A DNA stretch of 63,999 nucleotides, filler included, from an uncultured Methanosarcinales archaeon (lineage in GTDB: Archaea; Nanobdellota; Nanobdellia; Woesearchaeales; CAYXTQ01), in assembly GCA_964608065.1 (NCBI GenBank). It is 4 parts of 4 records of this genome, joined end to end, with 100 filler letters (N's around TTAATTAATTAA, not from the genome) between each part and the next. Parts side by side here need not be neighbours in the genome. Positions count along the whole stretch, not along the records: positions 21,265 to 41,871 come from CAZSMA010000015.1; 3 more parts are not named here. The stretch is one strand, 5' to 3'. Each line of letters starts with the position of its first letter. Positions within the stretch are counted from its first letter, which is position 1. A program made the translations under genes and the position numbers. The notes under the pieces are model-generated. The model had not been told where the DNA came from. It saw nothing but the letters and a program-made list of their open reading frames with translations, and made no database searches. Shown here piece after piece: positions 1 to 63,999 of this stretch.

Positions 1-40
1 ATCAGGTTTCCTCGTCGAGGAAAATTGGAAATTTCGCCGC

Positions 41-80
41 AACACCTATTAAACGCAGTTATATTGCGTTTAATGGTGTT
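41..80. repeat. Bulged palindrome upstream of the tyrosine recombinase (candidate Xer/dif or attC-like site)
   Basis: AACACC-T-ATTAAACGCA / GTTATAT / TGCGTTTAAT-GGTGTT: 10-bp perfect arms, 7-bp spacer, 6-bp outer arms and one unpaired T. Confidence 0.6.
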
Positions 81-157
81 AATTTATTGAAAAGCGAAGT
101 ATTTATATATGTTATTAGTCTATTTTTGGCTTTATTATGGTAAATGGGGGTTGAATA

Positions 158-955
158 ATGACTAACTGGAAAAATAAATTGATTGATGAGTTGAAATTAA
201 GGGGGTATTCTAAGAAGACTATTAATGCGTACGTGTATCATGTTAAGAAATTTTTTGATTCTAAACTAGATCCAAAAAAATTTTTGCTTAAACTAATCAA
301 TGAAGGAAAAAGTAAGGAAACTATAAGAGTTGCTGGTTTTGCTGTAAAATTTTATTTAAGTATCAAAGCTAAGCAGGATAAGTCAATAAACGAGATTATT
401 GAGAAAACACCAAATGTAAAAAGAGATAAGAAACTTCATGTTATTCTTTCAAAAAAAGAGATTGAGAGGATGATTGTTTCTACTAAGAGATTTACTTATA
501 GAACAATGATTATACTCATGTATTCCTCAGGATTAAGGGCAAGTGAAATAATAAATCTAAAATGGAATGATATTGATTTTGACAGAAATATAATACATAT
601 TAAGCTTGCTAAAGGCAATAAAGACAGAATTGTTATGTTATCTCCAAAAGTAAAGAAGAATTTATTAAAATTAGACTTAGAAAAGAGAGGATTAGTTTTC
701 AAGAATAATAAAAATAAAAAATATTCTTTAAGAACGATAGAAGTTGTAGTTAAAAAAGCAGCTCAAAAAGCGGGAATAAAAAAGAAAACAACACCCCACA
801 CTTTAAGGCATAGTTTTGCAACACATCTTTTGGAAAGGGGTGTGGACATAAGATATATTAAGGATTTACTAGGCCATGCTAACTTACAGACAACAATGAT
901 TTACACTAAAGTTTCAAACAGATATATTGCGAGAATTAAAAGCCCGTTAGATTGA
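158..955 (+). CDS. xerA: Tyrosine recombinase, XerA/XerD-like integrase
   Basis: Catalytic motifs SGLRASE, K(GNKDR), HTLRHSFATH and LLGHANLQTTMIY; N-terminal LRGYSKKTINAY. Confidence 0.9.
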   Translation: MTNWKNKLIDELKLRGYSKKTINAYVYHVKKFFDSKLDPKKFLLKLINEGKSKETIRVAGFAVKFYLSIKAKQDKSINEIIEKTPNVKRDKKLHVILSKKEIERMIVSTKRFTYRTMIILMYSSGLRASEIINLKWNDIDFDRNIIHIKLAKGNKDRIVMLSPKVKKNLLKLDLEKRGLVFKNNKNKKYSLRTIEVVVKKAAQKAGIKKKTTPHTLRHSFATHLLERGVDIRYIKDLLGHANLQTTMIYTKVSNRYIARIKSPLD

Positions 956-966
956 ATCATAATAAA

Positions 967-2955
967 TTATTTCTTATCCATCAACTTCTTAACCATCTGA
1001 GCTATATGCTCTGCAGAAACTTCAAATTCTTTAATTAACTCCCATGACTGGCCTGATTCACCAAATCTGTCTTTAACCCCTATTCTTCCGAATTTAACTG
1101 AATTGCCAGATTCAAGAATAATTGCAGCAACTATATTGCCTAATGCACCTATCTGGTGTTCTTCTGCTGTTACAATAACTTTACAATCTTTAGATGCATT
1201 GACTATTGCTTTTTCATCTAAAGGTTTCATTGTGTGCATATTAATAACTCTGCTTTCAATACCAAAATCTTCTTTTAGAATCCAAGCAGCTCTCATTGCT
1301 TCAGGAACCATTGGACCGCATGCAACAATAGCAACATCTTCTTTCTCACTTTTGTAATCAGTAGATAATGTTGTTTCAAAAGCATCTATGAAATTTTCTT
1401 TTTCTCCACTATACTTAATAATGTTTGCAGTTCCAAACTTATATGGTGTGGAGTCTGTAGTTACAATTGGAGTTGCTTCACGAGCAAACCTTATATAACA
1501 AGGACCCTTAATATTGAACAGCATATAATCAGTTGCCTTGCATGTTTCTATTGAATCACATGGAACAAAAACATTCATATTTGGCAATCCACAAATCTGG
1601 AACAAATCCTCTAAAGCCTGGTGTGTTGCTCCGTCTGGTCCGACAGAAACACCACCATGAGCTCCTACTATCTTAGCATTAAGTTCACCATAACAGACAG
1701 TTGTTCTGATCTGATCTAGATTCCTGCCAGCTGAAAAAACAGCATAGCTTCCGAAAACAGATATTTTGTTTTCTTTTGCCAAGCCACCAGCAACAGCTGT
1801 TCCAGACTGCTCTGCTATACCCATGCTTAAAAATCTTGTTTTTCTGTCAGGACATCCTTTATAAAATTCACTTATAGTTATAGAATCAGAAATATCAGCA
1901 CCTAAGCAGACAACTCTTTCATCTTTACCTTTATTACACAAGCACTTTCCAAAACCTTTTCTTGTTGGATCCATCTCTACTTTCATTTTATCCTGAACAT
2001 TCCACCAGTAATCTTTTTTGAACTTAGGCATTTTCTTAGCTAATATTTTATCTGTTTTTTTCTGGTAATCTTCTGCTTTTTTCAAAAGTTTGTCAACTGG
2101 TAATTTACCTTCTAACTTAAGTTCTTTTAGTGCTTGCATTAATTGGTCTTGGTCTGGGGTTTTGCCATGCCATCCAGCTTCATTCTCCATAAAAGAAACT
2201 CCTTTTCCTTTGACAGTTTCTGCAATAATAACAGTTGGCTTGTCTTTTATTTTATCAGCTTCTTCAAAAGCATCTAATATTTTCTGTATATCATGACCAT
2301 CAGTTTCAATAACATGCCATCCAAATGCATTGTATTTTTCAGCTAATGGATAGACATTCATAACATCTTTAACCCAACCATCTATCTGTAATCTGTTTTT
2401 GTCAAGAATGCCAACTAAATTATTTAATTTATAATGTGCAGCTTCCATTACAGCCTCCCATATCTGACCTTCCTGCTGCTCACCATCACCCATAATACAA
2501 TAAACTTTGTAGCTTTTTTTGTCCAGTTTTCCTGCTAAAGCACTACCTACAGCTATGCTCAGACCTTGTCCTAAAGAGCCAGTTGAAGCTTCGATTCCAG
2601 GCAGTTTTAGCCAGTGAGGATGACCCTGGAATTTTGAATATAATTTTCTTAGCAATACTGTTTCTTCAATATCAAAATATTCTGAAATACCTAAACTTAT
2701 GTATAAAGCAGGAGCTTTATGTCCTGCAGACCAGAATACTCTGTCTCTGTCAGCCCAGTTTGGATCACTAGGTTTATGATTAAGCTTGCTTAAGTATAAA
2801 GCTGCAGCTATATCCATAATAGATAAAGTTCCTCCAGAATGACCAGAGCCAGCTGCTCTTAATGAGATTAAATTATAACCTCTCATCAAATTTGCTTTTT
2901 CTTTTAATTCTTCAACAGAATATTTTATTTCTTTGTTGTTTTTATCAATAATCAT
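967..2955 (-). CDS. tkt: Transketolase with fused N- and C-terminal domains
   Basis: GSGHSGG, STGSLGQGL, TPP-binding GDGE..EG..WEA..N, GIAEQ, GPDGATHQ. Confidence 0.93.
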   Translation of the reverse strand: MIIDKNNKEIKYSVEELKEKANLMRGYNLISLRAAGSGHSGGTLSIMDIAAALYLSKLNHKPSDPNWADRDRVFWSAGHKAPALYISLGISEYFDIEETVLLRKLYSKFQGHPHWLKLPGIEASTGSLGQGLSIAVGSALAGKLDKKSYKVYCIMGDGEQQEGQIWEAVMEAAHYKLNNLVGILDKNRLQIDGWVKDVMNVYPLAEKYNAFGWHVIETDGHDIQKILDAFEEADKIKDKPTVIIAETVKGKGVSFMENEAGWHGKTPDQDQLMQALKELKLEGKLPVDKLLKKAEDYQKKTDKILAKKMPKFKKDYWWNVQDKMKVEMDPTRKGFGKCLCNKGKDERVVCLGADISDSITISEFYKGCPDRKTRFLSMGIAEQSGTAVAGGLAKENKISVFGSYAVFSAGRNLDQIRTTVCYGELNAKIVGAHGGVSVGPDGATHQALEDLFQICGLPNMNVFVPCDSIETCKATDYMLFNIKGPCYIRFAREATPIVTTDSTPYKFGTANIIKYSGEKENFIDAFETTLSTDYKSEKEDVAIVACGPMVPEAMRAAWILKEDFGIESRVINMHTMKPLDEKAIVNASKDCKVIVTAEEHQIGALGNIVAAIILESGNSVKFGRIGVKDRFGESGQSWELIKEFEVSAEHIAQMVKKLMDKK

Positions 2956-2957
2956 TT

Positions 2958-4148
2958 TTAACCCTCTATCACTTTCTTAATAATCTCAACCCCTTTTTTT
3001 ATATTTTCTTTTGAAGTAGCATAACTTAATCTTATGTATTCATTAGTTTCATTTTTGTCTTTTTTTCCAAAGTGTATATCTGCCAGAACTGCTACTCCTT
3101 TGTCTAACAACAGCTTTCTTAGGTCTTCTGATGTTTTTAGCCCTAATTTTTTACATGCTTCTGTAACATTTGGATAAACATAGAATGCTCCACCAGGAGT
3201 TAAGCATTTAACTCCTTTGATATCATTCAGTAAGTTAACTACTAATTCTCTTCTTTCTTTAAATTCATTGTACATTTCATCTGCTTTTTCCTGTGACCCT
3301 GATAAAGCTTCAATTGTAGCATATTGGTTAAAATGCACAGGACAACTGTCTGTGTTTATCATCCATTGAGAAAAGAATGGAGCTAATTTCTTATTTGCAA
3401 CATAGCCTATTCTCCAACCAGTCATTGCATATGTTTTGCTTAAACCATCAGAGATTATTGTTCTTTCATACATATCTGGTAGTGCAGCAATGCTTTTGAA
3501 CTCTCCATCATAAACTAATCTTGAATACACTTCATCTGCATATACCCAGAAGTCATGCTCTAAAGCAAGGTCTCTTACAGCTTTCATATCATCTTCTGTA
3601 AGCATACCTCCTGTTGGGTTCTGAGGATAGTTTAAAATCAATAATTTTGTTTTATTGCTTACTAATTTTTTTAAATCTTCAACATCGAAGCTGAAGTTTT
3701 TTCTCTCTACTAATGGCAAAGGAACTGGCTTAGCGCCATTTGCAATTACACTAGATTCATAGATTGGAAATCCTGGATTTGGATATATGACTTCGTCTCC
3801 TTTTCCATAGTCTGTTGTTGCAAGAACTGTATAGTTTATGAATGGCTTTGCACCATTACCCATAACAACATCTTCTGAATCAACTTTTACTTTTCTTGTA
3901 TCAGAAAAATATTTTGCAATAGCTTCTCTAACTTCAGGAATACCTGGTGCTGCTGTATATCCTGTTTTCCCTCCTTCAATAGCTTTGATTGCAGCTTGTT
4001 TTATATTTTCAGGTGTGTCGAAATCAGGTTGTCCAATACAGAAACTTACAATTTCATTACCTTCTGCTATTTTTTTATTGACTTCTGCAAGAACAACAAA
4101 AGCGTTTTCTGTGCCTAAATTTTGAGTTCTATCTGATATATTTGCCAT
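2958..4148 (-). CDS. PLP-dependent class I/II aminotransferase (aspartate aminotransferase family)
   Basis: IGQPDFDTP, NYPQNPTG, DEVY, SKTYAMTGWRIGY, IRLSYA; likely start MANIS at 4148 after a GGGGG SD. Confidence 0.9.
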   Translation of the reverse strand: MANISDRTQNLGTENAFVVLAEVNKKIAEGNEIVSFCIGQPDFDTPENIKQAAIKAIEGGKTGYTAAPGIPEVREAIAKYFSDTRKVKVDSEDVVMGNGAKPFINYTVLATTDYGKGDEVIYPNPGFPIYESSVIANGAKPVPLPLVERKNFSFDVEDLKKLVSNKTKLLILNYPQNPTGGMLTEDDMKAVRDLALEHDFWVYADEVYSRLVYDGEFKSIAALPDMYERTIISDGLSKTYAMTGWRIGYVANKKLAPFFSQWMINTDSCPVHFNQYATIEALSGSQEKADEMYNEFKERRELVVNLLNDIKGVKCLTPGGAFYVYPNVTEACKKLGLKTSEDLRKLLLDKGVAVLADIHFGKKDKNETNEYIRLSYATSKENIKKGVEIIKKVIEG

Positions 4149-4187
4149 ATTTATCCCCCCTTGATTAATTCTCAAGATATATTCTAT

Positions 4188-5339
4188 TTAAACTTTTCTA
4201 TGCTCTATTAAATAATCCTCTATTTCCTTAGTAGCATTGATAATATTCTTTACTCCGTATTTCTTTATTTCAGATTTAGTTAATCTTTTACCTCCAGATG
4301 AATCAATTATTTTCTTAAAATATCTTTTTGCTGTGTTTTTGTTGAAATTGTTTATAACACAACCTCCTATAGCTATAACAGGGACTTTATGTTTTTTTGC
4401 GATTTCAGCTACACCTTGTATTGTCTTGCCCATAAAGCTCTGCTTGTCGATTTTACCTTCACCTGTTATTACTAAATCTGCGTTTTTAATGTGTTTTTCC
4501 AGATTAACTTGTTTTGCTACAATATCAACCCCCCTTTCAAGTTTTGCGTTAAGGAATGCTATTAAGCTAAAAGGCAAGCCACCTGCAGCTCCTGTTCCTT
4601 TAATATTTCTTATTTTTTTCTTTTTTCTTTTTTCAACTATGTCTGCATAATGTTTCAGATTTTGATCTAATTTTTTAATATCATTCTTTGAAGCTCCTTT
4701 TTGAGGTCCGTAGACAGCAGATGCTCCGTTTTTTCCCAGTAATATATTGTTAACATCGCACGCCAAAACAAATTTTATTTTTTTGTACTTCTTTAAAGCT
4801 TTTTCATCTATTTTTTTTATTTTTTTTAGTATAGAGTTGCCATAACCTTTGTTTTTTTCTTCTTTGATTTCTCCTTTATCATCATAGAACTTGACTCCTA
4901 GTGCCTGTAAAAAACCAGCACCGCCATCGTTTGTAGCACTACCTCCAATACCTATAATTATTTTTTTTGTATTTTTTTTTTTTAACGCGTCTTTCACTAA
5001 TTGCCCTGTACCGTAAGTTGAAGCTAAGAATGGATTTCTTTCATCTTTTTCTTTTCCTTTTAAAAGTTCTATTCCAGAAGCATTAGCCATTTCTATAAAA
5101 GCAGTTTTATCTTTTAGCAGAATATAGTGTGATTTTATTTTTCTTCCTAAAGGGTCCAGAACATTAAGATAATTTTTTTTTCCGCCTATAGCTTCAATTA
5201 AACAATCAGAAGTTCCTTTGCCGCCATCAGCCATTGGAATAACTACAGAATCTTTTTTATATCTTTTTCTTATTATATTGCCTATTTCTTTGGCTGATTT
5301 AAACTCAGTAAATGAATCAGGTGCTATAATAACCTTCAT
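4188..5339 (-). CDS. glxK: Glycerate kinase, class I (GarK/GlxK family)
   Basis: IIAPDSF, PMADGGKGT, IGIGGSATNDGGAG, YGPQKGA, GAAGG, ITGEGKIDKQS. Confidence 0.92.
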   Translation of the reverse strand: MKVIIAPDSFTEFKSAKEIGNIIRKRYKKDSVVIPMADGGKGTSDCLIEAIGGKKNYLNVLDPLGRKIKSHYILLKDKTAFIEMANASGIELLKGKEKDERNPFLASTYGTGQLVKDALKKKNTKKIIIGIGGSATNDGGAGFLQALGVKFYDDKGEIKEEKNKGYGNSILKKIKKIDEKALKKYKKIKFVLACDVNNILLGKNGASAVYGPQKGASKNDIKKLDQNLKHYADIVEKRKKKKIRNIKGTGAAGGLPFSLIAFLNAKLERGVDIVAKQVNLEKHIKNADLVITGEGKIDKQSFMGKTIQGVAEIAKKHKVPVIAIGGCVINNFNKNTAKRYFKKIIDSSGGKRLTKSEIKKYGVKNIINATKEIEDYLIEHRKV

Positions 5340-5382
5340 ATATACCTCTTTTTAGCTTTTATTTTGTCTTATCTTTAAACAA

Positions 5383-5456
5383 TGAAATTCCACTCATCTT
5401 TGATGGGTGGAATGAATTGTGCTCAAAAACCCCACATATTGTTTCGTGGAATTTCA
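5383..5456. repeat. 74-bp element with perfect 11-bp terminal inverted repeats and an internal hairpin
   Basis: TGAAATTCCAC (5383-5393) / GTGGAATTTCA (5446-5456); internal TTCCACTCATC-TTT-GATGGGTGGAA. Confidence 0.6.
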
Positions 5457-5505
5457 AGCATCAAAAACCACTTATTAATGATACTGGTAAAATCATGACA
5501 CCCAC

Positions 5506-6672
5506 CTATGGTGGGCGGTTTTTGACAACTTCTTCGTAATTTTGTTCGCGAACTAAGAAGTCTGGTTTCTCGCCATTCAGGAATTTCATAACGTTTTCAT
5601 AGACTCTTGAGCCCATACCACCAATTGAAAACCCGTTTTTTGAGAACCCGTCACCACGAGCAGCAATTGTTGCGCTTGCAATATGTGGTGTTAATATTGT
5701 ATTTTTTAGTTTTGCTAATTCTGGACTAACATTTGGAGAATTTGGATCCATTTCTCCTTCAAAAACATCAGTTGCATAAAATCTTAATCTTCCATCTTTT
5801 AATGCAGGGATTATTTCTTTTTCATTTACAATTGGTCCACGAGCAATGTTAATTAGTGTGCAGTTTTTTTTCATCTTTTCTATTTCTTTTTGCCCTATCA
5901 TATGGTGGGTTTTGTAAGGGCCTTCTTTTACATATACACAGGAGATTATTATGAAGTTGCTGTTTTCCAATAATTCATCCAGGTTTTCAACTAATTTTAC
6001 ATTTTCAGGTGGCTGATATTTGCCTTCTTTCATATCTTTATATTTGAATGGATCATAAGCTATTACTTTCATGCAGAAACCTGTGCTTCTTCTTGCTAAT
6101 TGGTCTCCAATATCTCCAAATCCTATAATTCCTAAAGTTTTATGATGGACTTCTAATCCTAAAAAGAATTCAGAACCCCATGTGTTAAAATGTCCGTCTC
6201 TTGAGAGTTTGTCTGCCTGAACAATCCTTCTTGAAGCAGCTATCATCAAGCCAAATGCAAAGTCAGCTACAGTCTCATGCAGAACTCCTGGAGTGTTTGC
6301 AACTAAGATTCCGTGTTTTGTTGCTGCGTTTACATCAATATTATCATAGCCGGCAGAATAGCATGCAATTAATTTTGCTTTTGTATTATTTAGGATTTCT
6401 TCATCAATTTTGACAGTAAGATGAGGTATTATAATGTCAGCATCTTTAGCATCTCTCATAATATCTTCTTTAGGTAGTGATTCCAAGTTTGAGAAAACAA
6501 GCTCTTTTCCATATTTTTCAAATGCATCTTTTCCGAATTTTTTTATTAATTCTTCGTCAGAAGCATCATACAGAGAACTTCCACTATATTCCTTGACATC
6601 AGCAATCTCTTTAAGTCTTTCTACTGTTTTTCCAGGCATTTTACCAATGACAAATATTTTTGGTTTGGACAT
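5506..6672 (-). CDS. D-2-hydroxyacid dehydrogenase (glyoxylate/hydroxypyruvate reductase family)
   Basis: SAGYDNID, NTPGVL, GIIGFGDIG NAD-binding motif, INIARG, DVFEGE, TPHIAS. Confidence 0.9.
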   Translation of the reverse strand: MSKPKIFVIGKMPGKTVERLKEIADVKEYSGSSLYDASDEELIKKFGKDAFEKYGKELVFSNLESLPKEDIMRDAKDADIIIPHLTVKIDEEILNNTKAKLIACYSAGYDNIDVNAATKHGILVANTPGVLHETVADFAFGLMIAASRRIVQADKLSRDGHFNTWGSEFFLGLEVHHKTLGIIGFGDIGDQLARRSTGFCMKVIAYDPFKYKDMKEGKYQPPENVKLVENLDELLENSNFIIISCVYVKEGPYKTHHMIGQKEIEKMKKNCTLINIARGPIVNEKEIIPALKDGRLRFYATDVFEGEMDPNSPNVSPELAKLKNTILTPHIASATIAARGDGFSKNGFSIGGMGSRVYENVMKFLNGEKPDFLVREQNYEEVVKNRPP

Positions 6673-6767
6673 TTTTATAGCACATCTTTATAGATTATAT
6701 TTAAATTTTTCTATGAAGCATCACAATGATAAAAAAATTTATAAACAAACAGTATAATTTAATCATT

Positions 6768-7235
6768 ATGACAACAGCTTTGTTTATAGGAAGGTTTCAG
6801 CCATTCCATAAGGCGCATTTAAAGGATATCAAGGATATATTGAAGAAAGCAGATGAAATCATAATTGGAATAGGCAGCTCTCAGTATTCCAATACAGAAG
6901 ACAATCCTTTTACATTTGAAGAAAGAAAAAAGATGATAGAACTGACATTAAAATGTGAGAGAATAAAAGATTACAGGATAATTGCAATTCCAGATATTCA
7001 TAACCATTCCAAATGGGTTAAGCATGTTGAGAGCTTAGTCCCTAAGTTTGATATTGTCTTCACTAAAAATGATTTTACTGAAGATTTGTTTGAGAAGGCA
7101 GGATATAAGGTTGAGATGCTGGATGAAGTAGAAGGAATCTCTGCAACAAAGATAAGGAAAATGATCAAAAATAATGAAAACTTTGAAGAATTAGTTCCAA
7201 AATCTGTTTCTGAATATTTGAAAGAAAGAAAATAA
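6768..7235 (+). CDS. nadM: Nicotinamide-nucleotide adenylyltransferase (archaeal NadM)
   Basis: FIGRFQPFHKAH, IGIGSSQ, NPFTFEER, ISATKIR; TTTATAAA box 22 nt upstream of ATG 6768. Confidence 0.9.
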   Translation: MTTALFIGRFQPFHKAHLKDIKDILKKADEIIIGIGSSQYSNTEDNPFTFEERKKMIELTLKCERIKDYRIIAIPDIHNHSKWVKHVESLVPKFDIVFTKNDFTEDLFEKAGYKVEMLDEVEGISATKIRKMIKNNENFEELVPKSVSEYLKERK

Positions 7236-7249
7236 AAAAAAAAAAAAAA

Positions 7250-8155
7250 TTATGCTGGTTTTGGTTTATTACCTGTATTCATAGAGTTAATGCCTGCAAC
7301 CATAACTCCTGTAAGGGCAGCTGCATCAAGTGCGCTAATCTCTGTTCCTTTAGGAGCAACATAATCAACACTTGCATTAAATAATTCTCTTTCTTTTTCT
7401 CTAACTTTTCCCCAGTCAGCTGTTTCTTTTATAGTAAGATAGATATCTATTTCTTTGTCTTTTGCCTGACTATTCACTAAATATTTTAACCAGCTACTCA
7501 TATTTGCTACCTTAATTCTGTTATCCTGTCCATCTTTTTGGTCTTTAACAATTATATAATTGTAATCCTCTGAGAATCTTCCTGTTAATCTTATCTTGTC
7601 TGTACCTAGTTTTTCCCAGTCTTCTTTTATATTATATCTAAATCCTTTTGTTGCTAAATATTTGTCTTTGTCTTTTAGGTCAACCCTTGGTAAATCAGCA
7701 CTAATAAATGCCTTGTCACCCCTGTTGTAGATTTCTTCATTGGTTTCTGCGTTTATTATCCTACCAATTAGCTTAAGATAGTTATGTGGAGGCGTAAAAC
7801 TTCTTTTATCAGTGAATATAATAACTTGTTTTCCATTCAAGGATTCATAGTCAGTAAAATTTGAATCTAACATTCCTGTTAGATCTGTTCCAGGAATTCC
7901 AAAATAACCTTCAAATGCATCAGAAATATCAGAACCCTCATAAATTGGTTTTTCAGAAAATATTTTCCTAACACCTTCAAAAGTTTTTCCTACAGGATTT
8001 CCAGTTTCTTTGTTTGTAAAATAACCTACTCCACCTAAGGCTGCAATCCCACCACCCCACAATAAAGTTTTGATAAATTTCCTTCTTCCTCCCCCTTCTT
8101 TACCCCCACTTGTTGGTTCTTCTGGTTTAAGGCCTGTCCAACCCATTTTTTCCAC
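7250..8155 (-). CDS. Hypothetical exported or membrane-anchored protein
   Basis: 301-aa ORF with RRKFIK twin-arginine-like motif followed by a hydrophobic stretch. Confidence 0.6.
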   Translation of the reverse strand: MEKMGWTGLKPEEPTSGGKEGGGRRKFIKTLLWGGGIAALGGVGYFTNKETGNPVGKTFEGVRKIFSEKPIYEGSDISDAFEGYFGIPGTDLTGMLDSNFTDYESLNGKQVIIFTDKRSFTPPHNYLKLIGRIINAETNEEIYNRGDKAFISADLPRVDLKDKDKYLATKGFRYNIKEDWEKLGTDKIRLTGRFSEDYNYIIVKDQKDGQDNRIKVANMSSWLKYLVNSQAKDKEIDIYLTIKETADWGKVREKERELFNASVDYVAPKGTEISALDAAALTGVMVAGINSMNTGNKPKPA

Positions 8156-8245
8156 CCCGAATAATTTTAACTATTTATTTTACCCTTAGAAAAACATCTA
8201 TATAAACATTTCTATTCTGGAGTAGTTATAAGTTAGAAAACTTTC

Positions 8246-9340
8246 TTAAAAAAACCCCTTCCTTTTTCCCTGTTTATCAAATTCTTTCAATAAATCTTTT
8301 TGCTTCTTATTTAACTTTGTTGGGACTTTTATAACAACTTCAACTAATTCAGAACCGGTGCCAGAGCCATGCAAATGAGGCATGCCTTTGTTTCTCATCT
8401 TGAAGATTGTGTTGTTCTGCGTTCCTGCTGGAATCTTTAGTTTAGCTTTTCCATCTATAGTTGGAATTTCTATTTCTCCACCTAAAGCTGCTGTTGTGAA
8501 TGGGATGTTAACTTTAACATAAATATCGTCTCCATGAAGATCAAAAACATCATGTTCTTTGATGTGGACAACAATATATAAATCACCAGTTTCTGCTCCT
8601 TTTTGTCCTGCTTCACCTTCTCCAGTAACCCTTAGATTAGTTCCTTGTTCTGCTCCTACTGGAATCTTTATTTCTAGTTTCTTTGTTTTTCTTACAACAC
8701 CAGTTCCATCGCAATGATCACATTCATTTTTGATGTATCTTCCTTGTCCACTGCATTTTCTGCATGTTGTTTGTGTAGCTATTATTCCAAAAGGTGTTCT
8801 TTGAGTTCTTTTACTCATTCCAGTTCCGCCGCATTCAGGGCAGGATGCAATATCTGAATCAGATTCTGCTCCAGAACCATTGCATTCAGAACATTTTTCT
8901 AATTTAGGTATAGAAATTGTTTTTTTCACTCCAGAAGCTGCTTCTTCTAAGGTTATTTCCATATCATATCTTAGATCAGAACCTCTTCTGGGTTGTTTTT
9001 TTCTTCCTCCAAAACCAAAACCTGCTCCAAATAATTTGTCAAAAACATCTCCAAAGTCAAAGAAGCTTTCTCCTCCAAAATCAAAGCCAAAGTCCTTGAA
9101 ATCAAAGTCAGAGCCTGTCATGTCTTCGTATGTAGAACCATAATCATCATATTGATTTCTTTTTTCATCATCTCCCAGGACAGAAGCTGCTTCAGAAACT
9201 TCTTTGAATTTTTCATCAGCTCCGTCTTCCTTGTTCACATCAGGATGATATTTTTTAGCTAGATTTTTGTAGCTTTTTTTAATTTCCTCTTTAGTTGCAG
9301 TCTTGTCTACACCTAATATTTTGTAATAGTCTTTTGGCAT
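8246..9340 (-). CDS. dnaJ: Chaperone DnaJ
   Basis: J domain with HPD, G/F-rich region, four CxxCxGxG repeats. Confidence 0.97.
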
Positions 9341-9351
9341 TTTTTACCTTC

Positions 9352-9993
9352 TTATTCTATAACGTTTAATAAATCTTTTGTATTGTGTACAATAATGTCT
9401 GGGTTTAATTGCTTTAATTTATCATGTGAGTGATAGCCATAAGTTACAGCTATGACTTTTTTTACATTAGCGTTTCTTCCAGCAGTAATGTCTCCGTCCA
9501 TATCTCCAATATAGACTGTTTCTTCTGGTTTAACATTTAAAGTTTGCATACACTCTATTAAAATAGTTGGGTCTGGTTTAAGAATTTCTTTTTCACCACC
9601 TATAACAACATCAAAATAATGTAAAATATTGAATTTTTTCAGTATTTTTTCAATTTCTGGCTTGAAATTATTAGAAGCTACAGCTAATTTGTAGTTTTTC
9701 TTTAAAATTTCTAAGACTTCTTTAATATCCGGCACTAATTTAGTTAATTCTTTGTGTTTGTTGAACTCTTCAATGTATATTTTTTTAATCTTGTCAATAT
9801 CTTTTCTTTCTGTAATTCCAACATTCTTTAGTGTTTTTCTCCAGTCAACATCACAGAAATCAATGTTTTTTTTCATATCTGCAAAAATAGGATTGTTGAA
9901 ATGCTTTGCAATCTCTTTGTAAATAACCTGAACAACATCTAAACTATCAACTATAACACCATCATAATCGAAGATTACTGCTTTTGTTTTCAT
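9352..9993 (-). CDS. HAD-superfamily phosphatase (phosphoglycolate phosphatase-like)
   Basis: FDYDGVIVDS, KPDP, YIGDMDGD. Confidence 0.88.
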   Translation of the reverse strand: MKTKAVIFDYDGVIVDSLDVVQVIYKEIAKHFNNPIFADMKKNIDFCDVDWRKTLKNVGITERKDIDKIKKIYIEEFNKHKELTKLVPDIKEVLEILKKNYKLAVASNNFKPEIEKILKKFNILHYFDVVIGGEKEILKPDPTILIECMQTLNVKPEETVYIGDMDGDITAGRNANVKKVIAVTYGYHSHDKLKQLNPDIIVHNTKDLLNVIE

Positions 9994-10028
9994 TCAATAC
10001 CTCTTTTTAATATAAAAAAAAAAAAAAA

Positions 10029-10110
10029 TTACTTCTTTTTCTTCTTTTCTCCTTTTACTTCGTATTTTGCATCAACAACATTGTTGTCTTTTTTTTTTTT
10101 TTTTGCACTT
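10029..10110 (-). repeat. Second, diverged copy of the dnaK 3' end
   Basis: Matches 10232-10316 (SAK...NVVDAxYEVKG...K-stop) with several substitutions and a 3-nt indel; abuts an N gap. Confidence 0.85.
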
Positions 10111-10120
10111 NNNNNNNNNN

Positions 10121-10219
10121 TGTATTAACACCAACTTCATTAGCATTAACTCCAGATAAAACTATAGAAATCAATAATAAAAAACTAAAAATAAAAAAAA
10201 AGTACTTTCTCATCCCATT
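10121..10219 (-). CDS. 5' fragment of a secreted protein, truncated by a gap
   Basis: Reads MGMRKYFFLFLVFLLLISIVLSGVNANEVGVNT (signal-peptide-like), preceded by an AGGGGGT SD. Confidence 0.55.
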
Positions 10220-10231
10220 AGTTACCCCCTT

Positions 10232-12133
10232 TTACTTTTTATTCTTCTTTTTATCTCCTTTTACTTCGTATTCTGCATCAACAACATTGTCGTCTTTTTG
10301 TTCTTGCTTTGCACTTTGTTTTTCTTGTTTTTTAGCTTGTTCTTCTGCAACTTTCTTATATAATTCTTCAGATATTTTCTGGAACTTTGCAGTTAAGTCA
10401 TCTTTAGATTTCTTTATTGTCTCATAGTTCTTTTCTTTATCTTTCAATAACTCTTTCAGTGCTTCAATGTCTTTCTTAATAGGTTCTAATTGTTTTTTGT
10501 CAACTTTGTCACCCATGTCTTTTATTGTCTTGTCATACTGGAACACTAAGGTTTCAGCTTCATTAAGGACTTCTGCTTTTTCCTGTTTTTTCTTGTCTTC
10601 ATCAGCATGTGATTCTGCTTCTTTTCTCATTTTTTCTACTTCTTCTTCACTTAATTTCTGAGATGCTGTTATCTTAATAGACTGCTCTTTGCCTGTTCCT
10701 AAATCTTTAGCTGAGACATGAATTATTCCGTTTGCATCAATGTCAAATGTGACTTCAATTTGAGGAACACCTCTAGATGCTGGCGGAATTCCAACTAAAT
10801 CAAATCTTCCTAATGATTTATTGTCAGTAGCCATTGGTCTTTCACCCTGCAGGACATTGATTGTTACAGCTGGCTGGTTGTCTGCAGCAGTACTGAAAAC
10901 CTGACTTTTTTTTGTTGGTATTGTAGTGTTTCTTTCAATCAATTTAGTTCTTACACCACCTAGTGTTTCTATACCTAGTGTCAATGGTGTAACATCTAAT
11001 AGCAAAACATCTTTTACTTCTCCAGCTAAAACTCCTGCCTGTACTGCAGCTCCATGAGCAACACATTCCATAGGATCTACTCCTCGTTCTGCCTTTTTTC
11101 CAACAATGTCTTCAACAAACTTTCTGACAATTGGCATTCTTGTTGGACCACCAACTAGGATTATTTTGTCAATGTTTTTTGCTGTTAATTTTGCATCTTT
11201 CAGAACTTGTTCAAGAGGCTTAGAGCATTTCTTGATTATTGGCTCAACTAATTGATCAAGCTTAGCTCTTGTCAATTTCATTGTAAGATGCTTTGGATTA
11301 CCACCTGCCTGAGTTATAAATGGCAAGTTAATGTCTGTCTCCATTGTAGTTGATAACTCAATCTTTGCTTTTTCAGCAGCTTCACGTAAACGCTGCATTG
11401 CAGTGTCATCTTCACTTATATCAACACCTTCTTTATCTTTGAAGTCTTTAACAATAAAGTTCATTATAGTGTCATCCATGTCTGTTCCACCAAGCTGTGT
11501 GTCACCAGATGTAGATTTGACTTCAAAAACACCGTCTCCGAAGTCCATCATTGTGACATCTAATGTTCCACCTCCAAAGTCAAACACCAGAATCTTCAGC
11601 TCTTTCCCTGATTTATCCAAGCCATAAGCCATTGAAGCTGCTGTAGGTTCATTGACTAATCTAACAACGTCTAGTCCTGCTATTGTTCCAGCATCTTTTG
11701 TAGCTTGTCTTTGATCATCATCAAAATAAGCTGGCACTGTTATAACTGCCTTATTTACAGGTTCTCCAATAAACTCTTCTGCGTCTTTTTTTATCTTTTG
11801 CAGTAAAAACGCAGATAATTGCTGCGGAGTGTATTCTTTGTCACTTACTTTATACTTGAAACTTGTGCCCATCTTTCTTTTGAATGCGCTGAAAGTTCCT
11901 TCTGGATTGCTTACTGCCTGTCTTCTAGCTGGTTCTCCAACTAGTTTATGGCCTTGTTTTGTGAAAGCGACTACTGAAGGAAATGCTTTTCCATATTGTG
12001 TAGTACCTTCTGCTGATGGAACTATTGTTGGCTTTCCAGCCTGCAAGACAGCTGCTGCTGAATTGCTTGTTCCCAAATCTATCCCAATAATTTTTTCTTT
12101 TTTAGTTTGATTTTTTGTTTTCATATTAACCAC
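10232..12133 (-). CDS. dnaK: Chaperone DnaK (Hsp70)
   Basis: [45 protein letters not shown]. Confidence 0.98.
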
Positions 12134-12142
12134 CCTCCTGGT

Positions 12143-12511
12143 TTATCCTAAATATGTTGGAATTTGTTTTTCATTTGTATCTTTACTTTTCTTTTTTCTT
12201 TTCTTTTCAAATATTTCCAGAGCTTTTGGCTTTTCAATCTTGCCAAACTCTTTTTCATATTTTTTTACAATCTTATTCAGTAATTCTGAAATGCGTTTTG
12301 CATGATATGGCTCGATAATCACAACATTATGATCTATAGTTACAGTTGGAGCTTCCTTGCTTCTTGGGTCAACTCTTGGTGTAATACATTTAAAGTCAAA
12401 TATAAACTGTGTTGGATTGAAATTAACAGCAGTCTCATGACTGAAAAATACCTGTCCATCTCTGATGTTTACATTCATTTTTTTTCTTTCTTCCATTTTT
12501 AATTCCTCCAA
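12143..12511 (-). CDS. DUF3467-like protein
   Basis: FFSHETAV...FIFDF...VVIIEPYHAKRISELL...YEKEFGKI pattern. Confidence 0.65.
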   Translation of the reverse strand: MEELKMEERKKMNVNIRDGQVFFSHETAVNFNPTQFIFDFKCITPRVDPRSKEAPTVTIDHNVVIIEPYHAKRISELLNKIVKKYEKEFGKIEKPKALEIFEKKRKKKSKDTNEKQIPTYLG

Positions 12512-12879
12512 TAATCTTTTATTATTTTTTTATGATTAAATCCTAATTGCATTTCTTTTATTTGATCTTGAGTAAACCAGTCAAAAGCTGTATGCTCTTT
12601 ACTTAATTTAACATTCCCCTTCTTTTTGCCTGCAAAAAATGATGCTGAAGCATGCCATACTTCTTCTTCAAAATCCTCTTCATCTTCTTTCAAAAATTTT
12701 GGTTCAAAATCCAGACCAGTTTCTTCTTTTACTTCTCTAATAACAGCCTGTTCTGCTGTTTCTCCCTGGTCAATATGACCTCCAGGTAATCCCCAATAAT
12801 TATTGAAAGGCTTGTGGTTTCTTTTCATAAGCAATATTTTTCCATTATCTTCTATAATTGCTCCAACTGTTTTTTTCAT
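12499..12879 (-). CDS. NUDIX hydrolase
   Basis: Nudix box GGHIDQGETAEQAVIREVKEETG. Confidence 0.92.
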   Translation of the reverse strand: MKKTVGAIIEDNGKILLMKRNHKPFNNYWGLPGGHIDQGETAEQAVIREVKEETGLDFEPKFLKEDEEDFEEEVWHASASFFAGKKKGNVKLSKEHTAFDWFTQDQIKEMQLGFNHKKIIKDYWRN

Positions 12880-13556
12880 TCTAATAATTCAATTATTTTA
12901 TCGTGAAATTTATTATTAGATGAAACTAGATTGTCTGAATCAATTCTCCATGGGTTTCCGTTCATCTCAGTAACTTTACCTCCAGCTTCTTCTACAATCA
13001 AAGCACCAGCAGCAAAATCCCAAGGATGTGTTTTTACTAAAATTCCTACATCAGCTCTTCCTGAAGCAACATATGCTAAATTCATAGTTGCACAACCGAA
13101 AATCCTTGCTTTGCTGATATGCTCTACTAAATTACTGAACAATTTTAGTTTGTATTCTTTTTCTCCTCCACCAAAATGAGCGTCAAAAATCATCACATTA
13201 TGATTCTTAAAACCTTTTTCAGATACACTAATTTTTTTATTATTCAAAAATGCACCTTTTCCTTTTTCAGCTATATATAACTCATCAAGTATAGGAAAGT
13301 ACATTACACCAAGTATTACTTCACCTTTGTGTGCAAGTGCAATAGAAACACTAAAATGAGGCATTTCATGGATAAAGTTATGGGTTCCGTCAAGTGGATC
13401 AACTATCCAGATATATTCTGATTCTTTATCATGTTTTCCTGATTCTTCTATTAAGATATCATGTTCAGGATATTTTTCTTTGATTTTTTTTACAATAAAA
13501 TTATCTACTTGCTTGTCTATTTCTGTGACTAACTCTGTCTTTGACTTTTCTTCATA
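12876..13556 (-). CDS. Inositol monophosphatase / FBPase family (5' end lost in gap)
   Basis: Frame continues upstream of the listed ORF to the gap: WIVDPLDGTHNF, WDFAAGALIVEEAGG. Confidence 0.9.
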   Translation of the reverse strand, partial: YEEKSKTELVTEIDKQVDNFIVKKIKEKYPEHDILIEESGKHDKESEYIWIVDPLDGTHNFIHEMPHFSVSIALAHKGEVILGVMYFPILDELYIAEKGKGAFLNNKKISVSEKGFKNHNVMIFDAHFGGGEKEYKLKLFSNLVEHISKARIFGCATMNLAYVASGRADVGILVKTHPWDFAAGALIVEEAGGKVTEMNGNPWRIDSDNLVSSNNKFHDKIIELLE

Positions 13557-13699
13557 NNNNNNNNNNNNNNNNNNNNNNNNNNNNNNNNNNNNNNNNNNNN
13601 NNNNNNNNNNNNNNNNNNNNNNNNNNNNNNNNNNNNNNNNNNNNNNNNNNNNNNNNAAAAGAGGTGTTCTTTAAAACCTGCCCGCTTATCTAATCAATA

Positions 13700-14221
13700 T
13701 TATTTGAGTATTTTATAATCCAATATTTTGTTTAACATTTCTTTGTCTTTAACTAAATCTTTTAATTCTCCACCCTGGAGTGTGCTGTTTGTTTTCAGAA
13801 AAGTTGCATACTGTCTGATGGATTCTGCATCGCTTGGGTTAACAAAATAATTCAGTGTAAACCACAAGTTTAACTGGTTTCCATAAGATTTGCATGTTCC
13901 AATTTTGCAATAAATAGGCTTTACACCCTGCAGCATGCATCTTTCTTCTTTGTCTAAAAATAAACACGGAGCATAAGGTTTACTGGATTTTTCTTTTTTT
14001 ATTCTGAAATGTTTTGTGTTGAATTTTTCAAACTCTTCAAGATATTTTTCTTTGAACTCTTCTGGTGAAATCTTCAGAAGTTTTGCGATTTTTGGAATAT
14101 CTTCTTTAATTACAATAGCGCCGCCAAATTCACAGCAATGTGTGCAAGTATGACAGTCTGTCTGAGCTAATTTTAAAACAGTTTCTTTTGGAGTGTTTTT
14201 TTTTATGATAAAATCCCTCAT
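13700..14221 (-). CDS. YkgJ-family Cys-cluster (Fe-S/Zn) protein
   Basis: CxxCxxCC, PCLFL, C..KPIYC. Confidence 0.75.
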   Translation of the reverse strand: MRDFIIKKNTPKETVLKLAQTDCHTCTHCCEFGGAIVIKEDIPKIAKLLKISPEEFKEKYLEEFEKFNTKHFRIKKEKSSKPYAPCLFLDKEERCMLQGVKPIYCKIGTCKSYGNQLNLWFTLNYFVNPSDAESIRQYATFLKTNSTLQGGELKDLVKDKEMLNKILDYKILK

Positions 14222-14691
14222 TTTTTTACCTCTTTTTCTTTTTTTATTCCAATCTTAACTTTAGTATGTCTTATTACTTTGTCATTCAGCATATATCCTT
14301 TTTGAAGTTCTTCTAAAACAATATGGTCTTTATCGCTTTCTTCTTTTAGTAATACTTCATGTTTATAAGGATCACATTCTTTTCCTAGTGCTTGTATTGG
14401 CTTAATGCCTTCTGCTTGTAAAATATTGTATAATTGGCTGTAAATCAGTTCAATTCCTTTTAGAAACTCTTCTTTTTTTGTTTCTTTGTTCCTGAATGCA
14501 AGCTCAAAACTGTCTAATATTGGCAATAAATGGATTATTAATGATGCAGATGCGTATTTTTTAAAATCGCAGTTCTGTTTTTCAATATGTTTTTTGTAAT
14601 TTTCAAACTCTGCCTGCAGTCTTTGTAATGTTTCTGTTAATTCTTTTATTTTTTGGTCCTTAGGGTCGATTTTTTCTTGTTTTTTTTTCAT
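14218..14691 (-). CDS. grpE: Nucleotide exchange factor GrpE
   Basis: RLQAEFENYKK, LLPILDSFE, DPYKHE, QKGYMLNDKVIR. Confidence 0.95.
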   Translation of the reverse strand: MKKKQEKIDPKDQKIKELTETLQRLQAEFENYKKHIEKQNCDFKKYASASLIIHLLPILDSFELAFRNKETKKEEFLKGIELIYSQLYNILQAEGIKPIQALGKECDPYKHEVLLKEESDKDHIVLEELQKGYMLNDKVIRHTKVKIGIKKEKEVKK

Positions 14692-14692
14692 G

Positions 14693-14740
14693 GTTAAAAT
14701 TCCTCAATTTTTACCTTGAAAATATTAAAATATTTTCATT
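14693..14740. repeat. GAAAAT-hairpin family copy in the grpE 5' region
   Basis: TGAAAATAT-TAAA-ATATTTTCA; aligns with 45003-45057. Confidence 0.65.
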
Positions 14741-14870
14741 GTTATCATTCCGCTTTGTTGATTTAAAGTCAACAGAGAGGAAATAAAGTCAACTAGTATT
14801 TAAATATTTGTATGCTTTAGTATATAAATAAACCAAATGTTTATATATTTGCTATGATTAAATCTTTGTA

Positions 14871-15281
14871 ATGAGATTTATTCATAGGAAGATTACAATA
14901 ATAAATATAAGAAAGCCAGTAACAAATAATGTTAATCAGGAACTGCAATGGTTTGGAACTTCTTTAGGATTGTTTAATTTAAGAGACAGGGATAAAAGCT
15001 GTTTTAGGATATTTATTGAGCTGTTGAAAGCTGCAAAATCAAGGAGGCCATTGAAATCAGATGATATAGCAATAAGGTCTCATTTGAGCAGAGGAACTGT
15101 CATACATCATATAAACAGGTTAATGGAGTCTGGGATTGTAGTTAGTGATGGTAAGAAGTATATGCTTAGGGTTGATAATCTAAAAGCACTTATAAGTGAA
15201 GTTGAAAAGGATATTAAAAGAGCATGCGATGATCTTAAAGATATTGCTTCTGAAATTGATGATAGGTTAGGGTTGGAGTAG
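14871..15281 (+). CDS. Winged-HTH transcriptional regulator (ArsR-like), divergent from the grpE-dnaK-dnaJ cluster
   Basis: HTH SDDIAIRSHLSRGTVIHHINRLMESGIV, C-terminal coiled coil. Confidence 0.8.
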   Translation: MRFIHRKITIINIRKPVTNNVNQELQWFGTSLGLFNLRDRDKSCFRIFIELLKAAKSRRPLKSDDIAIRSHLSRGTVIHHINRLMESGIVVSDGKKYMLRVDNLKALISEVEKDIKRACDDLKDIASEIDDRLGLE

Positions 15282-15317
15282 TAAATTATTTATATACTAA
15301 CTCTATAATACAAAAAA

Positions 15318-16673
15318 ATGATGAAAAAAGTAACACTATTTTTAGTAATATTTTTACTAATTCCATCTGTTTTTGCAAGTGTAAGTGTGACTATATACCA
15401 ATCAGAGTTTAATCTTGGGGATAAGTTAAGTGCAGATGTTGAAATTAATGAGGAAGATGATTTAGTAAATGGATTCTTTAGATTAAGCGTTGTTTGTGAT
15501 GGGCATAATACTCTAAAATATTATAAAGAGATAAATTTATGGGCAGATGAAATAAAAAAAATTAAGATTCAGGGTGGACTTTTATTTGAGGATTTAATTG
15601 GAGAGTGTTATCTTGATGGTGTTTTGGAGTCATCAAGAGGAGATACAATAGACCAGGGAGCATCTGCTTTGTTTGTTGTGAGCAATGCATTAGATATATT
15701 TTTGTTACAAAGCTCGTTTACAGTAAATCCAGGAGAAGAGATTAATCTTAATGGTGCTGTGAAAAAAACAAATGGTGACAATGCAGATAATGCTGAAATA
15801 ACTTTGGTATTAGATGAGAAAACACAATCATTTTCAGTAAGTAGAGGAGTTATTGATTATAATATGAAAGTTCCAGCTGATATCAAATCACAAATTCATT
15901 ATATGGATATTATAGCAGAAGATGAACATGGAAATAATGGAAAAGAGGTTGTAGAGCTGAATGTTAATCCTGTTGCAACAACAATACAGATTATACTGAA
16001 TAAGGAATTGTTTATACCTTCTGAAACTTTGCAAGTAGAAATAACTATTTTAGACCAGGCAGGAGATTTTATGGATGGAGTAGTTAATTTTGAGATAATC
16101 AATCCTGAAAATGGTAAGATACATTTAGAAGAAGTCAGAAGCGATGGAATTGTACAGTACAATTTTGAACAAAATGCTATGCCTGGCAAATATGAATTAA
16201 GAAGTTTTATAGATAATGTTTTAAAAGAAGATATAATAATTATGCAGGAATATGAAAAGTTAGAAATAAGTCTTGAAGGAAGTGAAGTTTATGTTGAGAA
16301 TATAGGGAATATAAAGTATAATAAGAAAACTACAATTATTTTAGAAGATGAAGAGAATAATGAGTTTGTTGTCTTAAAAAGAATAAAACTTGATGTTGGA
16401 GAGTTTATGGGTTTTGATTTGTCCAGAGAAGTGCCTGACGGAAACTATTTAGTAAATCTAGGAGAAGAACTTGTAGGGGATGTTCCTATAGAAGATAACA
16501 GGAATATGTTAAAGAAAACAGAGCATGCTGTGAATAAGATAACTGGCAATGCTATTGGACCTTCAGGGTTTATGAGTACATCTCTGGCTTCGATAATTAT
16601 TTTAGCTATTATCTTAAGCATGTTAGTGTATGTGAATAGAAAGAAAATTAAGAAACTAGTAAATAAAGAGTAA
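15318..16673 (+). CDS. Secreted, C-terminally membrane-anchored beta-rich surface protein
   Basis: N-terminal signal peptide, acidic Ig-like strands, C-terminal TM helix and basic tail. Confidence 0.7.
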   Translation: MMKKVTLFLVIFLLIPSVFASVSVTIYQSEFNLGDKLSADVEINEEDDLVNGFFRLSVVCDGHNTLKYYKEINLWADEIKKIKIQGGLLFEDLIGECYLDGVLESSRGDTIDQGASALFVVSNALDIFLLQSSFTVNPGEEINLNGAVKKTNGDNADNAEITLVLDEKTQSFSVSRGVIDYNMKVPADIKSQIHYMDIIAEDEHGNNGKEVVELNVNPVATTIQIILNKELFIPSETLQVEITILDQAGDFMDGVVNFEIINPENGKIHLEEVRSDGIVQYNFEQNAMPGKYELRSFIDNVLKEDIIIMQEYEKLEISLEGSEVYVENIGNIKYNKKTTIILEDEENNEFVVLKRIKLDVGEFMGFDLSREVPDGNYLVNLGEELVGDVPIEDNRNMLKKTEHAVNKITGNAIGPSGFMSTSLASIIILAIILSMLVYVNRKKIKKLVNKE

Positions 16674-17515
16674 TGAAACTAAAAAATATAGGGGGACAAG
16701 CAGTAATAGAAGGAGTATTGATGAAATCTCCTAATTATTACAATATTTCTATTAGAAAGAAGAATAAAATTATTTCTAAGAAAGAAAAGATAAAGAAGAA
16801 ACCAAATTGGTATAAATTTTTTTTTATAAGGGGTGTTGTCAATCTATTTGAGATGCTAGCTATTGGCATTAAGGCTTTGAACTGGAGTGCAGAAAACGCA
16901 GATGGTGGAGAAGAAATAAAGAAAAAAGATATTTTTTTTACAATCTTAATTTCTTTTGCAATTGCTATTGGATTGTTTATTGTATTGCCGCTTTATCTAA
17001 CTAAATTAATACATTCTTCAAGAGGATTTATGTTTAATCTTATTGACGGAATAATTAGGATTATAATACTGATATTGTATATTTACTCTATATCACTTTT
17101 AAATGATGTAAAGACTTTATTCAAGTATCATGGAGCAGAGCATAAGGCAGTTAATTGTTATGAGGATGGTAAAATGTTAACAGTGCAGAATGCTAAGAAA
17201 TATTCTACTTTACATATGAGATGCGGTACTAGTTTTTTAATAATTGTCTTGATAATATCAATATTGGTTTTTTCATTAATTGTAAGCCCTAAAATATATG
17301 TAAAATTTTTAGGAAGGATTGTGTTATTGCCTGTGATAATTGGTTTATCTTATGAATTATTGAAGATTCTAGATAAGCATAAAGATAATAAATTTGTTAG
17401 ATTTCTAGCATTGCCAGGGTTATGGATTCAGGGAATAACAACTAAAGAGCCGACTGATAAGCAGTTAGAAGTTGCTTTAATTTCTTTAAAGAATGTTTTA
17501 AAGTTAGAGAAATAA
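16673..17515 (+). CDS. DUF1385 family membrane protein
   Basis: IGGQAVIEGV, YHGAEHK, HMRCGTSF, TTKEP. Confidence 0.9.
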   Translation: MKLKNIGGQAVIEGVLMKSPNYYNISIRKKNKIISKKEKIKKKPNWYKFFFIRGVVNLFEMLAIGIKALNWSAENADGGEEIKKKDIFFTILISFAIAIGLFIVLPLYLTKLIHSSRGFMFNLIDGIIRIIILILYIYSISLLNDVKTLFKYHGAEHKAVNCYEDGKMLTVQNAKKYSTLHMRCGTSFLIIVLIISILVFSLIVSPKIYVKFLGRIVLLPVIIGLSYELLKILDKHKDNKFVRFLALPGLWIQGITTKEPTDKQLEVALISLKNVLKLEK

Positions 17516-17526
17516 AAAAAAAAAAA

Positions 17527-17643
17527 TTAGGGTTCATCAATTTCTTCATCATAATACTCTCTATCTTCTATTTTGTCACCACTGTCTTCATCAGCTAAAT
17601 ATCTCTCATCATCTTCATCTATCTTTTCCTCTTCTTCAATCAT
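17527..17643 (-). CDS. 38-aa highly acidic small protein
   Basis: MIEEEEKIDEDDERYLADEDSGDKIEDREYYDEEIDEP, preceded by GAGAGG SD; not in ORF track. Confidence 0.5.
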   Translation of the reverse strand: MIEEEEKIDEDDERYLADEDSGDKIEDREYYDEEIDEP

Positions 17644-17728
17644 CCTCTCATCCCCTGATTTTTAAAACAGGAAAGTTATACTTGTATATATAGTTTTCTG
17701 TGGTTTAGAAGTTAGTTTTTTTTTATTA

Positions 17729-18238
17729 TTAAAGGATTTTTAATCTATTGTTAATCTTTTCTAATGAATTATATAGAATATCATATTTTTCTGACTGAGA
17801 TAATAAATCAGCAGCTTCTTCAATTTTTTCATAAGATATATTTAAACAATAATGATTAGTTGTTTTTTTTATTAGTGCTTCTGCCTTTGATATTTTTTTT
17901 TTTTTAAATTTTTTAGTGCTTTCATCGAATTTATCGCCTTTCCATAAATTATGTGTAAATTTACGTCCTATAATGTGTTGTAGTATATATTTATCAAGTA
18001 TCTTTGATTTCTTGTGAGTCCTATCCCAATTTAAAAAATCTTTTTTAATATTATATTTTTTATCAAAAGATTCAATAACATCATTTATTGTTTTACCTAT
18101 ATTATAATATTGATTATGTGCCCAATTGTAATCTCTTTTTTTTCCGGATTTAAGTGCAAATTCTAAAGCATTTAATGCAGAATATGTATGCTCTTCAAGT
18201 GAGCTAATTTGATCTTTAGTTAATTCTAAAGCTTTCAT
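17729..18238 (-). CDS. Hypothetical protein
   Basis: 169-aa ORF with an upstream TTTAAATA box. Confidence 0.55.
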   Translation of the reverse strand: MKALELTKDQISSLEEHTYSALNALEFALKSGKKRDYNWAHNQYYNIGKTINDVIESFDKKYNIKKDFLNWDRTHKKSKILDKYILQHIIGRKFTHNLWKGDKFDESTKKFKKKKISKAEALIKKTTNHYCLNISYEKIEEAADLLSQSEKYDILYNSLEKINNRLKIL

Positions 18239-18330
18239 AAATTAGTTAAAATTCAAAGAAAGTATTTAAATCTTTCTATTAATTACTACTCTATAGAAGT
18301 TATAAATAAAAAGAAGCAAAAAAAAAAAAA

Positions 18331-18906
18331 TTAATGTCTTCTTAGGTTAGCTCTTCTGCTTGGTCTTATTTTTTCAGCGCCTTTGCCTTTATTTGAAAGA
18401 CCCCTGGACTTTCTTCCAGCAGAAGTTAAGCCTCTGAATGATCTTCCTTTATGTTGTTTTTCTGCTATCCAGTTGATTCTGTCATCTGCTAATATAGAAG
18501 GATTTGCTTTGTCTATCAAGATAACTTCATACCAGAAATAATTTCCGTCTTCTGCTACATAGTAGCTGTTAAGAACTTCTAAATTTGGGAATTTACTTAC
18601 AGCTCTACTTTCTGCAACAACCTGGTAACTTATTCTTAGGTCTTTTCTTCTGGAGGTTCTTTTTGGCCTTCTTCCTTTAATACCACCTTCCTTCATCCTT
18701 CCGCCTCTGTTAACTCTTTGTCTTATTACAATATAACCTTGTTTAGCTTTATACCCTAAAGAACGAGCTCTGTCCAATCTTGTTGGTTTAGGTATTCTTA
18801 AAGTAACTGGCTGTTGTCTCCATTCAATTAATCTCTGCTGCCATAATCCTTTTAAAGTTTCTCTTGGTTTTTTCCAAGCTTCTCTGATATATTTATACAT
18901 TCCCAT
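18331..18906 (-). CDS. rpl15e: 50S ribosomal protein L15e
   Basis: [44 protein letters not shown]. Confidence 0.98.
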
Positions 18907-18928
18907 TTTAAGCCTCCATTATTATTTA

Positions 18929-18967
18929 TTTAGTGTTCAGGTAAGCTACTACCCACATCCACTTTAG
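18929..18967 (-). promoter_or_regulatory. Putative eL15 ribosomal-protein leader RNA
   Basis: Minus strand GTG-GATGTG-GGTAG-TAGC-TTACC-TGAA-CAC in the rpl15e 5' UTR, resembling archaeal L15e leaders. Confidence 0.5.
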
Positions 18968-19063
18968 GTTTAGGATTGAGGTTTTGTTTAAAAAGATTGT
19001 GGTTTTTTTTTTTTAAATTGCGAATTAGATAACTATATAAAATCAAATGAAATTTGGACTGTT

Positions 19064-19729
19064 ATGGAGCAGATAGTTCATTCAATAAATGAGAGTAACT
19101 TATACAATAAGATATTGGGTAAGTTAAGAAACTATTTATCAAGTTCAAAGACAAAAGAACAGTTAAATAATAGACTTGTTTTTTTTAACAGGTTATTAAG
19201 CCCATTTATTCTAAATAATGGGCCTCGTAGGAAACAAAATACTGATGTTAATGAAAGATTAGAATTTTTGCTTGCAGAGGTTGAACAAGGACAAAGCATC
19301 GTTGATGTAGGGTGTTTTGACGGTTATTTTACTCAAAAATTGAGGGAATTTGCTTGTGAGACAGTAGGAGTTGACTGTCTTGACCAAGTATTAAACAAAA
19401 CAAGGAAAGATGATCCAGAAGGTAATTATATTTCAGGATTTGCTGAAAATTTGCCGTTAGATGATAATACGTACGATGTTGGAATTTACTCTCATGTATT
19501 AGAACATGTATTTAATCCAGAATTAACCTTGGCTGAGGCTAAAAGGGTAATAAAAAAAAATGGAAAAATCATCCTTGTTGTTCCTTATGGATTAGGATGT
19601 GATGCGAATCATTTGAGAGAATATAATAAACGAGATTTAAAAGAGTTAATTGGTAATTATTTTTCTGATATAAGATATTATAATCAGATTGGTGATGGTC
19701 ATGGGTGCACAGCAATTAATTTAAAATAA
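19064..19729 (+). CDS. Class I SAM-dependent methyltransferase
   Basis: VDVGCFDG, GVD, AENLP, HVLEHV, RVIKKNG. Confidence 0.88.
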   Translation: MEQIVHSINESNLYNKILGKLRNYLSSSKTKEQLNNRLVFFNRLLSPFILNNGPRRKQNTDVNERLEFLLAEVEQGQSIVDVGCFDGYFTQKLREFACETVGVDCLDQVLNKTRKDDPEGNYISGFAENLPLDDNTYDVGIYSHVLEHVFNPELTLAEAKRVIKKNGKIILVVPYGLGCDANHLREYNKRDLKELIGNYFSDIRYYNQIGDGHGCTAINLK

Positions 19730-19785
19730 GTTACCCATTTCTAAGTACCACAATATTTATAAGTAACTACATAATTGTTTTATTT

Positions 19786-20439
19786 ATGTGGGATAAATAT
19801 TATTCAATCTTATTGTATATTCTAGAAAAAAGTAGTTTGTTTGGTAAATTAAGGACTTCTACAGTACAATTATCAAAAGAATTAAACTCAACTCAGCAGA
19901 CAGTTTCAAGGAAATTAATAGAGATGGAGAAGAAAGGTTTGATTAAAAGGCAATTAGAAGCCAATGGTATAATATTAAGTTTAGGTGAGAAAGGAAGGGA
20001 TCATTTAAAGGAAAAATATAAGATATTAAAAAAAAACTTTGAAAGAAAAATTAATAAATTAAAAGGAACAGTAAAATCAGGAATTGGAGAAGGAAAATAT
20101 TATATGTCCTTATCCCAGTATTTAACTCAGTTTAAATCTAAATTAGGTTTTAAGCCTTATTCTGGAACATTAAATCTTAGATTAAATGATAAAACTAAAT
20201 TATTAGAATTTATTGATAACATAGAACCAATTTTAATAAATGGTTTTAAAGATAAGGAAAGGACTTATGGTTCTATAAAATGCTATAAAATTAAGATAAA
20301 AGATACAGAAGGTGCTATAATCATTCCAGAAAGAGCAACACATCCTGAAGATATAGTTGAGATAATAGCTCCAGTTTATTTAAGAGACTATTACCATCTA
20401 AAAGATAATGATATATTGGAGGTAGTTAAATATGGATAA
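19786..20439 (+). CDS. ribK: HTH-fused CTP-dependent riboflavin kinase (RbkR-type)
   Basis: N-terminal HTH (STQQTVSRKL); GTVKSGIGEGKYY, PYSGTLNL, EIIAPVYLR. Confidence 0.92.
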   Translation: MWDKYYSILLYILEKSSLFGKLRTSTVQLSKELNSTQQTVSRKLIEMEKKGLIKRQLEANGIILSLGEKGRDHLKEKYKILKKNFERKINKLKGTVKSGIGEGKYYMSLSQYLTQFKSKLGFKPYSGTLNLRLNDKTKLLEFIDNIEPILINGFKDKERTYGSIKCYKIKIKDTEGAIIIPERATHPEDIVEIIAPVYLRDYYHLKDNDILEVVKYG

Positions 20440-20974
20440 TACAAAGAAAATTGTTTCTGCAACTATGCTTGCAGCTCTGTCAATATTGTTTCAATTAAGC
20501 CCTTTCTGGCCTACAACTTGGGGTATGAGGATTGATTTAGTAGCTGTGCCTTGGTTTATTTCATTGTTTTTGTTTGGTTTATGGCCTGGTTTGTTGACAG
20601 CTGTAATCACCTGTATTTTTATTGGATTTGTTGCTCCAAGTTCTTGGTTAGGCGCTTTAATGAAATTTTCAGCAACCATACCTATATTATTGACTATTGG
20701 ATTAGTTCAGTTAAAGAAATTTAAACCAAAATTACAGACTCAATTATTCTTTATTACTCTTGTACTAGCTATAATTATAAGATGCGTGTTAATGGTTTAC
20801 ATAAACTATTATTTTGCTTTACCGATTTGGTTAAAGATGTCAACAGAGCAGATTATGCAGCAATTTCCAATGTATATGATTATAGTTCCAAATGCAGTAC
20901 AATCAGTTATAGATTTTTTTGTTGCTTGGCTTATTGTTTTCAAGACGAGGTTAAAGGATAAGATAGAGGTTTAA
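20432..20974 (+). CDS. ECF transporter S component (probably riboflavin)
   Basis: Multi-TM protein with AALSILFQ..RIDLVAVP pattern, between the riboflavin kinase and an ECF ATPase. Confidence 0.75.
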   Translation: MDNTKKIVSATMLAALSILFQLSPFWPTTWGMRIDLVAVPWFISLFLFGLWPGLLTAVITCIFIGFVAPSSWLGALMKFSATIPILLTIGLVQLKKFKPKLQTQLFFITLVLAIIIRCVLMVYINYYFALPIWLKMSTEQIMQQFPMYMIIVPNAVQSVIDFFVAWLIVFKTRLKDKIEV

Positions 20975-20989
20975 TAATAATAATAAAAA

Positions 20990-21164
20990 ATGATAGATCT
21001 GAATAATGTTTCTGTTTCTTATAAAGATTATAATGTAATAAAAAACCTAAATCTAAAGATAAAAAAAAAAAAATTTATTGGTATAATAGGCAGTAATGGT
21101 TCTGGAAAATCAACTTTGGCTTATTTACTTGCTGGTGTAATCCCTGGTTTAATAAAAGCTGAAG
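20990..21164 (+). CDS. ECF/ABC ATPase, 5' fragment at contig end
   Basis: Walker A GSNGSGKST followed by LAGVIP. Confidence 0.85.
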
Positions 21165-21264
21165 NNNNNNNNNNNNNNNNNNNNNNNNNNNNNNNNNNNN
21201 NNNNNNNNTTAATTAATTAANNNNNNNNNNNNNNNNNNNNNNNNNNNNNNNNNNNNNNNNNNNN
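21165..21264. other. Artificial contig linker
   Basis: N run containing TTAATTAATTAA (stops in all frames); the same linker occurs at 41872-41971 and 62374-62473. Confidence 0.95.
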
Positions 21265-21277
21265 ACAAGTTGAATTT

Positions 21278-21303
21278 TACTACACCCCTTTTATAGTTCA
21301 AAT
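21278..21303 (-). repeat. Repeat B, partial copy
   Basis: TACTACACCCCTTTTATAGTTCAAAT, 25/26 identical to the core of 22403-22472. Confidence 0.8.
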
Positions 21304-21375
21304 CCTTTTTTAATTTTTAAAAAAAATTTTTAAAAAAAAAAAAAAAAAAGCTTCGAAGAGCCTAAAAAAAAAATC

Positions 21376-21669
21376 CTATGGTTTTATTCTGTATTTTACT
21401 TGGTTCTTTAATATTACTGCAGACTTTACTTTTTCCAATTCATCTATTGCGGGTTCATAATCCCTGCTTATGCTATATAAAGTTTTTTCAAGTAATTCCA
21501 GTGTTTCTAATGGTAATCTATAATAGGGAGCAGCTCCACTCCCATTTACAGACTCCAACCAATTTTTAACTAAAGTGTATTGTTTTTCCTGTTGTATCTT
21601 TATTTTTTTTGTATCTTCTACTATACTCTCTAATTCTTTAATTTTTTCTCTATCTACTAGTTTGTACAT
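21376..21669 (-). CDS. Hypothetical helical protein
   Basis: 97-aa ORF with strong GGGGAGGT SD. Confidence 0.65.
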   Translation of the reverse strand: MYKLVDREKIKELESIVEDTKKIKIQQEKQYTLVKNWLESVNGSGAAPYYRLPLETLELLEKTLYSISRDYEPAIDELEKVKSAVILKNQVKYRIKP

Positions 21670-21791
21670 TTTTCATTACCTCCCCATTTCTGGATAGTTG
21701 TATTGCTTAAGGAGTTTAACCTAAAAGCAACCATAGAAAAAAAAAAAAACTATAGAGAAATATCTCTAATGATAAAAACAATGAATTAGAA

Positions 21792-21854
21792 TTAACAACA
21801 ACAAGAAGTAAGAACTAATAAAATCTCTTCTTTTGAAATTTTATTTTGTCTCAT
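21792..21854 (-). CDS. Putative leaderless uORF MRQNKISKEEILLVLTSCCC
   Basis: TTTAAATA box about 25 nt upstream of the ATG; followed by a TAGAGA-TATT-TCTCTA hairpin and a T run. Confidence 0.4.
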   Translation of the reverse strand: MRQNKISKEEILLVLTSCCC

Positions 21855-21896
21855 GATATAGTTAGAATTATGTCATGATATTTAAATATTTCTACT

Positions 21897-21938
21897 AAGC
21901 ACCATAAATAACTTAAACAAAAGTAGTCCTCCTATTTA
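21897..21938. repeat. Repeat A copy 1 (short, internally deleted)
   Basis: AAGCACCATAAA-TAACTTAAACAAA-AGTAGTCCTCCTATTTA. Confidence 0.8.
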
Positions 21939-21954
21939 AATAAAAAAAAAAAAC

Positions 21955-22392
21955 TTATTGGTTTCGATTATATTCGTACATTTGTTCAAGAATCCAATCC
22001 CCATATTGTTGGTGAAAGTATTTCCAATGAGAATCCACTAATCTATTTATTGTACGCATATTGTCATTTCTGATAAAAGCAACACTTTTTCTCTTATCTT
22101 CTCTTGGTTCTTCTAAAAATTTCTCATCATTTGAAAAATCATAATCATCTAAAGCTGTATTGAAAGAATCGATCTCAGTTATTTCTGATTTAAAATTTAG
22201 TGGGGGATTTCGACCTATAAGTAGGGCAGAAAAAGAAGCCTTAACTATGTACCTCTTGGTTTCTTTCCCATTAGATGTGTAGATTAACAATACAGGTGCT
22301 TTTCCAAAATTGAGATATTTAATTTCAGCACCTAGTTTATCCTCTAAGTCACTTACAAATTCAGGTTGTTCTGGGTATTCTGTAATTTTCAT
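21955..22392 (-). CDS. Hypothetical protein
   Basis: ORF; likely start MKITEY at 22392 after a GGAGGG SD at the edge of repeat B. Confidence 0.65.
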   Translation of the reverse strand: MKITEYPEQPEFVSDLEDKLGAEIKYLNFGKAPVLLIYTSNGKETKRYIVKASFSALLIGRNPPLNFKSEITEIDSFNTALDDYDFSNDEKFLEEPREDKRKSVAFIRNDNMRTINRLVDSHWKYFHQQYGDWILEQMYEYNRNQ

Positions 22393-22402
22393 ATTAAACC
22401 CT

Positions 22403-22472
22403 CCAAGAACTCTTGGAGTATATACTATACCCCTTTTATAGTTCAAATTCATTTATGGTTTATAAATTTAAT
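22403..22472 (-). repeat. Repeat B: 70-bp promoter/leader unit
   Basis: Identical to 30862-30931; contains TTTATAAA, palindrome AGTATATACT and hairpin CCAAGA-AC-TCTTGG. Confidence 0.95.
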
Positions 22473-22560
22473 TGTTTTCTCTATTGAGGTCTGTAATTGG
22501 ATTGAAAAGTGTGATAATTTATAGCAATTTATTTATATTTCAAAAGCTTATTCTATTAAC

Positions 22561-22677
22561 ATGGACAAAAAAACAGAAAAGAAGCTAACCAAGATATTAC
22601 AAATAGGTGTTCATGTACTTGCAATAACCTGTATATTGATAGCACTATATGGAGTTTATACCACATGGGGCAAATGA
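22561..22677 (+). CDS. 38-aa single-TM micropeptide
   Basis: MDKKTEKKLTKILQIGVHVLAITCILIALYGVYTTWGK; ATGA overlap with the next ORF. Confidence 0.55.
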   Translation: MDKKTEKKLTKILQIGVHVLAITCILIALYGVYTTWGK

Positions 22678-22778
22678 AAATATCAAAAAAACTAATAGAT
22701 CAGATTAAGATTGTAATGATCATCATATGTGTTGCAGCAATCCTCTTTGCAGTTTTGAAAACGTTTGGTGTAATCTGA
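22674..22778 (+). CDS. 34-aa single-TM micropeptide
   Basis: MKISKKLIDQIKIVMIIICVAAILFAVLKTFGVI; TGATG overlap with the next ORF. Confidence 0.55.
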   Translation: MKISKKLIDQIKIVMIIICVAAILFAVLKTFGVI

Positions 22779-22874
22779 TGAACAAAAAAAAAGACGCATT
22801 AGCAATTCTGTTTTTGACGATTGCAATAGCAGCATTTGTATTGTTTTTTTTTTAAAATATTTGGTGTGATTTAG
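22778..22874 (+). CDS. Single-TM micropeptide paralog with a frameshift in a T10 run
   Basis: MNKKKDALAILFLTIAIAAFVLFFF then, with one T fewer, KIFGVI-stop, matching KTFGVI of the preceding ORF. Confidence 0.5.
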
Positions 22875-22892
22875 TAAACTTTTTAAGTCGTG

Positions 22893-22914
22893 GAGTATTC
22901 TCGAGTTATAGGTG
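22893..22914 (+). repeat. Repeat C: shared 22-bp leader/SD
   Basis: GAGTATTCTCGAGTTATAGGTG identical at 23174-23195. Confidence 0.9.
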
Positions 22915-22920
22915 TTTTGA

Positions 22921-23148
22921 ATGTCATACGCTGAATGGTATCGTGCAATTGCTATGCAAAATTTTGGATTTGAGGATAGAATAAATGAACGGCCTCCAAC
23001 TAAAGATGGTTATTGTGAGCATTCTTTTGATTATAAATTTGGTTACAATGGATTTAAAATGCAAGGTACGTTTGACTTAATACATAATTCTAGCCCATTA
23101 ATAAAAGAAAAGGAAATTGACAAACTTCTAATTCCATTAATAAAATAA
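22921..23148 (+). CDS. Small hypothetical protein, tandem paralog 1
   Basis: Shares H..YK(F/W)GYNGFK..GTFDL and I.KLL.PL with 23202-23450. Confidence 0.75.
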   Translation: MSYAEWYRAIAMQNFGFEDRINERPPTKDGYCEHSFDYKFGYNGFKMQGTFDLIHNSSPLIKEKEIDKLLIPLIK

Positions 23149-23201
23149 AAAAAAGCAACACTTTTATAGTCGTGAGTATTCTCGAGTTATAGGTGAAATA
23201 A

Positions 23202-23450
23202 ATGCCAGGTGGAGGATATAGAGAAGAGGACCAAATAGCAAGAGGGGCGTATCTAGATAGCATTAATGGAAGAGACCCTAAAGATGATAGTAATAACCAT
23301 ACATGGTCATATAAATGGGGTTATAACGGCTTTAAACTCACAGGAACATTTGATTTAACACCCGGTGGTACGATGACAAGTACATTAACAAAAAAAGAGG
23401 AAGATATTAACAAACTTCTAATGCCTTTATTAGATTTAAAAAATAAGTAA
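23202..23450 (+). CDS. Small hypothetical protein, tandem paralog 2
   Basis: HTWSYKWGYNGFKLTGTFDL...DINKLLMPLL; AGGTGA SD. Confidence 0.75.
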   Translation: MPGGGYREEDQIARGAYLDSINGRDPKDDSNNHTWSYKWGYNGFKLTGTFDLTPGGTMTSTLTKKEEDINKLLMPLLDLKNK

Positions 23451-23453
23451 CAC

Positions 23454-23561
23454 TTTTCCTTCTTCCACTACAGGGAGTAAGCACCATAAACAACAACTTA
23501 AACAAACGTAATAAGTAGTCCCCCTATTTATTCTCATACTGATTTTTTTTTTACTGAATTC
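23454..23561. repeat. Repeat A copy 2
   Basis: ..CCACTACAGGGAGTAAGCACCATAAACAACAACTTAAACAAACGTAATAAGTAGTCCCCCTATTTA..TTTACTGAATTC. Confidence 0.92.
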
Positions 23562-23641
23562 TAATTATTGATAAAAGCCCTAATAAAGTTTGGGATGTTT
23601 ATTTATTGATTTAAAAAAAACCAAAAAGTTTATATATAACT

Positions 23642-23660
23642 TTAGATTAGAGTAATCTAA
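23642..23660. promoter_or_regulatory. Candidate autoregulatory operator of the first HTH-MNT/HEPN operon
   Basis: TTAGATTA-GAG-TAATCTAA perfect 8-bp inverted repeat between the TATA box and the start codon. Confidence 0.6.
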
Positions 23661-23677
23661 CTAAAGGTTAGAGTAAG

Positions 23678-24271
23678 ATGGAAATCAGCGAGAATGGAAA
23701 AAAGGCTTTGAAGATTATCTTCACAGATTTTTTAACTAATTATAACTCCTATAACATAAAAGACAGGATTGGGGTTAGTGATGTTGGAAGCTTAAAACTA
23801 TTAAGAAGTTTAAAAGAAAAAAATATTTTAACAAGCGAAAAAATGGGAAATGCTATTTTTTACAAGACAAATCTTGAAAACCAATATGCATTAAAATTGC
23901 TAGAACTGATTTTTCTAGATCATAGCAACTTGTCCAATTATTTAAAAGGCTGGATTCAAGATTTAAAGTCTTTTGCTCCTCTAGCCAAATCAATATTGTT
24001 ATTTGGTTCTATCTTAAAGAAAGGGAAGAATGCTAAGGACGTAGATGTTTGTTTTATATTGGATGCTAAAGATTATGTTCCAGTACAAAGGCAGATTCAT
24101 GAGATGGACAGAAAAAACCGTTTAAAAATACACCCCCTTCTTTTGACAAAGAAAAAGTTTGAAGAAAAACTAAGGGAAAAAGACAAGCCTTTGGTAGACA
24201 TGGCCAAAAATTGCGTGGTAGTTTATGGCCAAGAATTATTTGTTAAGGTGTTAAAGAATGTCCAAAGCTAA
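23678..24271 (+). CDS. wHTH-fused minimal nucleotidyltransferase (MNT antitoxin)
   Basis: N-terminal wHTH; LFGS..KG...DVDV nucleotidyltransferase motif. Confidence 0.85.
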   Translation: MEISENGKKALKIIFTDFLTNYNSYNIKDRIGVSDVGSLKLLRSLKEKNILTSEKMGNAIFYKTNLENQYALKLLELIFLDHSNLSNYLKGWIQDLKSFAPLAKSILLFGSILKKGKNAKDVDVCFILDAKDYVPVQRQIHEMDRKNRLKIHPLLLTKKKFEEKLREKDKPLVDMAKNCVVVYGQELFVKVLKNVQS

Positions 24272-24764
24272 GAATATGGTAAAATGGTGTCTGAATAAGG
24301 CAAAGAAAGAGTTAGAAAAAGATCAAAAGCATAGAGGCTTAATACAAATAAAACCCGATGATAAATTAGCACAGGATTTTATTGCAAAAGCAGAGCACAA
24401 TCTTGAAGTTTTTATGGTGAATAAAGAGCATAGATTTTATGATTGGACAATAAATATAGGCTTTTACGTTATGTATCATTGCTGCTTAGCCATTATTACT
24501 AAATTTGGCTATGAAACTAGAAATCAGGAATGTACTTTAGCATTAATTGAAAGTTTAGTTGAAGATAAAAAGATAGATGAGGATTTTAAAAGATACATTG
24601 AAGCCATAAAGTCCAGTACTAAAGAAGAGGAAAAACAAATCATGCCTATGCGTGAAACGTATCAATATACTCCAGTCATAGACATTGATGTGAAGAAAGT
24701 TGAAGAACTTCTTGAAATCTGTCAGGATATGATTAAGGATACTAAAGGCATTGTTCAGGGTTAG
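24258..24764 (+). CDS. HEPN domain protein (toxin)
   Basis: KAEHNL, FYVMYH, RNQEC, RETYQY; overlaps the MNT gene. Confidence 0.8.
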   Translation: MSKAKNMVKWCLNKAKKELEKDQKHRGLIQIKPDDKLAQDFIAKAEHNLEVFMVNKEHRFYDWTINIGFYVMYHCCLAIITKFGYETRNQECTLALIESLVEDKKIDEDFKRYIEAIKSSTKEEEKQIMPMRETYQYTPVIDIDVKKVEELLEICQDMIKDTKGIVQG

Positions 24765-25010
24765 TTGATAGAGAGAATTAGAAGAAATAAACATCTATGT
24801 ATTCAAAAACCCAACAAAAAAAGAAAATGCAACAAATAGATAAGAATGTAAAATTAGTAAATAAATTAATCAAATTCTGTATAAAGCATTTTAATGATTA
24901 TGAGCATGATTTTAAAGTATACTAACAATCTACTGCTTTTATTTTCTTTAAAAAAAAAAGTAATTTTTTTATACTTTAAAATAACCTAATTCTATATAGG
25001 GGTGGTTTAA

Positions 25011-25331
25011 ATGAGTAGAATAACTACTGATGAAGATGGTGATAGGGTGATTCTTCATGATGATGGAAGTTATGAAGAAGTAGACAAGGGTGGTTGTTTC
25101 ATAGCAACAGCTGCTTATGGAACGCCTTTTGCTGAAGAAATCAATATTTTGAGAGAATGGAGGGATAGCTTTTTAACGAAACATACTTTTGGAAGAATTT
25201 TTGTTAATTTTTACTATAAAAGCAGCCCACCAATTGCTGATTTTATAAGAAATAAGAAAAGTCTGAGAGCTATTGTTAGATTTTTGTTAAATCCCATTGC
25301 TAAATTATTAAAAAGTATTTACAAAAAATAA
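25011..25331 (+). CDS. CFI-box-CTERM domain protein
   Basis: GCFIATAAYG...ILREWRD...FVNFYYKSSPPIA. Confidence 0.85.
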   Translation: MSRITTDEDGDRVILHDDGSYEEVDKGGCFIATAAYGTPFAEEINILREWRDSFLTKHTFGRIFVNFYYKSSPPIADFIRNKKSLRAIVRFLLNPIAKLLKSIYKK

Positions 25332-25332
25332 G

Positions 25333-25722
25333 GTGACTCGAATGAATAAAAAAAAGTTTTTTTTGGGATTAGCAATTCTATTAATATTTGGTTTCTTATT
25401 TTATGTTTCTTTATCTAGCCTCAATCATGTAAGGTCTAAATGTGAAGCATGCACATTCGGATATGAAATAAATACTGCTAGAATTATCAAAGAGTTAAAT
25501 CAGGATTTAGATGATCTCCCTATCATAGAAGAAGTTTGTAAGTCTGATTGTGAAAATTTTGAACTCTTTAGAAATCTTACGTTAGGCTTCGGATTAATAA
25601 CTTTAATTGGTTTTTTCTTATTTGTATCCGGTATATTTTCAAAAAGTAAATATAATCAAATTAAAGAAGATGAAAAAGCAAGGTTAGAAGCAAGAAATGA
25701 ATTTGAGAGAAAAAAAAAATAA
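25333..25722 (+). CDS. Two-TM membrane protein with a Cys-containing external loop
   Basis: Two hydrophobic helices flanking CEAC...C...C. Confidence 0.6.
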   Translation: MTRMNKKKFFLGLAILLIFGFLFYVSLSSLNHVRSKCEACTFGYEINTARIIKELNQDLDDLPIIEEVCKSDCENFELFRNLTLGFGLITLIGFFLFVSGIFSKSKYNQIKEDEKARLEARNEFERKKK

Positions 25723-25724
25723 CA

Positions 25725-26939
25725 TCATTCCATCAACTTTAACAAATCTTCTAACAAAACAGGTTTATAATCAATTACCTCTACACTTACATTAATTGTT
25801 TTATTCTCTTTATGAATTATAGGAAATTCAGGCTTATTATTGTGATGATGTCCATGAATTATCCACCCTTTCCAGTCTTTAGGAGCATCTTCTGGGTCAT
25901 GTACAAGAAAGAACTTCTTACCTTTGTAGGTTATTATAAGCTTATCAAAGACATTAGTTTTCCTTGAGATACTTTCATGATTACCTTTAATAAAATAAAT
26001 ATTACCATTAAGTTTGCTTAGCCAGTGATCTGTACTTTTGCTTCCTCTACCAAATGCCATGTCCCCTAAGAAAAAAACAATATCATTCTTTTTAACTGTA
26101 CTATTCCATTTATCTAACATACTTTCATTCATTTCGTTTGCAGATTTGAATGGCCTTTTACAGTATTTGATTATATTAGTATGGTCAAAATGATTATCAC
26201 TAATAAAGAATATTTTTCTTTCCCTAAACCTATTAAGAATCTTACTAATAAATCCTTCTTTAATATCATCTATGTCTATCTCTTCAGTAGGTATAATTGG
26301 TTGGATATGCCTATCACTAACATTATTTTTACCACCATCAAAATATTTCTTCAGCCTATCAAATGTTTGCGTAAGTATTGCTCTACTTTTTGCTTCATTT
26401 CTATTAAATAACCTCTTTAACATAAAATCATACTCATATAGTATTTTAGAATTTTTTATAATAGCAGCTCTTAGTAAAATATGTTTGTAATTAGGCTTTG
26501 GTTTTTTACTGATATACTTCTTAACAGCCTTAAACTTGCTTGGACTTAATTTCATAGCAATAGTTGCGTGAAAATGAAACTTCCTTTCTAAATCATATGA
26601 TTTAAGATAACAATAAGGTTTGATTGCTCTTGCTAACTCCCATCTAAATTTATCTAGTTGATCGCTTGGGTTAATATCAATATAGACTACTCTATTATCT
26701 TCAAAAGTGTTATAACCTACAACCTTAAAACCCATAACACCGTGCTTCTTACATAACCCTTTAAAATCAGATACAAGATTCCTTTGATTCCTTGTATTAA
26801 ATGGACCTGCAAGTGATACGTGGGGTACAGGCCTATGTGGTGGTCTGATACGGAACTTTTTATTAATTTCCCATATTAAACTTTTAGCTTCCCCTTTTGC
26901 TTTTCCAAAAAATCTGAATTCAATTAGATAATGAGTCAT
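25725..26939 (-). CDS. 2H phosphoesterase fused to a calcineurin-like metallophosphoesterase
   Basis: N-half: PHVSL and FHATI (two HxS/T motifs); C-half: SDNHFDH, LGDM, GNHE, HGHHH. Confidence 0.85.
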   Translation of the reverse strand: MTHYLIEFRFFGKAKGEAKSLIWEINKKFRIRPPHRPVPHVSLAGPFNTRNQRNLVSDFKGLCKKHGVMGFKVVGYNTFEDNRVVYIDINPSDQLDKFRWELARAIKPYCYLKSYDLERKFHFHATIAMKLSPSKFKAVKKYISKKPKPNYKHILLRAAIIKNSKILYEYDFMLKRLFNRNEAKSRAILTQTFDRLKKYFDGGKNNVSDRHIQPIIPTEEIDIDDIKEGFISKILNRFRERKIFFISDNHFDHTNIIKYCKRPFKSANEMNESMLDKWNSTVKKNDIVFFLGDMAFGRGSKSTDHWLSKLNGNIYFIKGNHESISRKTNVFDKLIITYKGKKFFLVHDPEDAPKDWKGWIIHGHHHNNKPEFPIIHKENKTINVSVEVIDYKPVLLEDLLKLME

Positions 26940-26944
26940 TTTAA

Positions 26945-28741
26945 TTAAATTTCTCCTTCCTGCTTCTCAGCACCATCCCAAAATGCCATTCCTTCATCTC
27001 CTGTAGTACAAGGTCCAGCACCTAAGCCATAGGAATCTGTATTTGCTCCTAAAAAAACACAAGCCCCCTTATAACAAGCAGCAACCCCCAACGTATGAGT
27101 AGGGTATAGGAGATTATATCTATGGCCCCTACTACCCATCCAACTATCAACCTGTGCCTTTGAATCAGCATAAGAAGCATAATCTACTTCGTCTCCATAA
27201 TATCCATACATAACTGCACCAGCATTTTCCGCTATTGTATAACCACCAAGATTATAATCTGCTTTGAAATCCTTTAAACATTTACCATCGGGAGTCACAT
27301 GGTCAAAATATTTTCTATCATACATATCTTTACATCTAAATATTGCTAACTCATATAAATCATCACTCCATTTTAACTCACTCCTATCATTCTGCTTTCT
27401 TAACTCATTAATATATTCAAGAGTTTCTAGAGCTTCTGCCTTGTTACTATCAATACAATCACCTTTCCATGGTTTATATCCTCTATCACACCCACAATGT
27501 TTAGAATCCTTGATTAAGTTTCCTGCACTACAAAAATAAGGTTTTTGTTTTGAGCATTCCCCATAAATAGTGCCATCAGAACATCTTTTAATCTTTTCGC
27601 ATTTTTTTCCAACCTTTTTATAATCTGCAAGACAACCGCATAAATCAGAATTATCAATTAATTCTCCTCCAACACATTGTTTTGGTTTATTTGTTGAACA
27701 TTCAGGTTCTAAAGTACCATCCCTACATTTTACTATTTTAATACATTCATTTTTATATAATCTCTCGCCATTTGGACATCCGCATTTTATAGGGTTTTTT
27801 ACCAGTCCGGATAAAGAACAATAATACAGTTTATCTTCTGAACATTCTTCAAGTTTTGTTCCATCTTCACACTTTAATTCTTTACCTAATAAATTGAAAA
27901 CAAAAGACTTAATTGTAGGGTATCTAGGTTTAGTAACATTTTTTACAGTTTTTTCCATATATTCGGTTATTTTTTTCTTTGTTACAATTCCTTCTGGATT
28001 TCTCTCACTAAGCTCAATTTTTTTTGGCTCTAAGAGAAGTGTTTTGTATTTTCTTCTAAAAATTCCCCTAATTTTATACACTTCTTTTGTTGTACCTTTT
28101 TTTGGAAATAGACTTCTATAACTATAACCCATTTTAATCAAATCAATAGTATTATCATAGTCATCAGAAATACTTTCAACATATACCCCTGCAGTTTCAG
28201 TACCCTTTATATATCTCTTTAAGAAAGCTTTTAATTCTATTTCTTCACCTTCTATATCATAAATATTTTCTAAAAATTCTTTAAAAGATATTTTACTAGA
28301 AAGTGTTTCATTATAAAATATGGTTTTTATTGCTGGTTCTTCTTCAGTTACTTCTTCCTTAACCTCACTTAAAGTTCCATAAAGAACAGCTATTATAATC
28401 AATACAAGAAAGATTAATAGTTTGATAACAGAAGATAATTTTTTCTTTTTTCTGCGCGGTTTTTTAGCACGTACATCTTTGATTGGTATGGTTACATATT
28501 CTCTTCTGTGTTTATCATGAACTTTATGATAATGTTTTTTCCTTCTTCTTTTATGATAACTCCCTCTCACTTCTCTTTTTTCAATTCTTTTTGGTCTTGT
28601 GAATGTTCTTACAAATTTAGGTTTTTTAACCCATTCCCTATACGCTTCCTTAAATGATTTAGTACTATCAGTATCTTTTAATTTATCCTTTGTATCATAT
28701 ACAAACTCTTTGTTGCCCCCTGTATGAACTCTGACTTTCAT
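26945..28741 (-). CDS. Membrane-anchored CAP/SCP-domain protein with Cys-rich repeats
   Basis: TM helix; three CxDGTxxxECSxxK repeats; C-terminal INELR, YFDH, AEN, WMGSRGHRYNLL; likely start MKVRV at 28741. Confidence 0.8.
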   Translation of the reverse strand: MKVRVHTGGNKEFVYDTKDKLKDTDSTKSFKEAYREWVKKPKFVRTFTRPKRIEKREVRGSYHKRRRKKHYHKVHDKHRREYVTIPIKDVRAKKPRRKKKKLSSVIKLLIFLVLIIIAVLYGTLSEVKEEVTEEEPAIKTIFYNETLSSKISFKEFLENIYDIEGEEIELKAFLKRYIKGTETAGVYVESISDDYDNTIDLIKMGYSYRSLFPKKGTTKEVYKIRGIFRRKYKTLLLEPKKIELSERNPEGIVTKKKITEYMEKTVKNVTKPRYPTIKSFVFNLLGKELKCEDGTKLEECSEDKLYYCSLSGLVKNPIKCGCPNGERLYKNECIKIVKCRDGTLEPECSTNKPKQCVGGELIDNSDLCGCLADYKKVGKKCEKIKRCSDGTIYGECSKQKPYFCSAGNLIKDSKHCGCDRGYKPWKGDCIDSNKAEALETLEYINELRKQNDRSELKWSDDLYELAIFRCKDMYDRKYFDHVTPDGKCLKDFKADYNLGGYTIAENAGAVMYGYYGDEVDYASYADSKAQVDSWMGSRGHRYNLLYPTHTLGVAACYKGACVFLGANTDSYGLGAGPCTTGDEGMAFWDGAEKQEGEI

Positions 28742-28782
28742 AATTACTATAAGAATAAAACGTAATATAAAAAATTTGCTAA

Positions 28783-28888
28783 TTTTCCTCCATCCACCAC
28801 AGGGGGTGGGGACCATAAACAACAACTTAAACAAATGTAATAGGTAGTCCCCCTATTTATCCTCTATTGATTTTTTTTTACTGAATTC
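28783..28888. repeat. Repeat A copy 3
   Basis: ..CCACCACAGGGGGTGGGGACCATAAACAACAACTTAAACAAATGTAATAGGTAGTCCCCCTATTTA..TTTACTGAATTC. Confidence 0.92.
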
Positions 28889-28913
28889 AATTAATGATTT
28901 TAAAAACCAAAAG

Positions 28914-28972
28914 ATATATAAACTAAAGTTAATATCCATTAACTATGGTAAACATATATAAACTAAAGTTAA
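28914..28972 (+). promoter_or_regulatory. Candidate operator region of the second HTH-MNT/HEPN operon
   Basis: 19-bp direct repeat ATATATAAACTAAAGTTAA at 28914 and 28954; inverted repeat AGTTAAT-ATCC-ATTAACT at 28927-28944. Confidence 0.6.
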
Positions 28973-29487
28973 CAATCCTGCAGCAAAAGATATTAAGACT
29001 TTTATTTATAAAAGCAGGAAAATCTCTAAACCAGCGGCAAATATCGAAGATTCTTGAGGTTTCCCAGCCCGCAGTTATGAAATCCCTACCAAAATTAGAG
29101 AAAGAAAGATTAATTATGCTGAATAAGGATTCAGGGAGGTGGGCTGTTGAGTTAAACAGGAACAATCACAAAGCTATGCAATTAAAAAAAGTAGATAACT
29201 TAAAACTGATTTATGAATCAGAATTAGCAGATTTTCTTGAAAAAGAATTCGCAGGAGCAACAATTATCTTTTTCGGAAGCTATTCAAGAGGTGATGATAC
29301 AGTTAATTCAGATATAGATATAGCTGTTATCGGAAGAAAAGACAAAATAATTGATTTAGAAAAATTTGAGAAAATTCTGGAAAGAAAAATAAACATCAAT
29401 TTTTATGATTCATTTAACTGCATACATAAAAACCTAAAGGAAAATTTGTTTAATGGAATTGTCCTGTACGGGGGGGTAGATCTATGA
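28945..29487 (+). CDS. wHTH-fused minimal nucleotidyltransferase (MNT antitoxin)
   Basis: HTH RQISKILEVSQPAVMKSL; FFGSYSRGDD..SDIDIAV. Confidence 0.9.
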   Translation: MVNIYKLKLTILQQKILRLLFIKAGKSLNQRQISKILEVSQPAVMKSLPKLEKERLIMLNKDSGRWAVELNRNNHKAMQLKKVDNLKLIYESELADFLEKEFAGATIIFFGSYSRGDDTVNSDIDIAVIGRKDKIIDLEKFEKILERKININFYDSFNCIHKNLKENLFNGIVLYGGVDL

Positions 29488-29930
29488 AAGCAATAAGATC
29501 TTTTGAAGAATTTGTAAGGCAAGGTATTGTAAAAAAGCAAAGCCCTGACAAATCTAGGGCAGAATTTTTAATCAAAGAGGCTGAGCAAAGCTATGCTTAT
29601 TTACTTGAGTTAATTGACAAGATTGGAATTAACAAAAATAATACAAATAGTCACGTAAAAAACTGTTATGATATTCTTACTGAATTAATAAGGGCAAGAC
29701 TATTGTTAGAAGGGTTTAATGCGTCTGGACAAGGTGCCCATGAAGCAGAAGTATCCTATCTGAGAACTCTTAGCTTTAGTGAAAAAGAAGTCCAATTTGC
29801 CGACCAGATGAGATATTTTAGGAATGGAATGCTGTACTATGGAACAATCCTAGACAAGGAATATGCAAAAAAGGTTTTTGAATTTACAAAAAGAATATAC
29901 ACTAAATTAAAAAATATGGTAAAATACTGA
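29484..29930 (+). CDS. HEPN domain protein (toxin)
   Basis: YDILTELIRA, GAHEA, RYFRNGMLYYG; ATGA overlap with the MNT gene. Confidence 0.8.
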   Translation: MKAIRSFEEFVRQGIVKKQSPDKSRAEFLIKEAEQSYAYLLELIDKIGINKNNTNSHVKNCYDILTELIRARLLLEGFNASGQGAHEAEVSYLRTLSFSEKEVQFADQMRYFRNGMLYYGTILDKEYAKKVFEFTKRIYTKLKNMVKY

Positions 29931-29940
29931 AAAGACGTCT

Positions 29941-30042
29941 CCCACCAGGCCATAGCCACCACAAACAACAACCTAAACAAACGTAATAAGCAGTCCCCCT
30001 ATTTAATCTCTGTTCCCTATTGAATTTGTTTTTACTGAATTC
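29941..30042. repeat. Repeat A copy 4
   Basis: ..CACCACAAACAACAACCTAAACAAACGTAATAAGCAGTCCCCCTATTTA..TTTACTGAATTC. Confidence 0.9.
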
Positions 30043-30083
30043 TGTAAATGGTATAAAGAAGTGGAAGGATTGTAGGTTTTTAT

Positions 30084-30851
30084 TCACTTAATTATAGATT
30101 CCAAAGGAACTTGATTCTCATAAAGTTTTTTCAAAACAGAATTATATTTTATTAAATCCTCTCTTTTAAATTGTGTTGACTTAGTTGGAAATATACAATC
30201 CTCTATCCCCTTAATTTCAAAACTTTCAGATAAAAGATACGCCAGTTCAGCTAAACATCCTTGCTTTACCCAGTAAGTCCATTCTCCTGCAACTCTTATC
30301 TCTTTTACATCGCTTTTTTTTAAGAACGAAAACAGCAAGTCAACCCTTTGTTTTTTTGAGCCGTTCCTCGTATTGAGGTTATCTACTAACGGAATGCCCT
30401 CTCCATTCTCAGTCACCAGAATCATAGAAGAATCAAATGGCCTCAATGCTTCTCTTGGTATACTGCTATCTTCATAATCTACTTTTTCTGCAGCAAATAA
30501 TGTTAGCTCATTGGATCCTCTTAAATGATGAACAAGTCTTGAAATATTATTTAAATAAGGTGCATATTTTCCAAATCTCTTAACATTAGCAACAGCATCT
30601 TGGACTATTTCACCTTTGTGATGATCACCATAACCAGCGTGCCCAATAAAATAACAATAGCCTTCAGTAGGAACGCCCTTTTGAAGTAATTTGTTTGAAG
30701 CAACAAAAAGTTGGTTAGTGCTATATTCATAATCTGGAACCTTTTGTACTATCCTAGGTATGCCAACAAGATTTGAAAAATCTAAAGAAGTACTTGCTGT
30801 TGCTATACCTACTCTCTTCAAAAACTGTCTTCTACTAATGTTTTTTTGCAT
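30084..30851 (-). CDS. Twin-arginine-motif protein, possible isochorismatase-like fold
   Basis: SRRQFLK N-terminus; VKEIRVAGE....GCL...IEDCIFP resembles a cysteine hydrolase C-terminus; likely start at 30851. Confidence 0.55.
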   Translation of the reverse strand: MQKNISRRQFLKRVGIATASTSLDFSNLVGIPRIVQKVPDYEYSTNQLFVASNKLLQKGVPTEGYCYFIGHAGYGDHHKGEIVQDAVANVKRFGKYAPYLNNISRLVHHLRGSNELTLFAAEKVDYEDSSIPREALRPFDSSMILVTENGEGIPLVDNLNTRNGSKKQRVDLLFSFLKKSDVKEIRVAGEWTYWVKQGCLAELAYLLSESFEIKGIEDCIFPTKSTQFKREDLIKYNSVLKKLYENQVPLESIIK

Positions 30852-30861
30852 TTTAAATTCC

Positions 30862-30931
30862 CCAAGAACTCTTGGAGTATATACTATACCCCTTTTATAG
30901 TTCAAATTCATTTATGGTTTATAAATTTAAT
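30862..30931 (-). repeat. Repeat B: 70-bp promoter/leader unit
   Basis: Identical to 22403-22472. Confidence 0.95.
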
Positions 30932-30935
30932 GGAT

Positions 30936-32153
30936 TTATTCATACCTAAGCGCATCCACAGGTTTAAGCTTTGAAGCTTGTTTTGAAGGTAAATATCCTG
31001 AGATAGCTCCTACTAAGAATGCGAATACTAAGCAGCCAATTGTTAACCATAAAGGAAAAGCAGGCCTTAACATTGCCAGTCCAGCTGACCTTGCAATTGT
31101 TTCTCCCATTTTTGCGATTAAATAACCTAAACCAATTCCTGCAGCGCCACCTAATAAGCCCAGTAAACCTGATTCAAAGATAAAAATAAATAAAATATGT
31201 TTATTTTTTGCACCAATAGATTTCATTACTCCAATTTCTTTAGTTCTTTCTAATATAGAAGTGTACATTGTATTCATTATATTGACAGCAGCTACAACTA
31301 CTGAAATTAAAGCAATTAAAACAAGCACCCCATTTAATATATTAATTATATTTGTGAATGTTTCCATTACATCTTCAAAACTTTGTACAATGAAATCTTC
31401 TTCTCCTTCTTTCAGACCTCTGTGTTTTCTAAATTTTTCTTTTATCCTATCTGCTAATTCTGAAGGGTTTTGATCATGGGCAACTCTGAGATAAATATAT
31501 CCATATTCTTCTGTATCAAATATTTCTTTATATCCTTCTAGGGATAAATAAACATTTGAATCATCTCCTGGATTTCCAATTTCGTCATAAAATCCTATAA
31601 CCTCTACTTTTATATCATTTATTTCAATTTTATCTCCTACAGAAATTGCTTTTTTAAACATTCTATTTGGAATAGTATAAGAATACCCTAAATTTGCTTT
31701 TAGTCCATCTCCTTTTTTTAAAGGCCTCCCTTCCATAACCCCTATTCCGCCAAACATTTCTTCTATTAATTTTTTTTCACTGCTATCTGTAGAAAAACCC
31801 GCGACAAAAGGATATTTTTCTTTATATTCTTTGTATTTTATTTTTCCTGATGCCATCATCATTCCACTTGCTTCATCAACACCTTTTGTTTTTCTAATAA
31901 AATCCAAGTCATCTTCTGTAAAGGCTATGTTGCTTGTGCCAATTGCAGTCATATAGTCCCCAGGCATCATCATTATTTTGTCTGTTCCCATCTCCTCTCC
32001 AAACTGGTTCATATAAGAATTAATCCCCTGGCCAAAACTGATTAAAGCGAAGATTGCAGTTATACCTACTAAAATAGAAAGTATAGTAAGAAAACTTCTA
32101 GTTTTTCTCTGCAACATATTTGAAATCGAGTATTTTGCTATGTCTTTTATCAT
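30936..32153 (-). CDS. ABC transporter permease (MacB/FtsX family)
   Basis: RSFLTILSILVGI, IMNTMYTSILERTKEIGVMKSIGA, PVDALRYE. Confidence 0.93.
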   Translation of the reverse strand: MIKDIAKYSISNMLQRKTRSFLTILSILVGITAIFALISFGQGINSYMNQFGEEMGTDKIMMMPGDYMTAIGTSNIAFTEDDLDFIRKTKGVDEASGMMMASGKIKYKEYKEKYPFVAGFSTDSSEKKLIEEMFGGIGVMEGRPLKKGDGLKANLGYSYTIPNRMFKKAISVGDKIEINDIKVEVIGFYDEIGNPGDDSNVYLSLEGYKEIFDTEEYGYIYLRVAHDQNPSELADRIKEKFRKHRGLKEGEEDFIVQSFEDVMETFTNIINILNGVLVLIALISVVVAAVNIMNTMYTSILERTKEIGVMKSIGAKNKHILFIFIFESGLLGLLGGAAGIGLGYLIAKMGETIARSAGLAMLRPAFPLWLTIGCLVFAFLVGAISGYLPSKQASKLKPVDALRYE

Positions 32154-33373
32154 TTACTATACCTCAAAGCATCTACAGGGTTTAGTTTTGAGGCTCTAAT
32201 AGCTGGTAATGTGCCGAAAAATGAGCCAATAACAAATGAAAAAAATATAGCTCCTAAAAATAAAAATGGTGAGATGCGTGCTGATATTAAGTCAGAGCCT
32301 AAAACCATTTTTCCAATAAATGCTAAACCAGTAGCTCCAAGGAAACCAAGTATAGCTCCTATTAAACCACCAACACTGCCTAAAAATCCAGATTCAATAA
32401 AGAACAATGAGAAAATTGTATTATTTTTAGCTCCAATAGATTTCATTATTCCAATTTCTTTTGTTCTTTCAACAACAGCAGTATACATTGTGTTCATTAT
32501 TCCAATGCCACCAACTAATAAGGAGATACCTGCAATTATATAGACAAATATTTGGACAGCCAGTAAGGTTGAATTAACTGTTTCTAGAACAGATTGGGGT
32601 GTTTCAACAGAGAAATCTTCCTCTCCTTCTTTTACATCTCTAACTTTTCTTAGTTCTTTTTCAATATTTTCTTTAATTTTATTCACATCAGCATCTTGGT
32701 TGAATTGTACAGCTATTATATCATAATCATCACCTTGTCTGTCAACTAAGTCACGAAGGTCATCTTCATTCATAAATACAGCTCCATCAACCTGGAAGTT
32801 ACCTTTTTTCTCCATTATACCAACCACTGTAAATTCTTTACTCAGTATCTCGACTTTAGAACCTGGAATTATGGCTTTTCCAAAAGGATTATCATCTTGA
32901 CCAAACATATAGCCTAAAAGAACAAGGCCTTTATCACCATCTTTTAACAACCTACCTTTCTGAGCTTCCATGTTCATTAAATGTTCCATTAGTTCCCTAC
33001 CCTTACCATCCGGAATACTTACAGCATAACCAAATGTAGCTTTTCTATTAAAAACAAGTTTTCCTGGTTCCATAATTCTTCCAGCTACGTTTTCTATTCC
33101 ACTAACACTTTTTATTCTATCTAGTTCTTTGTCTGTTAAAGGGTCAATAACACCTGTTCCTGGTGGTCCAAAACCTCCAGTGGCAGTTACAGCTATAATA
33201 TCTGTTCCAAGAAAACCAAATTGAGATGTTATAGCATGCCTTAACCCTTCTCCTAAACCAATTAAAGAAACAACAGCAGCTATTCCTATAAAGATGCCAA
33301 GCATAGTCAGCCAACTTCTTAACCTTCTGTTCTTAATATTATTCAAAGCAAAAAGTAAGTATTCTTTGATCAT
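32150..33373 (-). CDS. ABC transporter permease (MacB/FtsX family)
   Basis: RSWLTMLGIFIGI, GIMNTMYTAVVERTKEIG, PVDALRY. Confidence 0.93.
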   Translation of the reverse strand: MIKEYLLFALNNIKNRRLRSWLTMLGIFIGIAAVVSLIGLGEGLRHAITSQFGFLGTDIIAVTATGGFGPPGTGVIDPLTDKELDRIKSVSGIENVAGRIMEPGKLVFNRKATFGYAVSIPDGKGRELMEHLMNMEAQKGRLLKDGDKGLVLLGYMFGQDDNPFGKAIIPGSKVEILSKEFTVVGIMEKKGNFQVDGAVFMNEDDLRDLVDRQGDDYDIIAVQFNQDADVNKIKENIEKELRKVRDVKEGEEDFSVETPQSVLETVNSTLLAVQIFVYIIAGISLLVGGIGIMNTMYTAVVERTKEIGIMKSIGAKNNTIFSLFFIESGFLGSVGGLIGAILGFLGATGLAFIGKMVLGSDLISARISPFLFLGAIFFSFVIGSFFGTLPAIRASKLNPVDALRYSK

Positions 33374-33408
33374 TTGTCCTCTTTACAGAATATAAAAATA
33401 AAAAAAAA

Positions 33409-33447
33409 TGCTCGAAAATTAAAAATTTTCGGCACCAACTTCGTTGG
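33409..33447. repeat. GAAAAT-hairpin family copy plus a small second hairpin
   Basis: TGCTCGAAAATT-AAA-AATTTTCGGCA and CCAAC-TTC-GTTGG. Confidence 0.55.
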
Positions 33448-33459
33448 AAAAAAAAAAAT

Positions 33460-34740
33460 TTATTTTTGCTGTTTTTTCTTCCTGTACCTGATGTAAAAAA
33501 ATAATCCAGTTCCTATTATTACTAATGTTATTATTATACCGAGAGTTTTGCTCTTTTTCTGCAAACCAAATTTTTGAGCTTCTGTTTTAGTATATAATGT
33601 TAATTCTACATTAACTTCTTTTTTATATTGGTTGTTATTAGCATCCATGTAATCCAATTCAATCTGTAATAATACTTTTCCTTCATTTGTTCTTTTTACG
33701 TATAACTTAAAGTCAGCTGTTTCATAGTCATCACTATCAATATTGCCAATGTATTCTTCGGCGTTAGATACAATTGTATAATCATTGCTTGGGTTTAATT
33801 TTACGTGTAATAACTTTATATCTGTTAATCCTTTGTTTGTGAATTTGATTACTACATTACCTGTTTTACCACTGCTATAAATTTCTGAACTATCTACTTT
33901 GATTAGTAAATCAGGTGTATCTCCAATAACAAGGCCGACTGTACCGTTTCTTACATACACATTTCCAGACCAGTCTAAGTAATCTATTCTTAAAGGAACT
34001 TTGTACACATTAGAATCTGCACCAGGCTCTGCCATCAGATTAAATTCAATTTCTTTTAATTCACCTGATTTAAGGTTTTTTATTGTTTTCTCATTTGTTG
34101 AGCCTATTGGAGCAAATGGAACTCCATCTACATCTAGTTTTACTTTTATGTCTTTAATCAGGGAATCAGCTAAATTCTTTAGTTTTATTTTTATTGTTGA
34201 TATTTCTCCAGGAGCTATCATATCAAAGTCAGAGCTGACACTTTCAATAGCAAGTATAGCATCCTGAGTTTGTATCCTGACATAAAATGGATCAAACATA
34301 AACCAACTTTCTCCATTATCTAGACTATACTTTAACTGGATTTCGTTGTTACCTTCTACAGCGTCTTTATCAACCCTCAACTTATAATAAATAATTGTAC
34401 CTTTCTCTCCTATTTGACGACCCCAAACAGAACCTATTTTTCTTACAGCAGTTTCTCCAGGTTCTAAGCTGAAAGGATATGTTGGAAGCAGTTCTACAAT
34501 AACATTTTCTGCGTTTTTACTTCCGAAGTTTTCAACTTTCCAACGCACTTCAACATAACTTCCTGGTTCAGCAGGGTCAGGAAGCTGGTTTACAAGATTG
34601 TAAACAACATTGTAAGCATCAAAGTGGCTTTCATTAGCAAATTTTATATTTTGAGTGCTTGTGATGCCTGCACTAACAGCAGTTGCACAAACTAGTATTG
34701 CATATATTGCTAAAATTCCGATTATAATTTTTTTTTGCAT
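33460..34740 (-). CDS. COG1361 S-layer-domain family protein
   Basis: Signal peptide, PDPAEPG, YIGNIDSDDYETADF, C-terminal TM; typical position in archaeal MacB-type ABC operons. Confidence 0.8.
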   Translation of the reverse strand: MQKKIIIGILAIYAILVCATAVSAGITSTQNIKFANESHFDAYNVVYNLVNQLPDPAEPGSYVEVRWKVENFGSKNAENVIVELLPTYPFSLEPGETAVRKIGSVWGRQIGEKGTIIYYKLRVDKDAVEGNNEIQLKYSLDNGESWFMFDPFYVRIQTQDAILAIESVSSDFDMIAPGEISTIKIKLKNLADSLIKDIKVKLDVDGVPFAPIGSTNEKTIKNLKSGELKEIEFNLMAEPGADSNVYKVPLRIDYLDWSGNVYVRNGTVGLVIGDTPDLLIKVDSSEIYSSGKTGNVVIKFTNKGLTDIKLLHVKLNPSNDYTIVSNAEEYIGNIDSDDYETADFKLYVKRTNEGKVLLQIELDYMDANNNQYKKEVNVELTLYTKTEAQKFGLQKKSKTLGIIITLVIIGTGLFFYIRYRKKKQQK

Positions 34741-34747
34741 TTTTGTA

Positions 34748-35467
34748 TCACCTTTTTTTTTTAAATGATTTTAATATTTTTTTTTGTTTTTTATTTACTA
34801 TGGATCCATCAATTAGTAATTCTACTCTTTGAGCATGATTTGCTAAGCCACGATCGTGAGTTACCATTACAACAGTCTTGCCTTCTTCTTTGTGAAGTTT
34901 CTTAAGGAAATCTAAAACTTTATCACCTGTTTTAGTGTCTAAATTTCCTGTTGGTTCGTCTGCTAATATAACTTCAGGATTATTTGACAGAGAACGTGCG
35001 ATTGCAACACGTTGTTGTTCTCCACCAGATAATTCAGTTGGTTTATGTTTCATACGGTCACCTAAATCAACCATTTCTAATAATTTAGTTGCCCTCTCAA
35101 CACGTTCATGTTTTGGAACTCTTTGGAAAACCATAGGTAGCATAACATTTTCTAAAGCACTTAAGCTTGGAATTAAGTTGAACTGTTGGAAAATAAATCC
35201 AATTTTTTTTCCACGGATTTGGGAAAGATGAGATTCTGATAATTGTGATATGTCCTGGTTTTCAAGAAGTATCTTTCCTTTAGTTGGAATGTCTAAAGCT
35301 CCAATCATATTCATAGCTGTTGACTTACCAGAACCTGAAGGCCCCATTACAGCCAAAAATTCACCTTGTTTTACTTCCAGGTTAATCCCTCTTAGAGCAG
35401 GAACTTCTACTTCACCCATCTTGTAAATTTTCCATACATTGTCTAGTTTGATTATTGCTTTACTCAT
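34748..35467 (-). CDS. ABC transporter ATP-binding protein (LolD/MacB-like)
   Basis: GPSGSGKST, LSGGEQQR, ILADEPTGNLD; start 35467 couples with the upstream stop. Confidence 0.95.
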   Translation of the reverse strand: MSKAIIKLDNVWKIYKMGEVEVPALRGINLEVKQGEFLAVMGPSGSGKSTAMNMIGALDIPTKGKILLENQDISQLSESHLSQIRGKKIGFIFQQFNLIPSLSALENVMLPMVFQRVPKHERVERATKLLEMVDLGDRMKHKPTELSGGEQQRVAIARSLSNNPEVILADEPTGNLDTKTGDKVLDFLKKLHKEEGKTVVMVTHDRGLANHAQRVELLIDGSIVNKKQKKILKSFKKKR

Positions 35468-35622
35468 TTTTTTGTGCACCTTATCACAATATCACCTTTG
35501 TTGTCTATGATAAACTCTAAAGTATCTCCTTTTTTCCAGCATTTGGCTAGAACAATACCTTTAGGAAGAGTAATAATGAATTGTTTTTTGTTTGGATTCT
35601 GTAAAATCGATTTATTACTCAT
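35464..35622 (-). CDS. AbrB/MazE/SpoVT-like small DNA-binding protein (52 aa)
   Basis: QFIITLPKGIVLAKCWKKGDTLEFIIDNKGDIVI; first gene of the ABC operon; not in ORF track. Confidence 0.75.
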   Translation of the reverse strand: MSNKSILQNPNKKQFIITLPKGIVLAKCWKKGDTLEFIIDNKGDIVIRCTKK

Positions 35623-35782
35623 TTTTTTATTTTTTATTTTTTTATATATTATATCACATATATAAATCTTTTTATTTTTGTTTATAAATATATGTTATTT
35701 TATATGTATTTTCATATATCTTATTTTTGATTAGCAGTAATAATCAAAAACTATAAATATATGGGCTTTATTCATAATTGAA

Positions 35783-36361
35783 ATGAGGAAAAAAGAAAAG
35801 AACAGAGGGAAGTTTTTCAGTATATTTATTGTAGTTATAATGAGCATGAGTATTCTTGGATTTTTGATTGGAAGTGGAGGAGATAGTCAACAAAAACTGA
35901 AATATAATGGAATAAATTTCATTAGAAGCGGAGATAATTGGATAGTTAGTGTCAGTAATACTCAATTAATTTTTGATTATTTTCCAGAGGAGGTTGAATA
36001 TATAATCATAAGTTCAGAACTAGTAGATAGGATTGGTACTTTGCAAGTAGATTTGACATATGATATTAATGATTCATTTAAAGATGCAATTGCTTTATCT
36101 ATTTATAGCTTACAACAGAATATTGGAGCTGTAAGTAATGCCTATCTAAGGCAAGGTTTAACAACAGATAATGAATTTAATCTGCCTGTTATTACATGCG
36201 ATGATGCAACAGAATTTGTTCCTGTTATGTATTTTAAGCAATCTAATGAGACAAAAGTTTATCTTGAAAATGATTGTATCATAATTGAGGCAGATTCTGA
36301 AATAGACTTTTTAAGAGTAAAAGACAGATTATTGTATGGTTATTTTGATATCATAAAATGA
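35783..36361 (+). CDS. Membrane-anchored hypothetical protein, paralog 1
   Basis: N-terminal TM, YNGINF, PVITCD, ENDCIIIE, shared with the next gene. Confidence 0.75.
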   Translation: MRKKEKNRGKFFSIFIVVIMSMSILGFLIGSGGDSQQKLKYNGINFIRSGDNWIVSVSNTQLIFDYFPEEVEYIIISSELVDRIGTLQVDLTYDINDSFKDAIALSIYSLQQNIGAVSNAYLRQGLTTDNEFNLPVITCDDATEFVPVMYFKQSNETKVYLENDCIIIEADSEIDFLRVKDRLLYGYFDIIK

Positions 36362-37005
36362 AAGAAGAAAGTATTGAGATAAATGAAAATGAAGGAAAAG
36401 CAGTTAAGCCAGATACTAAAAAAGATACAAAAAAATTAGTTATTGCAGTTTTATTTTTGATAGGTTTATTTGCAATATTTTTTGCATCTAAATATATTTT
36501 TAGTTCAAAAGTGGAATATCCTTCTTATACTTATAATGGTTTTGAGTTTGTTAAAATGCAGGGATTGTGGCATACTAATTGGCAAAGAGGTAATGAACTT
36601 TTTATTGTTCATCTGCGTTATGGACCTAGGGAATCAGAAGATGTTCCTGTTGTCAGTCCAGAAGAAGAAGGTATGTTTAACGTCACTGATGAAATTTATA
36701 TTACTTTTGACCCAGGACTTAATAAGAAGTTTGTAGCTTTAGCTGCTTCAGAGTTAAGCCTGAATCTTCTTAGAGTATTTAATGTTACACCTATAGCAGC
36801 TTGCAATAAAAATCTGACTACAAGCTGTCATGAAAGGCCTATTGTAACATGTGATAATACAGATGAAGCAGTTATTTATCTAAAAGAAGGTCCTCAGACA
36901 AAAATAACTTTGGAGAGTAATTGTATCATTGTAGAAGGGGATGGAGAAGAATTAGTCAGAGCTGCTGATAAGGTAATCTGGATACAATACGGAATAATAA
37001 TATAA
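36358..37005 (+). CDS. Membrane-anchored hypothetical protein, paralog 2
   Basis: TM, YNGFEF, PIVTCD, ESNCIIVEG. Confidence 0.75.
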   Translation: MKEESIEINENEGKAVKPDTKKDTKKLVIAVLFLIGLFAIFFASKYIFSSKVEYPSYTYNGFEFVKMQGLWHTNWQRGNELFIVHLRYGPRESEDVPVVSPEEEGMFNVTDEIYITFDPGLNKKFVALAASELSLNLLRVFNVTPIAACNKNLTTSCHERPIVTCDNTDEAVIYLKEGPQTKITLESNCIIVEGDGEELVRAADKVIWIQYGIII

Positions 37006-37598
37006 TGACACACTATCATTCTGAAAAGCAAACATCTCCTTTGAGATTAAGGAAAATTAATGCTTTTCTTAGAGGTAATGATTTAAAATTTTTTACTGGT
37101 TCTGGTGTTTTTTCTCCTGATAAAATTGATAAAGGCTCTAAGTTGTTGATTGAAGAAGGTATTATAGAAGATGGTTGGAATGTTTTAGACATGGGTTGTG
37201 GTTATGGTGTTGTTGGTATTTCTATTAATAATGTGTTTCCGAAAACAAAAATTGTCATGACTGATGTTAATAAAAGGGCTGTGAAATTGGCTTTGAAGAA
37301 TGTTGAGCTTAATAAAGTTAAGGCAGATGTTAAACAAGGAAACTTATTTGAGAAAGTGGATGATAAGTTTGATACTATTTTAGTTAACCCTCCACAGAAA
37401 GCTGGAAAAGATGTTTGTTTTTCTATAATTGAGCAGTCTGTTGATTATTTAAAAAGAAAAGGACTATTACAATTAGTTGCAAGGCATCAAAAAGGAGGCA
37501 AATCCTTAGAGAAGAAAATGAAGGAAGTTTTTGGGAATGTAAGAGCACAGGCCAAGAAATCAGGCTATAGGATTTATGTCAGTGAATTAACTACTTGA
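37005..37598 (+). CDS. RsmC-like class I SAM methyltransferase
   Basis: GVFS..IDKGS, LDMGCGYG, NPP motif. Confidence 0.88.
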   Translation: MTHYHSEKQTSPLRLRKINAFLRGNDLKFFTGSGVFSPDKIDKGSKLLIEEGIIEDGWNVLDMGCGYGVVGISINNVFPKTKIVMTDVNKRAVKLALKNVELNKVKADVKQGNLFEKVDDKFDTILVNPPQKAGKDVCFSIIEQSVDYLKRKGLLQLVARHQKGGKSLEKKMKEVFGNVRAQAKKSGYRIYVSELTT

Positions 37599-37642
37599 TT
37601 AGAAGAGAAAATTATTTAAACAGAATTCTTATTTGAGATTAT

Positions 37643-37891
37643 ATGCATAAATACAGAAAAAAAAATGTGTTGTATCTTATAATATTTTTGATACTTTTTT
37701 TAATAGCTTTTTTTGTGACTTATTTTAGTTTTAAAAGCGGAAAATCTGTTCTGAATCTTGGATTTCCTTATGAAATTGAGGATTATGTAATTATGGTTCT
37801 GTCTATTATTGGGATGGTTATGATTATTTATGAGATTATTAAGATAGAACATCATAATGATTTTGAGAATAGGATTAAAAAAATAAGTTAG
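37643..37891 (+). CDS. Small two-TM membrane protein
   Basis: Two hydrophobic helices. Confidence 0.6.
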   Translation: MHKYRKKNVLYLIIFLILFLIAFFVTYFSFKSGKSVLNLGFPYEIEDYVIMVLSIIGMVMIIYEIIKIEHHNDFENRIKKIS

Positions 37892-38244
37892 ATTTCTTTT
37901 ACGCCATCTTTAGTTAAAGCTACAAATCTCATTGCTAATCCTAATTTTAATAATGCAGATAATAAAGCCATGTGTTCTTTTCCAGTGCCTGAGATTATGC
38001 TGACTGCTACTTCTATGCCTGTTATCTTATCTTTTAGTTTATCCTTTATCTCTTCAGAAAGCTCTGTTAAATATTTTTTTTCATCTATTAAAATAAATTC
38101 TACCGGTTTTTCAGATTTGAAGTTTTTTTTTTTCAAATCATTTGTAATCAGAATTACTTTTTCCCAGTCTTGCTGGTTAATCAGTCTTCTAAGATGTTCC
38201 CATGTTCCTTCTCCTGTTCCAAGAGAAGCAATAAGTTCTGTCAT
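37888..38244 (-). CDS. Hypothetical protein, possibly a stand-alone CARF-like Rossmann domain
   Basis: LIASLGTG and VAVSIISGTGK motifs. Confidence 0.5.
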   Translation of the reverse strand: MTELIASLGTGEGTWEHLRRLINQQDWEKVILITNDLKKKNFKSEKPVEFILIDEKKYLTELSEEIKDKLKDKITGIEVAVSIISGTGKEHMALLSALLKLGLAMRFVALTKDGVKEI

Positions 38245-38255
38245 AATCTAAGAAA

Positions 38256-38555
38256 TTAGGAAGATTTATTTAAATCTTGTTGTTTCACTTCTTCAACAAC
38301 TTTTTTAAAAGCTGCTATCTGGCGTTCGCTTAATTTCTCAAACCTTATATAATTGGATTTTATTGCTCTTAAAAAATCGTTTTTCCTGTAATAGTCTTCA
38401 GGAATATCAAACAGTTTTTTCATCTTTGGATCTGCTATTTTTACATCAAGTTCTTTTTTCTGACAGTCATAGCATAGAGGAAATCTATTCCTGTTGGTTG
38501 TAATCACAAAGTTTTTTCTGCATCTTATACATTTTTGTTTGAATTTAAATGCCAT
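38256..38555 (-). CDS. Zn-ribbon small protein
   Basis: CIRC...CYDC. Confidence 0.7.
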   Translation of the reverse strand: MAFKFKQKCIRCRKNFVITTNRNRFPLCYDCQKKELDVKIADPKMKKLFDIPEDYYRKNDFLRAIKSNYIRFEKLSERQIAAFKKVVEEVKQQDLNKSS

Positions 38556-38599
38556 TATTCTTGTTTAAGATAGCTTATTTATATAATCTTTTGTTTGAG

Positions 38600-40684
38600 T
38601 TAATAAATAGTGTATGAGCTGTCGCTTTCAAGCTCTATGTTTTTGACTTTTTCCAAGTTTTCTATCTTGTTGATTCTCAATAATGTTGGCGATTTTGTGT
38701 ATAATAGTTCTTCAATGTACAAGCTTCTTTCAACTAAAGGACCGTATGATTTTCCTGAAGCCATTGAGTGATCAACAATTCCTCTAAGCTCAATTTCATT
38801 TTTTGTTATCTTGAAGACCATTGCTCCATTATAAGATTCACTTGTTTCCTCATCCCACATGTAATCCTGATTGTAAACAGGGATTACTAAAAGCTCTTTG
38901 TCTTTTGAGAAAAGGAAAGCTTTGTGCTCAAATTCTGCTGTTGATTGAGAGTAACGTTCTTTTGTAATGAAGTTTGCAGTTTCTTTTGGATTTTCCACAT
39001 CAGCAACATCAAACAAGCTTATTTTCAGGCCTCTAGTACGTCCAGTTTCAGTTGCGTCTCTTCCTATACCTATAATTGTATCTTTGTCATATGGATGCAA
39101 GTATCTGGAGAATCCTGGAATTTTTAGCTGTCCAAGTTCTTTGATACTGTAAGGGTTGCTTAAGTCAATTACAAAGAAAGGATCTGTTTGCCTGAATGTG
39201 ACCATATACAATCTGTCACCCATGAATCTTGTTGAATAGATTCTTTCGCTTTCTGCAAGCCCTTCCAGTTTGTCTAAAATCTCTAAGTCTGCATCTAATG
39301 TGTAAATATTATTTGTTGATTCTGTTCTTTGTTTTCCAAAGCTAGACCATCTAGCACTTATTGTTGCTGCTATTCTGAATATATCTTTGTTTTCATCCAT
39401 TGAAAATTGGTTGATAATGTTGCCTGGAACCTGACCATCTGCAACTATTTCGATATTGTCACCATCTACACTGATCTTGTGGATTAATGTAAATTCCATG
39501 TATTCATATTCTTCTAATTTTTTCTCTAACAGTTCCTGGACTTTATCTTCAAGTTCATCCCTCTCTTGTTGACCCATATAATTGATGTAAGTCTGAATTA
39601 TTTGGTATATCTTGTTTTCTTTTTCTGCTTGAGATAAGACCTCATTGTCTGTTGCTTTGATTTTTTCAATCAATTCTTTATCAGAACCTGTTAATTGAGG
39701 TTCTATTAAGTTGATAGTAATCTGCCTTTGCAGTTCCCATTCATTGATGTATTTTGTATAAGTTATGTAGATGTTATTTTCAGACATATACATATTTTGG
39801 CTTCCTTCAACTGTGATTGTTTTTGATTCAACATCTTTGTCAGAGTCTATGATTTTTATTGCATGTATGTTAGCAAATTGTGTAGATTGATATGGAATTG
39901 GATAATAGAAAATATCTTCTACAGCAATGCTTCTTTTTACAGTGCCTTCAATAATCAAAGGTGTTGGGAATTCTGTTCTGTACTGGGGCCATGTTGTTGT
40001 GATAAAATAAACATAGTCCTCTATCATTCTTGCCTGGAAATAGTTTCCTTCAAATTTGTATTCTTTTTCCAGTTTAGGACTTTCTTTGTTGCTGATGTCA
40101 TAGATATTGAAGAAAGTCATGCCTTGTCTTGGTATAAAATCTATTTTTTTGAAGAAATCCAAGTCATAGAAATTTCCAAATACAGCCAATTTATCATCAT
40201 TGATAAAAAGATTATTTGGTGTCTGGTCAAACTTCAGTTTTGAGATAACTTCTGCATCTTCTCCAGGATATGCTTTAATTATGAATAAAGTGTTTCCAGA
40301 TATAGTGTATATATAGTTGCCGTCTGTTTTGATTATATCTGCTTCATCAACACCTTTTACCTGTATGTTTGTTTCAGAATAATCAGATGGAGCTGCTTCA
40401 GGAACTTCTATACCTTTTTCTGATACTGCTGCAACAGTTTCCATAACAACATCTGTTCTGCCCATCATTACACCGCCTCCAAAGAATTGAGCTTCTGAAG
40501 TTGGTTTTTTAACAAATTCATTAAATTCAGATATAGAGCTGAATGCTTTTGCTTTTATTTCATTAGCAGGATCAAATATCTTCGTTTTTTCATATGTCCC
40601 TTTTTCTGTAGGGATTGTAGTACATCCTACTATAACTATTAAAATTAATATCAAAATAATGTTCAAAATGTTTTTTTGTTTCAT
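38600..40684 (-). CDS. Secreted beta-propeller domain lipoprotein
   Basis: Lipobox-like VGC; YSETNIQVKGVDEADIIKTDG, NQFSMDE, YMVTFRQTDP, LKIPGFSRYLHP. Confidence 0.88.
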   Translation of the reverse strand: MKQKNILNIILILILIVIVGCTTIPTEKGTYEKTKIFDPANEIKAKAFSSISEFNEFVKKPTSEAQFFGGGVMMGRTDVVMETVAAVSEKGIEVPEAAPSDYSETNIQVKGVDEADIIKTDGNYIYTISGNTLFIIKAYPGEDAEVISKLKFDQTPNNLFINDDKLAVFGNFYDLDFFKKIDFIPRQGMTFFNIYDISNKESPKLEKEYKFEGNYFQARMIEDYVYFITTTWPQYRTEFPTPLIIEGTVKRSIAVEDIFYYPIPYQSTQFANIHAIKIIDSDKDVESKTITVEGSQNMYMSENNIYITYTKYINEWELQRQITINLIEPQLTGSDKELIEKIKATDNEVLSQAEKENKIYQIIQTYINYMGQQERDELEDKVQELLEKKLEEYEYMEFTLIHKISVDGDNIEIVADGQVPGNIINQFSMDENKDIFRIAATISARWSSFGKQRTESTNNIYTLDADLEILDKLEGLAESERIYSTRFMGDRLYMVTFRQTDPFFVIDLSNPYSIKELGQLKIPGFSRYLHPYDKDTIIGIGRDATETGRTRGLKISLFDVADVENPKETANFITKERYSQSTAEFEHKAFLFSKDKELLVIPVYNQDYMWDEETSESYNGAMVFKITKNEIELRGIVDHSMASGKSYGPLVERSLYIEELLYTKSPTLLRINKIENLEKVKNIELESDSSYTIY

Positions 40685-40755
40685 GATAATCACCTAATGA
40701 AATAGAATGAAATGAGTATATAAATACTTTATTATAGCTTTGATTTGAGTTGAAG

Positions 40756-41823
40756 TTAAATTGTAAATTTGCCGTCTTTAAAGATAAGTTTTTTGTCTGC
40801 GTAAATCTCTCCGTTTCTTCTTAAGTCTTTCAGCATATCCCAGTGTATTGCTGATTTATTCTTACTTCCACAATCTTTGTAGCCAACACCTAAAGCAAGA
40901 TGGATTGTTCCTCCGATTTTTTCATCAAACAGTATGTTTTTTACAAATCTTTTGATGTTGTAGTTCATTCCAATTCCAAATTCACCTAGATAAGAAGCTC
41001 CTTTGTCTGTTGCTAACATTTGTTTAAGGAAATTTTCTCCTTTTTCTGCTTTAGCTTTTACAACTTTGCCGTTTTTGAACTCTAATCTTATTCCAGATAT
41101 TTCCCTTCCACCATGTATTGCTGGAAATTCATAGTATATTTTTCCGTTTGCAGACTTTTCTAAAGGTGCAGTAAAGATTTCTCCGTCTGGCATGTTGAAT
41201 TTTCCGTCAGAAGCAATAAAATTTCTTCCTTTAACACTGAAGGTTAAATCAGTTTCCTTTCCAATAATCCTTATTTTATCTGCTTTTTGCAATCTGTTTC
41301 TTATCTTTACCATCTTTTTATTTTCATTTTCCCAGTTGATGTTAGTGGATTTGAAAACAAATCTTCTGAAATCTGTCAATGCCATATCTGCTTCTTGTGC
41401 TAAGGCATTTGTAGGATAATGATAAATACACCATCTTGTATTATTAGTTCTATAGTCAAATAATTTTTCTAAAGTTTTGCTTCTTATTGCAATTTTTTTT
41501 GGGTTTATGTCTGATAATTCTCTAGTATTTTCCCTTCCTCCAATGTAAATCACTGCCTGTGTTTTTTTCATCTCATGCATTGCTATGTCTGGAAATTTAT
41601 TTAGTTGTTCATCAGAAGCATATTTGTAGTAAATATGTGCTTGGCCTGGTAAAGAGACTTTTAATATTGGATAAGCACCTTTTTGAATAACTCTTTTATA
41701 GACTTCTAATGCTAGGTGTTTAGCAGCAGGTTCTGTTATAATCTGAACATATTCATTTTTTTTTACTTTTGTTGACCAATCTACAAGTATTTTTGCTGCT
41801 TTTATTATTCTTGGATCTTTCAT
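40756..41823 (-). CDS. Aminopeptidase, peptidase M29 (AmpS/AmpT family)
   Basis: NMPDGEIFTAP, GEFGIG, FDEKIGGTIHLALG, SAIHWDM. Confidence 0.92.
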   Translation of the reverse strand: MKDPRIIKAAKILVDWSTKVKKNEYVQIITEPAAKHLALEVYKRVIQKGAYPILKVSLPGQAHIYYKYASDEQLNKFPDIAMHEMKKTQAVIYIGGRENTRELSDINPKKIAIRSKTLEKLFDYRTNNTRWCIYHYPTNALAQEADMALTDFRRFVFKSTNINWENENKKMVKIRNRLQKADKIRIIGKETDLTFSVKGRNFIASDGKFNMPDGEIFTAPLEKSANGKIYYEFPAIHGGREISGIRLEFKNGKVVKAKAEKGENFLKQMLATDKGASYLGEFGIGMNYNIKRFVKNILFDEKIGGTIHLALGVGYKDCGSKNKSAIHWDMLKDLRRNGEIYADKKLIFKDGKFTI

Positions 41824-41971
41824 TTCAAATTAAATAGGAAGTAAGGAATATATAAATCTTTTTAAAACTATNNNNNNNNNNNNNNNNNNNNNNNNNNNNN
41901 NNNNNNNNNNNNNNNTTAATTAATTAANNNNNNNNNNNNNNNNNNNNNNNNNNNNNNNNNNNNNNNNNNNN

Positions 41972-42026
41972 AACTTGGTTCTTTTGCTTAAATGATACCT
42001 CGGGCTTTAGCCCGATGGTAGTTCAT
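41972..42026 (+). mobile_element. Probable right end of an IS200/IS605-family element at a contig end
   Basis: TACC-TCGGGC-TTTA-GCCCGA-TGGTA hairpin followed by GTTCAT, resembling subterminal hairpins of this family. Confidence 0.5.
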
Positions 42027-42027
42027 C

Positions 42028-42435
42028 CTATATTTTAGATTTGATGCTGTGTCTAGCACCACACGCAGTGCATTTTAAGAATAAAAAATTACCTTCTTTT
42101 TCAAGCTTTGTATCAGGTTTGCCGCACTCTAGGCAGAGAACAAATTCCTTTACATATTGATTTATTTTTTCATTGATTCTAGAAGCGCTTATTTTTGTTC
42201 CAATTATTAAAGCAGTTTTTGTTAGGTTTCCTGGTGCTGCTAATTCTTTTAAAACATATTTGATTAGGTGATTAACGTCTTTTCCTAGGAAATCAGCAAT
42301 ATGGTGAAAGTTACTTATAACAGTTTTATTGCCCTGTATATGACCTTTTACTTTTGGTACTTCGAAGCGCTCTTTATTCAGTATAGACTCAGGCAATTGT
42401 TTTCTAGCTTCTTTCAATAATTTTTCATATTCCAT
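42028..42435 (-). CDS. eif2b: Translation initiation factor aIF-2 beta subunit
   Basis: ERFEVP, GNKTVISNF, KELAAPG, CLECGKPDT..CTACGA. Confidence 0.95.
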   Translation of the reverse strand: MEYEKLLKEARKQLPESILNKERFEVPKVKGHIQGNKTVISNFHHIADFLGKDVNHLIKYVLKELAAPGNLTKTALIIGTKISASRINEKINQYVKEFVLCLECGKPDTKLEKEGNFLFLKCTACGARHSIKSKI

Positions 42436-42609
42436 AAGTTTTTAAGGAATACTTGCTTTTATATATAAATTTAAGTATTTATTTATCATAAATCCCTTAT
42501 TTTGCTACTTTAAAATAGTAATAAAATAGAAAGGTTTAAATACTAGTACTTCATTTCAAAGGTTATAATTTAGGTTTACTGATGATATAACTATCAAGGG
42601 GAGTGGAAA

Positions 42610-43410
42610 ATGATCATTCAAAAAAGCTTTTTAAATAAGTTAAAAGATTTTGGTTTAAACACATATGAAAGCAAATTATGGACTGCTTTGTTGTCAAGAG
42701 GAATATCAACTGCAGGAGAACTTTCTGATATTGCAAACGTACCAAGAAGCAGAAGTTATGATGTTTTAGAAAGCCTTGAGAAAAAAGGATTTATTATAAT
42801 GAAATTGGGCAAGCCAATTAAATATATAGCTGTTCAACCTGAAGAAGTAATAGAAAGAGTCAAGAAAAAATTAGAAGAAGATGCACAAGAAAGAGCAAGT
42901 TTGATGGAGGAGCTAAAACAGAGCGATATATTAGGGGAGTTGACATTACTTCATAAACAAGGTATTGAATCAGTTGAACCAACAGATCTTTCTGGAAGCT
43001 TTAGAGGAAGAAATTCTATTTATCAACATATGGAGACTATGATAAAAAATTCAAAAAAGAATGTTTCAATAATGACTACAGAAGGCGGTTTAATAAGAAA
43101 AGCAGATTCATTAAAAAGAACATTAACAAAGGCTAAAGATAGAGGGGTTAGGATAAGAATAGCAGCACCAATCACAAAAGAAACATCAAAGATAGTTAAT
43201 AGTTTTTCAAAGATAGCAGAGATAAAACATACTTCAAACAAAAGCAGATTCTGCATTGTTGATAATAGTGAGTTAATGTTTATGTTGATGGATGATAAAG
43301 AAGTACACTCAAGCTATGATGTGGGTGTTTGGGTAAAAACAAAACTCTTTACATCAACTTTACAGACTTTTTTTGATAATGAATGGAAAAAGATGAAGTC
43401 ATTTGACTAA
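42610..43410 (+). CDS. TrmB-family transcriptional regulator
   Basis: FGLNTYE, ANVPRSRSYDVLESLEKKG, C-terminal PLD-like effector domain. Confidence 0.92.
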   Translation: MIIQKSFLNKLKDFGLNTYESKLWTALLSRGISTAGELSDIANVPRSRSYDVLESLEKKGFIIMKLGKPIKYIAVQPEEVIERVKKKLEEDAQERASLMEELKQSDILGELTLLHKQGIESVEPTDLSGSFRGRNSIYQHMETMIKNSKKNVSIMTTEGGLIRKADSLKRTLTKAKDRGVRIRIAAPITKETSKIVNSFSKIAEIKHTSNKSRFCIVDNSELMFMLMDDKEVHSSYDVGVWVKTKLFTSTLQTFFDNEWKKMKSFD

Positions 43411-43551
43411 ACCCCTTTCTTTCTGTTTTATTTTCTTTAATATTTTATATATCAAAAACTTTATATAGTATTATAAGTTATAAATTCTAATCATAACTAT
43501 AATAATATAGATATAATAAAAAAATAAAAAAAAAAAAAAGAAGGTGATAAA

Positions 43552-43749
43552 ATGGTATTAGATATGCAAGGAGTTATACTTTCTGTAATAATTGGAACTT
43601 TAGCTGCAATTGTTTATTCTTTAAGGGTTCTTGTTCTAATGGAAAGGAGAGTGGCTAGAATGGAATCACATATTGAAAAGATAGCTACAAAGATTATAAA
43701 GGAAGAGCTAAAGATAGAAAGAAAGCTTTCTAAAAGAAAAAAGAAATAA
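43552..43749 (+). CDS. Small single-TM coiled-coil protein
   Basis: AAGGTGAT SD; TM followed by a coiled coil. Confidence 0.7.
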   Translation: MVLDMQGVILSVIIGTLAAIVYSLRVLVLMERRVARMESHIEKIATKIIKEELKIERKLSKRKKK

Positions 43750-43819
43750 TTTTGTTTTTTATTTTAATTTCTAATTACAAAACTATTTATACTAGTTTTT
43801 ACTAATAGTTATTCTGAAG

Positions 43820-44500
43820 ATGTATCATAAAAAAGAGAAGGATGATATAAAGGAAAATTTACAGAGTTTATTAGAAACGGCTAGTGAGATAAAATCAATA
43901 ACCAAAACAAGATTCATAAGTGAGTTGGAGAACAATAAAAAAAAGAGTGAGAAAGCCCATGTAAAAAATATCTTAAACTATGTTTTTTCTGATTTAGATG
44001 GAGATGATGTTGAGCACTTAAGGGAGAGATTAAGGGAAAGAGTTGAAGAAGCACAGAGTTTAGTTGAAAAAGGAGAAGAAATAATAATAAAAAACATATT
44101 AAAGAAAGCAAGGCATACACACACTGTTTTAGTGGATGGGAAAAGAAAAATACATGATGCCTTAATTAAAACAGCTAAATATAGAAAAATTAAAATCAAC
44201 TTTGTGAATTCAATAGACAAGAATAGGCACCATATAGATTTAGCTTTAGTTCATGTTGACGGAATAGACCATCATAATAATATATTTACTAATAAATCTT
44301 CTAGGGAGTTGATAGAAAAAGCAAATAAATCAAATATCCCTGTTTATTGTTATACACACTCATTAAATTTTATGAATTTTGATGGTAATAAATATGTAGT
44401 GAAACCTCCTCAAGTAAAATCTGTAATCTCAGATATAGGTATCTTTGAACCAGAAATGTTTGTTCAAGAATTAAGACTAAAATGTCCTTGGCTATTCTAA
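43820..44500 (+). CDS. Degenerate eIF-2B / R15P-isomerase family protein
   Basis: IDLALVHVDGI, IPVYCYTHS, VKSVISDIGIF resemble the IF-2B C-terminal domain. Confidence 0.55.
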   Translation: MYHKKEKDDIKENLQSLLETASEIKSITKTRFISELENNKKKSEKAHVKNILNYVFSDLDGDDVEHLRERLRERVEEAQSLVEKGEEIIIKNILKKARHTHTVLVDGKRKIHDALIKTAKYRKIKINFVNSIDKNRHHIDLALVHVDGIDHHNNIFTNKSSRELIEKANKSNIPVYCYTHSLNFMNFDGNKYVVKPPQVKSVISDIGIFEPEMFVQELRLKCPWLF

Positions 44501-45000
44501 TTTTTTAGATCTTTTCTTAATAATTTCACTTCTTCGTTGATTTTTTTTATTTCTGTTGCATTATCCTCTTCATTCATAAGTTCTCCACATTCAGGGCACT
44601 TAAAACTAAAGCCAGTAGCCTGGTCAAAGTCTAACCTTATACAGCTTTTACCACAAATAAAAAAATTGTTTCCGTGCTCCCTTTCCAATCGTTCGCTCAA
44701 TCTTTCTAACCTTTTTTTTTTTAAATCTTTAACCAAATATTTAATCCTTTTCAAGTTAAAAGTCCAGTAATAGATATACCATCCTTTTTTTTTGTCTTTT
44801 CTTCTTATGAATGAAACAAGATTAGAATCATATAACCTATATAACATGTTTCTGACTTCATTTACCTCTTTTTTTATATTTTCAGCTAATTTGAACTCAG
44901 AAACGTTTTTTTTGTTTTTCAGATTTTTTACCAGAGGGACTACATCATCACCTGCAACCTCTATAACAACCTCCTCTATTATCTTATTTGTTAGCTTCAT
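44497..45000 (-). CDS. tfe: Transcription factor E alpha
   Basis: EVRNMLYRL, KGWYIYYW, C...C and FKCPECG zinc ribbon. Confidence 0.92.
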   Translation of the reverse strand: MKLTNKIIEEVVIEVAGDDVVPLVKNLKNKKNVSEFKLAENIKKEVNEVRNMLYRLYDSNLVSFIRRKDKKKGWYIYYWTFNLKRIKYLVKDLKKKRLERLSERLEREHGNNFFICGKSCIRLDFDQATGFSFKCPECGELMNEEDNATEIKKINEEVKLLRKDLKN

Positions 45001-45002
45001 TT

Positions 45003-45057
45003 GTTAAAATTTCCTCGAAATTTTGACATTGAAAATGCTTTTGCATTTTCATTTGTC
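45003..45057. repeat. GAAAAT-hairpin family copy in the tfe 5' region
   Basis: TGAAAATGC-TTTT-GCATTTTCA; aligns with 14693-14740. Confidence 0.65.
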
Positions 45058-45261
45058 TATGTTCTACAGTTAAAAAGATTTAAAAACCTTTCGATTTATT
45101 TTTGAGTTAAAGAAGGTTAAATATAGTTTTTTAAGGTTAATTAAGGTTTTTAATGCTTTTTTTTAGCTTAATAAGTCATTTTTATTATTATTTTAGTTAA
45201 AGAAAGATTAAAATGGTGTTTTTTGACAAACTAATGGTTAATTTTAATTACTAGTTGATAA

Positions 45262-45654
45262 TCATATTTTTTCAATCAATTCTTCAAATAATAATCCTTT
45301 GTTTTTTGCAAGATCAGTATCAATATAATAACTGTTTTTTGTTTTATTTAGATCATCAAGAAAAAGAAAGTACCATGGATTTGCTTTGAATTTTACTGCT
45401 ATGATTGCCAGAGCTCCAAATAAGTTGGAAAATGTGGTTAATTGCTCTATATCTTCTAGAGAGAAGTATTTTTTTTTTTCTTTAGTCACTTTACATTCTA
45501 TTGCGAGTTTTTTGCCTTTGTTACCTACTATAACATCTGCAGAAGGATATTTTGAAGAGCCAGAGCCAGCTACTCTTAATGCCGCAAAACCATGATTCCA
45601 GAACATGTGAATTAGTTCACGTTCAGCATTTATCCCTTTAGATTTAGTTGACAT
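45262..45654 (-). CDS. hjc: Holliday junction resolvase Hjc
   Basis: KGINAEREL, RVAGSG, ADVI, IECK. Confidence 0.93.
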   Translation of the reverse strand: MSTKSKGINAERELIHMFWNHGFAALRVAGSGSSKYPSADVIVGNKGKKLAIECKVTKEKKKYFSLEDIEQLTTFSNLFGALAIIAVKFKANPWYFLFLDDLNKTKNSYYIDTDLAKNKGLLFEELIEKI

Positions 45655-46544
45655 TATAATTTAACCTTCATTAAATCATGTGCAACTTTAGTCTCTGGGA
45701 AAATCTCTTTTGCATCTTCTTCAAGTTCTTTTGAATCTTTATATCTTGCACTGATGTGAGTTAATATTAGTTGTTTTGTATTACTCATACTAGCAATTTG
45801 AGCTGCTTGCTGAGAGGTTAAGTGGTTATACTCTTTAGCTTTATCTTCTAGGTCAGACATATATGTTGCTTCACAGATCAGCAGATCAGAATCTTTAGCA
45901 AATTCATAGCAGTTTTTACATAATGACGTGTCGGGAATTATAGTAATTTTTTTCCCCTCGACAATATAAGTGGTTTCTTTTGGAGTAATTTTTTTGCCTT
46001 CGAATGTTATTGTTTTGTTGTCTTGGAGTTTACCAAGTAAAGGGCTTTCTGGAATTCCAAGTTGTCTGATTTTTCTTATGTTTATTCTTCTGTGATTTTT
46101 TTCTATAAAGTTAAAGCCAACACATCTTACACCATGCTTTAATTCAAAAGATTCTAAATAGAATTTTTTTCCGTCGTAAATTTTCTTTTTATTAATATCA
46201 TAAACTTTCATTTCTATCCTTTTGTCAAAGATAAATGTATTTAACATGTCTTTTATTCTTTTTTTTGTTCCAATAGGGCCATAGATTTCTAAGACTTTGT
46301 TATAATCAGAAGCGCCTAAGGTCTGTATTAATCCTGGAAGCCCAAGAACATGGTCTCCATGCCAGTGGCTGATTAAGATTTTGGTTACTTTTGTGATCTT
46401 AAGCCCTGCTAGTTTGATTTGTCTTTGGGTTCCTTCTCCACAGTCTATTAATATGCCTTCAGAGCCATAGCTAATAAAAGTTGCAACATGATTTCTATCC
46501 TTAGTTGGAACCATTCCAGATGTTCCTAAAAAAGTTATTTCCAT
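45654..46544 (-). CDS. rnz: Ribonuclease Z
   Basis: FLGTSG..P, DCGEGTQ, SHWHGDHVLG, DT, EATY, HISARY. Confidence 0.95.
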   Translation of the reverse strand: MEITFLGTSGMVPTKDRNHVATFISYGSEGILIDCGEGTQRQIKLAGLKITKVTKILISHWHGDHVLGLPGLIQTLGASDYNKVLEIYGPIGTKKRIKDMLNTFIFDKRIEMKVYDINKKKIYDGKKFYLESFELKHGVRCVGFNFIEKNHRRINIRKIRQLGIPESPLLGKLQDNKTITFEGKKITPKETTYIVEGKKITIIPDTSLCKNCYEFAKDSDLLICEATYMSDLEDKAKEYNHLTSQQAAQIASMSNTKQLILTHISARYKDSKELEEDAKEIFPETKVAHDLMKVKL

Positions 46545-46676
46545 TTTATGTTTGGTAATTTGGAGGAGTTTATAATGTTTTTTAATTTTACAAATTTTGG
46601 TCTATTTATTTTCTATATTGAAAATAAATAAGTAAAAGAAAAGGTTTTTTAAGTGAATCAGAATAACTAGCTAAAT

Positions 46677-47243
<567 letters not shown>

Positions 47244-47294
47244 TTATAGTACCTTACAACAAAATATATAAACACTCATTCTATTTTAGTAAAT

Positions 47295-48179
47295 ATGGAT
47301 AATGTAAAAGAGAAGATACTACAATTATTGAAGCAAAAAGGGCCTGTAATACCTGTACAGATTTCTAAAGAGATCGAAACAAACATACTCATGGCTAGTG
47401 CATATTTGTCTGAACTTTCTTCTAATAATCTAGTAAAAGTATCTAACCTTAAAATAGGCGGTAGTCCTTTGTATTATCTTCCAGGGCATGAGTATAAATT
47501 GCAGGATTTTGCTAGTAAACTTCATGAAAAGGAGAAAAAAAGCTATGAATTGTTGAAAGAGAAAAAAATTTTGCAGGATTCAGTCTTAGACCCTATTTTG
47601 AGAGTTACTTTGAGGAATATAAAAGATTTTGCAATACCTCTTAAGGTTGACCATAAAGGTTATTCTGATATTTTCTGGAAATGGTATTTGTTGTCGAATA
47701 AGGATGCTGAAGTTATTATCAAGTCTCAGCTGAAATGGAAGGAAGATGATAAAATAACTAAACAAGTAAAAGAACCAATAAAAAAAGAAACTATAAAATC
47801 AGAAGAAACACAAACAACAATAAAAAAAGAAAGTAAAATACAGCATGTTAAAAAGGAGAAAGCATTGACAGAAGATTTCTTTTATGACACTCAGCAGTAT
47901 TTCAATAGGAATAAAATTAATATTTTAGAGCAGAAAATCATAAGGAAAAATAAAGATATGGAGATGATAGTGGAGATACCAAGCCATGTAGGCAACTTAA
48001 AATATTTTTGCAAAGCGAAGAATAAGAAAAAAATTAATGATGGAGATTTGAGTTCTATTTATATACAAGCACAGTCAAAAAGACTTCCTGTTTTATTTAT
48101 AACCACAGGAGAGCTTACTAAAAAGGCAAAAGAAATGTTGGAGACTGAATTTAAGGGGTTAAAGGTAAAGAAAATTTAA
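47295..48179 (+). CDS. Hypothetical protein (N-terminal wHTH, C-terminal nuclease-like fold)
   Basis: GPVIPVQISK wHTH-like start; DMEMIV..FCKAK PD-(D/E)xK-like end. Confidence 0.6.
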   Translation: MDNVKEKILQLLKQKGPVIPVQISKEIETNILMASAYLSELSSNNLVKVSNLKIGGSPLYYLPGHEYKLQDFASKLHEKEKKSYELLKEKKILQDSVLDPILRVTLRNIKDFAIPLKVDHKGYSDIFWKWYLLSNKDAEVIIKSQLKWKEDDKITKQVKEPIKKETIKSEETQTTIKKESKIQHVKKEKALTEDFFYDTQQYFNRNKINILEQKIIRKNKDMEMIVEIPSHVGNLKYFCKAKNKKKINDGDLSSIYIQAQSKRLPVLFITTGELTKKAKEMLETEFKGLKVKKI

Positions 48180-48219
48180 AATGGGACAAAGAAAATCAAA
48201 GATTTTCGAGCCCCATTTT
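48178..48219. repeat. GAAAAT-hairpin family copy in the fen1 5' region
   Basis: AAAATGGG..GAAAATC-AAA-GATTTTC..CCCATTTT. Confidence 0.6.
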
Positions 48220-48235
48220 TAACGGAGTCAAAAAA

Positions 48236-49270
48236 ATGGGAGTACAGCTTACAGAATTATTGAAACTGAAAGAAGTTAATCTAAATGAACTGGTTGGAAA
48301 GGTTTTTGCAGTTGATAGTCATTTATTTCTTTATCAGTTTTTGACAACAATAAGACAAAGAGATGGAAGCCTATTGATGGATTCAAAAGGAAGAGTAACT
48401 TCTCATTTAACAGGACTGTTTTCAAGGACTACTAAATTAATGGAGTCTGGGTTGAAATTAGTTTATGTTTTTGATGGTGAAGCGCCTAAATTAAAACATG
48501 CAGAAAGAGAAAGAAGAAAAGAGATGAAGATAAAGGCTCAGGAAAAATATGAAGAAGCTAAGAAGAAAGAAGATTTGGAGGAAATGAAGAAGTATGCTGC
48601 CAGAACAACCAGGTTAACACCAGAGATGATTAAAGAAGCAAAGAATATTCTTGAAGCACTGGGAATTCCTATAATCGAAGCACCTTCTGAAGGAGAAGCA
48701 CAAGCAGCTTATTTAGTGAAAAATGGAAACGCTTTTGCAGTAGCATCCCAGGATGCTGACTCTTTGTTGTTCGGAGCTCCAACTTTAGTAAGAAATCTTT
48801 CTGTTGTTGGAAAAAGAAAAAGGGCAAATAAAGCTGTTTATGATACATTTAAACCAGAGATTATAGATTTAGCTGAGAATCTTAATAATTTAGGAATAGA
48901 TCAGGATCAATTAATAGTTTTAGGAATGTTGATTGGAACAGATTATAATTATGGGGGCGTTAAGGGAATTGGTCCTAAGAGTGCTTTAAAGCTTTTGAAA
49001 CAACATGGAAAAAATTTTGATAAAATGTTTAAAGAGGTTAAGTGGGCAGATTATTGTAATGTTTCCTGGAAAGAAGTTTTTGAGGTTTTTAAGAAAATAC
49101 CTGTCACTGATAAATTTAAGTTAGAGTGGAAGGGTGTTGATAAAGAGAAGATTATAAAAATATTGGTTGATGACCATGATTTTTCTCAGGAAAGGGTTGA
49201 AAAAGGCGTTGAAAGGTTGCTGAGAGAGAATGAGAAGAAAACTCAGAAGGGTTTGGGTGATTTCTTTTGA
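48236..49270 (+). CDS. fen: Flap endonuclease 1
   Basis: YQFLTTIRQ, VFDG, APSEGEAQA, SQDAD, GTDYN, C-terminal PIP box QKGLGDFF. Confidence 0.98.
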   Translation: MGVQLTELLKLKEVNLNELVGKVFAVDSHLFLYQFLTTIRQRDGSLLMDSKGRVTSHLTGLFSRTTKLMESGLKLVYVFDGEAPKLKHAERERRKEMKIKAQEKYEEAKKKEDLEEMKKYAARTTRLTPEMIKEAKNILEALGIPIIEAPSEGEAQAAYLVKNGNAFAVASQDADSLLFGAPTLVRNLSVVGKRKRANKAVYDTFKPEIIDLAENLNNLGIDQDQLIVLGMLIGTDYNYGGVKGIGPKSALKLLKQHGKNFDKMFKEVKWADYCNVSWKEVFEVFKKIPVTDKFKLEWKGVDKEKIIKILVDDHDFSQERVEKGVERLLRENEKKTQKGLGDFF

Positions 49271-50001
49271 CTGCTTATGATATTGTAGGGGATTTGATAA
49301 TTTTTAATGATAAAATTAGCAAGAAAATTGCAGAGAATCTGATGAAAACCCATAAAAATGTTAAGGTTGTGTTAAGCAAGACTAAAAAATATTCTGGAAA
49401 ATTTAGATTGCCAAAGCTGAAGATTATTGCAGGTGAGAAAAGGAAAGAAACAATACATAAAGAGAATGGAGTTCAGTTAAAACTTAATCCTGAAAAGGTT
49501 TATTTTTCTTCAAGACTATCAACTGAAAGGAAAAGGATTTATTTACAGGTTAAAAATGGAGAAAAAGTCTTGGTTATGTTTTCAGGGTGCGGAGTTTATC
49601 CTGTTGTTATATCTAAGAATACTAAAGCTAAAGAGATTGTTGGAGTTGAGATTAATCCTAAAGCACATGAATACGGATTAGAGAATTTGAAGCTGAATAA
49701 AGTTTCTAATGTTAAACTGTATTTAGGTGATGTTAGGAATGTTGTTCCTAAGTTGAAGAAGAAATTTGATAGAGTGCTTATGCCTTTGCCTAAAGGTGCA
49801 GAAGATTATCTGGATGTTGCACTGAAAGCTGTAAAAAGAAAAGGGATTGTCCATTTTTATGATTTTTTACATGAGGATGAGTTTGATAAAGCTATTTCTA
49901 AAATAGATAAAGCTTGTAAGAAATATAAAATAAAAAAAATAAATAAATGTGGTCAGTTTTCTCCTAGAGTTTATAGGGTTTGTGTTGATTTTAGAGTTTA
50001 G
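49267..50001 (+). CDS. Trm5/Taw2-family tRNA methyltransferase
   Basis: YDIVGD, HKENG, VYFSSRL..ER, MFSGCG, RVLMPLP. Confidence 0.88.
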   Translation: MTAYDIVGDLIIFNDKISKKIAENLMKTHKNVKVVLSKTKKYSGKFRLPKLKIIAGEKRKETIHKENGVQLKLNPEKVYFSSRLSTERKRIYLQVKNGEKVLVMFSGCGVYPVVISKNTKAKEIVGVEINPKAHEYGLENLKLNKVSNVKLYLGDVRNVVPKLKKKFDRVLMPLPKGAEDYLDVALKAVKRKGIVHFYDFLHEDEFDKAISKIDKACKKYKIKKINKCGQFSPRVYRVCVDFRV

Positions 50002-50015
50002 GTTATATCCTAAAT

Positions 50016-50336
50016 TTAAGGAAGTTTAGGACCAACTGTTATGAATGAGCCTTTTGAGCCACCATTTAGACTAGTTAAACTGTATTCATTCAATCTTGAT
50101 GCTAATACAGGATTACCTCCATCCTTTGCTTTCTTCCATGTGGATTGTAACAAAAGAGATATGTCTTTTTCCATCTGATCCTTACCTGCAGGCATAATGG
50201 CCCCGTTAAGATAATCACCCATCATTTTCAGCAATGGAGATAAGAAACAAACCACACGTTCATTACTTTCCTTTGGGATTTCCCCTTCAATAACATCTTT
50301 CATATATCTTATATAATCTGTAAAGTTTGTATACAT
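50016..50336 (-). CDS. Hypothetical protein
   Basis: 106-aa ORF with GGAGG SD. Confidence 0.6.
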   Translation of the reverse strand: MYTNFTDYIRYMKDVIEGEIPKESNERVVCFLSPLLKMMGDYLNGAIMPAGKDQMEKDISLLLQSTWKKAKDGGNPVLASRLNEYSLTSLNGGSKGSFITVGPKLP

Positions 50337-50417
50337 TTTCTTTTCCTCCGTTTTATATTATAGTCTCTAATCTTTTCCTTTATCACCTTTCTCAGAATTT
50401 AAGAAGAAAGGTCGTAA

Positions 50418-50504
50418 TTATACGACAACAACTACAACAAGAATTGAGACTACGGATACAACTATGCTAACTATTCTATTTTTAATTTTATTGACATAGT
50501 TCAT
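50418..50504 (-). CDS. Putative Val-rich uORF/micropeptide
   Basis: MNYVNKIKNRIVSIVVSVVSILVVVVVV; TTTAAATA box upstream; hairpin across the stop codon. Confidence 0.45.
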   Translation of the reverse strand: MNYVNKIKNRIVSIVVSVVSILVVVVVV

Positions 50505-50612
50505 TTTGTTTTATCTTGTGATTCAATACTGCTATTTAAAGCTTTTGGTAGTGTAAAATAGAAAATTTATATAGTGAATAGCATTCTTAGCTATTGCATG
50601 TGCGATGATTAA

Positions 50613-51689
50613 GTGAACACCATTAGCTACTTATGCTATACGGAAGTAACTGCTGAGCACATGCTTTTATTAAAAATGAGTAAAAATTATGACATATTAG
50701 ATATATTAGGAGAATATAGTAGGAAGATGTTTCTTAAATATGATTTTTTTAGAGAATTTGTGAATGGAGGAGAAAAAGAAAAATTTCTTGAAGACCTTAA
50801 AGCATTTAAAAGTGATTTTATTAAAGATTCTTATCTTAAAGAAGATGTAAAAAAAATAATTAATCTAATGAAAAAGAAAGGCAAGAAATTTGATAAATTA
50901 AAATTAGAATATACTACTGAGAAACTAGCAAAAGATATCCATATGGGTGCGGATTGGTTTGATGATATTATTAGAATAGCAGATTATCATTTACAGAGGC
51001 TTCTGTTTAAGAAGCAGTTAAATCATTTTTTAAATTTTAGAAAACTATTTTCCAAAAAAATTATTAGATTTAATTTAAAAGAGAGTTATTTGAATATTCA
51101 AGATTATAATCTTATAGTTTGTATTGATAAGGAAGGTAGAATCGCACCTTATATTATGATAGGGTTGCTGAGGAAAAAATACAATATCCAATATTTCCCA
51201 AAGACGTTTTTTGTTAATGGACATTTATTACTTGCATATTGGAAGTACAAGAGGAACATTGTTAAAGGTATTTTAGAAAAAAATCAACCTATCTTGACTA
51301 ATTTATTAAAAAAAAATAATAAAAATGTTTTAGTGGTAGATACAACAACAAGGACTGATGATTTATTAACAGCAAATTCAGTTGCAGGAATTTTATCGGA
51401 GACATATCCAAATAATAAATACCATCCTTTTGCACTATATAAACTGAAGGGAAGACCAACACCCCATCACCTAATAGGTTATGCAGATTTAATACATGAA
51501 GAGAATGGCGAACTCCAAGAGGCATCTTTTTATTTAAACAATCTTGAAAAGGAACCTAAGCTAAAAAAATTATTTGAAAAAATAGAACCTAGAATTTTGA
51601 GTTCTTTTAAGATTTCGAAAGCAGATGTTGCTAGAAAATTTAGAAGATTCTTAGCATTAAGAGTTGAATATTATTCAAAATATAAATAA
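50613..51689 (+). CDS. Hypothetical protein with a possible degenerate PRTase-like domain
   Basis: IVCIDKEG and VLVVDTT motifs; start uncertain. Confidence 0.5.
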   Translation: MNTISYLCYTEVTAEHMLLLKMSKNYDILDILGEYSRKMFLKYDFFREFVNGGEKEKFLEDLKAFKSDFIKDSYLKEDVKKIINLMKKKGKKFDKLKLEYTTEKLAKDIHMGADWFDDIIRIADYHLQRLLFKKQLNHFLNFRKLFSKKIIRFNLKESYLNIQDYNLIVCIDKEGRIAPYIMIGLLRKKYNIQYFPKTFFVNGHLLLAYWKYKRNIVKGILEKNQPILTNLLKKNNKNVLVVDTTTRTDDLLTANSVAGILSETYPNNKYHPFALYKLKGRPTPHHLIGYADLIHEENGELQEASFYLNNLEKEPKLKKLFEKIEPRILSSFKISKADVARKFRRFLALRVEYYSKYK

Positions 51690-51745
51690 AAAAACATCCA
51701 AACATACTTAAAAATCAAAGATTTTTGGTCGTTTGACTAACTACG

Positions 51746-52891
51746 TTAGCCAAACATATGCATATAATCCTGTCCTTCTTCTTTTTCCCTTTCTTTAACT
51801 TTATGTATAGCTTTTGAGAAATCATCTTCTAAAATCTTAGTTCTGTTTTTTCTTATTGCGAAATAACCAGCTTCAGTACAAACAGCTTTGATTTCAGCTC
51901 CAGAAAAGTGCTCCATTGCATTAATAATTTTGTTTAAGTTAAATTTCTTATCTATTTTCATGTTTTTAGTGTGTATTTTAAAAATTTCTTCTCTGCCCTC
52001 TTTGTTTGGAACACCAATTTTAATCAACCTATCTAATCTTCCAGGCCTTAAAATAGCAGGATCAAGAATATCTCTCCTATTAGTAGCACCAATAACTTTT
52101 ACATTGCCTAAATGTTTAAAGCCGTCAATTTCAGCCAAAAGCTGCATGAATGTTCTGTTTACTTCTCTTTCTCCAGAGGTTCCAATTTCCATTCTTTTTG
52201 CAGCTAAGCTGTCTAATTCATCAATGAATATGATAGATGGAGCTTTGTTACGAGCTAATTGGAATATTTCTTTAACTAATTTAGCGCCTTCTCCAATGAA
52301 TTTTTGGACTAATTCAGAGCCAACAACTTCAATGAAAGTAGAGTTTGTAGAAGAGGCAACAGCTTTTGCTAATAATGTCTTACCTGTTCCTGGTTCTCCA
52401 TATAATAAGATACCTTTTGGAGGTTGTATTCCAACTTTTTTGAAAAGTTCAGGTTTTTTTAGAGGAAGTTCAACAACTTCCTTAATCTCTTTTGTTTGTT
52501 TATCAAGACCTCCAACATCATCCCAGGACATTTTAGGTTTTTCTATTATAACGAATTTTTCAACATTGAATTTTCTTGTTATAGGTATTTTTTTTATAAT
52601 TGTAAGATTTTTTTGTTCTGCCAGAACTATGTCTCCTGGCTTAAGTTTTCCACTTTCAGAGCTTATGCTGACAGCAAACCTGCTACCATTAGGTATGGAA
52701 ATTATCGCCTGATTGTCTATTATATCTGATACCTCACAGACTGCTAAAGGAGGCTCTCTAAATTTGTTGAGCTCCTGTTTTAAACTTTCTATAGTAGTTC
52801 TTAATAATTTATTTTCCTCCTCCAATTGAGGAACATTAGTTGCATAATTATAGATGACAGAGTCTAGTATGTTTTTGTCTTTTGTTTTCAT
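51746..52891 (-). CDS. pan: Proteasome-activating nucleotidase
   Basis: Coiled coil, OB domain, GEPGTGKT, IFIDE, RPGRLDR, C-terminal MFG HbYX-like motif. Confidence 0.95.
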   Translation of the reverse strand: MKTKDKNILDSVIYNYATNVPQLEEENKLLRTTIESLKQELNKFREPPLAVCEVSDIIDNQAIISIPNGSRFAVSISSESGKLKPGDIVLAEQKNLTIIKKIPITRKFNVEKFVIIEKPKMSWDDVGGLDKQTKEIKEVVELPLKKPELFKKVGIQPPKGILLYGEPGTGKTLLAKAVASSTNSTFIEVVGSELVQKFIGEGAKLVKEIFQLARNKAPSIIFIDELDSLAAKRMEIGTSGEREVNRTFMQLLAEIDGFKHLGNVKVIGATNRRDILDPAILRPGRLDRLIKIGVPNKEGREEIFKIHTKNMKIDKKFNLNKIINAMEHFSGAEIKAVCTEAGYFAIRKNRTKILEDDFSKAIHKVKEREKEEGQDYMHMFG

Positions 52892-52892
52892 A

Positions 52893-54206
52893 TTATGATG
52901 TAGATTTAGTTATATTTATATGTTTTACTAAAACTGCAGGAGTTATAGTTGGAATTTCAGCTTCCCATCCATAGATATGTTCTGATTTGTTACCTATATG
53001 TTCAATATTTCTTAGAATATGAAGCATATTGTCACTAATCCTGATCTCTTTGACGGGGTGTTTTATTTTTCCGTTTTCAATATAAAAGATACCATCTCTA
53101 GGTATTGTTGAAAAATCTCCTTTTATGTGGTTTTGGAAGCGAGTGTACCATGTGTTTGTTATATACAAACCTTTTTTTACTTCTTTGATTAACTCTTCTT
53201 TGCTGTAATCTCCTTTCTTTAATATTATATTTGACGGATGAGGGTCAATAATACCTGCATTAGCAGTTGTTTTTGTGTTGTATTTTTTTGCATATGATGT
53301 GTTGTATAAGTATGTTTTTAGAGTTCCTTTGTCTATAATATTATTTTTTCTTGTTGGAACACCTTCTTCATCAAATTTTGCTGAGTTGAATCCATTAGGT
53401 AATGTAGCATCATCAAAGATAGTTACGTTATCATTAGCTACTTTGTTGTTTAATTTATCCATTAAAAATGAAAATCCTGATTCAACAGATGCTATTGAGG
53501 AAGAAAGCGCTACATGGTTTAGAATATTTGCAAATATCATTGGATCAAAGACAACATCATATGTTCCTGTTTTTATTTTTACAGGGTTTTTTGATTCTTT
53601 TGCAATAAACGAGGCTTTTTTTGCAATAGATTCTGTTTTAAGGTTGTTTAACATTCTGCCGCAATTTACTTTGTGGCCTGAACCATCCCCATTAAATGCC
53701 CTAATTGAGAAATAATAATTAGTTCCTTTGTCTTTTGATTCAATATTGTTTGAATTCAATAAAGTTCTTTCAAAAGAGCTATGTTCTAATAATCCAGAGC
53801 ATCTATCTGCAGAGTTGTTGATTGCAGTGTTTATACTTTTTTCAACTAAATCTATACCATCCAAGTTCAATATTTTTTTGTCAAATGAATTTTTTATTGT
53901 TTTATATCTGAAAGGACCTTTTGCAATTCCAAGATAATCTTTATTGGGTGAGAGGGCTTTTTGGAACCTGAATATATTTTTTATTAATTCTTTTACCTTT
54001 TTTTCTGAGAAATCCTCTAAACTTGTTACAACAAGTTTTTTATTTATTGAGCAAAAAACTGAGATATCTTCATTACACCATGAATTTATGCTTGTTATGT
54101 TATTGTTGGTAAATTTAATCTGTTTCTCTTTACTTTTCCTTAGTGTTAATATTACATCATCTGCTCCTTTTTTCAATATTTTATTCTTTATTCTGTGCAG
54201 ATTCAT
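52893..54206 (-). CDS. pmbA: PmbA/TldE family protein
   Basis: FDEEG, TTANA, WYTRFQN, GDFST; lacks HExxxH. Confidence 0.88.
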   Translation of the reverse strand: MNLHRIKNKILKKGADDVILTLRKSKEKQIKFTNNNITSINSWCNEDISVFCSINKKLVVTSLEDFSEKKVKELIKNIFRFQKALSPNKDYLGIAKGPFRYKTIKNSFDKKILNLDGIDLVEKSINTAINNSADRCSGLLEHSSFERTLLNSNNIESKDKGTNYYFSIRAFNGDGSGHKVNCGRMLNNLKTESIAKKASFIAKESKNPVKIKTGTYDVVFDPMIFANILNHVALSSSIASVESGFSFLMDKLNNKVANDNVTIFDDATLPNGFNSAKFDEEGVPTRKNNIIDKGTLKTYLYNTSYAKKYNTKTTANAGIIDPHPSNIILKKGDYSKEELIKEVKKGLYITNTWYTRFQNHIKGDFSTIPRDGIFYIENGKIKHPVKEIRISDNMLHILRNIEHIGNKSEHIYGWEAEIPTITPAVLVKHINITKSTS

Positions 54207-55617
54207 CAGATTTACCTCTTAATTTTATATTTCTTAATCTTACTAAAGGGCCTCCAAGCCCAACATTAATGCCCTGCATTGGCTCTCCTTTTCCACAAGT
54301 TGCAGCAGACATCTCAATTTTGTTTGAGATAGCGTCAATGGCCCTGTAGAATCCGAATGTTGAGATTTCTAATATAGGGCTTCTTACTGGCTCTTTTATT
54401 TTACCATTTTTTATTAAGTAAGCATCATTCCCTACATATCTTTGATTGAGTCTTTTGTCATCTATGTTCCATTCTCCAAAGTTTTTTATATATACTCCTA
54501 GTTTTACATCTTCAAATATTTCATCTTCTTTATATTTTCCAGGAAGCATAAATGTGTTTGACATCCTAACAATTGGTTCTTTATTGTAAGAAGAAGCTCT
54601 AGCAGATGCGTTGCTTTTTATGTTTAGTTTGCAGGAAGTTTCCCTGTTATGGAGAAGTTCGTTTATTTTTCCTTCTTTTATAAGATATTTTCTTTTTGCT
54701 TTGATACCTTCATCATCATATTTATAATAGCCAGGATATTTTTTTATAGTTGGTTCATCAACAATATTTACAATAGGATTGCTGATTTCCTGTCCTATCA
54801 TTTCTTTTTTGATAAAGGATTCTCCGCCTTGTGCAGCTTCTCTTCCAAAGACTCTATCAGCTTCATAAGGATGGCCACAGGATTCATGTACCACAATACC
54901 TGTTACTTCATGGCCAACTACTAAATCAATTTTGCTTTTTGGAGGTTTAATTCCGTATTTTATGTTGTGATGCAATATTTTTATCTGTTCTAGAAGGTCA
55001 TTACTGATATTCCAGGATTTTGTTGCTTCAAATCCAGTTGAAGAACCATATTGCCAATAACGCTGCTTTATTTGATTGAACTCTTTTATTGTGATTATAT
55101 AATGCATACTTATGTAAGGTATTTCAGAAGTAATTTCAGTACCTTCTGAATTTATGAAATATTTTTTACTGCAATGGTCACTTAATGAGAAATATCTGAA
55201 TGGAACTATATCACTTTTTATGTTTTTTTCTATGTCTTGTAAGTAGTTTAATTTTTCTTCAGGGCTTATATCGCAAAGTTTTATCTTTTGTTTTATAATG
55301 TCTTTGTCTTTTATTGTTTTTGCTTCTGAGAATTTTAAATCGTCCTTTCTTTTTGTTTTTTTTTGAGAGGTTATTGAGTTTTTGATTAAATTCTTTAGAT
55401 GTTCTTTGTTTAGGTTGTCAGTTGAGATAAATCCAATAACACCATTGCTGATTAATCTGATTCCAATTCCAGAGTTTCTTTCAAAACCAGATAATTCAGG
55501 AATTCCGTTTTTTAGGACAAATCCGTTTGCTTCTATATCTTCTAATCTAGCTTCTGCATAAGTTGCTCCTTGTTTTAATGCTTGATTAACTGCGAAATTA
55601 GCTATGTCTTTATCCAT
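54181..55617 (-). CDS. tldD: TldD family metalloprotease
   Basis: HESCGHPYEAD, YDDEG, RMSNT, CGKGEP. Confidence 0.93.
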   Translation of the reverse strand: MDKDIANFAVNQALKQGATYAEARLEDIEANGFVLKNGIPELSGFERNSGIGIRLISNGVIGFISTDNLNKEHLKNLIKNSITSQKKTKRKDDLKFSEAKTIKDKDIIKQKIKLCDISPEEKLNYLQDIEKNIKSDIVPFRYFSLSDHCSKKYFINSEGTEITSEIPYISMHYIITIKEFNQIKQRYWQYGSSTGFEATKSWNISNDLLEQIKILHHNIKYGIKPPKSKIDLVVGHEVTGIVVHESCGHPYEADRVFGREAAQGGESFIKKEMIGQEISNPIVNIVDEPTIKKYPGYYKYDDEGIKAKRKYLIKEGKINELLHNRETSCKLNIKSNASARASSYNKEPIVRMSNTFMLPGKYKEDEIFEDVKLGVYIKNFGEWNIDDKRLNQRYVGNDAYLIKNGKIKEPVRSPILEISTFGFYRAIDAISNKIEMSAATCGKGEPMQGINVGLGGPLVRLRNIKLRGKSDESAQNKE

Positions 55618-55650
55618 GGGATAAATTAGTTATAAGGGATATAAAAAGGT

Positions 55651-56331
55651 TTAGATTACGGTTATTAATTTTTTAGAAACATTAGTCAAAATATTAACTT
55701 TATTTTTTGTGATTAGGATAGTATCTTCGATTCTTATTCCAAACTTTCTTTTTAGGTAGATACCCGGCTCTACTGTTAATACAGTGTTTTCTTTAATCTT
55801 GTTGTTGTTTTTTCTTCCTAAACCTGGTGCTTCGTGGATGTTCTTACCAACTCCATGGCCTAGTTTATGTGTGAAGTATTTTTTATAGAATCCTAATGCA
55901 TTAGCAGCTGTAAAATAAATGTTATTACATTTAGCTCCAATCTTAAGTTTTTTTATTGCCTTGAGTTGAGCTTTAAGGACTAAGTTGTAAAGTTTTTTTT
56001 CGGTTTTATTTGGAGTGCCTAAGTAAATTGTTCTTGATATATCAGAATGATAACCACGATACTTTACTCCAAAATCTATCAATAAAAAGCCTTTTTTCAG
56101 TTTTCTATTGTTGGGTTTGTGGTGGATGACAGCAGCATTAGAGCCGAATGCAACTATTGGTTTGAAAGCTAGTTTGCAATTATGTTTTTTCGTTTGTTGT
56201 TTTAGAAAATCAGCAACTTCCATTTCGTTTTTGAAGGATTTTATGTTTTTTATACAGTTATTTACTATGATAGAAGTTATAGCAGAGGCTTTTGTTAAAT
56301 ATCGGATTTCTTTTTTACTTTTAGAACTCAT
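55651..56331 (-). CDS. M24 Xaa-Pro peptidase (catalytic domain only)
   Basis: IDFG...SDISRT, HKLGHGVG..IHEAP, TVEPG, RIED. Confidence 0.9.
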   Translation of the reverse strand: MSSKSKKEIRYLTKASAITSIIVNNCIKNIKSFKNEMEVADFLKQQTKKHNCKLAFKPIVAFGSNAAVIHHKPNNRKLKKGFLLIDFGVKYRGYHSDISRTIYLGTPNKTEKKLYNLVLKAQLKAIKKLKIGAKCNNIYFTAANALGFYKKYFTHKLGHGVGKNIHEAPGLGRKNNNKIKENTVLTVEPGIYLKRKFGIRIEDTILITKNKVNILTNVSKKLITVI

Positions 56332-57404
56332 CTTGTTATTTCAAAACTTTCGACTTTTTCTAGTAATTCCTTAGCTTTTTTGTTTTTTTCAAAGTGTTTT
56401 CTGACAGGGTCTATAAGCTTGTTAATGTAAACAGCAACAGATTGCTTTAGATCCATTGGATGCAGTTCGTTTTTTGCATATGTACCTTCAAGTTCATTGT
56501 AATCAGAGAACTCTAGATCACCACCGAATTTAGCAGGACGTTCTATTTTTAAAGTTTTGAATTTCTCAAATATAATGTATTTACAGTATTCTAAGACAGG
56601 GTTGTCAACAATTATTTCTTCAGGGCAATAAGCTTTGTTTATTTTTCTTTTGATATCTTCCTCTGAATCTGTCATGAATATGGCAGTGTCTGGCTTTGAT
56701 TTTGACATTTTCATGTCAATTGCACGCTCAATAGTGTCTTTTTCTTGAGAAGCTGGCTTACCTAAGCCCATCAACATATGATGGGAGATAACAACTGGTT
56801 TCCAGAAACCTAAGTTTGGACCTATTTCTCTTGCTAAAACATTTACTTTTCTTTGATCCATACCTAGTTGAGTGATATCACATTTTAATTCAAAAATATC
56901 TGCTGCCTGCATACAAGGATAGAGAATTTGGGATGCTTGCAGTGTTTCGTTTTCTTTTCTGCCCATAATCTGAGCACATCTTAAGATTCTTTTAACAGTT
57001 GAGTTTCTAGCTATTCTCATTACAGTTTTCCAGTATGTGTCAGTGTTAACTAAATCTGATGAACGTACGAATTCAACTTTAGATAAGTCCATTCCAGTTT
57101 TTTTCCACACTTCAATAAGATAATCCCCTGCAGTTTGTATTTTTTCTAAATCACCACCTAATTTGTTATTGGCCCAGGCATGCCAATCTGCTGCTAACAT
57201 TTTGAATGTGACACCAGCTTTAGTCATTTTGTTTACATTAATAGCTCTAAGAATGCCTTGAGCAATATGTATATTTCCAGAAGGTTCAAAGCCGTCATAA
57301 GCTATTGGTTTTGACTTTATTTCCAGCAAATTCTTTAGATCATAGTCTGTTATAACCTCTTCTCCAACTTCTTGTATCAACTGCAGTTTGTGATAGATAT
57401 CCAT
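56328..57404 (-). CDS. tyrS: Tyrosine--tRNA ligase
   Basis: YDGFEPSG.IHIAQ, YPCMQAADI, GMDQRK, KMSKS; likely start MDIYHK. Confidence 0.96.
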   Translation of the reverse strand: MDIYHKLQLIQEVGEEVITDYDLKNLLEIKSKPIAYDGFEPSGNIHIAQGILRAINVNKMTKAGVTFKMLAADWHAWANNKLGGDLEKIQTAGDYLIEVWKKTGMDLSKVEFVRSSDLVNTDTYWKTVMRIARNSTVKRILRCAQIMGRKENETLQASQILYPCMQAADIFELKCDITQLGMDQRKVNVLAREIGPNLGFWKPVVISHHMLMGLGKPASQEKDTIERAIDMKMSKSKPDTAIFMTDSEEDIKRKINKAYCPEEIIVDNPVLEYCKYIIFEKFKTLKIERPAKFGGDLEFSDYNELEGTYAKNELHPMDLKQSVAVYINKLIDPVRKHFEKNKKAKELLEKVESFEITR

Positions 57405-57439
57405 TTTATATGTGATAATGGGCATTTATTATTAAAATG

Positions 57440-57557
57440 TTGCGGTTCAATTGGTTACGTCGATCGATACACAAGGTGTGGCATAAAGCCACACGAGCTC
57501 ACTACGTTCGCAATTAGCATAGAAATTGCCCAAAACCACTGGCCAACCTTGCGTAAG
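57440..57557. other. GC-richer multi-hairpin intergenic element
   Basis: CAAGGT...ACCTTG enclosing GTGTGGC-ATAAA-GCCACAC, CGAGC-TCACTAC-GTTCG and GCAATT..AATTGC. Confidence 0.55.
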
Positions 57558-57588
57558 ATATTTAAATAAGGGGCATATTGGCCACAAT

Positions 57589-58443
57589 ATGAAACTTTCT
57601 GTGTCTATGTTGACTTCTTATATGTATTGCAAGAGAAAACTGTATTTACAGTATGTTTTGAAGTTTTTTGAGCCTATAAAAGAATCAACTATAAATGGAA
57701 CTATAAGGCATGAGGCTTATGATGCAATAAATAAAGAAGAAGAAAATATTGTTAAAAGTATTAGGGAGAAGAAAGACTTAGAGGAATTAAAGGAGATCTA
57801 CAAGAATAAGACTTCTGGATTTTTGAGGAAGACTATTTCAAAGTATATGAAAGAGCTTGATAAATTAGGAATTTTACCAACAGAGCTATTTAAGAAAACA
57901 TGGCCTTTAATTCTTGAAGAATCTGGTGCAAGGGCCACTAATGTGTTTAATTTTATGCAGCAAAATTTAGTATTTGGAGAAGAACTATGGCAGAGGTTAA
58001 CTCCAAAGATAAAATCAGAGATTTTTATTGATTCAGATTCATTAAATCTTAGAGGAATAGTTGATCAAATTTATGTTTATGAACAAGGTGTTGTGCCTGT
58101 TGAACTAAAGACAGGGAAAAGTCCTAGGGAAGGAGTATGGCCCGGGCATAAAGTGCAGATAGCTGCTTATGCTTTATTATTACAAGATAAATTTAAGAAA
58201 GATGTTAAGGAAGGGGTTGTACATTATCTGGATTCAAATGTTAAAAGGAATATTCCAATAAACCCTTTTTTAATGATTGAGATTAAAGATTTAATGAATA
58301 GTGTAAAAGATGTTTTAAGTGATAAGAAAGCGCCTGAATTTACTACTAATCCAAACAAATGTAGTTCGTGTGGTATTAAAGAACAATGCTATGATAACAA
58401 GCTAATAAATAATAAGATTAAGGTGTTGAATAGAAAACTTTAA
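57589..58443 (+). CDS. cas4: Solo Cas4-family PD-(D/E)xK nuclease with an Fe-S cluster
   Basis: YCKRK, GTIRHE, RGIVD..PVELKTG, QIAAY, CSSC.....C; ATG at 57589. Confidence 0.88.
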   Translation: MKLSVSMLTSYMYCKRKLYLQYVLKFFEPIKESTINGTIRHEAYDAINKEEENIVKSIREKKDLEELKEIYKNKTSGFLRKTISKYMKELDKLGILPTELFKKTWPLILEESGARATNVFNFMQQNLVFGEELWQRLTPKIKSEIFIDSDSLNLRGIVDQIYVYEQGVVPVELKTGKSPREGVWPGHKVQIAAYALLLQDKFKKDVKEGVVHYLDSNVKRNIPINPFLMIEIKDLMNSVKDVLSDKKAPEFTTNPNKCSSCGIKEQCYDNKLINNKIKVLNRKL

Positions 58444-58486
58444 ATATTACTTAATTTAATTATGATTAAATCAAGAGGGATTAATA

Positions 58487-58750
58487 ATGCCTGATGAAGA
58501 AAAAAAATTTGCAAAACAGTTATTAGGAAAAACAGTTGTTTCTAAGACTGGTAAAAGGTTTGGTGAAGTAGGAGACATTATATTTGAAACCAGGTCTGGT
58601 GAACTGATTCATTTGCTAATTCGCAATCCAACACCTTATACTGAAAAATTAGAACTTGAGAAGGATAAAGAAGGACACATTCTAATTCCATTCAGCGCAG
58701 TAATAGCTATGGGAGATTTTATGGTTATTGCTGAAGAAGATATTATTTAG
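58487..58750 (+). CDS. PRC-barrel domain protein (CdpB-like)
   Basis: LLGKTVVSKTGKRFGEVGDI, IPFSAVIAMGDFMVI. Confidence 0.88.
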   Translation: MPDEEKKFAKQLLGKTVVSKTGKRFGEVGDIIFETRSGELIHLLIRNPTPYTEKLELEKDKEGHILIPFSAVIAMGDFMVIAEEDII

Positions 58751-58809
58751 TTTTTCTTTTTTCTCTTTTCAATAAATATATAAACTAGCTATAACTATCG
58801 TAATCTAAA

Positions 58810-59763
58810 ATGGAATATGCAATTTGGACAGAAAAATTTAGGCCACATGATTTCTCAGAAGTTAAAGGCCAGAAAGAGATAGTTAGAAGAGTAAAAGCCT
58901 TTGTTGAAAAGAAAAATATGCCTCATTTGCTGTTTGCAGGGCCAGCAGGTGTTGGGAAGACAACCTTAGCTTTGATTATAGCAAAGAAATTGTTTGAAGG
59001 AGGGTGGCATCAGAATTTTCTTGAGTTAAACGCTTCTGATGAAAGAGGCATAGATATTATTAGGAATAAAGTCAAGGATTTTGCAAGGACTAAAGCTATA
59101 GGAGACGTTCCATTTAAGATTATTTATCTGGATGAATGCGATGCTTTGACAAGAGAAGCACAGCAAGCTCTAAGAAGAACGATGGAGAATTATACTCAGA
59201 CTTGTAGGTTTATATTATCTGCAAATTATTCAAGCAAGATTATAGATCCAATACAATCAAGATGTGCGGTTTTTAGGTTTAAACCTTTAGATAAAAAAGA
59301 TATTTTAGCTTTGATAGATGATATAGCTAAGAAGGAAAAATTAAAGATAAATGAGAAAGCAAAAGAAGCTTTAGCTGAGATATGTGAAGGAGATTGTAGA
59401 AAGTTAGAGAATATACTACAGAGTTCAGCTGCTATTGACAAGCATATTACAGAAGAATCAGTTTATAGTTTAGCATCTATTGCAAAACCAAAAGAAATAA
59501 ACGAAGTATTAAAGTTGGCTGTTGAAAATAAATTTGTTGAAGCAAGAAAGAAATTATTAGATGTAATGCTTAATTATGGTCTTTCTGGAATTGATATTAT
59601 AAAGCAAATTCAAAAGGAAATTCTAAATTTAGATATTGATAACAGGGAAAAGATGAGATTAATAGAGAAGTGTGGTGAAGTTGAGTTTAGGTTAGTTGAA
59701 GGAAGCGATGAGTTTATACAGTTAGAAGCGTTGCTAAGTCAGTTTACTTTGGCTAAAAAATGA
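58810..59763 (+). CDS. rfcS: Replication factor C small subunit
   Basis: WTEKFRP, GPAGVGKTT, ELNASDERG, DECD, IQSRC. Confidence 0.97.
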   Translation: MEYAIWTEKFRPHDFSEVKGQKEIVRRVKAFVEKKNMPHLLFAGPAGVGKTTLALIIAKKLFEGGWHQNFLELNASDERGIDIIRNKVKDFARTKAIGDVPFKIIYLDECDALTREAQQALRRTMENYTQTCRFILSANYSSKIIDPIQSRCAVFRFKPLDKKDILALIDDIAKKEKLKINEKAKEALAEICEGDCRKLENILQSSAAIDKHITEESVYSLASIAKPKEINEVLKLAVENKFVEARKKLLDVMLNYGLSGIDIIKQIQKEILNLDIDNREKMRLIEKCGEVEFRLVEGSDEFIQLEALLSQFTLAKK

Positions 59764-59978
59764 ATTTTAAACCAACATTTCGGAAAGTTTTAATTTCTAT
59801 AATCTTAGGGTTTGTAATAGCGTTTGTATTATTAAGTCAATATTTTGGAGGTAATTTTATTTCTCAATTAAAAGATCATTCCCTTTATTGGATTGTTATT
59901 CAGAGATTTATTACTGGTGCTATTTTTTACATTGGACTTGTTTATCTAATTTTAAGTTTGATTAATAAGAAGAAATAA
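59760..59978 (+). CDS. Small two-TM membrane protein
   Basis: FKPT..K start followed by two TM helices. Confidence 0.6.
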   Translation: MNFKPTFRKVLISIILGFVIAFVLLSQYFGGNFISQLKDHSLYWIVIQRFITGAIFYIGLVYLILSLINKKK

Positions 59979-60007
59979 AAAAAATAAAATAAAATAAAAA
60001 AAAACTA

Positions 60008-60979
60008 TTACTCTTCTGTTGAAACGTCTTTGACTAAGATTGTTTTTTCTATAAACTGTAGGTATCTGTATTTTAGTTCTACTGTGAATAACTCTTCAAA
60101 TACTCCGTCAACATCGCTAACATCAATGCTACAAACAACTGTTCTTGGTTTTTGATCCCATAAGGTTACATAACCTACTGAGTTGTCTGCATTAGCTTCT
60201 TGTAAACCAGAACATGATGCCTTTTTTCCGTTAATGTCAGAGGTTACTTCAATCCATACTTTGTTTTTGTTTGGGTTGGTAACTTTGTAATCACATTCTG
60301 TTTCTTTTTTGAATATTCTGTCATTAACATTACCAACGTGGTCTATTTTAAAACTTACTTGTATTTTATCAGAGCCTAGAGGAGCTTCTTTGAATTCTGT
60401 TATATGTATTGGCCCTCCAGAGTTGTATGTTGTTTTACTACCGCTGACTTCACATATGTCCTTTGTTTCTAAATCCTGCAGTAAATCACTTTTGACGCAA
60501 ATTTGTGTAGAGGTTTTTGTTGCATAGTCATAGCAAAGCTCTGGCCTTATTCTTGGTCCGTCAAAGTTACCTTGAACATCTGGCAGATAGTTAAACTCAT
60601 TAAATTCCACAACTATTGTATCACCACTAACAATATCTCCTTCAGAGTTTTTTCTTGTACCTGAAATATCTTTTTGAATGTCTTGTTTTAAATCAGTAGC
60701 TGTTTTACCAAAATCTGTTGGGTTGATACCAACTATTTTTATGTAACCATCTCCAGCGCTAATATCATCTTCCCCTTTATTTTCCAATTTTAAAACAATA
60801 GAGAAAGGATACTGACCAGAATCAAAAATATCATCAGGAGGAGCACCTTCTGTAAAAGACATACTTAATCCGGTTTTACCTCCGACAAAAGGGGTTTCTT
60901 TAGGACCTACATCCACTTGCTCTTCAGAACAACCAGCTATAAACAATAATAATCCAATTAAAACCAAAAACCTCTTCAT
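60008..60979 (-). CDS. Cys-rich putative lipoprotein, paralog 1
   Basis: IAGC lipobox; GL.M.F...APP, CYDYAT, GGPI motifs. Confidence 0.75.
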   Translation of the reverse strand: MKRFLVLIGLLLFIAGCSEEQVDVGPKETPFVGGKTGLSMSFTEGAPPDDIFDSGQYPFSIVLKLENKGEDDISAGDGYIKIVGINPTDFGKTATDLKQDIQKDISGTRKNSEGDIVSGDTIVVEFNEFNYLPDVQGNFDGPRIRPELCYDYATKTSTQICVKSDLLQDLETKDICEVSGSKTTYNSGGPIHITEFKEAPLGSDKIQVSFKIDHVGNVNDRIFKKETECDYKVTNPNKNKVWIEVTSDINGKKASCSGLQEANADNSVGYVTLWDQKPRTVVCSIDVSDVDGVFEELFTVELKYRYLQFIEKTILVKDVSTEE

Positions 60980-61053
60980 TTTAATATACCTCCTTTTTTT
61001 AATGTTTATACATATATCCCTAGAATATATATAAATCTTTTGCTTTATAAGGT

Positions 61054-62025
61054 TTATCTTAGATTAACTACGTCTAACCTTGTCTTAACAGATTGAGAAT
61101 AAACATAATCTAGGATTACATGTAATTGAGACCAATATGCTGAGCCTGAAGATGGTAATGTGAAACTACAGAACATATAACCGCGGCCATCCTGTAATCT
61201 TATGGGGTCAGAAGGATCACCGCGTGGAGTACATATTGGATTAGAGTCATGAGGCAAGCTTACAGTTGCATACACTTTGTTGATTTCATCGTTTTCTAAG
61301 TCAAAAGGACAGAAGTTGTATGCATTAGGTTCTATAACACGACCCCCACCAACATTTGTGATATAGATTCTGTAATATATTTTATCAGCACCTACTTCCT
61401 GTTTGACAGATGTTACAGCTATTGGAGCTCCCTGGCTTCCAGCACCTATTGCTATTTCCCCTTCGTCATCCACATGACATACTTTGTCTTCTGCAACTAT
61501 TGAATAAGGATCAGGATCAATACAGACACGAGGTCTTGCAAATGTTTTATATCTATAGCAAGCAGTAACTAAGATTTCTGTAGGGTATCTATCAGCGTCA
61601 AAAGGAACTATTACACCGTCTAGGTCTTTATAACTCATTGCAGCATAACCCCCTTCAGGATTGAATTGGCTTTTTCCTTGTAATGTTGCTGGAATAATAT
61701 TACCTGATTCCCAAGCACCATTTATAGCGCTTAAATCAAAACCACTTATTACTAGGAAGCCTTCAAAAGAATCAGAATCAGGCCATGCTCCTCTGTTCCA
61801 TAATTCAACTGTGATGTCCAGCTTATCCCCTACATATACTTTGTAAGGAGGAGCATTATTCATAAACCTCATAACTAGGCCTTGTGTTCCAATAAAATAA
61901 GTTTCTTTAACTTCAGGATTATAGCCTTGCGGAGCACAGCTTGTTATGAACAATACAATTAATACTAATGAAACTAAGAATATAATCTTCCTCTTTTTTA
62001 TCATAATGCGTTTATTAAGTAACAT
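61054..62025 (-). CDS. Cys-rich putative lipoprotein, paralog 2
   Basis: ITSC lipobox; GLVMRF..NAPP, CYRYKT, QGAPI, I.NVGGG, LDYVY. Confidence 0.75.
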   Translation of the reverse strand: MLLNKRIMIKKRKIIFLVSLVLIVLFITSCAPQGYNPEVKETYFIGTQGLVMRFMNNAPPYKVYVGDKLDITVELWNRGAWPDSDSFEGFLVISGFDLSAINGAWESGNIIPATLQGKSQFNPEGGYAAMSYKDLDGVIVPFDADRYPTEILVTACYRYKTFARPRVCIDPDPYSIVAEDKVCHVDDEGEIAIGAGSQGAPIAVTSVKQEVGADKIYYRIYITNVGGGRVIEPNAYNFCPFDLENDEINKVYATVSLPHDSNPICTPRGDPSDPIRLQDGRGYMFCSFTLPSSGSAYWSQLHVILDYVYSQSVKTRLDVVNLR

Positions 62026-62043
62026 TCTATTTAAATTTTTCGA

Positions 62044-62373
62044 TTAGGTTAGTTTCTTTATTCTGATTACTTCAGATATTGATTGAGTATAGCCATAATC
62101 TAAGGTGATTGACAGTAATGTTGTAAATGCAGGTTCGTTTTTTTTAATACCTTCTTTTAGAGAGCATATTACCTTATCTTGCTTGCTTTTTAACTTTAGT
62201 TCACGAGGCTTACATTCAAGAGGCATACCTGATAAGTAAGCTTTTAATTCTAATGTGTTGATATCCTCGCTAGTTAAAGGTTTAGAAGAACAAACCTCTT
62301 TTACCCTATCCTTGTCAATGACTTCTCCTCCTCCTTTATTGTCAATATATATTGTAAATTGAGGTATCATTAT
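62044..62373 (-). CDS. Cys-rich protein paralog 3, 3' fragment at contig end
   Basis: IDNKGGG, LDYGY shared with the preceding paralogs. Confidence 0.7.
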   Translation of the reverse strand: MMIPQFTIYIDNKGGGEVIDKDRVKEVCSSKPLTSEDINTLELKAYLSGMPLECKPRELKLKSKQDKVICSLKEGIKKNEPAFTTLLSITLDYGYTQSISEVIRIKKLT

Positions 62374-62473
62374 NNNNNNNNNNNNNNNNNNNNNNNNNNN
62401 NNNNNNNNNNNNNNNNNTTAATTAATTAANNNNNNNNNNNNNNNNNNNNNNNNNNNNNNNNNNNNNNNNNNNN

Positions 62474-62557
62474 GAAATTAGGGTTCAAGTTCCAAAAACT
62501 GATCCACCAGGTACTGTCTCTAGTGTAATTGTATTCAAAGCTGAGGCATCATCATGA
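62474..62557 (+). CDS. 3' fragment of a gene at contig start
   Basis: EIRVQVPKTDPPGTVSSVIVFKAEASS-stop; ATGA overlap with the next gene. Confidence 0.5.
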   Translation, partial: EIRVQVPKTDPPGTVSSVIVFKAEASS

Positions 62558-63765
62558 AAAAGGTAATATTGTATGTAATATTGAGCATGGTTTTAATAAA
62601 TACAGCTTTGGCTATTGGTGTTGCTCCTGTAAAAACTGTTGTGGATTTTGAACCAGGAAGTCAGGAAATAACTGTTAGAATCATGAACAATGAGAATAAA
62701 GAATTTAAGGCTGTTGTTTATGCAGAAGGACCTTTAGCAGAATATGTTGAGTTACCAACTACATTAGTTACTGTTAAAGCTGAAGAGGCTTCAAAGAGTC
62801 TAAGCTTTAACTTGAACCTGCCTGAAAAATTGGAAAAACCAGGAACACATGAAGTGAAGATAACTATACTAGAGTTTCCAAAAGAATTTGCAACAGAACA
62901 AGCAACTGCTGTGATACAGGCAGTTGGTAGTGTAGTTACTAAAGTAGTTGTTAGAGTACCATATCCAGGATTATATGCAGAGGCAGATTTATTTGTGACG
63001 CAAGCAGAAGTTGGCAAACCAATTATGTTTACAATTCCAATTTATAATTTTGGCGAGCAGGATATTCAGAAAGCGAAAGCAACTATTACAGTTTATGGTG
63101 CAACTTATGAAGAAATTGCTGTAATTGAAACTGATGAAAAACAAATTAAATCAAAAGAACAAACCAAAATTCTAGCTTCCTGGATGCCTGATGTTAATGC
63201 AGGGGTGTATCATGCTGCTGTTAAAGTAGATTATGACGGCAAAAGGATTAACTTAGAGAAAAACTTTAATGTGGGTAATTTATTTATAGAAATATTAAAA
63301 GTAGAGGTTAATGATTTTATACTTGGCAGTGTTGCAAGATTCGATATCCATCTAGAAAACAAATGGAATCAGCTAATAAACGAGGTCTATGGAGAGGTAA
63401 CTGTTAAAGATAAGAAAGGAAGTATTTACACTACCAGTAAAACAGCTTCAGTTGATATTCCAGCTTATGAAGAATCAATGATACAAGCGTACTGGGATAC
63501 AAAAGATGTAGAAATAGGATTGTATGATGTTTTAGTAAAACTGCACTATGCTGGAAAAACCTCAGAAAAACTAATAGAAACTCAGGTGAATATTGATTCT
63601 ATAAGTACAAGTATGGAGCCAACTGCTAGGGTTATTGCTGGAAAAACAAAGTTGTTTGACAGAGATTCTATTTTGATATTATTGGTTGTTGTTTTAATTG
63701 TGATAAATATTTCCTGGTTTGTTTATTTCAAGAAGAGGGGAGGAAAGAAACCCAAGTATGAGTAG
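62554..63765 (+). CDS. Secreted Ig-like surface protein with C-terminal TM anchor
   Basis: Signal peptide, AIGVAP start, beta-rich domains, C-terminal TM and basic tail. Confidence 0.75.
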   Translation: MKKVILYVILSMVLINTALAIGVAPVKTVVDFEPGSQEITVRIMNNENKEFKAVVYAEGPLAEYVELPTTLVTVKAEEASKSLSFNLNLPEKLEKPGTHEVKITILEFPKEFATEQATAVIQAVGSVVTKVVVRVPYPGLYAEADLFVTQAEVGKPIMFTIPIYNFGEQDIQKAKATITVYGATYEEIAVIETDEKQIKSKEQTKILASWMPDVNAGVYHAAVKVDYDGKRINLEKNFNVGNLFIEILKVEVNDFILGSVARFDIHLENKWNQLINEVYGEVTVKDKKGSIYTTSKTASVDIPAYEESMIQAYWDTKDVEIGLYDVLVKLHYAGKTSEKLIETQVNIDSISTSMEPTARVIAGKTKLFDRDSILILLVVVLIVINISWFVYFKKRGGKKPKYE

Positions 63766-63777
63766 ATAAGATGGAGA

Positions 63778-63999
63778 TTAATGTTTTAAGAAGTAAAACC
63801 TGACTTTGCCTGTATAGCTTCCATATTCTATTCCTTCTGGAGGGTTTACATCAAAACTTACTTGCTTACCTTCATTTTGTTTAATGATAAAAGTAGCAGG
63901 AGTTGCTGAAACCCACGTTTTCATTTCTCCGTATGTACGAATATTTACTCTTAATGGATAATCTTTAGAATTATATATATTAATCTTTCTTGTTGCAGA
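63778..63999 (-). CDS. 3' part of an Ig-like protein running off the window
   Basis: Open frame ...PEGIEYGSYTGKVRFYFLKH-stop. Confidence 0.6.
   Translation of the reverse strand, partial: SATRKINIYNSKDYPLRVNIRTYGEMKTWVSATPATFIIKQNEGKQVSFDVNPPEGIEYGSYTGKVRFYFLKH

Follow-up and report, generated by a model that had tools for sequence, protein, structure and literature searches.

A probable MITE-like intergenic repeat and a putative re-used promoter at the edge of a hypervariable archaeal island

We report a region that is best explained, on balance, as the assembled edge of a hypervariable accessory island of toxin-antitoxin (TA), defence and orphan genes in a small, Woesearchaeota-kind DPANN archaeon, in which repeat A is probably a MITE-like mobile element and repeat B a re-used promoter, rather than integron-like gene-capture sites. 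We describe the anatomy and copy distribution of these repeats, their presence or absence at orthologous sites and the cargo differences between relatives. Judged from sequence comparison, repeat A would transpose, inserting by itself into intergenic DNA, probably moved in trans, and then decay, and B would have spread in this species before at least seven unrelated accessory genes. Direct A repeats would, only incidentally, make it easier for homologous recombination to delete or exchange modules. If this reading is true, a dedicated cassette-capture system is unnecessary.

The window, i.e. the whole stretch of 63,999 nt that was analysed, consists of four contigs joined through artificial N/TTAATTAATTAA linkers, and the region studied makes up the initial 9.7 kb of one of them, contig C15. 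Contig C14 ends at 21164 and C15 begins at 21265; the positions between them (21165..21264, unstranded) are an artificial linker of N run, TTAATTAATTAA and N run, hence the finding begins at a contig end. At the other side, the MacB stop codon (window position 30935) is the exact point at which synteny between the genome studied (G000) and its congener G001 breaks off. Repeat copy B2 starts directly after this codon and marks the boundary between island and core. The two MacB/FtsX-type permease genes beyond it (30936..33373, minus strand) are core genes, 77% identical at the nucleotide level and syntenic in G001. Comparison of the cargo between relatives showed that gene content differs, which agrees with the accessory character assigned to the region in a preliminary description.

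Following the contig end, the island contains a 97-aa ORF lacking a family match (21376..21669, minus), a 145-aa orphan gene predicted to be driven by repeat copy B1 (21955..22392, minus; translation begins at the ATG at 22392 rather than at the one further upstream within B) and two tandem paralogous small genes of 75 and 82 aa with a repeated motif upstream, repeat families D4 and D7 (22921..23450, plus). These are followed by an overlapping gene pair for an HTH-nucleotidyltransferase (HTH-MNT1, 197 aa; PADLOC PDC-M05A) and a HEPN protein (168 aa; Pfam HEPN) at 23678..24764 (plus), a CFI-box-CTERM protein of 106 aa together with a 129-aa membrane-like ORF (25011..25722, plus), a 404-aa 2′,5′-RNA-ligase-like/metallophosphoesterase fusion (25725..26939, minus) and a 598-aa protein with a C-terminal CAP (cysteine-rich secretory) domain (26945..28741, minus). 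A second HTH-nucleotidyltransferase (HTH-MNT2, 180 aa; NTP_transf_2, PDC-M05A) with a HEPN-like partner (148 aa; PDC-M05B) is located at 28945..29930 (plus), next to a 255-aa orphan with a twin-arginine-type N-terminus (SRRQFLK), predicted to be driven by B2 (30084..30851, minus). The B-gene-A architecture noticed earlier for both orphan genes on the minus strand is correct, and their products are indeed unrelated (BLASTP E = 16). Pfam and PADLOC likewise confirmed that A3 and A4 bracket one HTH-nucleotidyltransferase/HEPN pair and that A2 precedes the other. As in HEPN/MNT type VII TA pairs and the PADLOC candidate system PDC-M05, an N-terminal winged-helix plus nucleotidyltransferase protein is followed by an overlapping HEPN-type gene in both cargo pairs; the MntA antitoxin model matches here below its cut-off (30.8 vs 60 bits), and toxin or defence activity is a prediction. 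The TA pairs might, purely by inference, stabilise the array.

Repeat A was found at four places, as three long copies and one truncated copy, all on the plus strand and where the preliminary description had located them. A1 (21897..21940) is truncated and decayed and lies 15 nt downstream of the 145-aa gene; A2 (23437..23562) has a degenerate G-box and lies 116 nt upstream of HTH-MNT1; A3 (28766..28906) retains both conserved boxes (GGGGGTGGGGACC ... GTAGTCCCCC), after which comes a ACTGAATTC tail; and A4 (29912..30060), again with a degenerate G-box, extends into the final codons of the HEPN-like gene, with the stop of the 255-aa gene 24 nt away. The conserved G-box is thereby lost in three of the four local copies, A3 being the intact one. 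A2 and A3 share 88% identity over 108 nt (E 3e-21) despite the divergence of the genes downstream of them, whose nucleotidyltransferases share only 25% amino acid identity and whose HEPN partners have no detectable similarity; A2 and A4 are 92.6% identical over 54 nt. The family, which is undescribed, is non-coding and about 75–170 nt long, with the core AAGGGGGTGGGGA[A/C]CAT, about 30–37 variable nt, and GTA[T/G]TCCCCCT, after which the ACTGAATTC tail follows in this genus. The short form has an inverted motif of only 6–8 nt. Other lineages possess a 170-nt form with inverted ends, e.g. 27-nt inverted termini with 78% complementarity in L047, and the element in L042 has a 12-nt outer inverted repeat. 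The sole hairpin of repeat A, in which a 6-bp stem closes a loop of about 37 nt, is thermodynamically not notable; single folds were no better than those of shuffled sequence (z +0.4 to +0.6), and no Rfam match was found.

Searched across the genome and its relatives, repeat A proved to be multi-copy and present in several Woesearchaeota/Nanoarchaeia genomes, with 7 copies in G000, at least 21 matches on 19 contigs in G001, 18 in G043 and at least 25 in G041. Genome contigs (genome_contigs) yielded 39 loci, 32 in archaeal records mostly titled Woesearchaeota/Nanoarchaeia, and metagenomes yielded 66 loci, about 59 of them real, in a search that fixed both outer boxes by its own pattern. All 28 copies of G000 and G001 are intergenic. 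Their orientation is not coupled to cargo: 13 copies share the strand of their upstream gene and 13 oppose it, and the corresponding numbers for the downstream gene are 12 and 13. In G001, repeat A also sits alone between core genes, and at all seven loci with both flanking genes syntenic the element is present in G001 while G000 has no copy, an identical gene content and a gap shorter by about 100–310 nt; hence repeat A apparently moves without cargo. Identical copies adjoin different genes in L044, L058 and L088. At six loci the repeat lies inside an IS4/IS5-like insertion sequence, where it follows the 343-aa DDE_Tnp_1 transposase at a distance of 48–52 nt and is about 60 nt inward from the end of the insertion sequence. 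As the element is located inside and not at the tips, no transposase with ends matching repeat A was found. Classical MITE hallmarks are weak in repeat A; at most one of the comparisons shows a target-site duplication, which may be TTAA.

Repeat B has eight copies in G000, three of them at a contig end or scaffold gap. B1 (22386..22478, minus) and B2 (30845..30937, minus) are 92% identical over 93 nt, including 70 nt at 100% (E 2e-34), and a partial copy, B0 (21278..21331, minus), is cut by the contig end 14 nt away, so that the gene it would drive lies outside the assembly. This matches the two copies plus one partial copy described before; their role as flanking recombination units is not upheld, as an ORF immediately follows each of the seven assessable copies, all of which are in promoter orientation. 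In B1 a promoter (TTTATAAA) and a AAAAGGGG box are followed by a hairpin, CTCCAAGA..TCTTGGAG, overlapping the GGAGG ribosome-binding site, and then by the ATG. A TATA box, the invariant AAAAGGGG box and the conserved hairpin characterise the repeat; 86% of the hairpin cells are paired, vs 32–60% in slid controls, and three of eight pairs have a compensatory change. These features suggest that B is an active promoter and 5′ leader with a regulatory hairpin. Because this hairpin overlaps the ribosome-binding site, the genes are probably under one common control. They are unrelated, accessory and all singletons in G000, the enolase-family one being a second, divergent copy. Repeat B was not found in G001 or 39 genomes of the same order, in which other matches were short AT-rich stretches, nor among the metagenome contigs (metagenome_contigs).

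Repeat C (family D14) occurs twice as described, at 28910..28932 and 28950..28972 (plus), with copies of 23 nt instead of the 22 bp given earlier that are 96% identical, 40 nt apart and share a ATATATAAACTAAAGTTAA core. Its location at the start of HTH-MNT2 points to a TATA box or operator of this single HTH-nucleotidyltransferase/HEPN operon, and a similar doubled motif precedes the homologue in G001.

The orientation of the A copies counts against the MITE-like reading, since ordinary cut-and-paste MITEs do not predict that copies share one orientation on 10 of 11 multi-copy contigs (C15 4/4, C38 2/2, G001 C123 2/2, G001 C90 2/2, L082 3/3, G041 C50 about 12 full plus 4 partial, G041 C12 4–5, G043 C51 2/2, G042 C13 2/2 and G046 C21 2/2; the exception, G047 C15, has one copy per strand). 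Three B-gene-A units of equal geometry in G000 were counted against it as well, as were four divergent nucleotidyltransferase/HEPN modules from three organisms, with A upstream in four and also downstream in three. Co-orientation would suit a cassette-type recombination site, att- or attC-like in function: circular one-A modules would integrate at chromosomal A by a trans-encoded recombinase, a transposase or homologous recombination, and successive insertions would yield co-oriented TA/defence arrays. The G041 C50 array, in which about 12–16 copies separate defence/TA modules, fits this. It begins where synteny with G046 ends, beside the ribosomal protein L1 gene; 12 of its 17 intergenic gaps contain A, which amounts to about one copy for each module junction; and only two of its modules turned up in G046, ordered differently and at another place. 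Moreover, an A-MNT-HEPN-A unit recurs with different neighbours in G000, G001 and the metagenome contig L082, and homology between L082 and G000 begins exactly at the A edge. We nevertheless consider this explanation rather unlikely: single copies come and go between core genes, three G046 modules with homologues in the G041 array adjoin one another with no A in between, cargo orientation is mixed with 1–4 genes per module, and the local copies are mostly decayed. No recombinase was found on the island contigs, no array contig carries a tyrosine recombinase and none was detected in G001 (91% complete); matches to tyrosine recombinases were absent from C15 and, in line with the preliminary description, so were matches to DDE and Y1 transposases, and attC-type RYYYAAC...GTTRRRY pairs numbered 0 vs 1.8 expected in simulated sequence. 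Of the gene capture between flanking units proposed there, the accessory island, the co-oriented A copies at module junctions, here and in other genomes, and the recurring unit stand; the capture role of the repeats does not, B being a predicted promoter and A being untied to cargo, without a link to gene orientation and found inside an insertion sequence.

Selection for a functional intergenic punctuation or small RNA, i.e. a terminator or insulator with a TATA-like box, or a protein-binding site, would account for the recurrence of the boxes CAAGGGGGTGGGGAACAT, AAGAGC and TATTCCCCCT in contigs of 27–42% G+C, but the two outer ones were set by the search pattern. Copies from the metagenomes share their strand with the gene downstream in 33/44 and with the gene upstream in 29/40 cases, three divergent contigs share the same junction (PyrI, then dihydroorotate dehydrogenase), and T-rich or TATA-like sequence follows the C-box. 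Against this, the G000/G001 copies have no such strand link, pairing in the candidate GCUCU/AGAGC helix reaches only 60% and covariation is weak, and absence at orthologous sites, local decay, unremarkable folds and the lack of an Rfam match all make selection for such a function unlikely. An IS200/IS605-type (PATE/REP-like) single-strand element would explain the co-orientation by lagging-strand-template insertion instead of cassette capture, and would be compatible with the missing strand link to genes and with the absence of clear terminal inverted repeats or target duplications. G000 and G001 each have one Y1 transposase gene, but it is beside none of the copies, the only hairpin is the unremarkable one mentioned above and the single transposase linkage found involves a DDE enzyme, which leaves this reading very unlikely. 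A MITE-like A with a re-used promoter B remains our preferred reading.

Integron cassette arrays (attC plus IntI) resemble the island in that co-oriented short repeats separate small accessory modules, TA genes are among the cargo and cargo varies between relatives. Unlike in integrons, there is no adjacent integrase, attI/Pc arrangement or R″/R′ motif here, cargo orientation is mixed with several genes per module, and repeat A is also found singly between core genes and apparently moves unaccompanied by genes. The dif (pdif) sites of Acinetobacter are 28-bp Xer sites. According to reports on these XerC/XerD modules (PMC6449649, PMC13141974, PMC12907356), they too are discrete, often TA pairs, bounded by short conserved sites, shuffled between replicons and without an adjacent recombinase gene. 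In contrast, A has two boxes about 33–37 nt apart and is co-oriented and chromosomal, and G001 holds at least 21 A copies without a detectable tyrosine recombinase.

Neisseria Correia elements, ERIC and REPIN are prokaryotic MITEs carrying regulatory signals (PMC3575422). Like these, A is short, non-coding, multi-copy, strictly intergenic, present or absent at orthologous sites with decaying copies, and related to sequence inside an insertion sequence; its TATA-like or T-rich tail could affect neighbouring genes. It differs from them in the minimal inverted motif of the short form and the lack of a clear target duplication, in that the related sequence is interior to the insertion sequence and not at its ends, and in copies that are almost always co-oriented per contig and can form dense arrays at module junctions. 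Repeat B belongs beside the mobile promoters surveyed by Nijveen, Matus-Garcia and van Passel in 2012, who found no sharing of putative mobile promoters between Archaea and Bacteria (PMC3575422); the B family is not described in that survey. Like those promoters, B precedes non-homologous genes of one genome with an identity of at least 80% over 50 nt or more, B1 and B2 reaching 100% over 70 nt, and a regulatory RNA or operator element may be part of it. It differs in extending to the start codon (about −95 to −1, vs the surveyed window of −150 to −50), in being archaeal (TATA/BRE type) and in that all the genes it is predicted to drive are accessory.

We lean towards reading the region at window positions 21265-30931 as a hypervariable accessory island that would be strewn with a MITE-like element, repeat A, and within which a second repeat, B, would be re-used as promoter and leader. 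The source genome is a 1.40-Mb assembly in 131 contigs. Four of these make up the window (C14, 1-21164; C15, 21265-41871; C16, 41972-62373; C131, 62474-63999), joined by linkers of the form N...TTAATTAATTAA...N (21165-21264, 41872-41971 and 62374-62473), and N also fills 10111-10120 and 13557-13656. The window is not a single molecule: because it consists of joined contigs, the island is the first 9.7 kb of C15 and the window sequence to its left is not its true neighbour. A tyrosine recombinase gene (446-916, 266-aa frame) lies on C14, and its nearness to the island is a concatenation artefact. Since the genome encodes TBP, the organism is archaeal, and most archaeal records carrying the repeat A family have the titles Woesearchaeota or Nanoarchaeia. 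Seven DNA runs, from groundwater and sediment metagenomes, contained the stretch; among the sequencing runs listed, no RNA run did. All genomes compared here are fragmented MAGs, and the ORFs are mechanical calls.

The preliminary description had placed two winged-helix nucleotidyltransferase (NTase) and HEPN-type gene pairs in the island, and the gene calls confirmed both (PADLOC candidate system PDC-M05). The first pair consists of an NTase gene at 23678-24271 (PDC-M05A, and DUF6932 below its cut-off) and a gene with a Pfam HEPN match at 24258-24764, the second of an NTase gene with an NTP_transf_2/Polbeta match at 28945-29487 and a HEPN-type partner (PDC-M05B) at 29484-29930. In both, the NTase gene comes first and is overlapped by the HEPN gene, by 14 and 4 nt, respectively, which is the layout of HEPN/MNT type VII toxin-antitoxin (TA) systems and of PDC-M05. 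The remainder of the island encodes several orphans along with a CFI-box-CTERM protein, a protein with a CAP domain and a LigT/phosphoesterase fusion. At 22921-23450, two small paralogues in tandem (75 and 82 aa), both with the motif WxYKxGYNGFK and each preceded by the motif GAGTATTCTCGAGTTATAGGTG, matched no family. The accessory character of the region was borne out by comparison with a congener (G001). DNA synteny with this genome (77%) spans two MacB genes and ends at window position 30935, the MacB stop beside the B2 copy of repeat B, past which G001 has different genes.

Co-oriented copies of repeat A had been reported earlier, and repeat search and blastn recovered A2 (23437-23562), A3 (28766-28906) and A4 (29912-30060) on the plus strand; A1 is a truncated copy at about 21897-21940 on the same strand. 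The consensus is CAAGGGGGTGGGGA[A/C]CAT, followed by ~30-37 variable nt (often including AAGAGC) and then GTA[T/G]TCCCCCT. The conserved arms are about 33-37 nt apart, and in this genus the C-box, one of two conserved outer boxes, is followed by a tail, ACTGAATTC. Locally, both boxes are intact only in A3, the other outer box (G-box) having been lost from A2 and A4. A long form of 170-220 nt with an extra 5′ half (TTAGGGAGGG...GCCCTCCACCCACC) was found at 13 metagenome loci. Its ends carry 27-nt inverted repeats at 78% in locus L047 and a 12-nt outer inverted repeat in L042, and comparable ends were not found in L041 or L090; in the short form only GGGGAAYA is inverted. A coding role was rejected, there being no frame common to the copies. 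No Rfam family matched A at gathering or relaxed thresholds, and nothing relevant on an A-like element was found in the literature searched.

Seven copies of A are present in the source genome (four on C15, two on C38 and one on C6). In G001, which belongs to the same genus, the matches number at least 21 and are spread over 19 contigs. The 38 other genomes of the order yielded nothing, and two gave only 24-nt matches to the AT-rich tail of the query. Two further genomes, G043 and G041, gave 18 matches on 17 contigs and at least 25 matches, respectively. The two-box pattern of A occurred at 66 metagenome loci, a count that depends on a pattern fixing two of three boxes, and at 39 loci in genome contigs, 32 of them in archaeal records. 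Seven high-G+C loci among the 66 (L039, L062, L065, L066, L075, L092 and L093) were left out of all counts as chance, and seven bacterial genome records were also judged chance, by their titles only. The single match in viral contigs, on a contig of 206 kb, is probably chance as well. Repeat A is apparently an undescribed family of non-coding elements spanning several Woesearchaeota/Nanoarchaeia genomes.

All 28 copies in the source genome and G001 are intergenic, and A is short, non-coding and multi-copy, as expected of a MITE. Relative to these copies, the upstream gene lies on the same strand in 13 cases and on the opposite strand in 13, the downstream gene in 12 and 13 cases, respectively. 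Both flanking genes of the G001 copies were searched in the source genome, and pairs adjacent there were counted. In all seven such pairs the gap in the source genome is ~100-310 nt shorter and without a copy, and gene content is identical at these orthologous sites differing in A. Such presence and absence is what an element that is mobile, or at the least insertable, would show, rather than a cassette boundary. Identical copies adjoin different genes (L044, L058, L088). A possible TTAA target duplication was seen in one comparison (L026 versus C33), the other flanks being too AT-rich. At six loci, A follows the gene of a DDE_Tnp_1 transposase (343 aa) by 48-52 nt. It is located ~60 nt inward from the end (...CGGAGATACTG) that the insertion sequence has in common at these loci, hence between the transposase stop and this end and not at the tip. 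Exact 11-mers revealed no inverted repeats at the ends of this insertion sequence, and a parent insertion sequence whose ends match A was not found. A2 and A3 are 88% identical at the nucleotide level, whereas the NTases encoded behind them share only 25% amino acid identity and no similarity was detected between their HEPN partners. The repeats are thus much more recent than the genes, and the idea that A was duplicated along with the NTase/HEPN pairs was rejected on the same grounds.

Several further observations were made at the loci retrieved. A second repeat family, consisting of short perfect hairpins such as GAAAATCC..GGATTTTC and AAATTGATTTTGGTCAG..CTGACCAAAATCAATTT, adjoins A copies in G001 and lies inside an A copy in L024 (L024, on G001 contig C66, ~1150-1225; L011, ~3460-3530; L017; L022). 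The quinolinate synthase NadA is encoded by two adjacent ORFs (L031, 1761-2653; C6 of the source genome, 25760-26652), of which one, with 162 aa, corresponds to profile positions 1-156 and the other, with 132 aa, to positions 162-294. Possible explanations are a gene split in two, a frameshift and an error in sequencing. A tRNA-seeded island was considered and rejected, with no tRNA in the arrays examined (none in the window, L012, L153 or L082). An aligned intergenic region (L012, ~1910-2400, versus C25 of the source genome, 11018-11218) is tRNA-like (GTAGCTCAGCCTGG ... GGATTCAAATCC), with large insertions in the G001 version. ARAGORN calls no tRNA in L012, and the region is a candidate intron-bearing or split tRNA.

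Repeat B was retrieved by repeat search and blastn at 22386-22478 and 30845-30937, with 70 identical nt, and an incomplete copy was found at 21278-21331, 14 nt away from the start of C15. Its proposed role as a recombination or flanking unit did not hold, for B has the composition of a promoter plus leader placed directly 5′ of an ORF. On the gene strand, a TATA box (TTTATAAA) is followed after ~24 nt by an invariant AAAAGGGG box, a hairpin and then an ATG. The 3′ arm of the hairpin (CTCCAAGA..TCTTGGAG) continues into GGAGG. Its pairing is 86%, compared with 32-60% in slid controls, and three of eight pairs are altered on both sides; compensatory changes keep the hairpin. With its TATA-like box, and in an organism that has TBP, B is a putative active promoter. 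Long ORFs starting with MNLNYKRGIVYTPRVLG were dismissed as artefacts of read-through of B, the true starts being internal ATGs, one of which begins a twin-arginine-type signal.

With nhmmer, eight copies of B were found in the source genome (three on C15, three on C19, one each on C38 and C115); three of them are situated at a scaffold gap or the end of a contig, so that the real copy number may exceed eight. All seven assessable copies have an ORF immediately downstream in the correct orientation. These genes encode five orphans (145, 255, 308, 400 and 126 aa), a caspase-like peptidase and an enolase-family protein, and the two B-driven proteins of the island are, as stated earlier, unrelated. 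B was found neither in G001 nor in 39 other genomes of the order, where matches are only short AT-rich stretches, and it had no match in the metagenome contigs. In addition to the core enolase, the genome has the B-driven gene as a second, divergent member of the family; as this gene lacks a G001 orthologue, there is no empty-site comparison for B at this locus. The two enolase-family genes of the source genome are located at L101 3438-4700 (C19, 11437-12699) and at C33 4626-5882; the one behind B shares only 30% identity with the core enolase and 36% with that of G001. The B copy preceding it (L101, 3365-3385) has AAAAGGGGTGGGGAG where the 5′ box of A has AAGGGGGTGGGGAAC, and this common G-box could be due to chance or to a common protein-binding motif.

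The pair of copies termed repeat C was found as well, at 28910-28972, as two 23-nt copies 40 nt apart. Both carry ATATATAAAC and CTAAAGTTAA, and the second NTase gene begins between them. A similar doubled motif is present at the G001 homologue of this gene, and a related CTTTAG/CTAAAG palindrome lies upstream of the first NTase gene. From this arrangement we infer that repeat C is a putative autoregulated promoter/operator.

One-directional arrays of A are not explained by an island with a MITE-like element and a re-used promoter, and three alternatives therefore stay alive. The preliminary description proposed that genes are captured or exchanged between the repeats. In the extended form of this idea, a cassette system of Woesearchaeota-type DPANN archaea, either without an integrase or driven by a recombinase acting in trans, would use A as its junction site. 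Defence, TA or orphan modules of 1-4 genes would be inserted, excised and swapped between co-oriented A copies, giving arrays of at least a dozen cassettes beside core genes. The system would be comparable in function to integrons or dif modules, though with a new type of site, and copies standing alone in core DNA would be relics or unoccupied landing sites. We consider this doubtful. It is favoured by the island character of the region, with G001 synteny ending at B2, and by the clustering of both repeats on C15 and C38, which hold six of seven A and four of eight B copies; C38 also has a third B-gene-A unit of the same geometry. Genes on C38 and C19 encode type I and type IIG restriction-modification, Shedu-like, Mrr, PD-(D/E)XK, ParE and MazE proteins. 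A-NTase-HEPN-A units likewise support it. They recur in G001, at 60-62% amino acid identity versus 73-85% for core genes and with different neighbours, and in metagenome contig L082, where three co-oriented A copies lie between a PD-(D/E)XK gene, a three-gene module, a HEPN-NTase pair and TumE, with homologues of the L082 genes on other contigs of the source genome. Co-orientation extends to 10 of the 11 contigs with more than one copy; only C15 of G047 departs from it, and G047 and G001 may be one and the same assembly. Further support comes from the unpublished genome G041, where contig C50 carries about 12 full and 4 partial A copies on one strand over ~19 kb, in 12 of 17 intergenic gaps, between modules with five nucleotidyltransferase-type genes, an Eco57I-type enzyme and many orphans. 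This array starts beside the ribosomal protein L1 gene, where 80% synteny with another unpublished genome, G046, ends, and the search of G046 recovered just two of its modules, at a different place and in a different order.

Against such a cassette system, three modules in G046 that are homologous to G041 ones adjoin with no A between them, the cargo is of mixed strand with 1-4 genes per module, solitary A copies are gained or lost without cargo, and the local copies are mostly decayed. Moreover, the tyrosine recombinase domain PF00589 is restricted to C14, C48 and C40 in the source genome, hence lacking on C15, C38 and C19; it was found neither on the G041 array contigs nor in G001 (91% complete). 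That A serves instead as functional punctuation or as an RNA appears unlikely. A stem of 6-8 bp (GGGGAA/TTCCCC) encloses ~37 nt and has one A-U to C-G exchange between lineages. Single folds are no better than shuffles (z-scores +0.4 to +0.6), alifold returned the invariant G/C stem alone, and a proposed GCUCU/AGAGC helix is 60% paired with weak covariation; together with the lack of an Rfam match, this leaves an RNA role for A unsupported. The one-way arrays also keep in play a single-strand, replication-oriented transposon, which we regard as quite improbable. The DDE (DDE_Tnp_1) and Y1 transposase genes of the source genome and G001 are all on contigs without an A copy.

DPANN archaea have tiny genomes; to our knowledge, few mobile elements have been recognised in them and the assembly of their variable islands is poorly known. 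The A family would be an apparently undescribed element that moves by itself and lines up one way at the joints of defence and TA modules, and B would be an archaeal example of promoter re-use before unrelated accessory genes. If the one-directional arrays do reflect a role in recombination, they would represent a new cassette mechanism; if not, the A family still marks island boundaries and explains contig breaks in such assemblies.

Compared with integrons, the absence of canonical attC sites noted earlier was reproduced, with no RYYYAAC...GTTRRRY pair 50-140 nt apart on either strand of 21265-30931 against 1.8 expected from 200 simulated sequences. Where an attC site folds into an imperfect hairpin, the substrate of single-strand recombination, A offers the 6-8-bp stem around ~37 nt described above. 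Whereas integron cassettes mostly have a single, co-oriented ORF per site, the A arrays combine co-oriented sites with mixed-strand cargo of 1-4 genes per module. Unlike integron sites, each of which follows its cargo ORF, A also occurs as solitary copies without cargo, and whereas an integron needs an adjacent IntI, the island and array contigs are without a tyrosine recombinase. The dif site of Xer systems is 28 bp long, with two arms and a 6-bp spacer; the arms of A are separated by ~33-37 nt, and PF00589 was not found in G001. Repeat B compares well with the concept of the putative mobile promoter (Nijveen et al., PMC3575422), for which 80% identity or more across 50 nt or more is required in front of non-homologous genes of a single genome: the copies at 22386-22478 and 30845-30937 are 100% identical over 70 nt and precede genes of unrelated proteins.
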